Virus record (IMG/VR): IMGVR_UViG_3300008120_009632
Location: 23,452-87,451 of that record
Length of the DNA: 64,000 nt
Source of the DNA: a virus
Direction: 5' to 3' (one strand)
Under the pieces are notes generated by a model. That model searched no databases, was not told the origin of the DNA, and worked only from the letters and a program-made list of their open reading frames with translations. Positions within the stretch are counted from its first letter, which is position 1. Each line of letters starts with the position of its first letter. Of this stretch, positions 1 to 64,000 are shown one piece after another. A program made the translations under genes and the position numbers.

Positions 1-1
1 A

Positions 2-127
2 CAACCTTTTGTATTCTATTCCAAAATAATCTAATAAAGATTCTATATTATCGCATAGTTTATCTGATAATAGTTTTAATTTATGTTGATTATACGAAAC
101 TGATTTCTTCGTCATTATTGTCTTCAT
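2..127 (-). CDS. 5' part of a gene running off the window edge, probably DNA primase
   Basis: Open frame MKTIMTKKSVSYNQHKLKLLSDKLCDNIESLLDYFGIEYKRL overlapping the DnaB stop. The primase call is inferred from position after the helicase only. Confidence 0.45.
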   Translation of the reverse strand, partial: MKTIMTKKSVSYNQHKLKLLSDKLCDNIESLLDYFGIEYKRL

Positions 128-1547
128 TTACTATAAATCCATCTTTTTCATGTTTAACACCGTTAGATATCTCTAGTTTTGTTTGTCCTTCTGTAATCTT
201 TGCACACCACCCCTTAAGATTAAAATTAATATAATCATTATCGTCTAAACAACCACCATGTCTAGATATTAGTGGAACCAGTTTTCTGTTTCCGCTTTTT
301 CCAGAGTCCTCTGCCATTTCCTCGTCAGACTTTCTTTTAAAAATAGAGAAATTGCTACATAGCCAGATAATCCTATCTGATCCAGACGCTGTGTCGGTGC
401 TCTCTTTAGAGATCCCGTCTCTGTTTAATTGTATGAAACTCAAAATTGGTATTTGGTACTTAACAGCAAAATTATGCAGTGCTGTCATCATGAATCCTAG
501 AATTTGGTATTCTTTTAGGTCCTGACTAATCCCAGCACTATCCATAAGTTTTAAATAATCATATATAATAACGCAATCCTTGGCTGTTCCATCTGCATTT
601 AATCCAACATCTTTACATAACCATCTTCTCATTATGCTCAGCTGTTCGTCGAATGGTTTGCCAGCAATAGACTTATAGTATAGTTTGGTATTCTTTAATG
701 ATTCTGTTGCCTCATTGATCTTTTTATTTGTTACTGGAATGGATGCAAATTTACCTGTTTCAATACTATTAATTTCTGTCTCTGTCATCATAGCTAATAT
801 TCTATGAATATGATCATTCGTGCTCATTTCTGTATCCATATTCAATACAGGAATGCCCAGTTTATTAGCTATATAAAATCCTATATTGTCAGCCAATAAT
901 GTTTTACCAACCTTTGGTCTTGCCGCAATAACATTAACTGTTCCTTTTCTGAATCCTCCGCCGATAGCATGGTCATATATTGGGAAACCTGTTGATATGC
1001 CAAGCTGATCTACAGGATTGCTTTTTAAATAATCAATATAGGTATCTATTCCATCTCCAATAGATTTTGGTTCATTATCATTTGATAAATGAGAACCAAA
1101 GTCTAATAATGTATCTTCAGCAATAGATAATATAGATGATATTGGTTCTGAGCCAGTAACATCTAATAATTTTTCTTGTGCCGTTTCTAGCTCCTTATGT
1201 AAAGATCTTGCTATTTCAAGCTTCTTTATTTTAGTTGCGAATTGATTGATGTTCTCTATACTTGCCGGAAAATCCAAAATAGCCTTTAAATGCTGAGCTT
1301 CTTCTTTTTTGCTCAGAATATGCGACATACCCAAATCTTGGGATGCAGAGTATATAGAGGCTATATCGAGAGTAGTAACTTGTCCATTGGCAAATATATT
1401 TTTGATACAACTATAAATTAGTTGATTACTATCTATAGTAAAACATGATTCGCTTATGATATCATTAATCTCATAATATGCTTTTTCCCCATATTGCATT
1501 ATGCAGCTAAGCACCGCTCTTTCCGCTGACGGATCACACAAAACCAT
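90..1547 (-). CDS. dnaB: Replicative DNA helicase, DnaB family
   Basis: N-terminal AERAVL motif, Walker A AARPKVGKT, EMS, IYDYLKLM, IQLNR. ATG at 1547 overlaps the upstream TAA. Confidence 0.95.
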   Translation of the reverse strand: MVLCDPSAERAVLSCIMQYGEKAYYEINDIISESCFTIDSNQLIYSCIKNIFANGQVTTLDIASIYSASQDLGMSHILSKKEEAQHLKAILDFPASIENINQFATKIKKLEIARSLHKELETAQEKLLDVTGSEPISSILSIAEDTLLDFGSHLSNDNEPKSIGDGIDTYIDYLKSNPVDQLGISTGFPIYDHAIGGGFRKGTVNVIAARPKVGKTLLADNIGFYIANKLGIPVLNMDTEMSTNDHIHRILAMMTETEINSIETGKFASIPVTNKKINEATESLKNTKLYYKSIAGKPFDEQLSIMRRWLCKDVGLNADGTAKDCVIIYDYLKLMDSAGISQDLKEYQILGFMMTALHNFAVKYQIPILSFIQLNRDGISKESTDTASGSDRIIWLCSNFSIFKRKSDEEMAEDSGKSGNRKLVPLISRHGGCLDDNDYINFNLKGWCAKITEGQTKLEISNGVKHEKDGFIVNEDNNDEEISFV

Positions 1548-1948
1548 TATCCTGGCTCCTTTGAACATCTGTTACATTTATATCTATTCGGTGCATCATT
1601 CATTAATGCTGGATTAATACTTTCTTCTCTTCCGCATACCCTGCATTTTACATCGACAGGAGAAAACTCTCGCGACCTGATTGTTGGTGGATACTTTGAT
1701 AATAATTTATCAATTTCGAGATCTTCTTTATGTAAATTTTTTTCCATCATCAGGTCAAACTTATTTGCAGATCCAGACCTTTTTGTACGACCGCTTTGTT
1801 TTGATACAGAGACGTCTGCCTGCTGTATCTTACCCCTTTTACGTTTGGGCTTCTCTATTACTTCTGGAACAGATTCATCTTGGTCAGATGACAGCCCCTT
1901 CTGTAAAATTGCTATTAATTGTTTGATATCATTATTATCAAGAGGCAT
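1547..1948 (-). CDS. Hypothetical protein with C-terminal zinc ribbon
   Basis: CRVC...CNRC; overlaps both neighbours. Confidence 0.7.
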   Translation of the reverse strand: MPLDNNDIKQLIAILQKGLSSDQDESVPEVIEKPKRKRGKIQQADVSVSKQSGRTKRSGSANKFDLMMEKNLHKEDLEIDKLLSKYPPTIRSREFSPVDVKCRVCGREESINPALMNDAPNRYKCNRCSKEPG

Positions 1949-2429
1949 GTTTCACCTTGGTTCTTTGTATAGAAAGAAGTATATCTGATAAATTTTTAAT
2001 ATTATTGGCCAAATAACTTAGTCTATCCATGCGTTGTTGTGCATATTTTTTAATCTTATATAGATTAGAGGCCCTATCATTGTGTTTGATGGCCTGTAAT
2101 GATTTCTCTAAGTATCCATAACCTTTATAATTATTTATTTCGTCAGCTATGGTCTCTTTGATACTTTCTTCTGCCCAATTAAATCTGGCTATTTCCCTGT
2201 TCAAACTACGTTGTAAATAGAATCCGAATTGAGATAATCTATAAGATATTTGAGCACAATCTTCTGGATTTAATTTTTCTATCTCATCTCTAGACATACT
2301 AAGATAATGGTTTATTTCTGCCTCAGGAACAGAACATCCAGATGAATATTCTGGTAGAGATAATGTTTTCTCATAATCGTCTAGAATTTTATCCCAATGC
2401 TGTATTTCTTCTTGTGTTGTTTTACTCAT
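1938..2429 (-). CDS. Helical hypothetical protein, possibly a UvsY-like recombination mediator
   Basis: Coiled-coil character and position next to RecA/UvsX; function is inference. Confidence 0.55.
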   Translation of the reverse strand: MSKTTQEEIQHWDKILDDYEKTLSLPEYSSGCSVPEAEINHYLSMSRDEIEKLNPEDCAQISYRLSQFGFYLQRSLNREIARFNWAEESIKETIADEINNYKGYGYLEKSLQAIKHNDRASNLYKIKKYAQQRMDRLSYLANNIKNLSDILLSIQRTKVKHAS

Positions 2430-2829
2430 ATTTTAGCTTTTCTTTCCATTCTGATTCAGATTCGTGACATGCCAATACTATTTGTCTGATATTATTCTTT
2501 TCGCACCATTCTGTTTTTTCTTTGTCTCTTTTCTGAGATTTTAAAAAACTAAGAATATTATTATGATAAAATGGAACAAACTTAAAATGCTGTTCACCAT
2601 GAACTTCTATGCATAATTTAGGTAACGGTAAATAAAAATCTAAATATAGTGTTTCTGATTTCCTTAAGGGTATTGAAACTTCTTCCAAAATTTGTAGAGT
2701 TGGAAAAGTATCAGTAATGAGCTTTCTTGCCATCAGATGGAAAGAAGACTTATTGGTAAGTTTACCCTTCGCTATATGACCTGTCAAGTGCCAAGTATGG
2801 ATATTTCCATCCAAGTCTACGATTTTCAT
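2422..2829 (-). CDS. PD-(D/E)XK / Vsr-DUF559-like endonuclease
   Basis: LYLDFYLP...IEVHGEQH...RD.EK..WC motif set. Confidence 0.8.
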   Translation of the reverse strand: MKIVDLDGNIHTWHLTGHIAKGKLTNKSSFHLMARKLITDTFPTLQILEEVSIPLRKSETLYLDFYLPLPKLCIEVHGEQHFKFVPFYHNNILSFLKSQKRDKEKTEWCEKNNIRQIVLACHESESEWKEKLKYE

Positions 2830-3839
2830 TTGATTCCCAAAACACTCTTAACATCTTGTTCTATCTTTTTATACGCTTCATTATTTTCTAATAGGAATGC
2901 CCTTACTTTTTCCGTTCCTTGAAACTTTGGCTTATCTTCTAAATTAGTGATAGTATACCATGCACCACCCTTATTAATAATACCAACATCTGAAGCGAGA
3001 TTAACAAGTTCTGTATATTTATCTATCCCCTGACCATATCTAATATAACTTGTTGTAGTTGCACCAGGAGGGCCAAGAGCAGAGCATACCACTTGCCATT
3101 CTATCTCTTGGCCTATTTGTGTATTATCGGTACCAATAATCCATGGCTTGAATGTTTTTGCTCGTAATTTTATATCCGTTTGATATGCAATAGCTTGTCC
3201 GCTCTTTTCTTTAAACTCTGCACCATATCCTGTTGGATTGCCCATTAAGTGAGTAATACCAATAACTATGTTTTTATTGACAGGTATAACATTTGCAACC
3301 TTGCGACAAAATTTTGCTAATAATTTAGCCCCATCAGCTCTTTGCATTTTATCCATATCGCTTGTAATTTCGGCTTCTGTGCATAATGCTGAATAAGAAT
3401 CAATAATTAGAATACATCCAGGTATTTCATTAATAATTCTTTCTGCTATTTGTAAATACTCTTCAGCATGTAGTATTTTTCCTTGTTGACTACCTATGAT
3501 ATGAAATTTAGTTAGATCTAATCCTGGTATACCTTCTAAATCTCTTTTCTTAAGTCTACCCTCAATGTTAAGGTAGTACACTTGCCTACCATCTTTAAAA
3601 GATCCATAAGCATATTCTTTCTTTTGTGCGGTAGCTGCAAAATCTAATGACGTTGTTGTTTTACCGCATTTTGGTTGTCCTGTTAGAACAACGAAACTTC
3701 CTTCTGGAATACCTCCATTTAAGGCAATGTCTAAAGATGGTCCTACGGGAATAGTAAGAACTTTTTTATCTACTAGTGCGTTACCACTTAAGATAATTTC
3801 GTCACCAAAATTCTTAATCACATCCTCTTTAAGTGTCAT
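2826..3839 (-). CDS. recA: RecA/UvsX-like recombinase
   Basis: SLDIALNGGIPEG, Walker A GQPKCGKTT, IIDS Walker B, C-terminal GAWY..KFQG. Confidence 0.92.
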   Translation of the reverse strand: MTLKEDVIKNFGDEIILSGNALVDKKVLTIPVGPSLDIALNGGIPEGSFVVLTGQPKCGKTTTSLDFAATAQKKEYAYGSFKDGRQVYYLNIEGRLKKRDLEGIPGLDLTKFHIIGSQQGKILHAEEYLQIAERIINEIPGCILIIDSYSALCTEAEITSDMDKMQRADGAKLLAKFCRKVANVIPVNKNIVIGITHLMGNPTGYGAEFKEKSGQAIAYQTDIKLRAKTFKPWIIGTDNTQIGQEIEWQVVCSALGPPGATTTSYIRYGQGIDKYTELVNLASDVGIINKGGAWYTITNLEDKPKFQGTEKVRAFLLENNEAYKKIEQDVKSVLGIK

Positions 3840-4246
3840 TCTAATTCCTCTAATCTTGAGATAATACTATTCGTTTGTTGCTTGGGCCTAAGAGTCAACT
3901 TATCTTTTCTATCAAATTTTTGTGTTAATACAGTATTTTGAGCGTTGATCTCATTTTGCATTTTTTCTATTATAGCAGGAAGGTGTGGCGCTCGCAATGA
4001 GTATATTTTTTCTGCGTCCTTGTGCCTAAGTGCTGCTATGATAGCTTTTACATCATACTTTTCTATTAGTTTATTAGCTGATGCTATTTGATTTCTGTAA
4101 TATGCAGACCATGATTTCGTAGTCCAAAATCTATAATGTAAATCTAATTTATCTTTTTTAGCTTTATTTTCACATATTAATTCTGTTATATATTGTGCTG
4201 CTGATACCAATTTTCCATTCGAATATTTTGAAGTATATTTATCCAT
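3836..4246 (-). CDS. Hypothetical phage protein
   Basis: ATG at 4246 overlaps the upstream stop; coupled to recA. Confidence 0.7.
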   Translation of the reverse strand: MDKYTSKYSNGKLVSAAQYITELICENKAKKDKLDLHYRFWTTKSWSAYYRNQIASANKLIEKYDVKAIIAALRHKDAEKIYSLRAPHLPAIIEKMQNEINAQNTVLTQKFDRKDKLTLRPKQQTNSIISRLEELE

Positions 4247-4574
4247 TACTCTTCGGTCTAAAGATAGAATTTTCATTGTTATTCACTGTTTGTGTTTTAT
4301 GTCTTGCTGCGTCATGTTGTTCAGAAGCCTCTTTGGTCATAATTGCTACGTTTTTTGTTCTCTTACCAGAGGTTTCTGTTATCATACTTGATTGTTTTAC
4401 CGGGCTTTGTTTTTCTTCTATGGCATTGCTTTTGTCTGATGAACCATATTTTTCCAATGTCTTTATAACTTGTTCTATATTAAGATCAAGCTCTGCTGCT
4501 ATTCTTTCTTGTGTGGTTCCTTGATTAGCCAACCATCTTATAGCATATATCTGTGTTTTATTTAGTTTTGACAT
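4239..4574 (-). CDS. Protein with N-terminal helix-turn-helix
   Basis: AIRWLANQGTTQERIAAELDLNIEQV HTH-like pattern. Confidence 0.65.
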   Translation of the reverse strand: MSKLNKTQIYAIRWLANQGTTQERIAAELDLNIEQVIKTLEKYGSSDKSNAIEEKQSPVKQSSMITETSGKRTKNVAIMTKEASEQHDAARHKTQTVNNNENSIFRPKSNG

Positions 4575-4963
4575 TATATATCCTCTCTTTCAGCGTTTAA
4601 GATCCATGAACCATTACCGGTTTTAAGAAACATTAGATAAAAATCAAATGCTTTTTTATTAACTTCTTTGAATAATGTTGTCTCTTTACCAATAGAATGT
4701 AATAGTTTAATATTTTTAGTTTCTGGCAAATCTAATGTTGGATTAAATAATTTTTTAGTATCATCTATTCGTATTAGATATTTTGGCATACCATTAGGTT
4801 TGTATTTAATCTTTGCTAATACTTTATTATCTTCTGTATTACATCTTGGATTATTTTCTTTATCAATAAAGTCTTTATCTGCTAACAAACAGAAAAACCT
4901 ATCTTTATTGGTTTCTAAATTATTAGATGAATTTTGTTGAAAAATAAAATTATTTTCTTTCAT
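4574..4963 (-). CDS. Hypothetical protein, paralog of 5642..6055
   Basis: Shared FID...PR, L(F/Y)NP, F.EV...F..Y..FLKT......A.RE. Confidence 0.75.
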   Translation of the reverse strand: MKENNFIFQQNSSNNLETNKDRFFCLLADKDFIDKENNPRCNTEDNKVLAKIKYKPNGMPKYLIRIDDTKKLFNPTLDLPETKNIKLLHSIGKETTLFKEVNKKAFDFYLMFLKTGNGSWILNAEREDI

Positions 4964-5289
4964 TTTGAACTTTCTTGTATTCCATTTATTAAACAGGTTT
5001 CAATATGATCAAAAAATGTTTTCATAAATATTTCGTAATCTTTATCTATTGGTACAGGGATGTGGTAATTTTTGGAACACACCTCTCTTGTTCCTGTTAA
5101 TTCTCCTTTTTCATTTTCCATTAATACTGTTGCATTTACAGAAAATACTATTTCATGAGGACATGCTATTAGCTTTTGATTTTCATCAGTCTCATATTCA
5201 CTTTTAATCTCTAGAATATTTTTAAGTTCTTCTATACTAAGATCTTGTAATTCTTTTAGTTTTTCATTCATTAAATTTTGATCTAGCAT
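4960..5289 (-). CDS. Hypothetical protein
   Basis: Tightly packed ORF in the operon. Confidence 0.65.
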   Translation of the reverse strand: MLDQNLMNEKLKELQDLSIEELKNILEIKSEYETDENQKLIACPHEIVFSVNATVLMENEKGELTGTREVCSKNYHIPVPIDKDYEIFMKTFFDHIETCLINGIQESSK

Positions 5290-5293
5290 AATA

Positions 5294-5638
5294 TTATGTC
5301 CATTTTACCTTGTTTTGTTTTTTAAGTCTTGTCATTCCTTTTGGGAGTGGCTTATCGCTAACTTCTTCTTTATACGAATTATGTTTTATATAAAGAGCAT
5401 TTTTTTCATCATCAGACATTCTATCTCTATTTCTATTTGCGAGATCTCCAATAGTTTTTAATTCTGTATCAGATTTTTTAACGGACGAATTGAGAGTGAG
5501 CATGTCTATGCTGTAGTCGCGATCTGTAGTATTCTTATTGCATTGTGGACACTGTGGATGTTCAGTATAATCCTTAATATACAAAAATAATTCAAATCCA
5601 CAATTACAATTATTGCACAAATAAGAATATGTCGGCAT
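5294..5638 (-). CDS. FmdB-family zinc-ribbon protein
   Basis: MPTYSYLCNNC...FE...CPQC signature. Confidence 0.85.
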   Translation of the reverse strand: MPTYSYLCNNCNCGFELFLYIKDYTEHPQCPQCNKNTTDRDYSIDMLTLNSSVKKSDTELKTIGDLANRNRDRMSDDEKNALYIKHNSYKEEVSDKPLPKGMTRLKKQNKVKWT

Positions 5639-5641
5639 AAT

Positions 5642-6055
5642 TTATATTTCTCGTTGAGCCGAGACTAAAAATTTTTTACTTTTTGTTTTCAGAAAAGAAA
5701 CATATTGGTTAAATATGCTATGAGTAACTTCAGTAAAGATTTGCTCGTTCTTGCAAACTTTATTGATATATGACTGATTCTTTGTTGTAATAGATAATAG
5801 CGATGACTCTTCTATTGGATTATAGAGATTATTATTGGAATCTGTTAATATATAATATCTATACTGAAGTAATTTATTGTGAATATCTTTTGATGAATAA
5901 CTTTTAATAGCTTTAGCATATATCTTATCAGACTCTGCTGTTGTTCTAGGATCTCCATTATCGTCTATAAAAGATTCTAAGCCATTGATAGTATAAAACT
6001 TATCTTCTGTGGTATCTCTGGTACTAATTTTATAATCAGATGCATTTACTCTCAT
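5642..6055 (-). CDS. Hypothetical protein, paralog of 4574..4963
   Basis: Shared motifs as above. Confidence 0.75.
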   Translation of the reverse strand: MRVNASDYKISTRDTTEDKFYTINGLESFIDDNGDPRTTAESDKIYAKAIKSYSSKDIHNKLLQYRYYILTDSNNNLYNPIEESSLLSITTKNQSYINKVCKNEQIFTEVTHSIFNQYVSFLKTKSKKFLVSAQREI

Positions 6056-6638
6056 TATTAATATAACCTTCTATAAATGGAGCCCATTCAGGAAAACTAC
6101 CATCTATAGTAAAAAAGTCACGATACCACGGCAAGTAGACGGAGCAATATTTTGGTATAATTGGCTGATTAAGAAGTTTCATATTGGCTTCTTTTGGTGT
6201 TCTATTCCCTTTTTTATTATTGCATTCCCAACAACAGGTTACGATATTAATCCAATTTGTGCATTTATGTTTATTGTTTCTGTCAAATCTACTTTTTGGA
6301 ACAACATGATCATATGTCAACTGTGCAATAGGTAATTTTTTGGCACAGTATTGGCATGTATAATTATCTCTTATGAATAAATTTTTACGAGAAAAATTAA
6401 TGGTTCTATGGTAGAGATTAAAAAAGTTTCGGATTTTTGCTACGGCAGGAACTGGGTATCTTTTCCCACAACTGCCTTGTATAAATTCATCATCATAATA
6501 AGATATTATTTCAATAGCATATTTATGTTCTAAAGTATATTTCATAGACCATATAATGGCTTTTTTCCAAGATATTATATGTATCGGTGTGTAGTCAGCA
6601 TTTAATAAAAGGCACTGTTTATGATTTATTTCTTTCAT
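6036..6638 (-). CDS. HNH endonuclease (McrA-like)
   Basis: LLLNADY, RDNYTCQYC, TYDHVVP, W.NIVTCC.ECN.KKG. Confidence 0.9.
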   Translation of the reverse strand: MKEINHKQCLLLNADYTPIHIISWKKAIIWSMKYTLEHKYAIEIISYYDDEFIQGSCGKRYPVPAVAKIRNFFNLYHRTINFSRKNLFIRDNYTCQYCAKKLPIAQLTYDHVVPKSRFDRNNKHKCTNWINIVTCCWECNNKKGNRTPKEANMKLLNQPIIPKYCSVYLPWYRDFFTIDGSFPEWAPFIEGYINNESKCI

Positions 6639-7347
6639 AAGTATCTAATCTTGATAAAATATCTGATATAATTGCATTTCTAACAATATCAGATGATTCT
6701 AATTTACAATATCCTATTCCAGGTACTCCTTCAAGGGCTTCTATCATAGTAATGAAGCCACCCTGCAAATGCCTGCTGAGATCAGACTGTCCTATGTCTC
6801 CTGTGAGCACCATTTTACTTTGCTGGCCTGTTCTTGTCAATAACATCTTTAATTGTTCGTATGACGCATTTTGACACTCGTCGGCTACGATGAAACAATG
6901 ATGAAAATTTCTTCCTCTCATTAATCCTAGTGGAACAACTTCTATTTTATTATTTAGTTTGAAGGATGCATATTGGGCTGGAGTAATAAAATGATGAATT
7001 TCATCAATGATTGGTAACAGATACGGATGGAGTTTTTCTTCTGCCGATCCTGGAAGATATCCTAATTTTTCTCCAGCTTCTATCACTGGTCTTGTTATTA
7101 TGATTTTATTAACTTTATTTTCTAATAGTGATTCTATTGCCATACCAATAGCAATATGTGTTTTTCCACTACCAGCTAATCCTTGACAAAATGTAATAGT
7201 ATTATCTACTATGGATTTAGTATAGTTTTTTTGATTTTCAGTTCTAGGTTTTAATTTATTTCTATAAGACAATCCGGTAGGTTGAATATTGTTTGTTGCG
7301 TCGATTACTTTTTGTTTGTTCTTACCAGTTTTATTATTTTTTTTCAA
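6619..7347 (-). CDS. phoH: PhoH-family ATPase
   Basis: GLAGSGKT, RP, LGYLPG, MRGR, DECQN, GD..QSD; TTG start with AGAGG SD. Confidence 0.95.
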   Translation of the reverse strand: MKKNNKTGKNKQKVIDATNNIQPTGLSYRNKLKPRTENQKNYTKSIVDNTITFCQGLAGSGKTHIAIGMAIESLLENKVNKIIITRPVIEAGEKLGYLPGSAEEKLHPYLLPIIDEIHHFITPAQYASFKLNNKIEVVPLGLMRGRNFHHCFIVADECQNASYEQLKMLLTRTGQQSKMVLTGDIGQSDLSRHLQGGFITMIEALEGVPGIGYCKLESSDIVRNAIISDILSRLDTYERNKS

Positions 7348-7390
7348 TTGAGCCTCTCTTTACAGAAAGATGTAAGCAATAATATGTAAT

Positions 7391-7400
7391 ATAATACACC
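7391..7400 (-). promoter_or_regulatory. GGTGTA-class putative phage promoter (GGTGTATTAT)
   Basis: Intergenic, upstream of phoH; motif recurs at many gene boundaries. Confidence 0.6.
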
Positions 7401-7413
7401 TTACTATAAAATA

Positions 7414-7839
7414 TTATTTAGTTCCAGATGACCCAAATCCTTTCTCAGATCTTTCAGAATCACTCAGGTTATCACTCCAACCAAATGATTCTTTATGATA
7501 TGTTTCTATAATTAGTTGAGCAATTTTATCACCAACATTGATTTCATAGGAATTATCCTTGTCTGTATTATATACAATAACACCGATAGTACCTCTGTAT
7601 CCTTCATCTATAACGCCAGCCAAAATATCAAGACCATGTTTAAATGCTAGACCAGATCTTGGTGCAATGCGACCGTATACATTTTCTGGTAATTCTATAG
7701 TAATACCCGTACTGATTAAAGCTCTAGTTAATGGTTCAATGATTTTATGCTCAACAGAATATAAATCTGCACCAGCATCATTATTATTTACTCTGGTAGG
7801 AAGTTTAGCTTCTGGATGTACACTTTTCACTTTTATCAT
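7414..7839 (-). CDS. dut: Trimeric dUTPase
   Basis: AGADL, RSGLA, GVIDEGYRG, IAQL, RSEKGFGSSG. Confidence 0.96.
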   Translation of the reverse strand: MIKVKSVHPEAKLPTRVNNNDAGADLYSVEHKIIEPLTRALISTGITIELPENVYGRIAPRSGLAFKHGLDILAGVIDEGYRGTIGVIVYNTDKDNSYEINVGDKIAQLIIETYHKESFGWSDNLSDSERSEKGFGSSGTK

Positions 7840-9489
7840 TTATGCCTCGCATGATGAACAGGTTAAAATACTACGTACTAATTCTTGAGCAGGATTGGAT
7901 GACCTTTGATAATAAAATGTTTTCACTCCATTCTCCCATCCGTATATTAATAGCTCACTCACTTCTTTGGCCTGACAGTTTGGCGGAATCATTAGGTTTA
8001 AGGAAATAGCTTGATCGATATATTTTTGTCTTTGAATATTTTGAATAACAATCTCTTTCTGAGAAATCTCACCAAAAGTTTTAAAAATATCCTTTTCTTC
8101 CTGTGATAAAAAATCTAAATGTTGTACAGATCCTCCTCTGATCAAAATATCTTTCCAGATATGCTCTTTATCTTGATCTTTATCTTTTAATAATTTTTTT
8201 AGATATGGATTTTTATATGTAAAATTACCCTTAGCTAATTTTTTAACAAAATAATTTGAATTAAGCGGCTCAATAGATGGGCTAACCTGACCAAGAATAA
8301 AAGAACTTGAAGTAGTTGGTGCAACAGCTAATGTTGTTACATTTCGTCTACCATATCCCTTTAATAAAGGAGGTTCTCCTAAAAGTTTTGCTAATTCAAC
8401 AGTTGCATTATCTGCTTTTGATCTTATAATTTTCCAAATTTCTGTATTCAATAATTTAGCCTGCATAGATTCGAAACCAATCATTTTAGACTGCAATAAA
8501 GAATGCCATCCTAGAACACCCATACCCAAAGCTCTTTGGTTCATGGCGAAATTTCTAGCAGCCTCCATAAATCTTAAATTTTTTGTCTTACGAATAAATT
8601 CTTCATTAACAGAGTCTAAGAAATATATTAATGTCTCTATAGCATCTGTATCTTTGATCTCATCCCAATGAAGTAGGTTCAGAGAAGACAAAACGCAAAC
8701 AAATGAATTTTGCTCATCAGTAAACAAGGTTATCTCTGAGCATAGATTGCTATTTTTAATCTTTAATTTTTGATCTATGTATGGTTGTGGGGCATGATTA
8801 TTAACATTATCTATAAATACAAGATAAGGATATCCTGTCTCAAATCTTTTTTGAATAATTTTAGCCCAAATTTTTCTCTTGTCTTTATCTCCGTTAACCA
8901 TGTCTTTCATCCAATCATCAGTGATTGTGACACCAATACTCATATTTTGAATATTATGTCCTTCTGATCTGATTTGTAAGAATTCGTTAACATCTGGATG
9001 TTCTATTGGTAAATAAGCAGCAAATGATCCTCTACGTGCTGACCCTTGAGATACAACTTCGGCAACTTTATCAAAAAGTTCCATAAAATGTACAGGACCA
9101 CTGGATTCTCCACCAACACTAATCTTGGCTCCTCTTGCTCTTAGATCGCCAAAGAATCCTGATGTTCCTCCGCCCAACTTACTCATCATTCCAACTTCTG
9201 CTACTTTATCTAATATTCCATCCATAGTATCAGGAATATAGGAACTAAAACATGAAACAGGAAGTCCCCTATTGTTACCGTAGTTCGTCCACACAGGCGT
9301 TGATAAGGAATAAAATCCCCTACTCATATAATCTTCAAACTTATCTGCAAATCCAGGAATATGTAAAATACTCTCTGCATTTTCAGCAATCTGTCTGATT
9401 CTTTCTTCTGGAGTAATACCTTCTTTTAGATAACCTCTCTCAAGGAAAATTCTGCTATGAGAATTTAACCAGTAATATTTCTTATTCAT
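7840..9489 (-). CDS. nrdA: Class I ribonucleotide reductase alpha subunit, short, no ATP cone
   Basis: PVSCF, GGG, SNLCSEI, APTTSSS, YYQR, C-terminal CSSC. Confidence 0.95.
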   Translation of the reverse strand: MNKKYYWLNSHSRIFLERGYLKEGITPEERIRQIAENAESILHIPGFADKFEDYMSRGFYSLSTPVWTNYGNNRGLPVSCFSSYIPDTMDGILDKVAEVGMMSKLGGGTSGFFGDLRARGAKISVGGESSGPVHFMELFDKVAEVVSQGSARRGSFAAYLPIEHPDVNEFLQIRSEGHNIQNMSIGVTITDDWMKDMVNGDKDKRKIWAKIIQKRFETGYPYLVFIDNVNNHAPQPYIDQKLKIKNSNLCSEITLFTDEQNSFVCVLSSLNLLHWDEIKDTDAIETLIYFLDSVNEEFIRKTKNLRFMEAARNFAMNQRALGMGVLGWHSLLQSKMIGFESMQAKLLNTEIWKIIRSKADNATVELAKLLGEPPLLKGYGRRNVTTLAVAPTTSSSFILGQVSPSIEPLNSNYFVKKLAKGNFTYKNPYLKKLLKDKDQDKEHIWKDILIRGGSVQHLDFLSQEEKDIFKTFGEISQKEIVIQNIQRQKYIDQAISLNLMIPPNCQAKEVSELLIYGWENGVKTFYYQRSSNPAQELVRSILTCSSCEA

Positions 9490-9503
9490 ATTCCTTATAT
9501 GTC

Positions 9504-10478
9504 CTAATTAAATAAATCTTCTTCTGTAAAACTTTGTGTGCTTTTTGCGTATTCTACTGGTCTGCTATGGAAAAAATCTGTCATATTATTTCCTAGTACC
9601 TGTTCATCAAACCACGATGTTTTCCCTATAACTTCTTCATCGATATCAAATACGGGATCAAATCCTATTTTAATTAATGATTCGTTCATTCTGTTTTTAA
9701 TGAATTCTTTTAAGAGCGGTGAATTTAACTTATCATGATCATACCCATTTACAATCCACTCTATTATTTGGCATTCATATTTGATCGCTTCTGATGCTTC
9801 TGATATTATCTTGTCTTTTAGCTCATCATCAAACAATTCTGGATACTCTTCTTGGATAGCATTGATAATCTTTATGCCTATCATAGCGTGTAGATTTTCT
9901 TCTCTGGATGTATATTCTACTTGTTTGTTTGTATCCTTAAGAAGGTTTTTATATCTACCAAACCAACTTATTGTATAAAACTGAGAAAATAAAGCGATAT
10001 TTTCAACAAACAATGTAAATAGTATTAAAGAGTAAATGAATTGTTTTTTATTATTTTCATGGAATTTATGCAAATGTTTTCTGAGATAGTTTACTCGTCC
10101 TTTGATGATATCCAATTTTAGAATCTCATCAAAACTATCATCGATACCTAATACTTCTAGTAATCTTTCATAAGCATCTCCATGAATGACCTCTACATTG
10201 GCCATCACATATCCCATATCATTAATCGATGGATGAGGAAGATTATCTCCTAGTTTAGCCCAAAATTTCTTTACTGATATCTCTAATTGACCTATTGTAG
10301 ATAAAGCTCTTATAACAATCTGTTTTTCTTGGTCTGTTAAATTAACAAGAAAATCTTGAACATCACTTTGGAAATTAAATTCTCTATGAGTCCAAAATCC
10401 GTTGTGCATTGCCTCTATAAAATCTTGTGTCCAAGGATAATGATCTGGTTTTCTGGTAATTTGTTCATCAAATATCAT
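9504..10478 (-). CDS. nrdB: Class I ribonucleotide reductase beta subunit, class Id-like
   Basis: QLEISVKKFW, EVIHGDAY, VENIALFSQF, EENLH, DFF..RPVEY. Confidence 0.95.
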   Translation of the reverse strand: MIFDEQITRKPDHYPWTQDFIEAMHNGFWTHREFNFQSDVQDFLVNLTDQEKQIVIRALSTIGQLEISVKKFWAKLGDNLPHPSINDMGYVMANVEVIHGDAYERLLEVLGIDDSFDEILKLDIIKGRVNYLRKHLHKFHENNKKQFIYSLILFTLFVENIALFSQFYTISWFGRYKNLLKDTNKQVEYTSREENLHAMIGIKIINAIQEEYPELFDDELKDKIISEASEAIKYECQIIEWIVNGYDHDKLNSPLLKEFIKNRMNESLIKIGFDPVFDIDEEVIGKTSWFDEQVLGNNMTDFFHSRPVEYAKSTQSFTEEDLFN

Positions 10479-10545
10479 ACACTTATTCCTTTGTCGAGTA
10501 TTTTTACGCAGAATGACGTAGACTGTTGTAAAATTTTAGGTGATA

Positions 10546-11013
10546 TCATAATACACCGCAAAGATTCTTAATCCACGAAAGATCAGGTTTTACTATCAGT
10601 ATTTCTATTCCGCTCATTTTTACAAAGTCATCAAATCTTTTTTTTGCTTCACTATCAAATAATTTTGTCCCATGATCATCTGTCATAAAAACTTTTGTCA
10701 CTCCTTCTTGCCACAATGCCATAATACAATCATTGCAGCATTGACCAGTAACATATGCAACACCATTATCTGGCCTAACAACACAATTGGATAAAGCGTT
10801 TCTTTCGGCATGAATCATCCATGGATATTTTTCTGGCCTGGTTTTTGGTAATTGTTGATCATCCAATCCTCTGGCAAAGCCATTATATCCGGCACCCAAA
10901 ATTCTATTATTTACGTCCGTGATAATACAACCGTGTTTTGTATGAATATCGTGACTACGTTGAGATACAACTTTAGCCATGCCCAGAAAATAGTTTGTCC
11001 ACGATGGTCTCAT
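10546..11013 (-). CDS. dCMP deaminase
   Basis: HAERNA, CCNDC zinc motif, GYNG; likely start MRPSW at 11013. Confidence 0.92.
   Translation of the reverse strand: MRPSWTNYFLGMAKVVSQRSHDIHTKHGCIITDVNNRILGAGYNGFARGLDDQQLPKTRPEKYPWMIHAERNALSNCVVRPDNGVAYVTGQCCNDCIMALWQEGVTKVFMTDDHGTKLFDSEAKKRFDDFVKMSGIEILIVKPDLSWIKNLCGVL
10548..10557 (-). promoter_or_regulatory. GGTGTA-class putative promoter (GGTGTATTAT)
   Basis: Embedded in the last codons (G-V-L-stop) of the deaminase gene, upstream of nrdB. Confidence 0.55.
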
Positions 11014-11019
11014 GAAGAT

Positions 11020-11047
11020 ATGATACTCGATGCTGATCAAAAGTCAA
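11020..11047 (-). promoter_or_regulatory. sigma70-like promoter TTGACT-N16-TATCAT, probably leaderless
   Basis: -10 box ends 6 nt before ATG 11013; no SD. Confidence 0.6.
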
Positions 11048-11056
11048 CAGTGTTTT

Positions 11057-12532
11057 TTATATCGTGTCGAGTATGATTTTGGGCGCTGAGAATTCTGAAA
11101 TTATATAATCAATATTTTGTGTTGTTTTATTTGGTGTTTTATTGAGATTTAAATTTTTTAGTTTTCTAGAAATAGTATTGAGATCATTGTTATGATCGTA
11201 TAAAATAATAAAATTTTCTAGTTTTTCTTTTGGATGTTCATAGTGGATATTTTTATCTAATACTATGATTTTTTTATTCATATACAGATTCTCTAATACA
11301 ACAAAGGGACAAGGGTCGGATATACTTGTTAAGAAAAAATAGTCCAGAATATTGAAATACTTGTACGGATTTTCTGTTGTTGAGACAATAAATAAATTCT
11401 TGATATTCTTGTATTTTTCTTCTACCTTCTTAGGATCTGCCCCAATCCATAAAAATTGTACATAAGGGTGCTTAGAGCATAGATTAGCAAAGAGATCGAA
11501 ATTTTTCCTTTTACATACGGTTCCACACATACCTATAATGACTTTATTCTTGTCTAATCTATTTTTTCCATTAACACTAATAATAGGCTGGTCTATATTC
11601 TCATGTTTTAAAAGATCTATCTTGGATTGTTCTTCTGTTGGTAAGAATGGTGGAGAAACGTGGATATTTGTAAACCCTTTAGATATAAACTCATTTTTAA
11701 TTTTTTCTGTTACCACATAAATTGGTTGATTTTTTAATAAGTTATTATATTTATCATTAGTAAAAATGCTAAAACCATTATATGTTTCATGAAAGTATAA
11801 TGTTGTATATTTTAATTCTTCTATAAATTTAGACACATATAACAAATAAATATTTAATGAATTAGAATATATTTTAGATGGATTACTTTTACTAATAATT
11901 TGTTTTAATAGGTGCATATTGTTTAGATGATACGCTTGATTGTCAACATTTAAACAATTAGTTGGAAGAATATCAACAAATAATACCTTTAAATTTTGTT
12001 TAATTAAATGATGATATATATTTACTAGAGCTTTTGGTGCCCCGGTTAACGACGACGCATGATTAATTAATAATATATCTGCTTTTTGTATTTTTGCTAT
12101 ACTTTTACTGGAAGTTTCTAATATATCATTATATTTATAATCTGTTAAATATTCTCTTTTCTCTTGTATTCCGTGTCGTAAAAAATGTAACGTGGCGTCC
12201 TCATCGGTAAAATAAGATAAATCCACATTTAATATTTTATATATTTTTGGATCAAATTGATAATTTTGTAAAATATTTTCATATTCTTTTAAAGAAAATG
12301 TTTTGTCCACTAGTTTTTCTTTATAATTTCTATATTCGCTTTTACCATATAATACATAATGAATTTTAGCTTCTAATTCTGTGCTAAATTCATAAACATG
12401 TACAAGATCAGCACTATTTTTGAGATATGCTTTCCAATCAAAATCATCAGGAATTAGACACGGATGATCTGTTAAGAGTTTTTGAAAAATAGGATTGTGT
12501 ATTAAATCTTTAATTGATTGAATTTTTTGCAT
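11057..12532 (-). CDS. GT-B (GT4-like) glycosyltransferase with two N-terminal FD..Y...DL...A..H(Y/F)..(Y/H)G..E.R repeats
   Basis: TGAP, FHE, RKNFDLF, FLWIG, S..DP.P.V.LE. Confidence 0.8.
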   Translation of the reverse strand: MQKIQSIKDLIHNPIFQKLLTDHPCLIPDDFDWKAYLKNSADLVHVYEFSTELEAKIHYVLYGKSEYRNYKEKLVDKTFSLKEYENILQNYQFDPKIYKILNVDLSYFTDEDATLHFLRHGIQEKREYLTDYKYNDILETSSKSIAKIQKADILLINHASSLTGAPKALVNIYHHLIKQNLKVLFVDILPTNCLNVDNQAYHLNNMHLLKQIISKSNPSKIYSNSLNIYLLYVSKFIEELKYTTLYFHETYNGFSIFTNDKYNNLLKNQPIYVVTEKIKNEFISKGFTNIHVSPPFLPTEEQSKIDLLKHENIDQPIISVNGKNRLDKNKVIIGMCGTVCKRKNFDLFANLCSKHPYVQFLWIGADPKKVEEKYKNIKNLFIVSTTENPYKYFNILDYFFLTSISDPCPFVVLENLYMNKKIIVLDKNIHYEHPKEKLENFIILYDHNNDLNTISRKLKNLNLNKTPNKTTQNIDYIISEFSAPKIILDTI

Positions 12533-13490
12533 TTTTATCTTTAACTATTGTATGTTTATCTATAATAATATAATTTTGATATATAATAGTTGGCATATGA
12601 AGCCATTCTATTAGCATAGTATCTTTATTTTTGTCTATAATATTACCATAGGCATTTAGATCTTCTGTCAAATAACAGTGATTATCATAAGTGATGATTA
12701 AAGAATAATATTGCTCATTCGGAGCTTGGTCATTCAAAATTTTAATAACATCGTGCTGAGGGAAATTAAATGTTTTATAATTTGCTTTTATAATATAGCC
12801 AAATATTCTTTCTAAAGAATGAGCGTATGTTCCGCTTGCGGTATCATCTACTTTACCTTTTTCTTGTTGTAGATAAAAATTTAATTTTTCACATATTTTT
12901 GGAGTAAAATATTTTTTATAGATTGATGTTTTTGACCAAAACATATTACCAGCTGGAAATGATGAATTTGCCACATAGTCATAATCTATATTCATCATAT
13001 TGACAATATTTTTTATAATATCAGTATTTCTGATTTCTCTATTGTCTAATAACAGATTTTGATTACATATCATACCAACAGTCGGATCTAATAATTGTAC
13101 TATATTATTATCAAATATTTGTTTTGATCCTATGAGATCATGAACCAAAACAGATCTCCACTGGATATTGTTCTTGACGCCCCACGATGATTTCTTAGAG
13201 TGTATTTTAATAAATGTGGGTTCAGACACTGTCTGTATTTGATTTAAAAATGGCGCAACGTCACAGCCATAATTATTTTGATAATATAATTTGTGATCCA
13301 AAGTTTTGATATCTTTTTCTATTTGTGGATAATCAGAAATTGTACTATCACACAAACCTAAATATAAAACAATATTATCAGATAATGGTTTTAACAGATT
13401 ATAGAATTCTGGCCATAGATCAATATGATACAACCAAAGAATAACTGCTACTTTATCTTGCTGTTGAATTGAGTTTGTTATACAGGACAA
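12510..13490 (-). CDS. Rhamnan synthesis protein F (RgpF)-like protein
   Basis: N.G.DV.PF, KIHSKKS, WR..L, F.AG.MFW, H.LER; start codon uncertain (TTG). Confidence 0.8.
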   Translation of the reverse strand: MSCITNSIQQQDKVAVILWLYHIDLWPEFYNLLKPLSDNIVLYLGLCDSTISDYPQIEKDIKTLDHKLYYQNNYGCDVAPFLNQIQTVSEPTFIKIHSKKSSWGVKNNIQWRSVLVHDLIGSKQIFDNNIVQLLDPTVGMICNQNLLLDNREIRNTDIIKNIVNMMNIDYDYVANSSFPAGNMFWSKTSIYKKYFTPKICEKLNFYLQQEKGKVDDTASGTYAHSLERIFGYIIKANYKTFNFPQHDVIKILNDQAPNEQYYSLIITYDNHCYLTEDLNAYGNIIDKNKDTMLIEWLHMPTIIYQNYIIIDKHTIVKDKNAKNSIN

Positions 13491-13707
13491 GGGTTAGAAT
13501 TCCTCCGGCTACCCCCATAAATATACCAGCAGGGCTAAGACTACTATACTCGCCCAGCATATATAATACGGCTCCACCCATATATGAGCCAGCTACTCCT
13601 AGTGCTACAGTTTTTACAAAACCAAAATTTTCTTCTCCTGGCACTATTGATTTGGCTATACTGCCGACAAATAAACCATATACACACCAAACTAATAAAT
13701 TAAACAT
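13453..13707 (-). CDS. GlsB/YeaQ/YmgE (transglycosylase-associated) membrane protein
   Basis: W...GL.VG.IAK.IVPG...T..LGVAGS..GG; three hydrophobic segments. Confidence 0.85.
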   Translation of the reverse strand: MFNLLVWCVYGLFVGSIAKSIVPGEENFGFVKTVALGVAGSYMGGAVLYMLGEYSSLSPAGIFMGVAGGILTLVLYNKLNSTAR

Positions 13708-14101
13708 TGGATGCCTCCAGTAGTGTTAATGCTTCGCCATCCGTGATAGTTTCTCCTTTATCTAGCAGAACTTCAGTTAATTTTATAGCATATTTATGAT
13801 AGTCTTCTTTTGAGAGCTGTTGACGCATAATACGTTTGATTCTTAATCTGGTAAACCAGCCTCGTTTGAGACTGTAGGATCGTATTTCTGCACCATAAAG
13901 ACCACCGACTTCTTTGGATGTCATATTTAAAGTTTTATTTTTATTACATTCTTGTAAAACTCTAATTACAGTTAATATTATACTAATTACCATTAAGATA
14001 GCAATTATGCTTCCAAAATTCTGATCTTCTGGAATATTAGCTTTTTTAAGAACATCTTTAGCTATATTTTCTAATTGTTTATTATTTTTAGATTTAGCCA
14101 T
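13700..14101 (-). CDS. Single-TM membrane protein
   Basis: FGSIIAILMVISIILTVIRV hydrophobic helix. Confidence 0.75.
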   Translation of the reverse strand: MAKSKNNKQLENIAKDVLKKANIPEDQNFGSIIAILMVISIILTVIRVLQECNKNKTLNMTSKEVGGLYGAEIRSYSLKRGWFTRLRIKRIMRQQLSKEDYHKYAIKLTEVLLDKGETITDGEALTLLEASNV

Positions 14102-14102
14102 A

Positions 14103-14435
14103 TTATTGCCTCACATTTATTGGCTTACAGGAACCCGTAGTGCAATTCTGCTCCAAAACAACAGGAGGATGAACAACAACTTTAGATGGTTGTTTGGTGT
14201 CTGGCTCGCAGTACCCACAGTCTACTTTCTTAATTCCGTCACCGCTTATATACCATCCTTTACCTTTGCATACTGGGCAATCTTTTCTTTTATATTTATT
14301 GGTGGTTTCTGAGTGTTGAGCTTTTATAATTGATCCTGCTAAAACTACTGATGCTTTTGTAGAACCATTATATTCATAGCTCATAGGCAAAGCTACTACA
14401 GATAGTAATAATATAGTATTAAGTATTTTGATCAT
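14103..14435 (-). CDS. Signal-peptide protein with DnaJ-like zinc finger
   Basis: Hydrophobic N-terminus; CPVCKGKG..SGDG....CGYC. Confidence 0.75.
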   Translation of the reverse strand: MIKILNTILLLSVVALPMSYEYNGSTKASVVLAGSIIKAQHSETTNKYKRKDCPVCKGKGWYISGDGIKKVDCGYCEPDTKQPSKVVVHPPVVLEQNCTTGSCKPINVRQ

Positions 14436-14586
14436 TGTTTCTCCATGGTAATATTTTTTTACGTTTTGGTTTTGGTATTTCTATATCATCTATGGATTTA
14501 GGAGCAAAAATTTTTAATATACCCAGTATAAAATTAGTAATAATGCTAATTAATCTATTTAATGCTATTTGATCTAATAGTCTCAT
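14419..14586 (-). CDS. 55-aa membrane-associated protein (not in ORF track)
   Basis: MRLLDQIALNRLISIITNFILGILKIFAPK...PWRNNDQNT; ATG overlaps the upstream TAA and fills the gap. Confidence 0.7.
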   Translation of the reverse strand: MRLLDQIALNRLISIITNFILGILKIFAPKSIDDIEIPKPKRKKILPWRNNDQNT

Positions 14587-15317
14587 TATGGAATATCTAC
14601 TCCTCTAATATAAAAATTATTTCCTCGTTTTAAAACTCGCGCTTTATTATTGGTCATTCCAACAAAAACATTTGTTGTGTATGAAGATGTTCCGGTACCG
14701 CAAGTATCTGACATATCTAATGTAGAGATTATTCCTGAATCACCATGGGTACTTACTGTCCAAACGTCACCAGTTCCCGCTCCATCACTAATAGGAGGTT
14801 CCGATGCACTACCACCAAAAGTATAGTATTCATCAGTACCACCTACTGGATAAATTCTCCATTGATTATAAGTTTGTACTATTCTAAATAAATTATTACT
14901 ATTAACAAAACTATGCCCATAATCATCTGTAGCATAGGTATATGTTCCGTTTATGTCGCTAGTACCTCCTTCCGTCCCTGCCCCTGTAATAATAATTTTA
15001 TTAAAAACATAGGATCCATTTACTTGCGTACTCCAATTATATGCATATGTTTTTATGGCTGGTGCAATTCCATTTACGGCCGACCAGCTATCGTAACTAA
15101 TAGGTAAAGATGGATTCACGGATGTTAGTAGAGTATATAATACTAAACTATTTTGATTATTAATAAGTTGCCAAGTGGTACCACTATTTGTTAAATAAAT
15201 AGCTCCTATTGTCCCAAATATATCATTTGGTTTTGTAAAAGTAGTATCAAAATTATCTCCATCATAAATACCATTAAATGTGGATGAACCACCACAAGCA
15301 ACATAAATTCTTGTCAT
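14586..15317 (-). CDS. Gly/Thr-rich beta protein with two internal repeats, probably a virion surface protein
   Basis: Two copies of (V/I)..(G/A)G...NG.Y...W.(L/I)...Y...P...W. Confidence 0.65.
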   Translation of the reverse strand: MTRIYVACGGSSTFNGIYDGDNFDTTFTKPNDIFGTIGAIYLTNSGTTWQLINNQNSLVLYTLLTSVNPSLPISYDSWSAVNGIAPAIKTYAYNWSTQVNGSYVFNKIIITGAGTEGGTSDINGTYTYATDDYGHSFVNSNNLFRIVQTYNQWRIYPVGGTDEYYTFGGSASEPPISDGAGTGDVWTVSTHGDSGIISTLDMSDTCGTGTSSYTTNVFVGMTNNKARVLKRGNNFYIRGVDIP

Positions 15318-16240
15318 AAATAATCCTCAAAACCATAAGAAGGAAGTTTTTGTACAGGAAATCCGTCAAAGTTACTAAAAGCATATGAGCCATTTGCTGC
15401 TAACATTCCAGCGGCTACTTCGGCACGGATTAAAAATGATCCATCAGGAATAGGACCCCATTCTGGATGACCTCCATCATTCCATTTGCCCCAACTATTT
15501 TGAACTAAGAATAATGGTTCACTGCCAGTATCATCACAGGCTATCCAAGCCATACAATGGGCCCAGTTACCACTAACATTAGCTATGCCTTTTTTATCTC
15601 TTTTATTGCTAAAGCCATAATTAGAGCATACTGCTAATCCATATCCATTAGCAAGAGCATCTCGTGCTTCTTCTATAGTAGTAACTAAACTTACTGTTTT
15701 TATTTGATGGTCATTAGCTATATCTATAACTTTATCTGGTAGTCCTCTTGCTCCCCAGCCAGCTCCAAGATTACCATTATATTTGCTAAAATCTGCTACT
15801 CCGTTATAGTTTTTTCTTAGTACTATTCCACCATTTTTATTTACAAATTCTGCTGCTCTGGCACAACTCATGCCTTGGCCACCATGACCTCTTGCTCCAT
15901 AAATAGCCTCTGTTGCTCCTCTTGCTACCCAAGATTCTTTTTCTCTATTTATATCTATCTCAACAGCTCTACTAACATCACAAGCATTTCTTGTGCCATG
16001 ACTTACACAATCTCCAGTAGTTTGTCTCTCTTCGTAAGCTTTTTTATCAAACTTTAATACGCTTTTATATGGCGTACTTAATTTTCCTTTACCACTATTA
16101 CTAATCCTTTTGCTAGCATCTCCAAATAACGGATATTTACTATTTTCCATTAAATGATCAAAAACATGCTGTTCCCATAAACAGCCACTAAAACCTTTTC
16201 TATAATTAGTATATAATTCTTCTGGCGTAAATCTAGCCAT
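15314..16240 (-). CDS. Papain-like (C1-type) cysteine peptidase
   Basis: Q..GDCVSHG, AHCM, QNSWG catalytic triad motifs. Confidence 0.85.
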   Translation of the reverse strand: MARFTPEELYTNYRKGFSGCLWEQHVFDHLMENSKYPLFGDASKRISNSGKGKLSTPYKSVLKFDKKAYEERQTTGDCVSHGTRNACDVSRAVEIDINREKESWVARGATEAIYGARGHGGQGMSCARAAEFVNKNGGIVLRKNYNGVADFSKYNGNLGAGWGARGLPDKVIDIANDHQIKTVSLVTTIEEARDALANGYGLAVCSNYGFSNKRDKKGIANVSGNWAHCMAWIACDDTGSEPLFLVQNSWGKWNDGGHPEWGPIPDGSFLIRAEVAAGMLAANGSYAFSNFDGFPVQKLPSYGFEDYL

Positions 16241-16731
16241 TATTTAGCTCCTTGATCGTATGCCCATGCTAAATACCTAAAAGCTTTTACTGCTTCTGCT
16301 CGTAGTTCAGCACTTAATGGTACAGAATCATCACCTATGACTGAGACAATAACATCTTTGCTCTCCTTAGCAAGATTTTGGTATTTATCTTTTATATCCA
16401 ACTTAAGCATAAGACCAGATAAACTATTAGCCTGTTTAATCTCTTCTGTATTTCTAATAACTTCATTTTCTTGATCCAAAGCTATCAAATCAGCAATATC
16501 TGCATAAAGATCTCTTAATCTTATAGCATCAGTTTTATTTCCATTTTTTACAACAGCTATAACATCGTCACATTCTTTTTTGATAGTATCATCTGTGGGA
16601 GCTTCAAGATTTAATACTACTCGATTAGTATTATTTTTTGATGGGATAAGATTAGATAAATTTGGTTTTAATAATCCTATAACAACTAAAATTCCAGCAA
16701 TAATTAATAAAATACTATTTTTGTCTTTCAT
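16240..16731 (-). CDS. N-terminally anchored membrane protein
   Basis: ILLIIAGILVVIGLL signal-anchor. Confidence 0.75.
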   Translation of the reverse strand: MKDKNSILLIIAGILVVIGLLKPNLSNLIPSKNNTNRVVLNLEAPTDDTIKKECDDVIAVVKNGNKTDAIRLRDLYADIADLIALDQENEVIRNTEEIKQANSLSGLMLKLDIKDKYQNLAKESKDVIVSVIGDDSVPLSAELRAEAVKAFRYLAWAYDQGAK

Positions 16732-17093
16732 AGAACATTTCCTTTATCTGGTGAACAAGCATTTGGGGACAAGTGTGGAAACATTTCATCTGCTACTTTA
16801 ACAGCTTCTGAGCATCCACTTTTAACAGCCAAGTCTCTGGTTTGTTTCCAGCTTGCTACTAATTGAAAAAATACATCCTCAGACGATTTGGGTTTGGATA
16901 CAACAACTGGAGTTTTAACATCCACTGGGAGAGAGAATTGATCTTTATTAAAGAGTTTTAGCAAAGCGGACTGAACCGGACTTAATTGATCTTTGAACAA
17001 GACCCATAGAATTAATCCAACACCAGCATAAAGAGCCAAATCCATGGCACCGAGTCCTTTAGAAAATTCTTCAAAACTTTGTGTAACGTTCAT
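16728..17093 (-). CDS. Single-TM membrane protein
   Basis: LALYAGVGLILWVLF; AAGGA SD. Confidence 0.75.
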   Translation of the reverse strand: MNVTQSFEEFSKGLGAMDLALYAGVGLILWVLFKDQLSPVQSALLKLFNKDQFSLPVDVKTPVVVSKPKSSEDVFFQLVASWKQTRDLAVKSGCSEAVKVADEMFPHLSPNACSPDKGNVL

Positions 17094-17110
17094 ATATTTT
17101 TCCTTTTTAT

Positions 17111-17533
17111 TTATGGCACTTCATTGACTGTTACTGCTGACAAATAATCTTTTGATGGGAATATTCCAATCTCTCTGAATGTTGCAACCATTGCATCTAT
17201 ACTGGAACTAACCAAAATCATCAAAAAACTTTTTGTGTACTTATGTATAATAGATTCTGCAACAGATGGAACAAGGGGAATATCTATCGCTATAAAGACA
17301 GCATCATAAAATTGTGATAATAGTGACATTGCTATTTCTTTTTTATCTTTTCCTGCTAAACTTTTGCTTTTATTTTCTATACTTTGTACTATTTTAGCTA
17401 CTGCTAGTTGCAAAATTTTCCATGCTTGTGCAATAGCAACAGATTTAACTTCGCCTAGGATTTTTTGATTTTCTTGAATTAGGTTTTCTAGATCTACTTT
17501 TAGATTTTCTGCTTGGTACTGGAACTGGTTCAT
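17111..17533 (-). CDS. Helical hypothetical protein
   Basis: Likely start MNQFQ at 17533, overlapping the basic tail of the upstream gene. Confidence 0.7.
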   Translation of the reverse strand: MNQFQYQAENLKVDLENLIQENQKILGEVKSVAIAQAWKILQLAVAKIVQSIENKSKSLAGKDKKEIAMSLLSQFYDAVFIAIDIPLVPSVAESIIHKYTKSFLMILVSSSIDAMVATFREIGIFPSKDYLSAVTVNEVP

Positions 17534-17798
17534 TTGATTGAGTATTTTCTGTTGTTGTTGGACTAGTAGAAGAATAGAATGTCTTTTTGATCTCTTTCCT
17601 ACCATTTAAATATTTAACTAATATGGCTAATTGACCACCTATTAGTATAATACTTTCTACACCATGACTAACATCTCGTATCAAATCTTCTTTTTGTTGA
17701 GAATCTTCGCCAAATAACCCTATTAAATATAGTCCACTAAATATGAAACTGACTAATGTAAACCAAAATTCACTAGTTTTATAACCTGGTTTGATCAT
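17445..17798 (-). CDS. Holin-like membrane protein (2 TM, highly basic C-terminus)
   Basis: KPGYKTSEFW motif, two hydrophobic helices, Arg/Lys-rich tail. Confidence 0.6.
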   Translation of the reverse strand: MIKPGYKTSEFWFTLVSFIFSGLYLIGLFGEDSQQKEDLIRDVSHGVESIILIGGQLAILVKYLNGRKEIKKTFYSSTSPTTTENTQSNEPVPVPSRKSKSRSRKPNSRKSKNPRRS

Positions 17799-17820
17799 AT
17801 TATATTTCCCCTAAAATATA

Positions 17821-18891
17821 TTAATATTCTAATAGCATACAATCTCCGGGATTTGCTGCCCAATCAGAGCATCCAACAGTATAACCAATTACAGAACCAT
17901 TATTCACATGTCTTTGTCCAATAAGACCTCTGTTTACAAAACTTATTCCTCTTAACTTACCCACCATTTCATTTGAATCTTGGTATTTATATACCATCGG
18001 TATTTTAACATATCTTCCAGATGGAGTTCTGAGTGAAGAAGAACCATTGCTTTGATTGGGTGTCATAACTAAATTTGAATATTTTATAGTACTTGTTCCA
18101 GGAGCAAATAATCCACAATGAGCATTAGAACTGCTTGATGCATGACCATGAATAAATCCTCTAGCGGCATTATTATAAAATGCACTACCAACAGCGGTAC
18201 CATTAAAATGATCTATACCCCATATACCATAAGTATTCCAAGGAACGCCATAAGCTGTAGAATGACCGCTAGTAATCATTCCATAAAGATTACCATCAGT
18301 TTCAGCATCAGAAGAGTGAGAACTTTCTGGATCCCATAAAGCTCCAGCAATACCTCCATTACTATATGATGCTGCAGTACTAACTCCTGTAGATATAAAG
18401 AAGACCGCTACTGACTCTTTACTTTCATATAAATGTATATTTCCAGTAAAAGTAGTTAATCCAGAATTTGCTGCTGCTCTGGATCCTAAAATTTTCCAAT
18501 ATCCAAAAGTTGAGCCACTAGTAAAAGGATTAGAATTATTCCAACTAGAAAAAGCACCAGCATTTTTAGTAATATTCATCATTAATGTATTAGTAGTATA
18601 AGTATCAGGACTAGCCATCGTAGGAGAAGGAGATGGTGTGGTGCTACTTCCAGCAATTAATATTTTTGCTGATCCTGCATTAGGTGTAACATGTAATGCT
18701 TCTGTTGTTCCAGCATTTTGATATCTGTCCCATGTTCCTGCTGAACCTGTGCCATTAGAACGCGATGATCCGTCTTGGTATGTGGAAGATGTTGCTAGTG
18801 TGTATATAGCATTCATTATAGTGTCTACAGTACCATTACTACTAATAGATGCTACTCCAACATATCTCCATTCAACCGGCATTAATGACAT
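17821..18891 (-). CDS. Ser/Thr/Gly-rich putative virion structural protein
   Basis: Composition typical of tail/appendage proteins; no catalytic motif. Confidence 0.6.
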   Translation of the reverse strand: MSLMPVEWRYVGVASISSNGTVDTIMNAIYTLATSSTYQDGSSRSNGTGSAGTWDRYQNAGTTEALHVTPNAGSAKILIAGSSTTPSPSPTMASPDTYTTNTLMMNITKNAGAFSSWNNSNPFTSGSTFGYWKILGSRAAANSGLTTFTGNIHLYESKESVAVFFISTGVSTAASYSNGGIAGALWDPESSHSSDAETDGNLYGMITSGHSTAYGVPWNTYGIWGIDHFNGTAVGSAFYNNAARGFIHGHASSSSNAHCGLFAPGTSTIKYSNLVMTPNQSNGSSSLRTPSGRYVKIPMVYKYQDSNEMVGKLRGISFVNRGLIGQRHVNNGSVIGYTVGCSDWAANPGDCMLLEY

Positions 18892-18900
18892 GTTTTACTC

Positions 18901-19080
18901 CTAATTAATGGTAGCTTCATACGAAATAAATTGTTCATAATTAATAGATCCAACATATACATCTAAAATATCAGAAGAATAATATTCTGGAGTAAATCCA
19001 CTTGGAAAAATACTCTGATCATATATTAGAATATTTCCTAGATATATTTTAGATATATTATTATTTAATATTATTGGCAT
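18901..19080 (-). CDS. Small protein with NNISKIYLGN fibre-adaptor-like motif
   Basis: N-terminal motif shared with 20454..21074. Confidence 0.6.
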   Translation of the reverse strand: MPIILNNNISKIYLGNILIYDQSIFPSGFTPEYYSSDILDVYVGSINYEQFISYEATIN

Positions 19081-19116
19081 AAATGTAATCAATATATGTA
19101 TATTAATGTATTATAT

Positions 19117-19126
19117 ATTATACACC
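19117..19126 (-). promoter_or_regulatory. GGTGTA-class putative promoter (GGTGTATAAT)
   Basis: Intergenic copy of the motif. Confidence 0.6.
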
Positions 19127-19135
19127 AAAAATTGA

Positions 19136-20380
19136 TTATATTTCTAGCAGTCCTGGAAATCTAGGATTTTGATCTTTGATAGATATTAAATCTGCGAACA
19201 CAACAGGAATATTATTTATTCTCCACCAGCTTGAAGGATAATCTGTTTCTAGTCTGGAAATTTGGAACTTCACAGTATCATTTCTTATATATCGGGCCTG
19301 TTGTTGTTTAGTATAATACCAAAAACTATTTTGATTCCAAAAAGAAACGTGTGTAGGATCTTGAAATGCTCCTCTACCATCTGTTGATGGAACTTGTATA
19401 AAGACCCATCCTCCATGAACTAAAACTCTATGTATTTCTTTCATAGTTTTAAATGGATCTCGTAAATGTTCTATCACATGACTAGCATTAACAACATAAC
19501 AGGAATTATCTGGCATTGGTATTTCATCATTTAAATCACAAATAATATCTGATCCTTCTTGATCAATTGATATGTATCCTTTTCTACCATCTATGCCTCC
19601 GCCTATATCTATCATTTTTAGATTCTTTAGTTCAGCATCTCTTTCTGCAAGGCTTTGAATCCATTTATTTCTAAGTTGTACTGTTCCTGTTTGTATTTCT
19701 TTATTTCTTTCTAACCATGTATTTTCTCCATGTATCCTGTAAATGTATAATGGTTCTGGTATATGATAAAATTTAGTAATTAAATATGTTCTAATTATTA
19801 ATTCTTGATCATCTAATATAGATAAGTTATCATTATGGCCGCCAACTTTATGGTAAATTTCTTTTCTCCATGATCTAACATGATCTGGCGCGAACCATAT
19901 TAATGATACTGAATGACTACTTGGTTCAAATGATTGAGGAACCCATAAGCTTTTTCCATTATAGGATATTTTTTGGTGTTTCCATCCGTATGCTGTGTTA
20001 TATGGTTTAAAGTTCTCGTTAAGTTTAGCATTATCAGAATAAACAAATCCAACATCAGGATGATTCTCGTATGCTTGTTTTAGTTTTTCTAAGCATTGAG
20101 GTAATAGTATATCATCATGATCAACTTCTACCAAAATATCTCCAGAACCTAAATTAAATGCTTTATTTTTATGGTATCCTACATTAGTATTATTAGAATA
20201 GTCACAATATATTTTAACTCTATTATCTGGTGTTAAAAAATTAAAATGATCATGCGTTGCAGATCCATTGATATATATAATCCATTCCCAATTTTGATAG
20301 GTTTGTTTAGTAATAGATTGATATAATTCTTGTATATATGAAGTATTTTTATGTGTGGGAGTTATAATAGAAAATTTCAT
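19136..20380 (-). CDS. GT2 glycosyltransferase fused to class I SAM methyltransferase
   Basis: FSIITPT, QTY.NWE, VDHDD, DD.EL; C-terminal DIGGG, SHVIEHL, DPTH. Confidence 0.88.
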   Translation of the reverse strand: MKFSIITPTHKNTSYIQELYQSITKQTYQNWEWIIYINGSATHDHFNFLTPDNRVKIYCDYSNNTNVGYHKNKAFNLGSGDILVEVDHDDILLPQCLEKLKQAYENHPDVGFVYSDNAKLNENFKPYNTAYGWKHQKISYNGKSLWVPQSFEPSSHSVSLIWFAPDHVRSWRKEIYHKVGGHNDNLSILDDQELIIRTYLITKFYHIPEPLYIYRIHGENTWLERNKEIQTGTVQLRNKWIQSLAERDAELKNLKMIDIGGGIDGRKGYISIDQEGSDIICDLNDEIPMPDNSCYVVNASHVIEHLRDPFKTMKEIHRVLVHGGWVFIQVPSTDGRGAFQDPTHVSFWNQNSFWYYTKQQQARYIRNDTVKFQISRLETDYPSSWWRINNIPVVFADLISIKDQNPRFPGLLEI

Positions 20381-20415
20381 AATATGTCCATGAGAATAAC
20401 TATTGCATATCTAAT

Positions 20416-20443
20416 ATAATAGTTACAGATCCAAAATAGTCCA
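20416..20443 (-). promoter_or_regulatory. sigma70-like promoter TGGACT-N16-TATTAT
   Basis: Intergenic, same 16-bp spacing as the 11020, 44788 and 50004 sites. Confidence 0.45.
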
Positions 20444-20453
20444 GATAATCTAT

Positions 20454-21074
20454 TTAAATTGTGTTTTGATCAACAAAGCCAAAGCAAAGAGTACAATAAT
20501 ACTCTGGAACTGTATAATTAAAAGTTACTGTGCTTGCTGTACCGTCTATTCTAATAATATTAAATCCTTCTTCTCCAGTAAATTGATAATATTGAGTACC
20601 ATTTACTCCGCTCTGATATGTTGTATCCATACTCCAAATTGGAGTAAATGGCACTGATACTATAACAGGAACAGGTAGTCCAGGTTGGCCAACACTAGCA
20701 AATGCGACCAAAGCATCTGTAACAGATTCGCTAAAAACTGCTGTGAATATTCCTGCTTGACTATTTAATATTTGAGTTCCACTAATTGGAATACCATATT
20801 GTTCTGGAAAAGTAGATGCTCCATACATACCATCATGAGTATTCATACCTCCGCCGTCTTGAGTAATTGACACCGTAATATCATTCTGGCCAATTCCAGA
20901 TGCTGAAGTTGCTGTGACAGAATTAATTGTCATCCATTGAAAACCAGAACTACCAAAAGAGGTTGTTGAATATACTATATTATTTCCTAAAAATATTTTA
21001 GAAATATTATTGCTTCCTAATTTAGCAGAGTTAATGTTGAAACTATTTAAGTATAGATCGCTATCTATTGGCAT
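20454..21074 (-). CDS. Putative fibre-tip / receptor-binding protein
   Basis: N-terminal KLGSNNISKIFLGNNIVY motif followed by a beta-rich domain; directly downstream of the collagen fibre. Confidence 0.6.
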   Translation of the reverse strand: MPIDSDLYLNSFNINSAKLGSNNISKIFLGNNIVYSTTSFGSSGFQWMTINSVTATSASGIGQNDITVSITQDGGGMNTHDGMYGASTFPEQYGIPISGTQILNSQAGIFTAVFSESVTDALVAFASVGQPGLPVPVIVSVPFTPIWSMDTTYQSGVNGTQYYQFTGEEGFNIIRIDGTASTVTFNYTVPEYYCTLCFGFVDQNTI

Positions 21075-21083
21075 AAAGATTTC

Positions 21084-22969
21084 TTAATCATTGATTATAT
21101 ATAATGTATTTGGGTCGGGACTACTTATACTATCATAATTAGTTTGACTAAGTTGAACAATATTAGTAATAGTAGAGGCTCCTGTTATGCCAGTTATATC
21201 ACTAACAACCAAGTTATTAGGAAGTATTGCCTGTTCGCCTTGGTAACCCTGACTACCTTGTTCGCCTTGGTAGCCCTGATCACCTTGGTAACCCTGACTA
21301 CCTTGTTCGCCTTGGTAGCCCTGATCACCTTGGTAACCCTGACTACCTTGGTCTCCTTGATATCCTTGATCGCCCTGATAGCCTTGATCTCCTTGGTAAC
21401 CTTGTTCTCCTTGGTAGCCTTGATCACCTTGATAACCTTGGTAACCCTGATTTCCGTCATTACCTTGGTAACCCTGATCTCCTTGAAAACCTTGATCACC
21501 TTGGAATCCCTGAGTTCCTCCATTACCATCAGCACCTTGAGCACCTTGATCACCTTGGTAGCCTTGATCGCCTTGATCGCCTTGAAAACCTTGATTGCCA
21601 TCTGGGCCTTGAGACCCTTGTGGGCCTTCTAATCCTTGATTTCCGTCCGGACCTTGGTTTCCGTCCGGACCTTGGAATCCTTGATTACCATCTTGCCCCG
21701 GAAGGCCTTGATTGCCATCTGGTCCTTGGTTTCCAGAATCTCCTTGAGATCCTTGGAATCCAATATCTCCTTGGTTACCTTGATATCCTTGTTCCCCCTG
21801 ATAACCTTGATAACCTTGATCTCCTTGAAAACCTTGATCGCCCTGATAGCCTTGGTAACCCTGGTCGCCTTGTGGACCTTGATTACCAGAAAATCCTGCC
21901 TCTCCTTGATAACCTTGATCACCTTGATATCCCTGATAGCCTTGATCTCCTTGGTATCCTTGTTCACCTTGATAGCCTTGTTCGCCTTGATAACCTTGAT
22001 CTCCTTGAAAACCTTGAGCACCATCATTACCTTGAAATCCTTGATCCCCTTGATTTCCTTGATTACCCTGTTCACCTTGGTAGCCTTGTTCACCTTGGGA
22101 TCCTTGATCACCCTTGCTAAGAACTAATGTCCAATTTCCAGGATATGCTACTGGATTATAACCAGCAGCACCAATATAAGCTGTCATAACATACAATGAT
22201 CCGTTATATGTAATTGCCTGACCTTCTGAGTAAGTCACGCCGTCATTATATGCTCCTAAATAATTAAATGCTTGAGATCCTTGAGGACCAGCATCTCCTT
22301 GTGGACCTTGATCTCCTTGACTACCTTGCGGACCAGAATCTCCTTGAGATCCCTGATCTCCTTGCACTCCTTGATCTCCCTGAGATCCCTGATCTCCTTG
22401 ACTTCCCTGACTACCTTGAGATCCTTGGTCTCCTTGGTTTCCTTGATTCCTTGAGATCCCTGATCTCCTTGCACTCCTTGATCTCCCTGAGATCCCTGAT
22501 CTCCTTGACTTCCCTGACTACCTTGAGATCCTTGGTCTCCTTGGTTTCCTTGATGGCCTTGTTCTCCTTGGAGTCCTTGATTACCATCTGGCCCTTGGTT
22601 ACCGTCTGGCCCTTGATTACCGTCTGGCCCTTGATTACCGTCTGGACCTTGATTACCGTCTGGACTACCTTGAAAACCTTGCGGACCAGTATCTCCTTGA
22701 TCTCCTTTGGACCCCTGACTACCTTGAGAGCCTTGAACCCCTTGATATCCTTGAGGGCCTTGAACTCCTTGAAAGCCTTGGTTACCTTGGGTTCCTAAAC
22801 TTCCTTGATATCCTTGTGGGCCTTGAGCACCAGAACCTGAGGACAATAATGAATTGACGGTTATATATTCAGTAATAGCAGACCCACTAGGGTCACTCAT
22901 TATGACTAATAAATCGTTGCCGTTTATGTTTTCATTTTCTGGTAATTCATTAATTCTAATAATAGGCAT
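21084..22969 (-). CDS. Collagen-like fibre protein with (Gly-X-Gln)n, split by a 107-bp duplication
   Basis: ORFs 22256..22969 and 21084..22367 fuse in frame (592 aa) when one repeat copy is removed. N-terminal IRINELP anchor motif, internal CBM-like insert, C-terminal LSQTNYD...DPNTLYII. Confidence 0.85.
22341..22554. repeat. Exact 107-bp tandem duplication (22341-22447 / 22448-22554)
   Basis: Both copies read tccttgagatccctgatc...ggtttccttgat. Confidence 0.92.
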
Positions 22970-22974
22970 TTATA

Positions 22975-23211
22975 TTAAACTCCTAATACGTTGCCATTAA
23001 TACTTCCGCCACCGCCACCGCCACCATAGTAGTAACTAGGATCATCAAATCTAGTTTCATATTTGGTTTCAATACTTGCAATATTAGGAGTATTGTTTAC
23101 GTATGTATTTAAAAAATCTTTATTTGTTGATCCTGTAACTTTTGTACTAATTATAATTGAACCATTTTTAATTGGATTGTTTTCTATACTCTTAACTATA
23201 TCTATAGCCAT
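22975..23211 (-). CDS. Small hypothetical protein with poly-Gly tail
   Basis: Strong AAGGAG SD; first gene after a GGTGTA motif. Confidence 0.7.
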   Translation of the reverse strand: MAIDIVKSIENNPIKNGSIIISTKVTGSTNKDFLNTYVNNTPNIASIETKYETRFDDPSYYYGGGGGGGSINGNVLGV

Positions 23212-23241
23212 AATTAAACTCCTTATTATAGTATATAATTA

Positions 23242-23252
23242 ATTTATACACC
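23242..23252 (-). promoter_or_regulatory. GGTGTA-class putative promoter (GGTGTATAAAT)
   Basis: Intergenic copy upstream of the collagen operon. Confidence 0.6.
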
Positions 23253-23281
23253 ATATGATATATTATATATTAGCCAATTAA

Positions 23282-24661
23282 CTAGAGGCTATCAATATGA
23301 GAATAACTATTATTTTTAGTACATCCAGCCTGATAATATGTAATTCCATTAATAATTACAGTATCTTGTGCTGATCTAGGATCATCAAAATCACAAACTG
23401 CTATTCTGGAAAGAACAGCATTAGTAGGAGGTGTTCCGGTTGTACTAGTATACGGATTACCACAAGGACTACCAGTATTAAAAGTATAACTATTATCCCA
23501 TGCTCTAATATTCATTTGATCAGCAATTTCATCTATTCTACAGAATAGAGCAAAATTTGTTCCAGCAGCAAATACCAATCCTACAATTTTTAACACACCT
23601 CCTATATCTGCTATTACAGCAGATCCAGAATCTCCAGGTACTATCGGATAATCTCCTCCATCTTCATATATAAAATATACAATATTATTAAATGTAATAA
23701 CATGACTATTCATAGAAACAGAGCTGGACGCTCCGACTAGATAAGGGATAAGCCTACAAGATACTGTTTCTTCCCATCCTTTTGGTCCAGTGGTTCTACC
23801 TGTAGAATATAATCTATTATTATCTGATAATAAATTATCTATTTCTAATGTTGTAGCGAATGGTAGTTTTGAAGTCATTTGTGGTAAAGTTGAGGGCTTA
23901 TGTATAGCAAATGATTGATTAGTGACTATATTATTATCTAAAAATAACACAGCACAATCAACAGTATTTCCCAATGTTTTTCTAAATGAAGAATACCTTT
24001 TGATTCTTGGGCCAGAAAGGAATAGGCCACCGGTACTAGTATCGTTACAGAGAGATCCTGGCGCTCCACTTATTGATGGGATTGGCGGCCAAGCTCTTTC
24101 TTCATATATATTATATGGATCATTTGTCTCTTGATTTTTTATTCTATCAGAAGCTAGAAATGGATTATTGCAAACAACGTGAGCATTTGTTATTCCAATA
24201 ATATTATTATCTACATTATCTATAGCTAAAAAACCCAATGTTCCAACAGTAAATGACCATTGTGTTTGTCCCCCAACTACGGAAGATGTTGCTCCGGTTG
24301 GGAATTGATATATTTCTTGTCCTCCTTTAATAGGATATAAAAATGCGGGATTTCCACGAAGTCTATTTATTTCGCTATCTAATGGTGATCTGCTATAACA
24401 TTCTATACCTGATGGCAAAGTTGATTGCTCGATAACATCTGTAGTATAAGAGTTACCTCCAATATTTACAGAAGACGGTAGAATTTCATCAGGATTTAAT
24501 TCTGATAATGGTTTTTTCTTATAAACACTAAAGACTATACCTATTTCATTTGTTCTTTGATTATTAACAAATTTATATCCTAATCCAACAGAGTGTACAT
24601 TTTCTGGAGTATCATTATACAAATCTGGTATTTGAGATTTTAACGCTTCTGTTAAATTCAT
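23282..24661 (-). CDS. Chymotrypsin-fold serine protease with N-terminal pro-like domain
   Basis: GTLG, TNAHV, DCA, GRTTG, GDSGS. Confidence 0.85.
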   Translation of the reverse strand: MNLTEALKSQIPDLYNDTPENVHSVGLGYKFVNNQRTNEIGIVFSVYKKKPLSELNPDEILPSSVNIGGNSYTTDVIEQSTLPSGIECYSRSPLDSEINRLRGNPAFLYPIKGGQEIYQFPTGATSSVVGGQTQWSFTVGTLGFLAIDNVDNNIIGITNAHVVCNNPFLASDRIKNQETNDPYNIYEERAWPPIPSISGAPGSLCNDTSTGGLFLSGPRIKRYSSFRKTLGNTVDCAVLFLDNNIVTNQSFAIHKPSTLPQMTSKLPFATTLEIDNLLSDNNRLYSTGRTTGPKGWEETVSCRLIPYLVGASSSVSMNSHVITFNNIVYFIYEDGGDYPIVPGDSGSAVIADIGGVLKIVGLVFAAGTNFALFCRIDEIADQMNIRAWDNSYTFNTGSPCGNPYTSTTGTPPTNAVLSRIAVCDFDDPRSAQDTVIINGITYYQAGCTKNNSYSHIDSL

Positions 24662-24671
24662 AATGTTTCTC

Positions 24672-27026
24672 CTAGTTGTAGTCTGTCCATGCTATAAACA
24701 TGGTTTTTAGGGTTTCTGGCAATGTAGGGGTTGGTGTTGGTGTTAGAGTTGCGGTAGGGGTAGGTGTTGAAGAAGATCCTGGTGATTTTGTTGGTGTTGG
24801 TGTCAATGTGGCTGTTGGGGTTTGTGTTACTGTTACTGTTGGAGTTGGCGTTTGGGCTCCAAATAATAATTCACACGAGGCTTTGTAGAGATATTCTGAT
24901 CCATTACTACCTGATCTTCCACTTGCAGAAAGATAAACCATATCTCCACTGCTAGATATTGCAACACCAGTCATATATCTGATTACCGGTTCATTTTGAT
25001 CTGATAATTGAACCCAAGAATCGCCACCATCTTTGCTAACGATATAAGAATAAGTTCCATATCTTATTCCAACTATAGTATTTAAATTATTAGAACATGT
25101 TAAATTTCCAGCAAACCCATCTATATATTGTATATTTGTCCAAGTTAATCCTCCATCAAGACTTCTCCATATTCCGTTAGCAACATCTGGTCTACCATAA
25201 CCAGTTCCATTTTCTCTTACAGATACTATCATTTTTGTGCCATCAGAAGACACACATCCGCCACTTAAATTAACTACAGGATTTGGTCCTAGAACATATG
25301 GTGTCCATGAAAATCCACCATTAGTACTGATGAAAACATGGCCAGCTGAGAAACTATTTCCAACAGCTAATAGTTTTGAACCATCGCTAGAGCAAGCAAT
25401 GGAGCTTATTGCAAAAGATACGTCCGACGTTATACTATAAGAAGTCCAATTTAGACCATAATCTGTTGTTTTTAAGATGTTTCTATAATTTCTTTCTACC
25501 ACATATATAGTGCTTCCATCGTCTGATGAGCATATACTAGAAGCTTCTATATCAAATCTGGTTGGCGAAGCAACAGAAAATTGGGTTGCTTGATCCCAAG
25601 ATGCTCCACTATTACTTGATATCCATATATTATCGCTATCATGTATTACTCCAATCTGTCCATTTTTAGAGATAAAACATGATATTAAAGAAGATGGCGC
25701 TAATATTTTTGTCCATGTTGTTCCTCCGTTAGAACTAATATGAACTCCTATCGCGTTGGCATCAGCTGAACTTGAGTTTGCAACTGCAATTAATTTTTGT
25801 CCATCAGCAGAACAGGATATGTCTGTCCAATACCCAGCAGTATTTATTATTTTTTGAAAATAGTTACAAGCATTGATTATTGGTGAACTTACTGTTGGGG
25901 TTGGAGTCGGAGTTGAGGTGGCTGTTGGTGTCGGAGTATTTGTTGCTATCGGACACATTAGTAATAAATTATCTCTATTATCATCATTTGGATTATTATA
26001 GATAATATTTGAAATTATATATTCACCAGCTATAGGAGTAGTAAAAGGATTTAATATATCAGGAGTATTAGACCATACTGCTCCTGAAGTTAATCCAGAA
26101 ATAGATCCACCAAAAGCAACTTGTTGCCATCCTTCAAAACAAGATGTATCTGGGTTAAAAAAAGCAACAGTAGGTGTTGGCGTAGGAGTACATGTAGATG
26201 TGGCACTAGGAGTTGGGTTTGCTGCTGATGTTGCTGTTGGGGTTTGTGTTACCGTTGCTGTTGGAGTTGGTGTTACCGTTGCTGTTGGAGTTGGTGTTAC
26301 TTGTGGACAATTACTATCAGCAGTTACGAATCCAGAAATGATTTGATCTTTAACATAGCCTGATACTAGACCATTTTCTTTCACTTTCCATTGTCCAAAA
26401 AGACTATCTGAATAAAATGAATCTATCATTTCTAAATTCATTTTCCATAACTGATCAATATTATCATAATATATATATGTGTTTAAATTAATATCTAACC
26501 AAATATAATAACCAATATATACAAAAGTAAAATCTCGTAATCCACCACTTGTATATGGAATAGAACAACCGTATATTCTAAATGGATATGGAGTGTCATT
26601 ATTACATTCTTCAATATCTTGATGACGTGTTTTATTTACTATATTAGTATCTATAGATTTACTATATTGATTTTTATTCATAGAATAAACTATAGATAAT
26701 TTTTGTTTACATAATCTGTAAAGAGATGTTTGCGGCCATCCGTTGCTAAAGTCACCAGTTTCTAAATTAAATTGATTTGTTCTTATAGCTTCTGCTATTT
26801 TATTTATATATATAGATCTAGCTTCATTAATTCCATTCTCTTTAAAATTAAATTTTTTGTTTTGATTTAGTACTGGATCAAACTCTATTTTTTCTTCTCC
26901 ATATTCTGAATATTTTTCATTATATGTTTTTTGATATTGTTTAGATAATATTGGTTTATCATTGATACCTGTATTTAATATTACTCCTGAAATCTCTGTA
27001 GTTTTAGGATTAAAAATATGTGACAT
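24672..27026 (-). CDS. Surface protein: N-terminal anchor-like domain, Thr-Pro stalks, Asp-box/BNR beta-propeller
   Basis: Repeated S.(N/D)GG.(T/S)W Asp-boxes with S.DG..L strands; three TPTPT blocks. Confidence 0.85.
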   Translation of the reverse strand: MSHIFNPKTTEISGVILNTGINDKPILSKQYQKTYNEKYSEYGEEKIEFDPVLNQNKKFNFKENGINEARSIYINKIAEAIRTNQFNLETGDFSNGWPQTSLYRLCKQKLSIVYSMNKNQYSKSIDTNIVNKTRHQDIEECNNDTPYPFRIYGCSIPYTSGGLRDFTFVYIGYYIWLDINLNTYIYYDNIDQLWKMNLEMIDSFYSDSLFGQWKVKENGLVSGYVKDQIISGFVTADSNCPQVTPTPTATVTPTPTATVTQTPTATSAANPTPSATSTCTPTPTPTVAFFNPDTSCFEGWQQVAFGGSISGLTSGAVWSNTPDILNPFTTPIAGEYIISNIIYNNPNDDNRDNLLLMCPIATNTPTPTATSTPTPTPTVSSPIINACNYFQKIINTAGYWTDISCSADGQKLIAVANSSSADANAIGVHISSNGGTTWTKILAPSSLISCFISKNGQIGVIHDSDNIWISSNSGASWDQATQFSVASPTRFDIEASSICSSDDGSTIYVVERNYRNILKTTDYGLNWTSYSITSDVSFAISSIACSSDGSKLLAVGNSFSAGHVFISTNGGFSWTPYVLGPNPVVNLSGGCVSSDGTKMIVSVRENGTGYGRPDVANGIWRSLDGGLTWTNIQYIDGFAGNLTCSNNLNTIVGIRYGTYSYIVSKDGGDSWVQLSDQNEPVIRYMTGVAISSSGDMVYLSASGRSGSNGSEYLYKASCELLFGAQTPTPTVTVTQTPTATLTPTPTKSPGSSSTPTPTATLTPTPTPTLPETLKTMFIAWTDYN

Positions 27027-27050
27027 TATAATAACCTTTATTTTATATTA

Positions 27051-29990
27051 TTAAGTATTTAAAATAATACCATGACCAGTACTTGTTGCGGTTACCCATC
27101 CAGGGAGACTATTACTCTGAGTAGCATAAGTCCAATAATTAGCTGTTGTGTTATTAGAGTTAGTTCCAGCATAATATGCCGCTTTATACCATTCATTTTC
27201 ATCAGGAATAAAGTAAAGAGCACAATTTGACCTGAGCCAGCCACTAACGCTGCTATCAAACGAGGATCCATTATTATCAAATTGATAAACTCCACTTTGT
27301 TGATATTTCCATCCATTCTGTTTATTATTATGCAACCAATTGATATATCTACAAGCCATTTTTCTATTAATAAATCTCACAGGCTTGTATAACATATTTG
27401 TTTGTTCTGTAAAAACATATGGATTTGCTATAGTGCCGCTACCTGATCTATTTATACCACCATAGCATCCACTCATGTATGGATGATATACCCATTCTAC
27501 AACAGTTGGAGAAGTATTACTTTGTCCATCTATTCCTGTGGTCGCAGTACTATTTAAAAATTGAGTGTATTCTGAATTATTTACTGGATAAATACCAATT
27601 TGGTATGAATAATTAACAGAACCATATCCTGTGTCAGGATCACTATTATTTCCTGTTGGTGGAGAACCTATATCAGTTATTGGTATCATTCCACTAAAAT
27701 TATATGGATTAGTATATGACCCTACTCTAAATCCAATATAATCATCATATTGATTATTGGTGTCAGTGTCAAATGAGAATCTTGCATATTTTCCAATAAT
27801 AGTACTATTAAACGAACCTCCTCTATAAATATATCCACTACTTTGACTTATAGAATTTGTAATATAACATACTTCTAAAATATTTCCATCTTGGTCATAA
27901 GTTCCATAAGAACTTGGACCACCATTCGTTCCTACTCTAGTAACGCTAGCAAATCTTCTTAACTCTGGAGGTTTGCCAGGACAATCAGAACTACAATATC
28001 CCCAAATAGACCTATTGTTATAGTTTGCATAATTTTGATAAGCATTATCACAACTTTCTGCACACCTAACAGCGACATAGTTTGATACACTATAAGGAAT
28101 ATCTATTCTAGATAGTGTTACTTTAGCAATAGCATTACTATTATTATTTAATGCTAATAAAGAAGTGATTCTATTAGGACTACCGCTAGCTCCACCAAAT
28201 GATACTCTACCACTATTAGGCATAAATATTACATCTTCAGTGCTTGAAGACAGAGTAAAGGAATATATTTTTCCAGGTTGAGGGTCTGTTACATTCATTA
28301 CTAATGGGACATATTGATCACATAGTCCACCGCTAATGTTAATAATATTTTGAGATAGTGGTGACTGAAATGCTATTCCAGCTTTATCTAATTGAGAAAT
28401 AGTTGGCAATAAATTTTGATCTAAAGATATTCTTAAAGAATCATTACAACCAGGACAATAATCAGTAGATATGTCTAAATTTAAAGTATTATAAATATCT
28501 ATATCTTTATAGATTCTAAGCTCATCTTGTTCTAGATGGTTATAGTCTAAATTAGTATTAAATATAATTGTTCCATATATATCATTTGGTTTAAATTTTA
28601 AAATAGCATTAAGATAATAGTTGTCAGATGATGCAATAAAGGAACCGGAGAGTGGTTCTATTCTACTAGGCCAATTTGATCCTTCTGAAGAAAATCCATA
28701 AAAATATTTTTGTCCAATATTTAGATTTGATATCTTAGCTTTTATTGGAAAAATATAATTACCAGATGATGCATTTTCTAGATTCTCTAATTGAACTGAT
28801 GGACAGTAATTCTGTGATAAAGCATAGTTATATTTATTATATGAATTAGCATCAATAGAATTTTCTATAAGATATTTCATATCTTTTTTATTTATAAAAC
28901 TATTGATAATATCATTACCAGTAATGATCAATGGAATAGTTTGTTCTACTGATGCTTGATATTCTGAAGATATGACATTTCCAGTTAAATCACATATTAC
29001 GGCTGTTGGATCTTCATCACTTTTATTACCATATTTCCAATACTTGTTATTTAATACATCATAATATGCAGCTTTATACCATTCGTTCTCGCTTGGTAAG
29101 AAATATTTTGCTGTATCTTGTCTGTAGCATCCAGATACAGTTATGGGATTAGTATATAATGAAGCTATATCATACGATCCTGATGTGATACTTAGAATAT
29201 CCGACTGTTGGTCATTTGTAAGCCAATTGCAATATTGTGCTGCCATTATCCATTTAATAAATGTAACTGGTTTATTACCAAAATTATTTTTTACAGAATA
29301 TAGGAATCCTACATCATTGCAACTGTTAAAGGCGATGCCTCCAACTGGCGACTCATTCATTCTTTCATCGTATATCTGATATTTTTTTGATCCGGATGGG
29401 TCTATTATATTTAAATAATTACAATATTCTGTATTAGTAACTAATTGATCTTGTATATTATATAAATAATTAACCTGACCTAATTTAGAATCTAAACCAT
29501 ATTCACAATTATCTGGAGTATTTCCAGTATCTGATATAGTTGTATATATACTATTTGAATTTAATGGTTTTGCTGTATTAGATGATTCATTATTAGCAAC
29601 TCTAAATCCTATGCATCCATAATCTAGCATTGAAAAAATATCAAAATGCTTACTGTGCTCTTTGCTTAAATTAGCTGGATCTGTATCAGCAAAACATCCA
29701 CCTCTTAATATTTTTAGATTATTGTTTTTTTGAGATAATCCAGATTTAAATAATGATGACGTGGATGGTGGCAATTCAGAGAATGGGCAAGAATCAGTCC
29801 ATTGATATAGTTGTCCAGCCATATCATATATTGAGTATGCTGATGAATCTCCATTAGATCCTGTAACCGTAACATTACCATTGATAGAATTATTCCAGTT
29901 GGCTAATTTTTTATAATTAGCAGTAGTAGTACTAGAATTTTTAGGTTCTATATTAATTACTAATTCTATATTAGAGTATATATTATTCAT
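27051..29990 (-). CDS. Protein with two circularly permuted FGE-sulfatase (C-type lectin fold) domains flanking beta-sandwich-like repeats
   Basis: Two copies of D..G...(Q/E), RGG, IGFRV followed by G.VNY.Y.I, N.EY..(Y/F)LN, KPV, P.ENEWYKAAYY. Confidence 0.85.
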   Translation of the reverse strand: MNNIYSNIELVINIEPKNSSTTTANYKKLANWNNSINGNVTVTGSNGDSSAYSIYDMAGQLYQWTDSCPFSELPPSTSSLFKSGLSQKNNNLKILRGGCFADTDPANLSKEHSKHFDIFSMLDYGCIGFRVANNESSNTAKPLNSNSIYTTISDTGNTPDNCEYGLDSKLGQVNYLYNIQDQLVTNTEYCNYLNIIDPSGSKKYQIYDERMNESPVGGIAFNSCNDVGFLYSVKNNFGNKPVTFIKWIMAAQYCNWLTNDQQSDILSITSGSYDIASLYTNPITVSGCYRQDTAKYFLPSENEWYKAAYYDVLNNKYWKYGNKSDEDPTAVICDLTGNVISSEYQASVEQTIPLIITGNDIINSFINKKDMKYLIENSIDANSYNKYNYALSQNYCPSVQLENLENASSGNYIFPIKAKISNLNIGQKYFYGFSSEGSNWPSRIEPLSGSFIASSDNYYLNAILKFKPNDIYGTIIFNTNLDYNHLEQDELRIYKDIDIYNTLNLDISTDYCPGCNDSLRISLDQNLLPTISQLDKAGIAFQSPLSQNIINISGGLCDQYVPLVMNVTDPQPGKIYSFTLSSSTEDVIFMPNSGRVSFGGASGSPNRITSLLALNNNSNAIAKVTLSRIDIPYSVSNYVAVRCAESCDNAYQNYANYNNRSIWGYCSSDCPGKPPELRRFASVTRVGTNGGPSSYGTYDQDGNILEVCYITNSISQSSGYIYRGGSFNSTIIGKYARFSFDTDTNNQYDDYIGFRVGSYTNPYNFSGMIPITDIGSPPTGNNSDPDTGYGSVNYSYQIGIYPVNNSEYTQFLNSTATTGIDGQSNTSPTVVEWVYHPYMSGCYGGINRSGSGTIANPYVFTEQTNMLYKPVRFINRKMACRYINWLHNNKQNGWKYQQSGVYQFDNNGSSFDSSVSGWLRSNCALYFIPDENEWYKAAYYAGTNSNNTTANYWTYATQSNSLPGWVTATSTGHGIILNT

Positions 29991-29993
29991 AGT

Positions 29994-32249
29994 TTATGCC
30001 GGGGTTGATGATGGAGTTGGCGTTAATGTTGGTGTTGGCGTTGCTTTTAATAAATTAGCATTCTGTCCTCGGACAGCATCCGCACAAAATTCAAAGATGC
30101 TAGATATCGTAGTATTATTATGAGACATAATAGTTCCAGATAACGGATATATAGAGCATGCTTGGTTTGCATCTTTAAGTCTATAATAGTATGTAACATT
30201 ATACTTATCCAGATCAGGCAATCCAGACAGAGATATATCTATTTGTTTGATTAGACTACCGCTACCGGATACTGGAATAGTATGAGTATCAGTATTGATA
30301 TCTATAGATAATGGCTCACTATAAATTAAATTAGAACTATTTGAAACATAGATATTTAAACAATCTTTAGATGTATTAATAGATTTTATACAATTATCAT
30401 TGTATTCAGAATATTCAAATATAATATCTTCTAATAATGCTTCCAGCTCTTTCTGTTTAATAGTATCTGATGAGTATTGTTTGATATCTTTCTTAGTTAC
30501 ATTTATTGCAGTAGTGTAAGCTACATGACTATTATCTGTTACTAAATTTTTAATATCACTACCATCTAAAGATAAAGACTTAATTTTTTGGATCAGATAT
30601 TGAGATAAATACGGTGTTTTTGATTTATGTATTAATGGTAATTTTAGAGGTAATTTTGCATCCGCATTTGTTATAAAGTAATATGATTTTCCGGGATCTA
30701 ATGATGTTAATGTAGATTTATTATTAGGTATAGTATGATTACCACTAGAAGTCGTATTAAAAAATATAGTATTATTTGAAGTAGAATAGATAGTTGAAAT
30801 ATTATTTATGAAGTTATTCCAATCTTTAACAATTTCATTATTATGACTAAGTCCAGTAGGGGCGGACAACAATGATAAATTTCCCATAGCATATGCAGGA
30901 TATTCTTTAATACTATATATTTTATCCAAAATTTCTGGATCACATACTGGTTCTTTTGATGGTGTTATAGAGATTGTCGGTGTAACTGTTGGAGTCCTTG
31001 TCGGAGTCTTTGTTATTGTAGGAGTAACCGTTGGAGTTCTAGTTGGTGTTTTTGTTGGTGTTGCTGTTTGTGTTCTGGTTAGTGTTATTGTTGGGGTTAT
31101 TGTAACAGTGGGAGTAGGGGTTTTTGTCGGGGTTTTTGTTGGAGTTTGAGAGATTGTTGGTGTTATTGTTATAGTATTAGTGATTGTTGGAGTTACCGTT
31201 GGAGTAGTACTAATAGTAGGAGTCAAACTATTAGTTGGAGTAACCGTTTGTGTTGGTGTTGGAGTTTGACTAGCCCCAATACTTTGAGTTGGTGTGGGAG
31301 TTGGAGTTGTGGTAGAGGTTACAGATACTGTTGGAGTTGGAGTTGGTGTTGGATCTTGATTTGTGACACCACCATCTCCTATACTGCTATCAAAAGGGAC
31401 ACAACCAGTAGACCCAACCGGACAAGGTACGGTATCTGTTTGAGTGGCATAAGTCCAATATTTTGGTACAGAACTATCATAAAAAGCTGCTTTATACCAT
31501 TCATTAATTGTTGGTATTGCATAGATGGCATCTATATTTCTAGTAAAAATAGAATTATTAATTATAGTATATGCACCAGAATTAATATCACTAGCAGATC
31601 CATTGTGTAGCCAATTACACATTCTAGCAGCACTAATAAAGGATACATAATTAACTGGTTTATTTTGAAAATTTGTTTTTGTAACATACTTCGATCCTGA
31701 CGGATTAGTTGTAACAAAATTTATTCCACCTCTTGGATTATTATTTCCATTTAATAATTTAGACATCAAATTAGAATATAGTCCATAAGTATTTAATCCA
31801 TTGGGATCGACAGCATTTAGAAAGGCCGCATATTGACTATTCGTAACAGGTTCGATCATTATCCTATAGTTATAAGCTACGGATCCATATCCTGTTCTAC
31901 TGTCATTACTATTGTTGATATCAGGAATATCTACACAAGAAAGAAAACTATTTAATACTGTAAAACTAACAAGTCGAAAACCAATATTATTTGATAATGT
32001 TGAATAATTAATAGTATTTTTACCATAACACGATAATGAATCACTATTTGTATTCCATGATCCTCCAAAAATATCAGAATATATTAAACTATCAATATCA
32101 TTTAAGGATTCTAGCCATTCCCATACATTACCAGACTGATCTAATGTTCCATATGAGCTTGGCATACCATTAGTACCAACGGATGTAACATTACCATTAA
32201 CTCCGTTCCATACTGCTTCACTATTATAGTTAGCGCTATTATAGGACAT
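29994..32249 (-). CDS. Circularly permuted FGE-sulfatase domain, long Thr-Pro stalk and C-terminal domain
   Basis: DQSGNVWEW and IGFRL precede [29 protein letters not shown]; about 130-aa TP tract. Confidence 0.88.
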
Positions 32250-32261
32250 AAAATTTCCCTA

Positions 32262-33917
32262 CTATGTTGGTAATGTTGGTATTTTGTTTGGACATCTTAA
32301 TATGATATTATCAACTGCATAAATATTAGTAGTTGGATCGGAGACTACTAACCTTACAGTGGTTCCAGGTCTATTATTAAGGTTGTAAACTGCTCCTATT
32401 TTACCTACGCCATTTCCAAAGGATATAGTGCCAGATAGTGGTGTTATAGATACTAAACTATTACTATTATAAAATCTATAGTTATATTGTTTACCACAAC
32501 AAGCTCCACTAACAGTAGCCATAAGAATTTGATCTTTATTACAGCATAGAGTATCTGATAAGTTAATCTCAGATCCTGGTCTATTATTTTCTGTTAATCC
32601 TCCTGATGGATAGATATTATCAGTATTATCAAATTTAATATATAGACTGTCAATACAATCTTCATTTCGAGATTCTATATTCCCTTGAATAACAATAGAT
32701 TCTCTATAAATATTATTTGAAGATTCATTAACAGATAAAGTTAGAATCGTATAAATATTTTGATCAATAAATTTTTCAGTATAAAAAGGTTCTAAATTAT
32801 ATTGTAGATTAGGCCAAGAGTCAAACGGATTGTAGACTGTTGACATAGAAAAATTTGTTTCTATTACACCTGTCCCATATATCATTTGTGATTCATTATC
32901 TTCATACATGCTTTTTGGTCTGATAGTTTGTGATTTAGGTAAAATCTTGCACGGCCAATTGCTCCCAGCAGAAAAAAATCCGTATGTATAGGTTTTTGAA
33001 GGATCTAATCCAGAATAGTTTATATATATTGGCATAGTTCCGCTGCAATATACTCCACTAACCGATGCAAAACTACCTAGAATATTAGATAATTTAAAAA
33101 TTGGAGTTTTTCTTGTTGTATTAGGTAAACATTCATTACACTTAATATTTATTTGATCATTAAATAATAGATTCATATCTTCTGAATATAAGGATATATT
33201 CAATACCGTAAAAATATTTTTATAGTAAAAATTACTATTTGTATCTATATTTGAATCATACGGAATACTATTAAGATAGTTATCTCCACTTGGATAATAA
33301 CTAAATAAAGATTTTATAATACCACTAGTAAACCCAGAAGGATTGGTGGTATTTGATCCTTGTAGATATCCGGATAAAGAAGATAATTTTGCTGGCCAAT
33401 TAGAATATACTGGTATTATTTCATAAAAATATGTTTTAGATGGATATATATTATCTATTTGTAAATTGATATCATATGTATATTCATTACTAAGTTCTAT
33501 ATTTTGATATGATTTATCTATAGTATTTGGTTTTCCATAACATGAATACGATAGATTGCACTCATGATCATGACGATGACAATCATGATTATTTAAAAAT
33601 TCTTCTGAATCAATATTTTTAGGAATAGTCAAAGGCAAATTTTCTTCTGATATTAATACTATATAATATGTTTTATTTGGATCTAGACTACTTAATGTAC
33701 TACCTCTATCTGGCTCTCTCTGCGTAGTTGATGGTATAATCTTAGTAAAAAAAACAGGAATTGTTCCATCAAATTTAGTTTGACCATAAACATATAGTAT
33801 GCTATTAATAAACTTATTATATTCTGATTTACCTTTAGAATCCTGTGGACTATTAAATAAATCAAATGATGTCTCGCCATCATATTTAAATATTGCAGTT
33901 TTAGAATATATGATCAT
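32262..33917 (-). CDS. Putative virion protein with repeated beta domains shared with its neighbours
   Basis: K.Y.Y.....SNWP..I.P.SG repeats; TL.SLDP.K.YY motif shared with 29994..32249. Confidence 0.7.
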   Translation of the reverse strand: MIIYSKTAIFKYDGETSFDLFNSPQDSKGKSEYNKFINSILYVYGQTKFDGTIPVFFTKIIPSTTQREPDRGSTLSSLDPNKTYYIVLISEENLPLTIPKNIDSEEFLNNHDCHRHDHECNLSYSCYGKPNTIDKSYQNIELSNEYTYDINLQIDNIYPSKTYFYEIIPVYSNWPAKLSSLSGYLQGSNTTNPSGFTSGIIKSLFSYYPSGDNYLNSIPYDSNIDTNSNFYYKNIFTVLNISLYSEDMNLLFNDQINIKCNECLPNTTRKTPIFKLSNILGSFASVSGVYCSGTMPIYINYSGLDPSKTYTYGFFSAGSNWPCKILPKSQTIRPKSMYEDNESQMIYGTGVIETNFSMSTVYNPFDSWPNLQYNLEPFYTEKFIDQNIYTILTLSVNESSNNIYRESIVIQGNIESRNEDCIDSLYIKFDNTDNIYPSGGLTENNRPGSEINLSDTLCCNKDQILMATVSGACCGKQYNYRFYNSNSLVSITPLSGTISFGNGVGKIGAVYNLNNRPGTTVRLVVSDPTTNIYAVDNIILRCPNKIPTLPT

Positions 33918-33958
33918 AATACGGCTAATATCCCACTAGAGAGTTATTCCTGATATTG

Positions 33959-33969
33959 ATTTATACACC
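33959..33969 (-). promoter_or_regulatory. GGTGTA-class putative promoter (GGTGTATAAAT)
   Basis: Encodes the last codons (G-V-stop) of the upstream gene; precedes the large surface-protein operon. Confidence 0.55.
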
Positions 33970-34329
33970 AGTAACACTATCTATGTAATTAGCGCAAGCT
34001 ATTCCAGAATAATGCTCACCGGGAATTAAATTATCAATATTGATATTAACAGAATATTTATTATTTTGTTGTATTCCAAAATCAATTATACAATTATTTG
34101 AACAGGAGCACCTTTCATTAGCGTATAAGAAATACGTTTCAGTTTTATCTGTTCTAGTATTAGTTAATTGTATTTCTACAATAACAGCATCTGATCCCGA
34201 TGGCTTAATAATATCAAAAGCTAAATTCTGACGTCCTGTCCCAAAACATCTTTCATCTTTATGAGAGTTTTGCCCTGGACAAAAAAATAAGAATTCATTT
34301 GGCTCTACTAATAAGCAGTCTTTAGTCAT
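33961..34329 (-). CDS. Cys-containing hypothetical protein
   Basis: ORF in operon; NIDNLIPGEHY resembles the neighbouring beta repeats. Confidence 0.65.
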   Translation of the reverse strand: MTKDCLLVEPNEFLFFCPGQNSHKDERCFGTGRQNLAFDIIKPSGSDAVIVEIQLTNTRTDKTETYFLYANERCSCSNNCIIDFGIQQNNKYSVNINIDNLIPGEHYSGIACANYIDSVTGV

Positions 34330-34331
34330 TG

Positions 34332-34652
34332 TTATTTATTTTCTATCTTTTCTTCCAGAGCTTCTAGTGTCTTTCCCAATGTTGCTAACTGTACTTTAAG
34401 ATCATTCATAACATCGCTATTTCTTTGTAAAGCATTAGCAAATGCTGCTTGTGTTTCTTTATTAATAGCTAGCCTTTCCATAATAAATTGCTTATCTTGT
34501 AAATAAGGAGAGTCATTTTTAACCATTTCTGAAATTTCTTCTCTGGATACAATTTTTCTCCCTATTCCAACCCAAAATCCTATCAGAGTAACTATTATAC
34601 CTAAACTAACAGTTGCGAGTGATTGCCAGAAATGGGTAATTGGTTCAGACAT
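34332..34652 (-). CDS. Single-TM plus coiled-coil protein
   Basis: LATVSLGIIVTLIGFWVGI helix, heptad C-terminus; GGAG SD before ATG 34652. Confidence 0.75.
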   Translation of the reverse strand: MSEPITHFWQSLATVSLGIIVTLIGFWVGIGRKIVSREEISEMVKNDSPYLQDKQFIMERLAINKETQAAFANALQRNSDVMNDLKVQLATLGKTLEALEEKIENK

Positions 34653-34667
34653 ATTATGGTTCTCCAT

Positions 34668-34698
34668 AAAAAAATAAGCCAGATCTCTCTGGCTTATT
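34668..34698 (-). terminator. Intrinsic terminator
   Basis: Minus strand AATAAGCCAGA-GAGA-TCTGGCTTATT (11-bp stem, GNRA loop) running into a 7-T tract. Confidence 0.8.
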
Positions 34699-34705
34699 AT
34701 ACACT
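34696..34705 (-). promoter_or_regulatory. Variant GGTGTA-class promoter (AGTGTATAAT) overlapping the terminator stem
   Basis: One mismatch to the recurrent motif; intergenic. Confidence 0.45.
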
Positions 34706-34725
34706 ATAAATATAGTTATATTTGA

Positions 34726-35256
34726 TTATCTCTTAGAGTCATATGATCTGGAAGATGGGATTGAGCCGACTAAATATACCATCTTACCAGTATTAGACCT
34801 ATTAGCATTCGCTGCCGTATCGATATACTGAGTAGATGATCTGGCTTTATGAAAGGTATCTGTTACTGTAGATGGCTCAACGACGAACTGACCAGTATAT
34901 AGATTATAGTCGCCGTCTCTAAACGAAGTCGATTGTTTACGAGTAATTATACTTTCAATTTTATGAATTCCAACTATTAATCCTGGAACAGCTGCTCCAC
35001 TTAATAGTGTAGTATCTGGTAATCCACCTAGTTTTGTTGACACTCTTTTAGCTACTGGATCTCTGCTATTGTGAGCAAAATCCCCACCAACAAGAGCTGG
35101 ATCAGTATCTGTGCCATCAATAACAATAGAGCCTAAAGCTACTGCTTCTAGTCCCTGTCCTATTGAGCCTAAAACAGATGAATTACCTAGGTTAATACCT
35201 GTACCAGAATTATTATCAATATTAGAATTATCATCTTGGGCATTATGTAGTGACAT
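34726..35256 (-). CDS. Putative virion (decoration-like) protein
   Basis: GGAG SD, own terminator; R...YNLYTGQF motif shared with the N-terminus of 24672..27026. Confidence 0.65.
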   Translation of the reverse strand: MSLHNAQDDNSNIDNNSGTGINLGNSSVLGSIGQGLEAVALGSIVIDGTDTDPALVGGDFAHNSRDPVAKRVSTKLGGLPDTTLLSGAAVPGLIVGIHKIESIITRKQSTSFRDGDYNLYTGQFVVEPSTVTDTFHKARSSTQYIDTAANANRSNTGKMVYLVGSIPSSRSYDSKR

Positions 35257-35313
35257 GGGTTTTCTCCATTGGAAGAATTACATCAATAGATATTACCCCA
35301 AAATCTTTATTTT

Positions 35314-35994
35314 TTATTTTTTTAGATTAATATGCTCTATAAACATATGCAAACTGTTAATATTAAATAGTCTTATACCATATAATTCAGCCATTTTTAT
35401 TACACTATTAGCGTGTTTTTCATTATAGATATTTCCCGTGCTAATAGTATTAATTCTACTTTTACTCATTAAAAAATTACAAGCGATTAAATTATCATTA
35501 ATATCATCAATCATAGTGCCAGAAGAAGGTAAGACTGTATGGATTCCATAGTCCATCAGTATTTGACAAACTTTGGCTAAGACATCATGATTATATATAC
35601 GATATTCCAATATATATCTAAGTTGGATATTAAACTCATTACATGTTTCTAAATTAGATTTGATATCATCTCTAAATTTATCATATTTTCTATTGGTAAT
35701 AATTTTTGTAGGAATAAATAAATCTATAGTTTTAATAAGATTATTGTATGTTTTGCACAGATTGGACACTGCAAATGATCGTGTTTTCAGGTCGGCAACG
35801 CCCGTAGGGAAATCTATTGGGCATGAGATATTGATATTTTTTTCTTTGATATCAGGTAGAGATCTGATAGTACTTAAAGTATATGGTAATACAGAAATAT
35901 TCGTTATACCGTGTTTAATAGCGTCTGTTATGTTTTTAGCTGTCTCGATTTCATTAATAGAATAATCTAGACAAGCATATTCTGTATAAATCAT
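35314..35994 (-). CDS. Deoxyribose-phosphate aldolase (DeoC)-like protein lacking the catalytic lysine
   Basis: CPIDFPTG, IDL, LRYILE; KTSTG replaced by LPSSG. Confidence 0.7.
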   Translation of the reverse strand: MIYTEYACLDYSINEIETAKNITDAIKHGITNISVLPYTLSTIRSLPDIKEKNINISCPIDFPTGVADLKTRSFAVSNLCKTYNNLIKTIDLFIPTKIITNRKYDKFRDDIKSNLETCNEFNIQLRYILEYRIYNHDVLAKVCQILMDYGIHTVLPSSGTMIDDINDNLIACNFLMSKSRINTISTGNIYNEKHANSVIKMAELYGIRLFNINSLHMFIEHINLKK

Positions 35995-36668
35995 AATTTT
36001 TTAGCATAATGTTTTATATAGTCTATATTTGGAAATTGTTTCGAACCCAAAATACCATCTGCAAAACCATAATCTACTGCTTCTGGAGCTGTTAATATCC
36101 AATCACATTTATTAGCAATTTGAGATATTATATGTTTTCTTGCGATCATTTTTTTCCATTTTTTTTCTTTTGCTATCTTACTTGATATACACCTATCTGT
36201 GAAGATATCTATCATCTTATCACACTCTTGTTCATTCCAGTGAATAGAACTGGCTGCTGCTTTACTATGCTCTTCATTAATACTAAATGACCCATAATGG
36301 ATCAATACGTTTGTATTTGGCATCAAAATTCTTAAATCTGCAGATTGTAATAAAACACTACTAGAGGATTCAGCTTTGGCATAAGCAAGTATTATTATAT
36401 TACATGTACATGATTGTATCGCATCGTACATACCTAAGCAGTCTTGCCATTCTCCGCCTGGTAAATGCATATGAACCAATATGGGATCCATAGATATCAT
36501 ATTTAGATATCTTAAATTTTTTTCAAATACAATCGCACTTCTATAGTCTACTCCTCCTTCGATTTCGCCATCAGATATATAAGAGTGTAGATAGATTTCT
36601 CTATTATTGATATCTATGTTATAGTTATGAACATAGTCTATGTCTTGTGTTTCTTTATTTATCTTCAT
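35991..36668 (-). CDS. clpP: ClpP-like protease
   Basis: REIYL, PGG, AESSSS (Ser), LIHYG (His), DWILTAPEAVDYGFAD (Asp). Confidence 0.9.
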   Translation of the reverse strand: MKINKETQDIDYVHNYNIDINNREIYLHSYISDGEIEGGVDYRSAIVFEKNLRYLNMISMDPILVHMHLPGGEWQDCLGMYDAIQSCTCNIIILAYAKAESSSSVLLQSADLRILMPNTNVLIHYGSFSINEEHSKAAASSIHWNEQECDKMIDIFTDRCISSKIAKEKKWKKMIARKHIISQIANKCDWILTAPEAVDYGFADGILGSKQFPNIDYIKHYAKKL

Positions 36669-37104
36669 TATTATCTGCTATTTCGTAAACGGTATCTTGA
36701 ATATTTTTTTTGACATCAGAGTCATAAAAGGCTTTGCCTATTGCGACTCTAAATCTATATCTAGTAAAAATATCTAAACATTCTACTCCATTGATTTGCT
36801 CTATAGTTTCTGCTATTTTTCTTGTAATATCAAAATTAGTATGACCGATCCAGAAATTAAAAAGTTTACCACTAGCTGTATTTTCATTAACAGGTATAAT
36901 ACCCATTGGAGTTGCAATAACTTTTATTTGTTTTTTACCAAACTGATTGAATGCATTATTTAATTCATTGAGATCTTCTTCTTGATTGTCTTCATCGTCA
37001 TAAAAATTACTATACGGCTCTTCGTCTATATCGTTATCATCTTTTTCTCCAAATGGATCTCTCCATTTTTCCCACATGATAATTTTTGTTTCGTTGTTAC
37101 TCAT
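36655..37104 (-). CDS. Hypothetical protein with acidic insert
   Basis: WEKW.DP and FWIGHTNF...GVE.L....RYRFR motifs. Confidence 0.7.
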   Translation of the reverse strand: MSNNETKIIMWEKWRDPFGEKDDNDIDEEPYSNFYDDEDNQEEDLNELNNAFNQFGKKQIKVIATPMGIIPVNENTASGKLFNFWIGHTNFDITRKIAETIEQINGVECLDIFTRYRFRVAIGKAFYDSDVKKNIQDTVYEIADNNEDK

Positions 37105-37135
37105 TTTATTATCGCAAAAGAATAGATTAAATCTA

Positions 37136-37531
37136 TTATATCTTAAATACTTGAGATGGTTTGACTACAGGTTGATTATATTGTACATAATTTTTTTTAT
37201 TTTTTTTGTATTGCTCATATAATAATCCCCAAAATGAAATAATATTATCTATAAATAGATACTGCTGATTATTATTTTGGTCTATTTTAGATTGCAAAAT
37301 AGTGACTATATTATTCTTATGAAGGCCTTGATTAATTGACAATAAAAATTCAGCATATCTTTCGGCCACGACAGCTATATTGTCTGGAGTAGCTTTCGAC
37401 ATATCTGGAAGATCTACATTAATATCAACAGAATAATTATCTAATATAGAAAAATTAATTGATCCAATAATCCCATGTTGTTGTGGTTTATTACGCCACG
37501 TTAGTAATTTTTCTAAGTAACGGATGATCAT
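37136..37531 (-). CDS. Hypothetical protein
   Basis: ORF in operon. Confidence 0.6.
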   Translation of the reverse strand: MIIRYLEKLLTWRNKPQQHGIIGSINFSILDNYSVDINVDLPDMSKATPDNIAVVAERYAEFLLSINQGLHKNNIVTILQSKIDQNNNQQYLFIDNIISFWGLLYEQYKKNKKNYVQYNQPVVKPSQVFKI

Positions 37532-37841
37532 TAACTAAGTCCTCTGTATAAAGTTTATAACAATTTTTCAATTCTATATTATAGGGTATCCAACAAAAGT
37601 ATGATAATATTACATTCTTATTCTCTATCCTCGGTTCAAGATGAATAAATTTAATATAATCAGATGATATAGATATATAATTTTCTATTAGTTTAGATAG
37701 AATAAAATTGAGACTATTTGTGTCTTCTTTTATCTCATCTGATAAAACAATAAACTTCTCTGAATGTTTAGATAGTGTTTGATACTTTTGTGTATCTCTA
37801 TCAAGAACGATACAATACAGTTCAACTATACATTTGGTCAT
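37491..37841 (-). CDS. Hypothetical protein
   Basis: ORF in operon directly downstream of the sigma factor. Confidence 0.6.
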   Translation of the reverse strand: MTKCIVELYCIVLDRDTQKYQTLSKHSEKFIVLSDEIKEDTNSLNFILSKLIENYISISSDYIKFIHLEPRIENKNVILSYFCWIPYNIELKNCYKLYTEDLVNDHPLLRKITNVA

Positions 37842-38427
37842 ATGTTTTGATAGTCTCTATTGCTCTTTTTATACTTTGTCTAACTGCTTCACGAGACACT
37901 CCAAAATGTTTACCAATTTTTGATAGTGTTAGATTATCAAAATAATACATCATAATTTGTTGTTTTTGTTTTTCTGAGATATTTGCATTATCAAGTAGTT
38001 GTGTGATATTTTTTGAAACTTCTTGTTGTTCTTCTTTTTCTATAATTTTTTCTAGTGGATCTTTTTCAGAAGATGACGCTAACAGATCATAAGCATTAAC
38101 GTGTTCTTCTATTGAGCTTAAATTATTATCTAAACTTAAAGATTTTTTATTTTTATTCTTATATTTATGAGTAACATATGTTTTAATTGCCCATATGGCG
38201 CATTGGTTTCTGTAAGAGTAAAGTGTCTTTTTCAAGCCAGTTTTTCCTGATCTTTCTGGATCAAATCTCCAATCGGCATACATAATAGCAGTAGCAACAT
38301 CTGAGACTGCTTCTTCGTTTGCAAGCATTTCCTTTGCTAGTCCATTATAAAATCTTGGAGCAAATTTTGATATGGTCTTTTTTGCTAAAGATACATATAT
38401 AGACAAAGTATCAAATTCAGTATTCAT
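37822..38427 (-). CDS. Phage-encoded sigma70-family factor
   Basis: Region 2-like A..RFDPER...SY....IW.I; region 4 HTH ISEKQK..IMMYY...LTLSKIG.HFGVSREAVRQ. Confidence 0.88.
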   Translation of the reverse strand: MNTEFDTLSIYVSLAKKTISKFAPRFYNGLAKEMLANEEAVSDVATAIMYADWRFDPERSGKTGLKKTLYSYRNQCAIWAIKTYVTHKYKNKNKKSLSLDNNLSSIEEHVNAYDLLASSSEKDPLEKIIEKEEQQEVSKNITQLLDNANISEKQKQQIMMYYFDNLTLSKIGKHFGVSREAVRQSIKRAIETIKTYDQMYS

Positions 38428-38471
38428 TGGTGTCCTTTCGTGTCCTTAAATCTTAAATCTTAAACTATAAA

Positions 38472-38969
38472 TTACTTATCTTTTTTAGTCAGCTTTTTCC
38501 ACTGTTCGGGATTTGGTCTATCTTTATCTCCGGGTTTGGCTGGCTTATATTTTTTACCCATTTTTTCTTTTTTCTTTCTGATATTTTCCCATAAGCCCGG
38601 AAGGTTTTTAGCAGCCTCTGCTCCTTCTGTATCGGTTTCACTTTCTCCGAACATGAGGAAATTGTGGATGGTGATCATATAATCTTCCGTTACCGCGATT
38701 TTACCCTGTAACCAGCTCTCTGTCAAGCCTTCTTTGACAGACGGATTTTCTAGTGCATCTACTATGGCTTGTGCATGTTTAGCAATTGACATTATTGATC
38801 CTAAACTCATTTGATAAAAATCATACTTATATTCCATCAATTCCATCTCTGGAGTTTCAACTTCCATTTCTTCTACTTTTGTAAAATCTCCGTCTTCACC
38901 TTTAGCTTGTTGATTTTTTTGTACTAAGGTCTCATTGACAGCATTTAGTATATCATGTAAACGGTCCAT
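38472..38969 (-). CDS. Phage protein with W.Q.KI...DY and GLW.NIR modules
   Basis: Short modules recurrent in large-phage proteins; GGAGG SD before ATG 38969. Confidence 0.7.
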   Translation of the reverse strand: MDRLHDILNAVNETLVQKNQQAKGEDGDFTKVEEMEVETPEMELMEYKYDFYQMSLGSIMSIAKHAQAIVDALENPSVKEGLTESWLQGKIAVTEDYMITIHNFLMFGESETDTEGAEAAKNLPGLWENIRKKKEKMGKKYKPAKPGDKDRPNPEQWKKLTKKDK

Positions 38970-38970
38970 A

Positions 38971-39627
38971 TTATTTACCTCCAGCAAGTTTTGTATATAG
39001 TATTGTAGCTAATTTATTTCCAGCAATAACATCCGACTTATAGTGAACACCCTGAATCATTCTTGCCAATCCTGTCATGTTTACTATATTATCTATTTTT
39101 TGTGTTATTTTTGGATAATATTTTTTTATCATATTTGCGGCTAAACTAGTATACACCACATGTCCAGAAGGATATGACGGAGTATGATGAGTTTCACTTT
39201 CTAAGATTTCTATATTTAGGCCGTAAAATATTCCCAATTGATATGGTCTAGGTCTATTATATATAGATTTAATATTTAATAATATTGGTTTTATAATATT
39301 ATACAATATATCAAATTCTTCTCTTGGAAATTCTATCTTTTGTTTTTCTAAATAATCGTACAAATATTTATTTGGATCTCTATCAATAGTATATACAAAT
39401 TCAATATCTTGTTTTGATCTTGATAGCGATAGATTATAAATTTCTAATAATTCTTTGTAGGTTTGCGCAGACGAGTTTTCTGGCGGTTTATTTAAAATAT
39501 TTTTCCATTCAAAATCAATTATATCTGGTATAGGATATTCCTCTAAAATACCATAATATTTTATTTTATCTATATCTATTTTTTGTGATATAGCATTTAT
39601 TTCAGATAGTATCTTGTTTGATGACAT
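38971..39627 (-). CDS. PAP2-superfamily phosphatase
   Basis: K..YNRPRP, YPSGH, R..QGVHY.SD. Confidence 0.9.
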   Translation of the reverse strand: MSSNKILSEINAISQKIDIDKIKYYGILEEYPIPDIIDFEWKNILNKPPENSSAQTYKELLEIYNLSLSRSKQDIEFVYTIDRDPNKYLYDYLEKQKIEFPREEFDILYNIIKPILLNIKSIYNRPRPYQLGIFYGLNIEILESETHHTPSYPSGHVVYTSLAANMIKKYYPKITQKIDNIVNMTGLARMIQGVHYKSDVIAGNKLATILYTKLAGGK

Positions 39628-40166
39628 TATACTTGTAATGTTAAGAAATTATCTATTCCCATCTGATCAATAAGCTTTAGATAGCTTTCATATAATTCTA
39701 TTCCATTTTCACTACCTTGTAGTAGTGGTATCATACTATTGGCTGTTAGTTCATCTCCAACAGCTCTTGCAGCAGTTATAGTGGCTCGTTCTGTTGCTGC
39801 TGCTTCTCTAACGGAAGCTAAATTATATTGGATCATAGCAACCATATCATGTCTGGTCCATGTTGGAGGACTAACCACCAGTGGTTGATAATCGACATCA
39901 AAAAATTCTAATCTTTTAATATTAATAATAGCATGTCGATGTTCTTCTTCTGCATCATCTTTTAGTACGGCTGCTAGTTTTTTATATCCCCATCTTTCAA
40001 GGTGTACAGCTTGTGCTGATAATGCTGTTGTTTGTTGCCAGTGAATATTTAATGATTGTTTCAATAATTCTATTACTGGATTAGCAGAATAACCTTCTAC
40101 TGTTTGTGCTTCTGCTTCCATTTGATCCCCTTGTTCGTTTTTTAATAATTCATCTATAGTTTTCAT
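39627..40166 (-). CDS. bfr: Bacterioferritin-like protein with altered metal ligands
   Basis: VI..L, WG.K.L, EE..HA, R..F, C-terminal L.LI..MG..N(F/Y)L..Q. Confidence 0.82.
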   Translation of the reverse strand: MKTIDELLKNEQGDQMEAEAQTVEGYSANPVIELLKQSLNIHWQQTTALSAQAVHLERWGYKKLAAVLKDDAEEEHRHAIINIKRLEFFDVDYQPLVVSPPTWTRHDMVAMIQYNLASVREAAATERATITAARAVGDELTANSMIPLLQGSENGIELYESYLKLIDQMGIDNFLTLQV

Positions 40167-40171
40167 ATTAT

Positions 40172-40840
40172 TCACCATGCTCTACATGACCAGTATCGAG
40201 CTTTCCATTTAGGACCAGGATTATCGCAATTATGTCTTGCTCTAAAGCTCTTACGTCTTTCCGGAATATTTTTTTTGATTTTCATATTAGGATCACCAAA
40301 ATTAACTTTGACAACATTACCCTTATCATTTTTAACATATACACTAGATTTTTTAGGACCATTAGGAGTTCTAAAAGGTTTGTTTAGCTGAACCTTTCTT
40401 CCCTGATACTCTGATCCTTTTCCTATATATATCAATTGTCTTCCATCTTTAGTGTGAATTCCTCTTCTGTCGTAATAATATAATTCATTTGTCACCGGAT
40501 CCCTATATTCAAATTTAGAAAAGATAAGGTCAAATTCTTCTATATCTTCTATGGGATAACCTATGTCCTCATAGTCTTCTTCTTTCGGATTATAAAAATT
40601 TTCTGCTGTTACTTCTTCTGTGAATCCTAATTCTAGATCTTCTAATATTTTTATATACTCAATAGCTTCACAAACATCTTCTAATATAGAAGCAGCGTCA
40701 GATTTTTTTGATGTTTGACCTAAACAAATAGCTATTCTTTGTTTGTTGTCTGGATAGTCTTTCACCATAACATCGCTACTCATACATCTGGCAACGAACT
40801 TCTTTTTTTCTTCATTTTTCTCTGGTTGTGGTATTGGCAT
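40172..40840 (-). CDS. Modular phage protein: N-terminal MP.P...RCM...QR.AIC module and C-terminal DUF6321-like domain
   Basis: EYQGRKVQLNKP, KVNFGDPNM, RRKSFRARH.C, ARYWSC..W. Confidence 0.78.
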   Translation of the reverse strand: MPIPQPEKNEEKKKFVARCMSSDVMVKDYPDNKQRIAICLGQTSKKSDAASILEDVCEAIEYIKILEDLELGFTEEVTAENFYNPKEEDYEDIGYPIEDIEEFDLIFSKFEYRDPVTNELYYYDRRGIHTKDGRQLIYIGKGSEYQGRKVQLNKPFRTPNGPKKSSVYVKNDKGNVVKVNFGDPNMKIKKNIPERRKSFRARHNCDNPGPKWKARYWSCRAW

Positions 40841-40862
40841 AATAAAATCCTTTATTGAGATA

Positions 40863-41924
40863 TTAAAATATACACCTCAAAATGCAGTCAGTAGTATTTG
40901 ACCAAGTATATTTATTGGCCGTTATAATACCATTAGGATTTGTTGTGACCCTATTAGTATATGCATATCTCATATGATAGATTATTTGATCTATTTGTTT
41001 AGGTCCTATTTTTGCCCAATTACCCTGACCATTAAATGCTTTATTATCAAATGCTTTTTCTGTTGAATCAATATCTACAAGCATACAATTATCTTTGTTA
41101 CAAAACTCAGTATGGGCAGAGTAATCTGTTGCTATAGCTGGTTTATTCATAGCCATTGTTTCTAATAATTCCAAATTCCACCCCTCTGCTCTTGATGGAT
41201 ATAGACCACAATCAGAGTTTGCTATTAATTGAGCAATTTGGTATTGATTATCAACTCCATTAAACAGTTTGATTCTAGGGTCGGTTGAATATATATCTTT
41301 CCATGTTTTTAATTCGTTTGCATTGGAGTAATTATTAGTTTGTTCAGAGGCTAGGACCCATAGTTCAACATCCTCTTCTGTTGGAAAAGCATCCTTAAAA
41401 ACTTTATAAATAAAATCATGGCCTTTTCTAATTTCCCATTTTCCAATATTCAAGAATACATATTTATGATCAGTTCTGGTTCTTTGAATTTTTTGGTAAT
41501 CAAAAATAGTACAATCCACACCAAGCGGAACTATTTCGGTTAGCGTTGAAACATTATCTTGTATAATATTTTTAGCCCATTGACTAGTTGCAAAGATTAC
41601 ATCTGGAACACTTAAACTCATTTGTTCTTGATGATTGAATGTGTCTAGTTCAAAAAATGGAAATGCATAATATTGACCTCGTCCAATATGTTCCAGTAGG
41701 TCAAACTGATGCCATATTTTAAGATATGGGGAATTAACATCAAATTTTAATCTTCTGTTATACATCTGGACGAGCATTTTTTGGTCTTGCTCAGAATTTA
41801 TTGATGGATTTCCTATTGGAAAATAGATTATATCCTGTTCTTTTTCATATAAAGATTTTAATATATTAATAGATGCTAGTCCATAGCCAGTATTATTTAC
41901 AGGACAAGATATTGCTATACTCAT
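40863..41924 (-). CDS. GT4 glycosyltransferase
   Basis: TGYG, VPLGVD, GKWE.RKG, PSRAEGWNLELLE.MA..KP. Confidence 0.9.
   Translation of the reverse strand: MSIAISCPVNNTGYGLASINILKSLYEKEQDIIYFPIGNPSINSEQDQKMLVQMYNRRLKFDVNSPYLKIWHQFDLLEHIGRGQYYAFPFFELDTFNHQEQMSLSVPDVIFATSQWAKNIIQDNVSTLTEIVPLGVDCTIFDYQKIQRTRTDHKYVFLNIGKWEIRKGHDFIYKVFKDAFPTEEDVELWVLASEQTNNYSNANELKTWKDIYSTDPRIKLFNGVDNQYQIAQLIANSDCGLYPSRAEGWNLELLETMAMNKPAIATDYSAHTEFCNKDNCMLVDIDSTEKAFDNKAFNGQGNWAKIGPKQIDQIIYHMRYAYTNRVTTNPNGIITANKYTWSNTTDCILRCIF
40867..40876 (-). promoter_or_regulatory. GGTGTA-class putative promoter (GGTGTATATT)
   Basis: Inside the last codons (R-C-I-F-stop) of the GT4 gene; precedes the 38472-40840 operon. Confidence 0.5.
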
Positions 41925-43042
41925 TTTTCATATACTTTATTATGTGTATTATTTACTTGTATAAAGGTTGTTTTTTTCCCAAAATCTTTAATTTTATTGG
42001 CTCCGATATAGGTACATGCGCTTCGTATACCACCATAAATATCTTGTAATATCTGTGTTCCTGTTCCTTTATATGATACAGTGACGCATTTACCTTCTGC
42101 TGTTCTATATGTTGCTACTCCATTATGGTGTTTATTCATAGCATTTTCGCTACTCATCCCATAATACTGGAGGGTGGTTTTTCTTGTTCTTGGAGGGTCA
42201 AATTTATATCCTGGATCTAATGGTTGCCAAAATCCCATACTTGTTAAATATTCATATTTCCATTCTCCTTCACACTCATCTGCTCCAGCAAACATACTTC
42301 CTAACATTACAAAATCACTATTGCCACCAAATGCTTTGCAAATATCTCCGACCACCTTACAACCTCCATCAGAACAGATATGCCCACCAAGACCATGGGC
42401 AGCATCAGCGCATTCCATCACAGCACTCAATTGAGGGTATCCTACGCCAGTTTTTAAACGTGTAGTACATACACTACCAGAACCTATACCAACCTTAACT
42501 ATATCAACCTGTCCATGAATAATCAGTTCTTCTGTCATTTCTGGAGTAACAACATTTCCAGCCATTAGAATAGATTCTGGAAATAGTTTACGTATTTTAT
42601 GAGCTGTCTTAACAAAGTGTTCAGTATAGCCATTTGCTACATCCAGACAAATATTTGGAGATTTTTTGCCTTTGGTATATAAAGCTTCGGTTATATGAGT
42701 AAATTTATTTAAATCTTTTTCTGATGTTCCTATAGAATAAAATGTTTTTTCTGTAATATTATTTGATTCGTTAGTAAAAAAATTAATTATATCAGTTGTT
42801 ACATAGTGCTTATGCAAGCAAACTATTGATCCTGACTGACACAATGTTCTAGCCATAGCAAAAGTTCCTACTGTATCCATATTAGCAACCATAATAGGAA
42901 CAACAGATAATTTTCTTGGAGAATACTTAAATTTAAATTCTCTTTCTATACAAACTTCAGATCGACTATTTAATGTGGATCTTTTTGGTCTGATTAGTAC
43001 GTCATCGAAATCTAGTTTTAGTTCGTTAATTATTTTCTGCAT
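41921..43042 (-). CDS. guaC: GMP reductase
   Basis: LDFDDVLIRPKRS, ANMD, DVANGY, GIGSGSVCTTR, YGMSS, EGK. Confidence 0.93.
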   Translation of the reverse strand: MQKIINELKLDFDDVLIRPKRSTLNSRSEVCIEREFKFKYSPRKLSVVPIMVANMDTVGTFAMARTLCQSGSIVCLHKHYVTTDIINFFTNESNNITEKTFYSIGTSEKDLNKFTHITEALYTKGKKSPNICLDVANGYTEHFVKTAHKIRKLFPESILMAGNVVTPEMTEELIIHGQVDIVKVGIGSGSVCTTRLKTGVGYPQLSAVMECADAAHGLGGHICSDGGCKVVGDICKAFGGNSDFVMLGSMFAGADECEGEWKYEYLTSMGFWQPLDPGYKFDPPRTRKTTLQYYGMSSENAMNKHHNGVATYRTAEGKCVTVSYKGTGTQILQDIYGGIRSACTYIGANKIKDFGKKTTFIQVNNTHNKVYEK

Positions 43043-43043
43043 A

Positions 43044-43247
43044 TTAAATTTCTTTTAAATGTTTATCGGTATCGTAACATTTCCATTTTCTAAAATCTTC
43101 AAAACCTTGTTCGCTTATGCAAATTTTTGGTCCTGTTATAAGTCCGCGACCCTTATAATGAGTCAGAGCTGCTAATATAGCACATTTATGGTCTGTACAA
43201 TCTACTATAAATTTGATCTGGCCAGATTTTACATAATATTTTGGCAT
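43044..43247 (-). CDS. Small hypothetical protein
   Basis: Fills the gap in the operon. Confidence 0.65.
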   Translation of the reverse strand: MPKYYVKSGQIKFIVDCTDHKCAILAALTHYKGRGLITGPKICISEQGFEDFRKWKCYDTDKHLKEI

Positions 43248-43254
43248 AGATGAT

Positions 43255-43788
43255 CTAGATATTAAAGAAGTACCATCTTTTATGATTATTTATTTCTGAT
43301 GAGACATGGATGTATTGTAAATATTCTTTAATGGATTGCCAAGAAGAAAAGATCATTTCATGTGGTATAGTTCCAAATAACCAATCAGGAGCATTTTGTT
43401 TGCCCTGAACCATATGTATCAATATTGGTTTTTTTTGACGATTAGCCCAAAAAATTTCTTCATATGTTCCACATGGATGAATATCAAGATCTAAATTAAC
43501 TATCAGAAAATCACTAATATCAACTAAACGTAAGTCTACTGATCTGATGGTTTTCATTAAATTGGATAATTTATCATACTCATTATTTGTTTTGTAAGCT
43601 TTTTTAAGAGACTGAACTTCTTCGTCTTCTTTTCCTATAGATGTTGGCTTTTTTATAGGATTGAATACAACGATTCCTAAAGATTCCAGAAATGGAGTTA
43701 TATCATCTCTCCATCCGTTACCTCTATCAGCAACACGATCCATCGCACCAGCTAAATAAACTCTTTGATTTTGTAATTTTTTATTCAT
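43255..43788 (-). CDS. Nucleoside 2-deoxyribosyltransferase-superfamily protein
   Basis: VYLAG.M, WR, FNP, DL..VD.SD, GT.EE...A....KP. Confidence 0.8.
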   Translation of the reverse strand: MNKKLQNQRVYLAGAMDRVADRGNGWRDDITPFLESLGIVVFNPIKKPTSIGKEDEEVQSLKKAYKTNNEYDKLSNLMKTIRSVDLRLVDISDFLIVNLDLDIHPCGTYEEIFWANRQKKPILIHMVQGKQNAPDWLFGTIPHEMIFSSWQSIKEYLQYIHVSSEINNHKRWYFFNI

Positions 43789-44621
43789 AAAATAGAATCA
43801 AAATATTCCTTACATTCATTATTAGAAGTTTTCTGACTATTCTCTATAATCTCATTAATTCTTTCGTCAGATACTTTATTTGCTATTCCATATTTTCCAA
43901 TATACTTATATAGATTATTTTTATGTATACAAATTAAATCTTCTACACAAAAAGGAAATTTACTTGTTGAAAAAAATGGAATTAATCCGTGTTGATGCGG
44001 GAGAAAACAAAGGTATCCGATATCTTCCATGAGTTTGAGTAGAACCTGTGGGGTTTTATTATGTTTTATTAGACAATATCCATTCATTTCTAATAAAATT
44101 GGTGGTAAAAATTTATTAATAGTATTCATAGCCCCATTAATAGCTTCATATTCGTTGCCTTCAATATCTATTTTTAGTGCTATGACCTTATCTATATTAT
44201 GTTTTTTTACTATATTATCTAGAGTATCCGATACTTGATCTCCATCATCAGATAATGACGCTGAACCAAATGGTCCATAATCTGAAGAAAAATTACATTT
44301 AGCTACTTTGTCTAAAAGTATGCATTGCTCTATTTTTGCATTTGGTAAATTACGAAATGTTTGTTGCAAACATTCTATATTTTTAGATGCACCATCTATC
44401 ATCAAAATATTTTGTTTATTTATTGCTGGTAAAAATCCAAAGGTTCCTATGTGAGATCCGCAATCTATGATCCAGCCATCATGATTATCTTCTTGGATAA
44501 AAGCGTTTAATATAAAATAATTATTAGATCCAAATAGTTGACCATTTTTTAAATAGGAGATTACAGGATCTGTTGAGTCATAATAGTAGAAATCATGATC
44601 ACTAATTTTTATGGAATTCAT
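43785..44621 (-). CDS. FkbM-family methyltransferase
   Basis: IDCGSHIG, TLD, LKIDIEG.E. Confidence 0.88.
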   Translation of the reverse strand: MNSIKISDHDFYYYDSTDPVISYLKNGQLFGSNNYFILNAFIQEDNHDGWIIDCGSHIGTFGFLPAINKQNILMIDGASKNIECLQQTFRNLPNAKIEQCILLDKVAKCNFSSDYGPFGSASLSDDGDQVSDTLDNIVKKHNIDKVIALKIDIEGNEYEAINGAMNTINKFLPPILLEMNGYCLIKHNKTPQVLLKLMEDIGYLCFLPHQHGLIPFFSTSKFPFCVEDLICIHKNNLYKYIGKYGIANKVSDERINEIIENSQKTSNNECKEYFDSIL

Positions 44622-44627
44622 ATGGTC

Positions 44628-44768
44628 CTATTTAAAGAAAAAGAAAGAGATAAAATAATTTGGAGATTGATCAGTAGTATATTGAACACTACTATTGATT
44701 TTTTTACCTCCGTCTATCCATCCAAGAATAACAGCAAAAACAAGACAGAACAAGATAAAACTTGACAT
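44628..44768 (-). CDS. 46-aa membrane/secreted peptide (not in ORF track)
   Basis: MSSFILFCLVFAVILGWIDGG...; AAGGAG SD and its own promoter. Confidence 0.65.
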   Translation of the reverse strand: MSSFILFCLVFAVILGWIDGGKKINSSVQYTTDQSPNYFISFFFFK

Positions 44769-44787
44769 ACCAAACTCCTTTACATCT

Positions 44788-44815
44788 ATTATACGGGATC
44801 AGACGAGAAAAACAA
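44788..44815 (-). promoter_or_regulatory. sigma70-like promoter TTGTTT-N16-TATAAT
   Basis: Perfect -10, 16-bp spacer, upstream of the 46-aa ORF. Confidence 0.6.
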
Positions 44816-44829
44816 CATGGTGTTATAAC

Positions 44830-45590
44830 TCAAATTTGAATCCATGTATCTGGTATCATTCCTATACTATTGTTATCTTGTACGCCAAACCATCTTTTGG
44901 GAGCCACAACTGTTTTATTATTGCTTTGATTGATCCAGGCTGACCACCAACTGAATGAACTATTAGCTATAATATTATGTTTACAATATGACATTAAAAT
45001 CAAATCTTCTATATTTGAATGACCGGTGACAAATACCATATTATCGTATTTAAGATTATTTTTGCACCATTCTATATCATCAGAAAACACAAAAATTTTA
45101 TCGTAGTTATCCATATGATTCAAAGCATTGTTATAGTATTGAATATCTTGTACAGGATGGTAGTTCTGGTGAAGTAGATAGTCTGTTCTTCTAACGTGTA
45201 GGGAGACACTGTTACAATTGATAATAGGTTCATAGAATTTATTATTTTTGATACTATCTAAATTGAGATAATTTAATATAATCTGTTTATTATGTTTAAA
45301 ATATTTTTCTTTTTGAAAATATCCATTTAAGTAGTAATTAGAATTTTTATTAATATTTTCTATAGGAGTATTATCATTGATAATATATAACGGTTGATTA
45401 TATTCGATATCTATTGGTTTTTCTTGGATTAATGGAAATTTATTTAACTCTAAATATCTTTTGGTAATTCCTGGTATATCTTGATACAAAAAAGATAGAT
45501 CAAGATAAAGTTCTGTATTTAAGTCTATAGACAGGCTTTTTCCAAATGCCCACTGAAATAATTGATTTCCTAAACCACCTTGTAATTTTT
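44830..45590 (-). CDS. GT11 alpha-1,2-fucosyltransferase-like protein, start codon missing
   Basis: In-frame KLQGGLGNQLFQ upstream of the called ORF; GYFQ, HVRRTDY, FSDD, NSSFSWW. Confidence 0.85.
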
Positions 45591-46082
45591 GTTTTTTGAT
45601 CCAGTTAAATACATGTTATGTTCTACGGTGATAAGGTTACAGACATACTTATCAAAAGGGAATTTAGAAAGAGCTTTACTTTCATATCCTTCTATGTCTA
45701 AACTCATATAGTCTATAATTTGAGGAACATTATATTTAATAAATAATTCTTGAAATGTAGTACTCTCTATATTATAGGACTTATTTGTGTTTTCAAGTAC
45801 TATTTTGCTTGACATAGATATGTCATTAATTTTGATGAATCCACAATAGTCACTAACTGCAACCATAACATTTTGAGAATTTGGTCTATTGTTTTTTAAT
45901 AATTCAAAATTATTAGGATTTGCTTCGACCAATAATCCTGTCCAGTCATGTTCAGTTTCTAGTAAATATGAATTAGAAAAATGAATACCGTCATATGCTC
46001 CTATGTCTAGAAAATATCCATTTTTTTTATAGTTTGTTGTTTTTATAACCCATAGATCTTGTTCAATTTGCGAGTATGTCAT
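45570..46082 (-). CDS. FkbM-family methyltransferase, C-terminus apparently truncated
   Basis: YSQ..QD, FLDIGAYDG..FSN, IDYMSLDIEG.E, TVEHN. Confidence 0.85.
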   Translation of the reverse strand: MTYSQIEQDLWVIKTTNYKKNGYFLDIGAYDGIHFSNSYLLETEHDWTGLLVEANPNNFELLKNNRPNSQNVMVAVSDYCGFIKINDISMSSKIVLENTNKSYNIESTTFQELFIKYNVPQIIDYMSLDIEGYESKALSKFPFDKYVCNLITVEHNMYLTGSKNKNYKVV

Positions 46083-46090
46083 TTATATTC

Positions 46091-46858
46091 CTAAAAATAA
46101 AGTATTAAATTATCATTAAATGTCTCAGGATCTTCCTTTAATAATTTACACATGTGTTGTTTATTGAACAGACAGATGAGACTGTCTTTGGTATGGGACT
46201 CTATATTAAACAAATGACTAATAAAATTTAATGTAAAATATCCATTTTTAGACTGCTTGATTATATTTTCATAATAAAAATTTTGAAGATCTTTGCTCAG
46301 TTCTGAATAAGCATAATTACTTATGACCAGATCATATTCTATGTTTTTATTATTTATTAATTCATCTATAGTTATGAGTTGAAAATTAATATTAAGTTTT
46401 GTTAAATATTTATTTATCAAAGATTGTGTCTCAGGTATATCTACGATATAATATGTTTTAAATTTAAATACTTGATTTAACATAAAACATTGGCCACCAT
46501 ATCCGCATCCTATTTCTATGATAGTTTTATTATTTAAGTCTTGAAATATATTAATAATATCAGAGACAACTTTAATATATCTTAATGATGATGGAGATAT
46601 TAATCCTATATCTGGGTAGTCATATACTACTGATCCTCCTAGGCTATCATTTATTTTAAATTTATTTATATATTTTATATAGTCAGGAAAATTTGTTTTT
46701 ATATTATTTAGATATAATAATCCATTTTCATAAGTTGTATGTTCTAGAATTTCTGTATAATGTCTATTCCTTTTAAAGGTTTCAAAAACTGAATCATTAC
46801 TTGCTGCTAACTTACAAATGTTAACATAGTTATTGTTTTTTTGACTAATGCTATTCAT
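46091..46858 (-). CDS. Putative sugar O-methyltransferase
   Basis: S..LRY, IEIGCGYGG, DLVISNYA.SEL....Q..Y. Confidence 0.8.
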   Translation of the reverse strand: MNSISQKNNNYVNICKLAASNDSVFETFKRNRHYTEILEHTTYENGLLYLNNIKTNFPDYIKYINKFKINDSLGGSVVYDYPDIGLISPSSLRYIKVVSDIINIFQDLNNKTIIEIGCGYGGQCFMLNQVFKFKTYYIVDIPETQSLINKYLTKLNINFQLITIDELINNKNIEYDLVISNYAYSELSKDLQNFYYENIIKQSKNGYFTLNFISHLFNIESHTKDSLICLFNKQHMCKLLKEDPETFNDNLILYF

Positions 46859-47574
46859 ATATACATGTTTCTAATTATTTGTTCTGATATTTGTTGTTCT
46901 TTTCTGCCTCCAGAGGCTGATCCAGATTTATGATCATTGAAGGGGCTAATATCATTATATATTAATAATATTTTTGGTATATGTTTATATCTATCTTGGC
47001 CAGCCATTTCAAGCATGGGAAAAGAGTATGCCATGTCAGCAGTTATCTTAAAATAATCATTAGTTCTGGGATCTATAAAATATTTTTTATCAATACTTCT
47101 CCATAAAGAAGCTTTCCATGATCTCAAATGAGAAAATATAAATGGAGACTGTCTAATATTTGATATAATAACGGAATTAGAAAACCCAATCCTGCCATCA
47201 CAGTATACAAACTTACTATTACTAATTAAAATTTTTGAATTATTATATGTTTCATATATAGTATCAATAACATCATCATTTGCTAACCAATCATCTCCAT
47301 CTAATTCTAGTATAATATCATCAGTTTGTATAAGATTTTCATCAGATATAAGATTATCAAAATTTTTGAGTTTATATTTTTTTTCTGTATTTTTTATTAA
47401 TGTTATATTTGAAATATTATTAATTTTATCTTTAATTATGCTAATAGAATTATCTGATGATACATCATCAATTATAAACATATGAAAGTTTTGATTTTTC
47501 TGTTGTTTAACAGAGTCTATACATTTTCCTATGTATTGTTCAGCATTCCATACGCATGTTAAGATATTTATCAT
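46855..47574 (-). CDS. GT2 glycosyltransferase
   Basis: NAEQYI.KCI.SV..Q, IDD.S.D, LDGDD. Confidence 0.88.
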   Translation of the reverse strand: MINILTCVWNAEQYIGKCIDSVKQQKNQNFHMFIIDDVSSDNSISIIKDKINNISNITLIKNTEKKYKLKNFDNLISDENLIQTDDIILELDGDDWLANDDVIDTIYETYNNSKILISNSKFVYCDGRIGFSNSVIISNIRQSPFIFSHLRSWKASLWRSIDKKYFIDPRTNDYFKITADMAYSFPMLEMAGQDRYKHIPKILLIYNDISPFNDHKSGSASGGRKEQQISEQIIRNMYI

Positions 47575-47576
47575 AA

Positions 47577-48458
47577 TTATATCTTATCTATAATAGACCA
47601 AAAAGTTTGTGGTCTTGAGGAAATGTAATCTAATGTTTTAGATTCTTCTTTCCACCACCATTCGGTAACATGCTGACAATTGATATTAGTTATAACATGT
47701 AGTCCTAATAGTCTTGCCTCTATAATTGCTCTAGGACAAGTATCATCAATAATAGGTAAAAATACTAATCCTTTATATTGAGATAATAACTTAATATGAT
47801 TTTCATATTTTTGTATAGGTAAAATATCATATTCTAGATTATTGGTTATGCAAAAATTTTTAGCTATATCAGCGCCCTTTGCTTCGCTATGCCATCCTCC
47901 AAAACCTTGTAAAATAGCATATCTATTATTTTTTGGAGTAGCTTTCAATGATTCAAAAAGAGCTAACGACTGCTTTGAGAAACATGAAGATAATATTGTC
48001 GTTTTAGAAAAATCTAATAATGGTATATGATTTGCATATATTGATCGTTGCCTTTCTGACATAAAGAATATATGACTAGCTTTTTCTATTATTTTATTAT
48101 ACGTTGAAGCTATTTGATTAATTCCAGTTGTACCGTATGGACATGAGCATCTATTATTTCCTAGTTTTTCGTGTGGTATCTCTCCGCGATACGGACAAAA
48201 ATTATAATCAAATTCAATTTTTACAAATCTTGTAATAGTATCAAATAAAACATCTCTGATATCGTCTTGTCTCTGGAAAAGATTCATAATATTACCAATA
48301 ATCCATATCTTATCGGCATGTTTAATAAGATCTAATTTTGACAAATCTCTTGTTGATAGTCTTACTGTTTCATTGATTCTGTCTTCAAACATAGATAGAA
48401 TAGTTAAATTAGTGCCGCCTATTTCTATCGCATCATCATCTAGTAAGACATATTTCAT
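47577..48458 (-). CDS. GT-B (GT4-like) glycosyltransferase
   Basis: IGG, KG, FLP..DDTCPR.IIEA.L.G. Confidence 0.72.
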   Translation of the reverse strand: MKYVLLDDDAIEIGGTNLTILSMFEDRINETVRLSTRDLSKLDLIKHADKIWIIGNIMNLFQRQDDIRDVLFDTITRFVKIEFDYNFCPYRGEIPHEKLGNNRCSCPYGTTGINQIASTYNKIIEKASHIFFMSERQRSIYANHIPLLDFSKTTILSSCFSKQSLALFESLKATPKNNRYAILQGFGGWHSEAKGADIAKNFCITNNLEYDILPIQKYENHIKLLSQYKGLVFLPIIDDTCPRAIIEARLLGLHVITNINCQHVTEWWWKEESKTLDYISSRPQTFWSIIDKI

Positions 48459-48738
48459 ACATATAATCCTTAATAATATTTTTCATGTGCGATCTAATTT
48501 GGTTTCTGGATTCATCTGAATGTCCGAAACTTAGTTCTGACTCATCAAAATCCCAATCTGCATGATATTTACGACATAATTTTTCTATTATAGCAGTATC
48601 AATAGTGATATCTATAATCTGTTTATTATTGATAATATTTTTTATACCATCTATTATTTCAGCATCTTTTTCATGGTATTTAAATATGAGTCTATTGCTC
48701 AACCATTCCAAAAAAACTTTACTTGCGTTTATAGCCAT
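48436..48738 (-). CDS. Hypothetical protein
   Basis: Likely start MAINAS at 48738. Confidence 0.6.
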   Translation of the reverse strand: MAINASKVFLEWLSNRLIFKYHEKDAEIIDGIKNIINNKQIIDITIDTAIIEKLCRKYHADWDFDESELSFGHSDESRNQIRSHMKNIIKDYMYEICLTR

Positions 48739-49300
48739 GACTATCTGCTTTATTAAAAAGATGTACTGTGACATTATATTTGCCCCAGATATCATATATT
48801 AATTCATTAATAAAATTCCAGTTGCCTCCTGCAAGACCACTTCCAAATTTAGGGCAATGTATTTCTATATTCTCTGACTTATTTAAAAATCCGGTATTAG
48901 ACATGATGAATGATGACATAGAGCCCATCGCTTTGGATAAAGCATAATAGTTTAATGGTCTAGGATTATTATGAGATTTTACTCCATTTTGAGCAATCAT
49001 ATTCACTATATAAAGCTTTTGTTTGGTTTTTGGTTCTTCGATTACTTTTATTATTTGACAATATCCAAAATTATTTTTTAGAAAAGTTTTCCCTAACATG
49101 TGATAATCTGCTTTTACTGACGGAAAACGTTCAGCCACATCGGCAGCAAATCCTGCACCAAATAGGTCTATATTATTACAAACATGAGGAATAAATACTG
49201 TTGCTCCATTATTTGGAGTCATTACTCTATTTTTTGACATTTCAAATATGTCAGAGTTTGATACCATTATTCTGTTAGGATTTAGTATATTTGTTTTCAT
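48719..49300 (-). CDS. Macro-domain protein (ADP-ribose binding/hydrolase)
   Basis: DIF, HVCN...FGAGFA, NMIAQ, P.FGSGLAGGNW. Confidence 0.88.
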   Translation of the reverse strand: MKTNILNPNRIMVSNSDIFEMSKNRVMTPNNGATVFIPHVCNNIDLFGAGFAADVAERFPSVKADYHMLGKTFLKNNFGYCQIIKVIEEPKTKQKLYIVNMIAQNGVKSHNNPRPLNYYALSKAMGSMSSFIMSNTGFLNKSENIEIHCPKFGSGLAGGNWNFINELIYDIWGKYNVTVHLFNKADSHGYKRK

Positions 49301-49545
49301 GATATTTTATTCCATTTTCCTATTGGACATTCTTGATCGGCCCATGCTAATTTATTTAGAAACTTACTTTTATTGCTAATAGCACATCCACATACTCCAC
49401 ATTCTAATCTTTGAGAATTATATTTATCACAATTAATGCATATATTATATCTATAAATAATTTGCTCTTTAGTGGATTTTGGAAATCCAGCATAAACATG
49501 AAACATTAAAGATTTTAAAAAGGTCTTAATTCTGATTAATAACAT
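49297..49545 (-). CDS. Small Cys-rich protein (DUF6171-like)
   Basis: R..IC..C, C..CGC, K......CP..KW. Confidence 0.75.
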   Translation of the reverse strand: MLLIRIKTFLKSLMFHVYAGFPKSTKEQIIYRYNICINCDKYNSQRLECGVCGCAISNKSKFLNKLAWADQECPIGKWNKIS

Positions 49546-49771
49546 TGTCTTCTTTTTTCCTCTCTTTAATGGCTATTATATTAGAGTCTTTGTCAAATGT
49601 GAATATATCTATTATATCTACAATTTCATTAGATTCTATCCATTTAATAGATCCATCAACTAAAGAGATAGACATTCTTTTTCCATTATTTTTAAAGTCT
49701 GTTGTTAATATATACTTTATATTATTGTATATAAAACAATCACCAAAAGATATTTCTTCAATATATTTCAT
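49526..49771 (-). CDS. Hypothetical protein
   Basis: ORF in operon. Confidence 0.65.
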   Translation of the reverse strand: MKYIEEISFGDCFIYNNIKYILTTDFKNNGKRMSISLVDGSIKWIESNEIVDIIDIFTFDKDSNIIAIKERKKEDNVINQN

Positions 49772-49776
49772 ATATT

Positions 49777-49998
49777 TTAGTGATTATAATATCTATCCCA
49801 ATCTTCCCATTCTTCATCTTCAAATTCTTCTTTTATCTTTTTAAGTTCTTTTTTCTGAAGATGGCTTTTTTCCTGGTTTTCGTCCTCAAAAGAAAAATCT
49901 CTTCTAAGATTCTTCTTCTTGATTTTTTCTCTTCTGACGTTCTTTCTGTCTGTATTGTCTTCTTCTTTGTTTTTCATTTTCTCTAGTCCAAAGTTCAT
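49777..49998 (-). CDS. Small highly charged protein
   Basis: Basic N-half and acidic EDEEWEDW tail; first gene after a promoter. Confidence 0.65.
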   Translation of the reverse strand: MNFGLEKMKNKEEDNTDRKNVRREKIKKKNLRRDFSFEDENQEKSHLQKKELKKIKEEFEDEEWEDWDRYYNH

Positions 49999-50003
49999 AA
50001 TTC

Positions 50004-50083
50004 ATAGTACTCTTGGTCACAAAAAAGTCAACACCCAGATAAAAAATTTCAAGCTTGACATCATACCGTATTCTAATTATATA
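50004..50083. promoter_or_regulatory. Divergent sigma70-like promoters at the strand switch
   Basis: Minus: TTGACT-N16-TACTAT (50031-50004). Plus: TTGACA-N17-TATATA (50055-50083). Confidence 0.65.
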
Positions 50084-50125
50084 TTATGCAGTCGGTTGGA
50101 TTTAATCTTATGTAAGACATTTATA

Positions 50126-51787
50126 ATGATAAATACTACTATAGTTACTGGTATTTGGGATCTAGGAAGATCCAATTTATCAGACGGTTGGTCTAGGAAT
50201 TTTGACCACTATATAAACAATTTCAAAAAATTACTATCTAGTTTGGGTGACGATGTTCCTGTTATAGTTTTTATAGATAAAGAACATGAGGATATTGTTT
50301 GGTCTATTAGAAACAGATCAAATACAGCAGTATATCATCAACCAAAAGATGGTTTTTCTGGAAATTTTTTTCCATTTTTTGATAAAGTACAGAAAATAAG
50401 AACTAATAATCAATGGCTTGAGCAAACAGGATGGCTAAAGGATAGTACTCAAGCTAAAATGGAATTATATAATCCTATGGTTATGAGCAAAATGTTCATG
50501 CTACATAATGCAAAAATATATAATCCATTTAATACAGAATATATGTTTTGGCTAGACGGAGGAATAACTAATACTGTACATGAAGGTTATTTTAGTCATG
50601 ATAAGGTTATACATAAGCTAGAAAAAATAGTAGATAAATTTTTCTTTATATGTTTTCCATACGAAACAAATTCTGAAATACACGGATTTAGAATAGATGG
50701 GATGAATAGATACTCAAAAGCAAAAGTTAATAGAGTTGCCAGAGGAGGATTATTCGGTGGTCATATAGATTATATATCTGAAGCTAATGGATTATATTAC
50801 TCATTATTAAACGACTCACTTACAGAAGGATTAATGGGTACAGAGGAAAGTATTTTCACAATAATGACCTATCTTGATGAAGATACATATAAATATCACA
50901 TGATAGAGAATAATGGACTAATTAATAAATTTTTTGAAGATATCAAAAATATATCTAGTGAAGATATTAATAGCATTCATAATAAAAGTAGAAAACCTTA
51001 TGAAAATAATGATGTATTGTTGTATATAAATACATTTAATTCACCTGAACAACTCCAAATGGTTTTAGATAGTTTTGAATTATATGATAATAATTTTCTG
51101 AATAAAACAAAAAAAATACTAATTAATAATTCAACTAAAGTAAATCTAAAAGATCAATATGATAAAATATGTAATAAATATAATTTTATAGAACATATAT
51201 GTAAAGGTAATTTAGGAATTTGTGGAGCTAGACAATTTGCAGCAGAAGATTTTGACAATAAAAAATCAAAATATATGATTTTTTTTGAAGATGATATGCT
51301 ATTAGATCTTTCTAAAAATATATGTAATGTTGGATTTTCTAAGTATGTTAATAATTTGTATGATAATATCATTAAAATAATGAATAAAGAACACTATGAT
51401 TTTCTAAAATTTTCATTCGCTGAGTTTTTTGGACATAATGGAGATCAATGGAGTTGGCATAATTTACCATCAGAACAAAAAATTAAATACTTTGGACCAG
51501 TAAAGAAAAAACCACATACAAATATTAAACATATAAAAACATTTAATAATGTTCCATATGCTGAAGGAGAAATATATTATTCAAATTGGCCTCATATAAT
51601 TGATCAAGAAGGAAATCAAAAATTATTTTTAGACACTAAATGGGATAATCCTTTTGAGCAGACTTGGATGAGCCACATTTATACTCTAACAAAACAAGGT
51701 ATCGTTAAACCAGCTATACTATTAGCTAGTCCAATTACACATAATAGGGTTCATTTTTATGAAGGAAATGAGAGAAGAGAAAACTAA
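50126..51787 (+). CDS. HtrL/YibB-like glycosyltransferase domain fused to a GT-A domain
   Basis: TIVTG.WD, Y...VMSK, W.DGG, GG.FGG, GTEE; C-terminal N.GI.GAR, FFEDD. Likely start at ATG 50126. Confidence 0.75.
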   Translation: MINTTIVTGIWDLGRSNLSDGWSRNFDHYINNFKKLLSSLGDDVPVIVFIDKEHEDIVWSIRNRSNTAVYHQPKDGFSGNFFPFFDKVQKIRTNNQWLEQTGWLKDSTQAKMELYNPMVMSKMFMLHNAKIYNPFNTEYMFWLDGGITNTVHEGYFSHDKVIHKLEKIVDKFFFICFPYETNSEIHGFRIDGMNRYSKAKVNRVARGGLFGGHIDYISEANGLYYSLLNDSLTEGLMGTEESIFTIMTYLDEDTYKYHMIENNGLINKFFEDIKNISSEDINSIHNKSRKPYENNDVLLYINTFNSPEQLQMVLDSFELYDNNFLNKTKKILINNSTKVNLKDQYDKICNKYNFIEHICKGNLGICGARQFAAEDFDNKKSKYMIFFEDDMLLDLSKNICNVGFSKYVNNLYDNIIKIMNKEHYDFLKFSFAEFFGHNGDQWSWHNLPSEQKIKYFGPVKKKPHTNIKHIKTFNNVPYAEGEIYYSNWPHIIDQEGNQKLFLDTKWDNPFEQTWMSHIYTLTKQGIVKPAILLASPITHNRVHFYEGNERREN

Positions 51788-53039
51788 TAATACTATTTTT
51801 ATTCAAATTGCTAGTTATAGAGATCCTCAATTATTGCCAACATTAAGAGATATGCTTAGTAAGGCTGATCATCCAGAGAATTTAAGAATAGGTATTTGTT
51901 GGCAACATTCTAAAGATGATAGTTGGGATAATCTTGATGAATACGCTAATGATCATAGATTTAGAATTATAGATATTAATTATCTTGACTCCAAGGGAGT
52001 TTGTTGGGCCAGAAATTCAGTCCAACAATTATACGATAATGAAAAATATACTATGCAATTAGATAGTCATCATAGATTTATTGAGCATTGGGATACTGAA
52101 CTTATAGATATGATTAAATATTTACAAAAAAAGGGTCACTCCAAACCATTATTAACAGGATATATACCAAGTTTTGATCCAGATAATGATCCACAAGCAA
52201 GAGTTATGGAACCATGGAAAATGAATTTTGATAGATTTATTCCAGAAGGAGCCGTGTTCTTTCTTCCTGCATCATTTGATATTTGGGATTCAAAAGATGA
52301 ACCCCTACCAGCCAGATTTTATAGTGCTCATTTTGCTTTTACAATTGGAGAATTTGCTAAAGAGGTACAGCATGATCCTGAATATTATTTTCATGGAGAA
52401 GAAATTAGTATAGCAGTTAGAGCGTATACTCATGGATATGATTTGTTCCATCCTCATAAAGTTATTTGTTGGCACGAATATACTAGAAAAGGAAGAAAAA
52501 AACAATGGGATGATGATCCAACATGGTTTAAGAAAAATGATCGATGTCATCTAAAAAATAGAAAACTATTTGAAATGGATGGTGAAAAAAGAGATGTAGA
52601 TTTTAGTATATATGGATTTGGTACAGTTAGGTCACTTAGAGACTATGAAAAATATAGTGGCTTAAGCTTTAACAAAAGGGCAATACAAAAAAGAGTTTTG
52701 GATCATAAGGCTCCACCAGATCCAGAAACATCAGACTTAAATGACGATGAATTTAATGCAAAATTATTACAAATATTTAAACATTGTATAGATATACAAT
52801 ACTCTCAAGTTCCAGAAGATGACTATGATTTTTGGGCTGTTGCATTCAAAGATCATAATGGTAATGATATATACAGAAAAGATGCAGATAAAGATGAAAT
52901 ATCAAGAATGAAAAATGATCCTGATGGATATTGTAAAGTATGGAGAGAGTTTCAAACAGATCAAAAACCAAGCAGTTGGCTAGTTTGGCCTCATAGTATA
53001 TCTAAGGGTTGGAGTGATCCAATTACTGGCAATCTATAA
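51759..53039 (+). CDS. GT60 (Gnt1-like) hydroxyproline/polypeptide alpha-GlcNAc transferase
   Basis: IFIQIASYRD, G.CWAR, QLDSH.RF..WD, F.GEEI...RA.T.GYD..P, G..RSL.DY. Confidence 0.85.
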   Translation: MKEMREEKTNNTIFIQIASYRDPQLLPTLRDMLSKADHPENLRIGICWQHSKDDSWDNLDEYANDHRFRIIDINYLDSKGVCWARNSVQQLYDNEKYTMQLDSHHRFIEHWDTELIDMIKYLQKKGHSKPLLTGYIPSFDPDNDPQARVMEPWKMNFDRFIPEGAVFFLPASFDIWDSKDEPLPARFYSAHFAFTIGEFAKEVQHDPEYYFHGEEISIAVRAYTHGYDLFHPHKVICWHEYTRKGRKKQWDDDPTWFKKNDRCHLKNRKLFEMDGEKRDVDFSIYGFGTVRSLRDYEKYSGLSFNKRAIQKRVLDHKAPPDPETSDLNDDEFNAKLLQIFKHCIDIQYSQVPEDDYDFWAVAFKDHNGNDIYRKDADKDEISRMKNDPDGYCKVWREFQTDQKPSSWLVWPHSISKGWSDPITGNL

Positions 53040-53707
53040 TGCTTCATATTCTCGGATACTGCACAGACATAAATCATCAAAATATATCTTTTTTAAAAAA
53101 TAGATTACCGTCTTTAGAAATTATTAATTCTAATGAAATAGAATTATCTCAAACCTTTTATGCAAAATCGTATTACATACTTGAAAAAATAAAAACATAT
53201 AACAAAAATGATTATGTTATTGTTTGCGATTTATATGATGTTTTACCACTATGGTATACAAATATAGATAGTTTATACGAAAGTATAAAAATAAATTTTG
53301 ATCTAGATAAAATTACGTTTAATGCCGAAGTCGGTTGTTATCCAGATTGCTCTATTGCTAATTCTTATCCAAAACAAAACTATAAATGGAAATATCTAAA
53401 TGCTGGATTATATTTTGGTAAAGTATTAAACATTATAAATATGTTAAATATATCTATAGATAAAATTAAAACCGAAATGGATCAATTGGTATTTAGTAAA
53501 TTATTTTTAAGTAGTAATTTGATAGCTTTAGACTATGAATGTAGAGTATTTCAATCTGTATACGAAGGCACAATAGGCGGATCAATGAATTTGAATGATT
53601 TTTATATACAAGATAATATAATATATAATAAATATTTTAATACTAAACCATTGTTTTTTCACGGAAACGGAAAAACAAATATGTCTAAGTTATCTCCATA
53701 TTTGTGA
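53039..53707 (+). CDS. PLOD (procollagen lysyl hydroxylase)-type glycosyltransferase domain protein
   Basis: D.YDV, F.AE..CYP, YLNAG.Y.G, DQ, LD..C..FQ, P...HGNG. Confidence 0.82.
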   Translation: MLHILGYCTDINHQNISFLKNRLPSLEIINSNEIELSQTFYAKSYYILEKIKTYNKNDYVIVCDLYDVLPLWYTNIDSLYESIKINFDLDKITFNAEVGCYPDCSIANSYPKQNYKWKYLNAGLYFGKVLNIINMLNISIDKIKTEMDQLVFSKLFLSSNLIALDYECRVFQSVYEGTIGGSMNLNDFYIQDNIIYNKYFNTKPLFFHGNGKTNMSKLSPYL

Positions 53708-54343
53708 CTGTGGATGCCTACCATCCCAGTTCATATATATTGGACCTATATGATCAACATCGCAAGGTAAGCATTTTTTTTGTTTGAAAGTATTAGCAAA
53801 CATACAATCATAAACACTAGCGTTCCTAGATTCAGAAAAATTTTTCAAATTCGACTTATGAAATAATTGAAAATATCCTATATGATAACAACCTCCTTGA
53901 ACATATTTTTTGTTTAGATAATCATTAAACGTATTATATATTCTACGCCCACAGCTATATAAGCATTCATTGCTTTTGTCTGGTAATTGATTAAATACAT
54001 CAATCATACTTGTTGATCTTGGATCTGTAATATTAGATATTATACAGTCTGAGTCCAATAAAAGTATATACTCATAACTATTATCTTTAAGAGTTAAATT
54101 TTTAAAAAACGAGTTTAGAGCTCTAGCTTTATTAAAAGGATTATCATTATGATAAAATTCATTTGTTATATAGCAATTTATATTTTTTTGTTTACAAAAT
54201 TCTTGTGTTGACGTATCTTTTTCTGTAGTTATTATAAAATAATAATTATTAAGCAGTATTTCTTTATTTTTCTCAAAACAAAAAGATAAATAATCTAAAT
54301 AATCAACGCAAATACTTACGATTAATATTTTCATGTTAGTCAT
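53690..54343 (-). CDS. GT-A fold glycosyltransferase-like protein
   Basis: CVDY.DYL, FNK..A.N, LLDSD, GYFQL, H.G...NWDGR. Confidence 0.72.
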   Translation of the reverse strand: MTNMKILIVSICVDYLDYLSFCFEKNKEILLNNYYFIITTEKDTSTQEFCKQKNINCYITNEFYHNDNPFNKARALNSFFKNLTLKDNSYEYILLLDSDCIISNITDPRSTSMIDVFNQLPDKSNECLYSCGRRIYNTFNDYLNKKYVQGGCYHIGYFQLFHKSNLKNFSESRNASVYDCMFANTFKQKKCLPCDVDHIGPIYMNWDGRHPQSQIWR

Positions 54344-54376
54344 TTCTATTAGTTTAAATATTAAAAATCATATTCA

Positions 54377-54387
54377 ATAATTACACC
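54377..54387 (-). promoter_or_regulatory. GGTGTA-class putative promoter (GGTGTAATTAT)
   Basis: Upstream of an isolated minus-strand gene that needs its own promoter. Confidence 0.6.
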
Positions 54388-54408
54388 ATTAATTACTTAA
54401 AATAAATT

Positions 54409-55113
54409 ATGAATAATATAAATAAATACATATCAGATTGGGATAATATTCATTGCGAACAACATGTTGTTAATCTTGTTGAACAAATATATAAAAAAAT
54501 TAATGCATATTATATACATGATGAGTCAATATGTGTAGTAGATATTGGAGCAAATGTTGGAAAAGTATATGATTTATTATCTAAAAAGATATCTTTAGAA
54601 CAATACTATATGATTGAACCAAATATCGAACTCTATAAATATCTAATAGATAAATATAAAAATAATTCTAACATAAAAATTTACAATAATGCAGTAGGGT
54701 TGACTGATAATATTGTTTATTTTGACACTTCCTCTATGGAGTATCAAATAAAAAATAATTCTACTAATTTAAATTTTGGACTATGTAAAGTTTCCAATAA
54801 TCCAACTAATCAGGAGATTAAGAGTATAAAAATATCTCAGTTTTTTCAAGATAATCCTATCCTATACGGAAAACCATGTTTTATAAAAATAGATACCGAA
54901 AATTTTGATTATCAAATATTATCAGACTTAGTAAATGTTATAGATTTATTTAATAAAAAACCCATTATAGAATTTGAAAATAACTATTTTTGTGATGGAC
55001 ATAGTATAGAATGGGCTCAGAGTATAGTTGATCAATATATTAATAAAGGATATCAAAAAATAGAAGTAACAAGACATATGGGTGATGGCATATTAGAACC
55101 GTATTATGAATAA
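54409..55113 (+). CDS. FkbM-family methyltransferase
   Basis: VDIGANVG, IEP, FIKIDTE. Confidence 0.85.
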   Translation: MNNINKYISDWDNIHCEQHVVNLVEQIYKKINAYYIHDESICVVDIGANVGKVYDLLSKKISLEQYYMIEPNIELYKYLIDKYKNNSNIKIYNNAVGLTDNIVYFDTSSMEYQIKNNSTNLNFGLCKVSNNPTNQEIKSIKISQFFQDNPILYGKPCFIKIDTENFDYQILSDLVNVIDLFNKKPIIEFENNYFCDGHSIEWAQSIVDQYINKGYQKIEVTRHMGDGILEPYYE

Positions 55114-56122
55114 ATTAATAATTAGACATACGTTTAGGAATATTTCTGACAGAGGGTGTGACTACTATGCTACAACTTTTTTTATAAAACTATTTGATAT
55201 ATTAAAAAATAGATATCCCAATATAGATTTTCAAATTGATGAATGCAAAAAATATGAATCTATGGGATATGGTGGATTATCTAGTTGTATGCATTTATCC
55301 ATACTTAATCCAATTAATAATAAATATATTCTTATTTCATTATTTGATAATTGGAAATATCATTTTAATCGAGTTCTAGGTTGGGATCCAGATAATATGG
55401 TACAATTTTTTTATGCTGGATCATTTGATTTTTTAGATTTTTATGCCTATAAACAATTAGTTTCTTACAACAAAGACTTTGTATTTCCTAATAATATTCA
55501 AGATATACATAAACAATTTTTTTATATACCTTGTTATGATTGTTTATACGATACTTTAACTAATCTTTTTAATAATAGAAATATTAATAATTTAAAAAAA
55601 CCTAATTTATTTTTTAGAGGTTATTTATGGGATACTAGAAAATTAATGATAAGTAATATAAAAAATATATCTAATGATATTATTATTATTGATAAAAATA
55701 CAGAAAATAATAATTTTCATTATAGCAATTTTGTATCGGAACTCGCATCTTATAAAGCATCATTAAGTTTACCTGGAGGAACTTCTATTTGTCATAGAGA
55801 TATAGAAAGTTTTGCTGTTGGAACACCAGTATTTAGACCATTATTAACAACTAATTATCCAGATCCATTATTACCCAATCATCATTATATTGCTTTTTAT
55901 GGTTTATGTGATTATAGTAATGAACATCATCCAACATTTGTATCCTATGAAGATTTTCAAAATAATTTATTATATTGGTGGAATAAATTAAAGAATAATG
56001 AAGAATATCTAAATTATATATCAGTAAATGCTAGAGATTGGTTCGTTAAACACTGCACAATGGATAAAAATATAGAATACGTTTTATCTCAATTAAATAT
56101 AGAAAAACTTAATTATGATTAA
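55106..56122 (+). CDS. GT-B glycosyltransferase-like protein (GT90/GT47-like C-terminus)
   Basis: LFFRG, LSLPG...C.RDIE....G.P, L.PN.HYI, I..NAR.W. Confidence 0.65.
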   Translation: MNKLIIRHTFRNISDRGCDYYATTFFIKLFDILKNRYPNIDFQIDECKKYESMGYGGLSSCMHLSILNPINNKYILISLFDNWKYHFNRVLGWDPDNMVQFFYAGSFDFLDFYAYKQLVSYNKDFVFPNNIQDIHKQFFYIPCYDCLYDTLTNLFNNRNINNLKKPNLFFRGYLWDTRKLMISNIKNISNDIIIIDKNTENNNFHYSNFVSELASYKASLSLPGGTSICHRDIESFAVGTPVFRPLLTTNYPDPLLPNHHYIAFYGLCDYSNEHHPTFVSYEDFQNNLLYWWNKLKNNEEYLNYISVNARDWFVKHCTMDKNIEYVLSQLNIEKLNYD

Positions 56123-56724
56123 TATTAATCTTCGTGAAGAATTATCTTGTTCTGGTAAAAATTGTTTTGATAATAATTTTTTTATAAATAGCTTGAGTGG
56201 AGATATTGCTCATTTATCCTATAAAGGACTATCAACAGAGCAAAATCCTAATATTATATATCCTTTTAATACGTTAATAGCAAATGCCAAACCATCAAGA
56301 ATAATAGAGATAGGAACATTTTATGGTGGATTAACATTAATATTAAGAGCACTACTTCATAATAATATGCTATATAGCTCACAAATTTTCACATATGATA
56401 TAAATTGCCCTGCTCATCTCTTATCTTTAATTAATGATTCAAGCAATATTAAATCATATACCAAAAATTTATTTTCTGAATCTTATTCTGAAAAAGTGTG
56501 AGTTTAATATTTTGTCTGCTTATCTCAAACCCAATGATATCATCATGGCCCATGACTATTGTCCAAATAGAAACTATTTTGAAGACAATATGAAAGGTAA
56601 ACAGTGGAACTGGTGCGAGATAGAGGATAATGATATCAATAATAGTATTACTACAAATAATTTAACAAAATTTATGTATGAAGATTTTCTATCTGTCGGC
56701 TGGCTATGTATGAAAAAATCATAA
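56115..56724 (+). pseudogene. CmcI-like SAM methyltransferase split by an apparent deletion/frameshift near 56490
   Basis: 5' ORF has P..IIEIGT..GG..L and TYDI; 3' ORF has EF..L..YLK..D.IMAHDY in the +1 frame. Confidence 0.7.
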
Positions 56725-57630
56725 TACTGGATATAGTATTCCATATCCTTGATATTTTTTAATACCTTTATATTCTTTATTTTGCAAATCTTTAGCCGAC
56801 TGTTTAAACACATTAATATAATCTTCAACAGTATCTAGTTTATATTTTTTATATTTTCTATTATATGATAATAACAAACTAGCACATCCCACAACAAATG
56901 GATTACTCATACTAGTGCCACTCATTAAAGCATACTTATTTCCTGGAACACAACCCAAAATATTATATCCTGGAGCAAGAAAATCTAACGAATCTCCACT
57001 ACAGGTAAAGTCTGTCCTATCTAAATTTTCATTTATTGCACCAATAGCTATAGTATGATTATATTTAGCTGGATACATTATATCTGTATTTTTTCCTGAA
57101 TTACCAGCAGCACAGAACATTACGCAACCTTTGCTTGCCGCATAATCTATCGCTGATTCTAGTAATTGAGCAGGGTATGGGGAGCCTAAACTCATTGTAA
57201 TAAAATCTACTTTTCTATCAGCTGCCCATTTAATTGCTTTAGCTATATTATTTAAATTACCATTACCATTATCTCCAAGAGCTTTTACTGCTATTATTTT
57301 TGTTTTTGGTGCCACCCCTACCATACCTGTTCCATTATTTTCTGCTGCTATCGTTGATGAGACATGAGTACCATGACCAGCAATATCATTAACCTTTTGA
57401 TTAGGATTATCAAAATTTATACTATCTATTATATTATTTTTAATATCTTCATGATTTATATCACAACCAGTATCTATAACAGCCACAGTTACTCCATCTC
57501 CTTGAGATTTATTCCATAAAGATTTAATTCCAAATTTATCTATTTCCCATCCAGTAATTTGTTTTGTTTCTGGAGTAATTCCGAATAAATCTTCTCTTGT
57601 ATATGGTAGTAATCCAATTTTATTGACCAT
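56719..57630 (-). CDS. Subtilisin-family (S8) serine protease
   Basis: VAVIDTG, HGTHV, AAGNSG, SGTSMS.P. Confidence 0.95.
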   Translation of the reverse strand: MVNKIGLLPYTREDLFGITPETKQITGWEIDKFGIKSLWNKSQGDGVTVAVIDTGCDINHEDIKNNIIDSINFDNPNQKVNDIAGHGTHVSSTIAAENNGTGMVGVAPKTKIIAVKALGDNGNGNLNNIAKAIKWAADRKVDFITMSLGSPYPAQLLESAIDYAASKGCVMFCAAGNSGKNTDIMYPAKYNHTIAIGAINENLDRTDFTCSGDSLDFLAPGYNILGCVPGNKYALMSGTSMSNPFVVGCASLLLSYNRKYKKYKLDTVEDYINVFKQSAKDLQNKEYKGIKKYQGYGILYPVL

Positions 57631-58387
57631 TATGTTTCTCCATTATTTTAATTTTTCGTTCTTTTATCCATGATATAAATTTGCTTATTCTTGTATGACC
57701 ACACTCATCTCCGTATGTGGAATCTGGTTTTTTATCGGCAGCCATAACACAGGAGTTTATTCCTGCTAATCTATTATCTATAAATAATCCACCACCACTA
57801 TCACCGCTTGCTATTATAAACTCTAGTGATGTTTTTTTATAGGAACCAGATGGTGAACAAATTAATAGATCATTGTCTATACTATCTATAGTATTTAATC
57901 CTGCTCTTCTATTATCATCAGATTTTATAGCGCCAGTTTCAAAAGTTCCAGTTAAACCATATCCGGACATACTACATACTTTATCAAGCTCATCTGTATT
58001 TTCATATAATTCAGGATAAATAGTTAATCCAATATCATTATCACAATATCCTATAGCTATATCTTTAAATCCAAAATTTTTTGGTTCAAATTCTATTGGA
58101 TATTCTAAATTTATTACTTTGATTGTTTTACCATTTATGGTAATATTACAACTTTTTGCTTCCTTTATAACATGTGCTGCTGTTAATATAAATCTATTAT
58201 CTATAGCCACAGCAGAAGCACAGTATTGTTTATTATCTCCAGCTATTCCACATAATTTTCCAACACAACTAAATTTTTGTCCATATTCTATATATTTCAT
58301 ATCTTCGTTATAAGGATCAATAGTTCCAGCAGATACTTGGAAAGTACTGCTTAATAGTATTATTAATAAAATAATATATTTGATCAT
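57620..58387 (-). CDS. Trypsin-like (S1) serine protease with signal peptide
   Basis: LTAAHV, DIA, GDSGG; hydrophobic leader after GGAG SD. Confidence 0.9.
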   Translation of the reverse strand: MIKYIILLIILLSSTFQVSAGTIDPYNEDMKYIEYGQKFSCVGKLCGIAGDNKQYCASAVAIDNRFILTAAHVIKEAKSCNITINGKTIKVINLEYPIEFEPKNFGFKDIAIGYCDNDIGLTIYPELYENTDELDKVCSMSGYGLTGTFETGAIKSDDNRRAGLNTIDSIDNDLLICSPSGSYKKTSLEFIIASGDSGGGLFIDNRLAGINSCVMAADKKPDSTYGDECGHTRISKFISWIKERKIKIMEKHNGQ

Positions 58388-58408
58388 AACTATCTCCAAT
58401 CGTTCTAA

Positions 58409-59410
58409 TCATACGGGAGGACAGCACTTTCCGTTTGTGTAAATCCAAGAACTTGGACAACATATTAAATCTCCATTACCATCAAGACCACAAGAATCAT
58501 AAGAAATTACACCAACAGAGACAGCAGTACTGATATTCCCATTCTGAGTTACTGTGTAATTTTCTAGAATAGATTGATTATTATTATATATTCCTATAAA
58601 TATATTTCCAGATATATATTCATAATTGATTGTAAAACACGAAGTAGGATTATCTGAATCACAAATTTCTAAAGCACCACCATTTGGGTCGAATCCTATT
58701 GTTGAGTCAACTTCCAGAGTATGAGCATCTGGACAAGTTACTGCCGGTCCATTTGATGGTCCTCCATCTGGAGGTTGTGGTGGAGTTGGAGGATCTCCCC
58801 AAGGATTTGTTCCCGGAGGAGGAGGAGGAGGAGGAGGAGGAGGAGATGGTGGACTAGGAGGACTAGGAGGCCCAGGAAACAATCCGCCACCACCTCCACC
58901 CGGAGGAAATCCTGGCTGATTAGGAAATCCTGGTTCTTCTTGACTATTGCAACTCCCACATTTACCATTGACAAAATTACCTCCACAAGGAGATAATGGA
59001 TTAGATGGAGGATATTCACTAAATTCACCACCTCGTTTATCTTGACATTCATTTTTACATCCGCATTCTGTCATTGACTTTCCAGGTTTTTTCATTTGTT
59101 GACAAGTTAAAATATTATAACAACCATCTCCATCTTTATCAAAATAACAAGTAGCTGTTGTTTCAGAGTCTACAATACCGCCATACGTTGGAGTCTTATA
59201 AAAGTCACAAATATTTTCATCTGTAAATCCAAAATCTTCTAATGTTTTTTTAGAACAATCAGCTTTTGATGATGCTTGTATACAAGCTTTAGGTCCTTGA
59301 TAACTAAAATAAGCTCCACACTTTTTCGGAGTAGCACAACATTGTGAACATATTGCATCAGATTCTTCTGATGACTGTATTTCAAAACTATTAAATTTAA
59401 ATATTTTCAT
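58409..59410 (-). CDS. Cys-rich protein with extensin-like poly-proline tract
   Basis: GPPSPPSPPSPPPPPPPPPPG; numerous Cys. Confidence 0.8.
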   Translation of the reverse strand: MKIFKFNSFEIQSSEESDAICSQCCATPKKCGAYFSYQGPKACIQASSKADCSKKTLEDFGFTDENICDFYKTPTYGGIVDSETTATCYFDKDGDGCYNILTCQQMKKPGKSMTECGCKNECQDKRGGEFSEYPPSNPLSPCGGNFVNGKCGSCNSQEEPGFPNQPGFPPGGGGGGLFPGPPSPPSPPSPPPPPPPPPPGTNPWGDPPTPPQPPDGGPSNGPAVTCPDAHTLEVDSTIGFDPNGGALEICDSDNPTSCFTINYEYISGNIFIGIYNNNQSILENYTVTQNGNISTAVSVGVISYDSCGLDGNGDLICCPSSWIYTNGKCCPPV

Positions 59411-59415
59411 TATTA

Positions 59416-60927
59416 TTATTGATTAATTATTAATGGTTCTTGACATACTGGAAGTATTGGGGGTAATGGAGTGGGATCGGGTATTGTAGAGGATGAACAA
59501 TCACCACTACCACATAAATAATTTAAGCAGGATAAGTATGAATCGTGTGGACCTGTTGGATCTTGAACACAATGACCATCAAAACAAATATATCTAGCAT
59601 CACACTTACAGCTACAAATTTGTTCAAATAATAATATATCATTAATATTATTTAATATTTCTATATTGCTACAAGGATTATTCGTATTCGGTATTGGTGT
59701 TGGACCTATACTTGTAGGAGGAGGACTTGGTGGACTTGGAGGAGATAAAGCTGATTGAAATGTAATCGAATTATTCATTCCGTCATATGCTACAAGAACA
59801 GGACCATTATCAAGTTGAGTACCAAATACAGAACTTATTGATTCATTACTGAATATCATTGCTCCACTAATAGGAGTATTTGATAAGTAACCTCCTGGTA
59901 AATCAATAATAATAGTTGGTTTATTATGCTCATTAATTTGAAACAAATCACCAGACGCTGATCCATTAGTCTTGCTAAATGTCATTGGACTAGTAGAAGT
60001 ATGAATTTTTACATACCTATCTCCTGTACCGCCAGAACAACTTAGCATCAATGGCCCAGCATCGGTGCCAATTTCTGATCCAATAGATGGAGTATTTTGT
60101 CCTGAAGAATTATAATTAGCAAGATTCCATATGCCTGACCATGATCCTACTAGATCTCCATTATCCTCATTCCATGTCACCATAATAGATGCCAAAGATG
60201 GATTTGGTGGAGGAGGGAGGTCACAGCACTCAGCGCCAATTTCCTGTCTTGTAATTTTATCTACACATATCCAATCTGAACCTCTTTTCTCTAAAGTTCC
60301 TGACACATATTTTCTACATGGAGGATCCGGATCTGGACTAGGCGGTGGACTTGGAGGACTAGGTGGACCAGGAGGTGGCGGTGGAGGAGGTGGTGGAGGA
60401 GGTCCGGGTGGAGGAGGATTTGTCGGATCACACATTGAATTATCACATGCTGGACAATTAAAACAGTCGGATACTTCTCCATCTTGTTCTCTTATGCACT
60501 GTCCACAAGTTGCACTAGTTGGATTATCATCACAAAATACTATTGTTGTACAACAAGGATTTTTATCTTCACAAGGATTTTCTACAGAGCATTTATAAAT
60601 ACATCTACTATCTCCACACTCTCCAATAATAGCACAATCATTTTCATCATATCCCATAAAACATTTTCTACTTACAGAATCAAATCCTATACATGTTGTG
60701 TATGTTATTCCTTCAAGATTTGCTTCGCTACATGAAACAGTAGGCTGAGCACAATCAGTGCAACCACATGGAGATGCTATTTCTGTCCACTCATTTCCAA
60801 CATTATATAAACTTGGTAAGCATTGCCAAACACACCTATTATCCGAACAAGAACAGTCGCTTCCTCCTTCAGTTGTTTGAATATTATACTGGATAGCATT
60901 CGGTATTGATAATTTAAATAATTTCAT
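59416..60927 (-). CDS. Cys-rich protein with several poly-proline/SPP tracts
   Basis: PPPPGPPPPPPPPPPPGPPSPPSPPPSP, SPPSPPSPPP; N-terminus MK(L/I)FK shared with its neighbour. Confidence 0.8.
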   Translation of the reverse strand: MKLFKLSIPNAIQYNIQTTEGGSDCSCSDNRCVWQCLPSLYNVGNEWTEIASPCGCTDCAQPTVSCSEANLEGITYTTCIGFDSVSRKCFMGYDENDCAIIGECGDSRCIYKCSVENPCEDKNPCCTTIVFCDDNPTSATCGQCIREQDGEVSDCFNCPACDNSMCDPTNPPPPGPPPPPPPPPPPGPPSPPSPPPSPDPDPPCRKYVSGTLEKRGSDWICVDKITRQEIGAECCDLPPPPNPSLASIMVTWNEDNGDLVGSWSGIWNLANYNSSGQNTPSIGSEIGTDAGPLMLSCSGGTGDRYVKIHTSTSPMTFSKTNGSASGDLFQINEHNKPTIIIDLPGGYLSNTPISGAMIFSNESISSVFGTQLDNGPVLVAYDGMNNSITFQSALSPPSPPSPPPTSIGPTPIPNTNNPCSNIEILNNINDILLFEQICSCKCDARYICFDGHCVQDPTGPHDSYLSCLNYLCGSGDCSSSTIPDPTPLPPILPVCQEPLIINQ

Positions 60928-61928
60928 AAAATTTTAGCTGCTATTAAACACCCTTTAGCAACAGCATGAAGAGGATCTTTTGCATGTTTAACTTCTTTGA
61001 TATTTAAAGGAAAGTCGTTATCGGTAATTTTTTTTGTAAATTCTTCTATGTATCCATCTGCTTGTGATGTTCCACCAGCAACTACTATAGTTAATGGATT
61101 CTTAAATTTAGGTAATAATTTATGACCAGTTAAAGCAGCAGATAATTGTTTAGTAGTATAATCTATTAGTCTTTCATAATATGCAGATACAGCAGCAAGA
61201 ACAGGATTGTCTGTCTGTTCTCCTATTTTAAAACCACCAGCCTCCTTTTCCGCTTGAACAACACTGTCAGGTTCTCCTGTGGCTACAGAACTCATACGAT
61301 CTATCCAATCCCCAGACTTTGTTGTGCTAAATGTTACCGTAGGTTCTCCATTAAGCATCACACAAACATTTGTCATACCAGCACCACAACTAACACCAAT
61401 TCCAGTATAATCTTCATTTTCTAATTCAGCATAACATAGAGCTTCTGCTTCATTTATTGCTCTCGCCTCATAACCAATTTCTGCCAGAATTGTTTTTACT
61501 ACATCTTCATGATATCCAACATCAAAATCTTCATCTTCTTGATCTACTGGTTGAGCAGGAATACAGAATACTAATTTTTCACCTTGCTCTGAAGATTTCT
61601 GAACAACTTCTTGTAAGATAAAAGCTAATATTTTTTTAGCATCTTTTTCTTTTGAGGATACGACACCCTTATACATCGGTCGCCTCGCCGTATCATTTCT
61701 TTCTACTGCTTTTTCTATTGCATCTTTTCCTAGCAGAATAAATGATCCGTCACTATCTTTAATAAAAATTTTCCCAGTTAGTCCCTTTTCTATCATTTTT
61801 GTTGCTACTGGAGTTGTAGGCTTAATAATATAAAAAGCATCTCTAAAATCTTTGTATGATATATTTCCAGAACTTATTTCTTCTGATAAAACTATAAAAC
61901 TTGTTCCGACATCTAAACCTTTTGCCAT
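60924..61928 (-). CDS. Actin-fold ATPase resembling the volactin family
   Basis: Phosphate-1 GLDVGT, RRPM..G, INEAEA connect-1, S.GAGMTN phosphate-2, GD.ID, VAGGT adenosine, P..AVAKG. Confidence 0.85.
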   Translation of the reverse strand: MAKGLDVGTSFIVLSEEISSGNISYKDFRDAFYIIKPTTPVATKMIEKGLTGKIFIKDSDGSFILLGKDAIEKAVERNDTARRPMYKGVVSSKEKDAKKILAFILQEVVQKSSEQGEKLVFCIPAQPVDQEDEDFDVGYHEDVVKTILAEIGYEARAINEAEALCYAELENEDYTGIGVSCGAGMTNVCVMLNGEPTVTFSTTKSGDWIDRMSSVATGEPDSVVQAEKEAGGFKIGEQTDNPVLAAVSAYYERLIDYTTKQLSAALTGHKLLPKFKNPLTIVVAGGTSQADGYIEEFTKKITDNDFPLNIKEVKHAKDPLHAVAKGCLIAAKIL

Positions 61929-61932
61929 GCTT

Positions 61933-62223
61933 TTATCCTTTCATACTTTTTAATTTACTAATAGAGGACACTATATTCTCATTGGATTCTGTTGATTGTG
62001 CAATATCTTGATATTTTTTTTCTAATCCAGTAGTTTTTATCTCCGTAACAAATTTCTTATCGTCTATATCTATTTTTGGTTTGTTTTTAGATTTTGATAC
62101 AATAGACTGTCCTGGAGCCAATGCTTCGATAATATTATTTCTACCTAATAATAGTCCAATACTAAAAAATAATATATTTAAGGACACTACACATAATATA
62201 ATCAATATTTGGTATATATCCAT
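61933..62223 (-). CDS. Small N-terminally membrane-anchored protein
   Basis: TM helix, then IDIDDKKFV and SISKLKSMKG; directly precedes the actin-like gene. Confidence 0.75.
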   Translation of the reverse strand: MDIYQILIILCVVSLNILFFSIGLLLGRNNIIEALAPGQSIVSKSKNKPKIDIDDKKFVTEIKTTGLEKKYQDIAQSTESNENIVSSISKLKSMKG

Positions 62224-62244
62224 AATAAATAGTATTCCTTATAA

Positions 62245-62256
62245 ATAGATTACACC
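62245..62256 (-). promoter_or_regulatory. GGTGTA-class putative promoter (GGTGTAATCTAT)
   Basis: Intergenic, heads the actin-like operon. Confidence 0.55.
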
Positions 62257-62260
62257 TAAC

Positions 62261-63148
62261 TTAATTATTCACTAACTGGTCCAGACTACCATTGAAATAT
62301 TTGGTATAATGTGGGTCGTTCTCTATTGGCCAGTATCCACCTTTAGGATTATTACCCCATCTCTCTATTAGTGATTCATTTTTTTTAGCCATTTTATAGT
62401 ATTTTTTCCAATGTCTATTTATTATGTACGCTGGAGATGAGTGATACCACCCTACAACACAAGACCTATCAAAATTACTTCCAACATATGCATGGAAACT
62501 ATTATGACATATTTCAAACATGAATAATCGATTATTAATTGGTTTTATTTCATCAATTTTTTTGCCATTATAAGCATCATAGATGCCTGTTCCCCCACCA
62601 TAATAGTTCTCTAAATTATTTGGATTATTTAAGTAATACAAAAAAGCTATGCTTCTAACAACCTTTTCTGTATGAGGTTGGGCAGCAGCACTGTCGTCGG
62701 TATACATACAATTATTTACAACTATTTTTTTAGATAAATCTTTTTTAAAAGAACAGATATTCATATCTCTATGAATAAAACCATCTTTTGAAGGCGATTT
62801 ATGGAAATGTGCAGATGGAGACATATACTTATTAGTCTCTATACTAAAAGCACTTTCTGTAAAAGTCTTCAATTCATCTGATATAAAAAAATCATATCCG
62901 TCTATACAATCATCTAAAGATAATCCAGAAATATATCCCTCGTAGTTGCTCGTTGCCCCAGGCTGATCTTTATATGGGATAGTTCTATCTATAAAAGATT
63001 TAAATTTAGTACTAATTTTTTTGTAAATATCTTCATTAAATAAATTGTCAATAATTAAATAATTAAATGGTTTTTTAAAATACTGAAAATTAATACTACT
63101 AAATATATATGTATGTTTTTTTAAGTTATCTTCGATCAATTTATGCAT
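62261..63148 (-). CDS. 2-oxoglutarate/Fe(II) oxygenase, prolyl-hydroxylase-like
   Basis: PF...IIDN, HRD, R.IA.LYYLN, GGGT, P..NRL..F, SFH, R....W. Confidence 0.85.
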   Translation of the reverse strand: MHKLIEDNLKKHTYIFSSINFQYFKKPFNYLIIDNLFNEDIYKKISTKFKSFIDRTIPYKDQPGATSNYEGYISGLSLDDCIDGYDFFISDELKTFTESAFSIETNKYMSPSAHFHKSPSKDGFIHRDMNICSFKKDLSKKIVVNNCMYTDDSAAAQPHTEKVVRSIAFLYYLNNPNNLENYYGGGTGIYDAYNGKKIDEIKPINNRLFMFEICHNSFHAYVGSNFDRSCVVGWYHSSPAYIINRHWKKYYKMAKKNESLIERWGNNPKGGYWPIENDPHYTKYFNGSLDQLVNN

Positions 63149-63969
63149 AGTGTTTTTTGTATATTGCTTAGGTTTATTGAATTTGTAAAATCAAGCATAT
63201 TATCAAATACAATAGTATTATTTTGTTTAAAAAAATACTCATTATTATTCAGAGAGAGACTTATTTCTGATTGTATCATTTTATTTTTCAAATAACTAAT
63301 CTTATCTTTATATGATATATTTTTATCGTCTTGATGCAATTCTTCATACGATACTATAAATTTAGGCTTATTAAAACTATTATATTTTGTTTTTAAAATA
63401 GATACATTAGACAATAAATTATTAACATATTTTTTATATTTATCCTCACACCATAATATTTTATGATAATTATCCATTCTAGAATTTTGATCAGAAAACC
63501 AAACTCCACTGACTCTTGCTTTTTCTAGACTATAGAAACTAGCTATCAAATCATGTCTATAATTTAATATCAAATAATCAATATTATCTAAAAAGTTATC
63601 AGATAAATATTTTATGTGTTGAGGAAATATTTTAAATACTAAATTTTTATTATGTTTTTTACAAATATCAGTAAACAGATCAAGTATCTGTTGATTGTAT
63701 ATAGATTTATTTAGAATATTATTTTTTATTTGACTATAACTAAATGTATCAATAAAAAAATTATTATAGTGATATATTGAAGATAAAAAATCTAATAATT
63801 TAGGATCAACATTATATATTTTACTAAATATTTGTTTACATTTCATCATCCATAATAATGGATCGTCGCTAAATATTTCATGAATTGATATTGTTTCTGG
63901 TGTGTCAAATGCTGCTGATAGCCACCCAGACCCTGTTCTCTCATATGTTAAAACACAGATAGTCTTCAT
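63136..63969 (-). CDS. Sulfotransferase (Stf0-like)
   Basis: RTGS PAPS loop, HEIF, FKIF, R.D....YS...A...G.W, YEEL. Confidence 0.78.
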   Translation of the reverse strand: MKTICVLTYERTGSGWLSAAFDTPETISIHEIFSDDPLLWMMKCKQIFSKIYNVDPKLLDFLSSIYHYNNFFIDTFSYSQIKNNILNKSIYNQQILDLFTDICKKHNKNLVFKIFPQHIKYLSDNFLDNIDYLILNYRHDLIASFYSLEKARVSGVWFSDQNSRMDNYHKILWCEDKYKKYVNNLLSNVSILKTKYNSFNKPKFIVSYEELHQDDKNISYKDKISYLKNKMIQSEISLSLNNNEYFFKQNNTIVFDNMLDFTNSINLSNIQKTLCIN

Positions 63970-64000
63970 TGTATCATTTTTATACCATCGCCATCTATAT

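Follow-up and report, generated by a model that had tools for sequence, protein, structure and literature searches.

MamK (with MamJ/MamY), MreB (with RodZ) and BeeR are filament-forming actins that have membrane-associated partners, and to our knowledge the phage cytoskeletons described to date comprise the tubulins PhuZ/TubZ and a single actin, AlpC, which is from a prophage. In the nucleus-forming jumbo phages the PhuZ/TubZ proteins form a cytomotive filament that organizes the infected cell (PMC7950403). The gene for AlpC, in the C. glutamicum prophage CGP3, is co-transcribed with that of an upstream adaptor, AlpA, and the pair is required for phage DNA to be replicated efficiently (PMC4446434), with the DNA-binding AlpA linking phage DNA to the filaments. 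Among cellular systems, the volactin of Haloferax volcanii forms dynamic filaments in vivo, the tips of which touch the membrane (PMC10869688). A volactin-type phage actin with a dedicated membrane anchor, such as we propose here, was not described in the literature that we searched.

The locus lies in a 64-kb stretch of DNA (the window) that is part of an 87-kb IMG/VR phage contig with a GC content of ~30%, and it consists of six consecutive minus-strand ORFs of 96, 334, 503, 333, 259, and 303 amino acids. The original prediction had placed here, behind a GGTGTA motif, a small transmembrane protein, an actin-fold ATPase, two Cys-rich/poly-Pro proteins, a signal-peptide trypsin and a subtilisin, and in the ORF list all six are present on the minus strand in the order described. 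The GGTGTA motif is there as well, as a promoter-like hexamer (62251–62256, minus strand) 27 nt 5′ of the ATG of the first gene, and the window contains 13 copies of it on the minus strand vs. three on the plus strand. In related loci it is found ~25–32 nt 5′ of the same gene (L002, L003, L012, L047, L060, L064, and L069), and ahead of this gene only where an intergenic gap exists; the gap in the window is only 37 nt and in most relatives the gene adjoins ruvB directly. Scans for sigma-70 promoters and for terminators gave no excess over shuffled controls. The first gene stops 4 nt before the start of the ATPase gene, and the stop of the latter overlaps the start of the first Cys-rich/poly-Pro gene as ATGA, just as had been noted. 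The predicted membrane protein and the signal peptide of the trypsin both fit a hydrophobicity scan, in which the 96-residue protein has one N-terminal transmembrane segment and the trypsin a signal-peptide-like N-terminus, while no such segment was seen in the ATPase, the subtilisin or the two Cys-rich/poly-Pro proteins.

The 334-residue ATPase (60924–61928, minus strand) is a volactin-family actin. It matches the Pfam family Volactin (PF25216) over the entire profile (1–321 of 321) with 214 bits against a cut-off of 35 (E-value 4.8e-63; 213.6 bits in the genome search) and is, over its full length, of the same family as VolA (HVO_2015), H. volcanii being the only one of 14 control genomes with a PF25216 match above the cut-off. 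The match to MreB_Mbl (PF06723) is partial and, at 26 bits, under the cut-off of 27, and the NCBIfam models for MamK (NF040964, 30.5 of 400 bits), salactin (NF053533, 28.1 of 400 bits) and BeeR (NF053558, 27.6 of 530 bits) are likewise below theirs. All of the ATPase motifs listed in the original prediction are found in the translation, and the same set is present in homologs encoded on haloarchaeal megaplasmids (Halogeometricum and Haloarcula), to which the phage actin is 35–37% identical over its full length; identity across the 80 related viral loci is 81–97%. In a phylogenetic tree a branch with 97% support parts 98 family members, including those from Halogeometricum and Haloarcula, from MreB and FtsA of E. 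coli, and the clade of the window is a separate branch within the family (99% support); the position of ParM in this tree reflects a long-branch artefact, its end branch being 2.84. The assignment to volactin, rather than to MreB, ParM or FtsA, which had been made from motifs, is thus borne out by Pfam, by the NCBIfam models and by the tree. An AlphaFold2 (AF2) model (pLDDT 96, pTM 0.93) has as its best Foldseek matches the filament structures of MamK (TM 0.74/0.76) and BeeR (0.73) and that of MreB (0.68), with EutJ, DnaK and PilM ranking below these. Although MamK, MreB and BeeR are therefore the closest solved folds, membership of their families is rejected by the sequence models, and neither magnetosome nor elongasome genes are found near the phage actin.

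The gene immediately upstream (61933–62223, minus strand) encodes a putative single-pass membrane anchor or adaptor of 96 residues without a match in Pfam, PHROGs or NCBIfam. It comprises an N-terminal transmembrane helix, a disordered basic linker and a conserved C-terminal region of ~47 residues that finishes in a short helix (..SISKLKSMKG-COOH), and its AF2 model shows helices at residues 3–34 and 84–95 with a pLDDT below 50 over residues 35–45. In related loci the last ~47 residues are conserved while the N-terminus with the transmembrane segment and the linker drift. The neighborhood of the gene is likewise conserved, as the anchor is directly 5′ of the actin in all 80 related viral loci, mostly with a gap of 1–6 nt. 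In a few relatives (L108 and L117–L119) an island of ~4.4 kb parts the two genes, so their tight coupling is not absolute. Median identities to locus L002, calculated for the same genomes, are 83% for the actin, 69% for RuvB, 56% for the subtilisin, 50% for the trypsin and 42% for the anchor, and hence the actin is more conserved than RuvB.

This pair is comparable to two of the systems introduced above. As in the phage, the haloarchaeal volactin homologs have a membrane protein encoded immediately 5′ on the same strand. In Halogeometricum this is a DUF7139 protein (PF23600, 124 bits in a Pfam scan), and the Haloarcula neighbor looks alike. However, the archaeal partner has ~300 residues and four transmembrane segments, whereas the phage partner has 96 residues, a single transmembrane segment and no Pfam family, DUF7139 included, and volactin is a cellular gene in haloarchaea while the phage gene is set among ruvB and replication genes. 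AlpC/AlpA shares with the window a phage-encoded actin-like protein that has an adaptor gene just 5′, but AlpC belongs to a different actin family and CGP3 is an integrated prophage, in contrast to the large phages with terminal repeats considered here. Moreover, AlpA binds DNA whereas the phage anchor is membrane-bound and has no recognizable DNA-binding domain. Where a ParMRC/AlpAC-type system would have a DNA-binding adaptor and centromere-like repeats, the phage pair has a membrane partner without a family match, and the space for such repeats is the 37-nt gap 5′ of the anchor gene or, in other loci, a junction at which the anchor gene adjoins ruvB. The PhuZ/TubZ filaments differ in being of the tubulin superfamily, while the phage system is an actin; tubulin was not found in five complete relatives, in a search for which the controls were positive.

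The phage belongs to a large clade whose members have genomes of 138–238 kb with terminal repeats, live in freshwater and have no cultured relatives. This actin has been found in lakes worldwide, on hundreds of viral contigs, and the wider family comprises ~950 representatives. The whole operon is ~99% identical in lake metagenomes that span several studies and years, a comparison made with contigs; no RNA run was listed as containing the operon stretch. Related-locus searches with P0124, P0121, and P0128 returned loci of the window clade only, or none, and the deeper viral context of the actin consists of two huge-phage records. A profile of the T4 gp23 family had no match anywhere, including in the control genomes, and so was uninformative. 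As DnaB and terminase are only ~25% identical to the versions in cultured phages, the host cannot be inferred from them. A scan of genome contigs found just six short MAG contigs, the taxonomic assignments of which disagree (Chitinophagia, Flavobacteriales, Alphaproteobacteria, Thermoplasmatales and Saccharibacteria); we consider them mis-binned phage DNA and rejected them as evidence for a host.

Upstream of the pair, ruvB is present in 77 of the 80 loci, and the same strand carries DnaB, a split DnaE and ribonucleotide reductase (RNR) genes. In the ancestral arrangement ruvB is followed by the anchor, the actin, (HNH), the trypsin and the S8 protease. The separation of ruvB from the anchor gene is ~0.3 kb in most loci vs. 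~3.5 kb in L002, where an accessory island intervenes. In this subclade a gene for a 2OG-Fe(II) oxygenase of the prolyl-hydroxylase-like type (62261–63148, minus strand; PF13640, E-value 1.5e-07; eight of 80 loci) is part of the island, and it shares the window with GT60 and PLOD glycosyltransferases. The actin locus is also a target of selfish elements, as an intein lies within the actin of one relative, an HNH gene is 3′ of the actin in many loci, and L058 has an endonuclease-like ORF between the anchor and actin genes.

We propose that the phage probably builds its own membrane-tethered filaments from a conserved unit of two proteins, the single-pass anchor, with its N-terminus predicted to be outside and its basic C-terminal tail in the cytoplasm, and the volactin-family actin. 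The actin would be made during infection and would polymerize with ATP in the manner of the archaeal founding member, an extrapolation from a protein with 35% identity. The C-terminal ~47 residues of the anchor, with the short helix at their end, would dock onto the actin and so fasten either the filaments or just their ends to the cytoplasmic membrane. The likeliest job of such a system would be the spatial organization of phage DNA replication or recombination at the membrane, since the pair directly follows ruvB on the strand that carries DnaB, the split DnaE and RNR. We have moderate confidence in this explanation as a whole, by which a two-gene module most likely has a role in replication, the Cys-rich/poly-Pro genes were inserted into the locus and the proteases are separate. 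The same filaments might instead serve host takeover by deforming the cell, blocking its division or displacing the host cytoskeleton. This we regard as unlikely, although volactin is a factor in cell shape in archaea (PMC10869688), the anchor would attach the system to the membrane and not to DNA, and neither a DNA-binding domain nor centromere-like repeats are apparent beside the pair, with its 5′ gap of only 37 nt. The conserved position of the pair directly after ruvB among replication genes speaks against takeover, as does the service of AlpC and its adaptor AlpA in replication (PMC4446434), but neither is decisive.

Behind the actin are the genes for the two Cys-rich/poly-Pro proteins, PP1 (59416–60927, minus strand; 503 residues, 13% Pro and 8% Cys) and PP2 (58409–59410, minus strand; 333 residues, 14% Pro and 7% Cys). 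Their likeness to each other is weak (E-value 0.077). No family was found for either protein in Pfam (E ≤ 0.01), PHROGs or PADLOC, and the Atlas gave no usable match for PP2. Homologs of PP1 are limited to four of the 80 loci (L002–L005) and those of PP2 to three (L002–L004), which are the closest relatives of the window, and the core domain of PP1 is represented by just three clusters in 5.8e9 proteins. In lake metagenomes an alternative allele of 135 nt takes the place of positions 60672–60814 in PP1. Both genes were inserted behind the actin in this lineage only. We suggest that the insertion was recent, that the slot it entered is hypervariable, and that the two genes probably go together with those of the neighboring 2OG oxygenase and glycosyltransferases. 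PP1 and PP2 would then more plausibly be Pro-rich proteins modified by the 2OG oxygenase and the GT60/PLOD enzymes, and they may be components of the virion or its surface. Of 73 distinct loci, 15 (~20%) have a Pro-rich gene directly 3′ of the actin. A P4H-like gene is present in six of these vs. five of the other 58, an association that comes from about two independent lineages and that we do not take as established.

The last two genes encode, as had been predicted, a trypsin and a subtilisin, both of which have an intact catalytic triad. The trypsin-like serine protease (57620–58399, minus strand; 259 residues) matches PF00089 with 41.6 bits against a cut-off of 20.6 (E-value 1.6e-10), its triad is legible as TAAHV/DIAI/GDSGGG and its start is either the TTG at 58399 or the ATG at 58387. 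It is predicted to be exported, as its N-terminus is hydrophobic and a ..AG|TIDP.. junction is conserved in relatives. The S8 serine protease of the subtilisin family (56719–57630, minus strand; 303 residues) is without a signal peptide and matches PF00082 (182.8 bits against a cut-off of 21.8, E-value 1.2e-53) and phrog_3677 (E-value 3.6e-82), with a triad legible as VIDTG/HGTHV/GTSMS; its best NCBIfam match, mycosin, is under the cut-off (180 of 278 bits). The trypsin is in the flank of the actin in 67 of the 80 loci and is present as one copy, always beside the actin, in each of five complete genomes, while the S8 protease is found in 34 of 80 loci and in some its order relative to the trypsin is flipped. 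In haloarchaea and in two distant huge phages, neither protease was found beside the actin gene. The two enzymes are therefore neighbors conserved within the clade only and are not part of the conserved pair, and the trypsin, as an exported protein, and the S8 enzyme, as a cytoplasmic one, would have functions separate from it.

This distribution bears directly on the original prediction of a single operon in which the actin is coupled to poly-proline proteins reminiscent of eukaryotic actin regulators. Were the six genes one system, the role of the poly-Pro proteins would be to regulate the actin or to nucleate it and the proteases would process components, a reading with which the ATGA overlap, the start, in several distinct lineages among the 15 loci, of Pro-rich, Cys-containing genes within 2–30 nt of the actin stop, and the position of the trypsin beside the actin are all consistent. 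We nevertheless consider it improbable. PP1 and PP2 are confined to four and three loci, 58 of the 73 distinct loci have no Pro-rich gene in the slot, and formin FH2, WH2, EVH1 or profilin-like actin-binding domains were not detected in either protein (Pfam, E ≤ 0.01). Furthermore, a Cys-rich composition is ill suited to a cytoplasmic regulator, the 2OG oxygenase, GT60 and PLOD glycosyltransferases of the window constitute a different set of partners, and the proteases vary in order and presence and are absent beside the huge-phage and haloarchaeal actins. The caveat that had accompanied the prediction, by which the genes may be coupled only through the timing of their expression, is preferable as an explanation. 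A functional link between Pro-rich proteins and the actin may still exist, given the recurrence of Pro-rich genes 3′ of the actin in 15 of 73 loci. The negative result matters, as the striking connection through poly-proline to the regulation of eukaryotic actin is not conserved in the system. Least probable of all is that the ATPase is a non-polymerizing member of the ASKHA superfamily (chaperone-, kinase-, or EutJ-like) that scores with Volactin by chance, a view to which the only sequence match among PDB chains (EutJ, E-value 0.44) and the replacement in the volactin family of the phosphate-2 Asp of other actins by Ser lend something, but which is opposed by the full-length Volactin match (179 bits over the cut-off), by nearest structures that are those of filament formers rather than of the ASKHA enzymes, by conservation above that of RuvB and by a dedicated membrane partner as obligate neighbor.

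Returning to the membrane-tethered pair, the phage anchor and the haloarchaeal partners have a short basic motif in common, [AS][VI][ND]xL[RK]x[LM][RKQ]G, which in the phage protein lies in the tail, and these 10 residues, a motif found post hoc, occur in exactly three of 1166 ORFs, which are the anchor of the window and two haloarchaeal upstream membrane proteins. When searched with a profile built from the tail of the phage anchor, neither the haloarchaeal nor the huge-phage partners gave a match. More tentatively, it is conceivable, if still doubtful, that the very abundant freshwater clade and unrelated huge phages all build a membrane-tethered actin cytoskeleton, that the adaptor-actin module, including its docking motif, is of common ancestry with haloarchaeal volactin-DUF7139, and that the hypervariable Pro-rich proteins encoded behind it might be cargo or partners of the filaments. 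If true, this would represent an ancient two-part filament system that has been exchanged between viruses and archaea, and, among actins, a counterpart to the tubulin spindle formed by PhuZ. A membrane-anchored phage volactin would show that large phages without tubulin also organize the infected cell with filaments of their own, and it would provide for volactin, studied so far in one archaeon only, a partner-binding system that is small and tractable.

The original prediction described a row of six minus-strand genes from 62223 down to 56719, encoding a small membrane protein, the anchor (96 aa), an actin-fold protein (334 aa), two Cys-rich/poly-Pro proteins, PP1 (503 aa) and PP2 (333 aa), a trypsin and a subtilisin, and this description is correct throughout. 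The ORF listing places all six ORFs at the predicted coordinates and the DNA shows GGTGTA at 62256-62251, 27 nt 5' of the ATG of the anchor gene, a 4-nt gap between the anchor stop and the actin ATG, and an ATGA overlap between the actin and PP1 genes. The fifth product is assigned to Trypsin (1.6e-10) and the sixth to Peptidase_S8 (1.2e-53) by Pfam, and both catalytic triads are readable in the translations. By hydrophobicity scan the anchor has one N-terminal TM segment and the N-terminus of the trypsin-like protein resembles a signal peptide, while neither feature was found by that scan in the actin, PP1, PP2 or S8 proteins.

The volactin motifs named in that prediction were also the right ones, and the 334-aa protein matches Volactin in Pfam (PF25216; 4.8e-63, 214 bits vs a cut-off of 35) over profile positions 1-321 of 321. 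Membership in MreB_Mbl was rejected (26 bits in Pfam, under the cut-off of 27), as was membership in MamK, salactin and BeeR, for which the NCBIfam models give 28-31 bits vs cut-offs of 400-530. In a tree of 100 rows that included two named haloarchaeal proteins, E. coli MreB and FtsA, ParM and the actins of two huge phages, a branch of 97% support splits the volactin family, both haloarchaeal proteins included, from E. coli MreB and FtsA. Support for the window clade is 99%; the two huge-phage actins are placed at two other points inside the family, and ParM also fell inside it with a branch length of 2.84, a placement that we discount. At the phosphate-2 position, which we take to be the site of the Asp in MreB, ParM and actin, the window actin has S180 (..VSCGAGMTN..), and a Ser is nearly invariant there across the volactin family, haloarchaeal homologs included, in two alignments of diverse members (A1 and A2).

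The AF2 model of the actin, built from a 47-sequence alignment, has a pLDDT of 96 and a pTM of 0.93, and the solved structures closest to it are the MamK filament (TM 0.74/0.76), the BeeR filament (0.73) and T. maritima MreB (0.68), with EutJ, PilM and DnaK as lower-ranking matches. Given the 97% branch, the NCBIfam scores and the filament structures nearest to it, the protein does not group with non-polymerising ASKHA enzymes, in keeping with the original prediction. The phage actin presumably builds filaments; the only family member with polymerisation shown is H. volcanii volactin, whose filaments cross the cytoplasm and contact the membrane with their tips (PMC10869688).

Relatives of the actin number 408 in IMG/VR, the best 80 of which share 81-97% identity, and 948 matches were found among 1.84 billion representatives, the best outside the clade being only 53% identical. 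Homologs occur among 72,556 plasmids only on five haloarchaeal megaplasmids (35-37% identity over the full length) and among 50,697 phage records only in the two uncultured huge phages (~34% identity). Some family members carry N-terminal extensions. One volactin-family protein (P0125, 729 aa) contains two volactin matches, and in another (P0145, 654 aa) the volactin domain is fused to an extension with a weak ParB-HTH match (21.1 bits, short of the 22.6 cut-off), a hint that in other lineages the protein may have a role linked to DNA.

A homolog of the small anchor (33-82% identical to that of the window) lies just upstream of the actin in all 80 loci, and its ORF mostly ends 1-6 nt before the actin gene. 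The N-terminal TM helix and the linker drift freely and the last ~47 residues are conserved through the C-terminus; the AF2 model has a confident TM helix at residues 3-34 and a C-terminal helix at 84-95, with disorder in between. By the positive-inside rule, the basic residues that follow the TM segment would place the tail in the cytoplasm, where it may bind the actin. A profile of the phage tail had no match in the haloarchaeal or huge-phage loci. A 10-residue pattern from the tail matches 3 of 1166 ORFs, namely the window anchor and two haloarchaeal membrane proteins (~300 aa, 4 TM) encoded directly upstream of the Halogeometricum and Haloarcula actin homologs, the former of which, scanned against Pfam, is DUF7139. 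A tail motif common to the phage and haloarchaeal proteins is suggestive rather than proven, since the pattern was picked after inspection of the sequences. The only exceptions found to the tight anchor-actin pairing are four related loci with a ~4.4-kb island between the two genes, L108 (1625-7002) and L117-L119 (~1260-7002); in L118 it contains minus-strand genes as well as one resembling a 2OG oxygenase.

Median identities to L002, a close relative within the window's subclade, computed over the same genomes for every protein, are 83% for the actin, 69% for RuvB, 56% for S8, 50% for the trypsin and 42% for the anchor. A true RuvB, an NCBIfam equivalog at 293 bits vs a cut-off of 282, is encoded upstream in 77/80 loci, usually right before the anchor gene, and ancestrally the genes run ruvB, anchor, actin, (HNH endonuclease), trypsin, S8. 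In loci with an intergenic gap before the anchor gene, GGTGTA precedes that gene by 25-32 nt, in some cases following a terminator hairpin, and in those without a gap ruvB and the anchor gene are coupled. The trypsin lies near the actin in 67/80 loci and S8 in 34/80, their order being reversed in some; each complete genome has one trypsin copy, and neither protease adjoins the actin in the two huge phages or in haloarchaea, and we treat both as syntenic neighbours. A second GGTGTA on the minus strand at 58513-58508 falls within the 3' end of PP2, ~110 nt ahead of the trypsin start, and could act as an internal promoter from which the protease genes are expressible independently of the actin unit.

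The highly conserved actin locus seems to be a target of homing or selfish elements. In many loci an HNH endonuclease gene (~100 aa, PF01844) follows the actin at ~+0 to +300 nt, and in one (L058, 429-2345) the anchor and actin genes are separated by an endonuclease-like ORF. The volactin gene of P0122 (695 aa) is split by a LAGLIDADG intein at profile position ~196, just past the phosphate-2 loop, and the actin of L087 (G010:C50, 707-aa frame), whose volactin match breaks at that position too, is probably intein-split as well.

Homologs of PP1 and PP2 are restricted to the four closest of the 80 loci; no family match, signal peptide or paralog elsewhere on the contig was found for either protein, and a set of 5.8 billion proteins yields three clusters for the non-repetitive core of PP1. 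Between ruvB and the anchor gene, the window's subclade has an inserted accessory island of epimerase-like, sulfotransferase-like and 2OG-oxygenase genes, and the window encodes a GT60 GlcNAc-transferase (PF11397, 248 bits) together with a PLOD-type GT (83 bits) at 51759-53707 and a 2OG-Fe(II) oxygenase at 62261-63148, a possible hydroxyproline-glycosylation set. Given this island, GT60 and the PLOD-type GT, PP1 and PP2 are more plausibly substrates of hydroxylation/glycosylation-type chemistry than actin regulators. On contigs of three lake-metagenome runs the N-terminal Cys-rich part of PP1 (60672-60814) exists as a second, in-frame allele, in which 141 letters give way to 135 different ones; two of the runs contain both forms, and the segment resembles a diversifying cassette.

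In 15/73 distinct loci the position just behind the actin is taken by proteins rich in Pro or Pro/Thr that contain Cys and reach 2181 aa; they are mutually dissimilar save for a short N-terminal Cys motif; hence this slot is a hypervariable insertion site, and a functional link of its Pro-rich proteins to the actin is a slight possibility. Large Pro/Thr-linker proteins are the first ORFs after the actin in L060, L064, L069, L081, L103, L104, L108, L113, L114, L117 and L118. Several start with a K-I-x-S-D-C-x-x-C-type motif directly before the PT tract, a unit that recurs close to the C-terminus in L118 and that may serve these proteins as a common signal for processing or attachment.

The window is the final 64 kb of an 87,451-bp IMG/VR record (completeness estimate 63%), with a GC of ~30% and genes, among them a DnaB-type helicase and ribonucleotide reductase, packed densely on one strand. 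Among related records, five are complete genomes (138-238 kb), three with direct terminal repeats; no tubulin was found in these five, in a search whose positive controls were detected. Their terminase and the window DnaB have only ~25% identity to those of any cultured phage. The actin is also on six short MAG contigs, which we read as mis-binned phage DNA given their assignment to inconsistent phyla. The 5.5-kb stretch is present in lake or freshwater metagenomes of at least 13 studies, and in four runs (2024, 2025) most contigs are >=99% identical to it, the minority at 90-95% coming from relatives.

Of the operon put forward in the original prediction, the six-gene unit is unsupported, with the PP genes in four loci only and protease presence and order varying, and the phage-encoded volactin-family actin with its obligate membrane-anchored partner is real. 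No paper on a phage actin of this family turned up in our literature search, and the nearest precedent for a phage actin with a partner is AlpC/AlpA of prophage CGP3. The architecture of the anchor is that of an adaptor offering a docking peptide to a filament, as ParR does with ParM.
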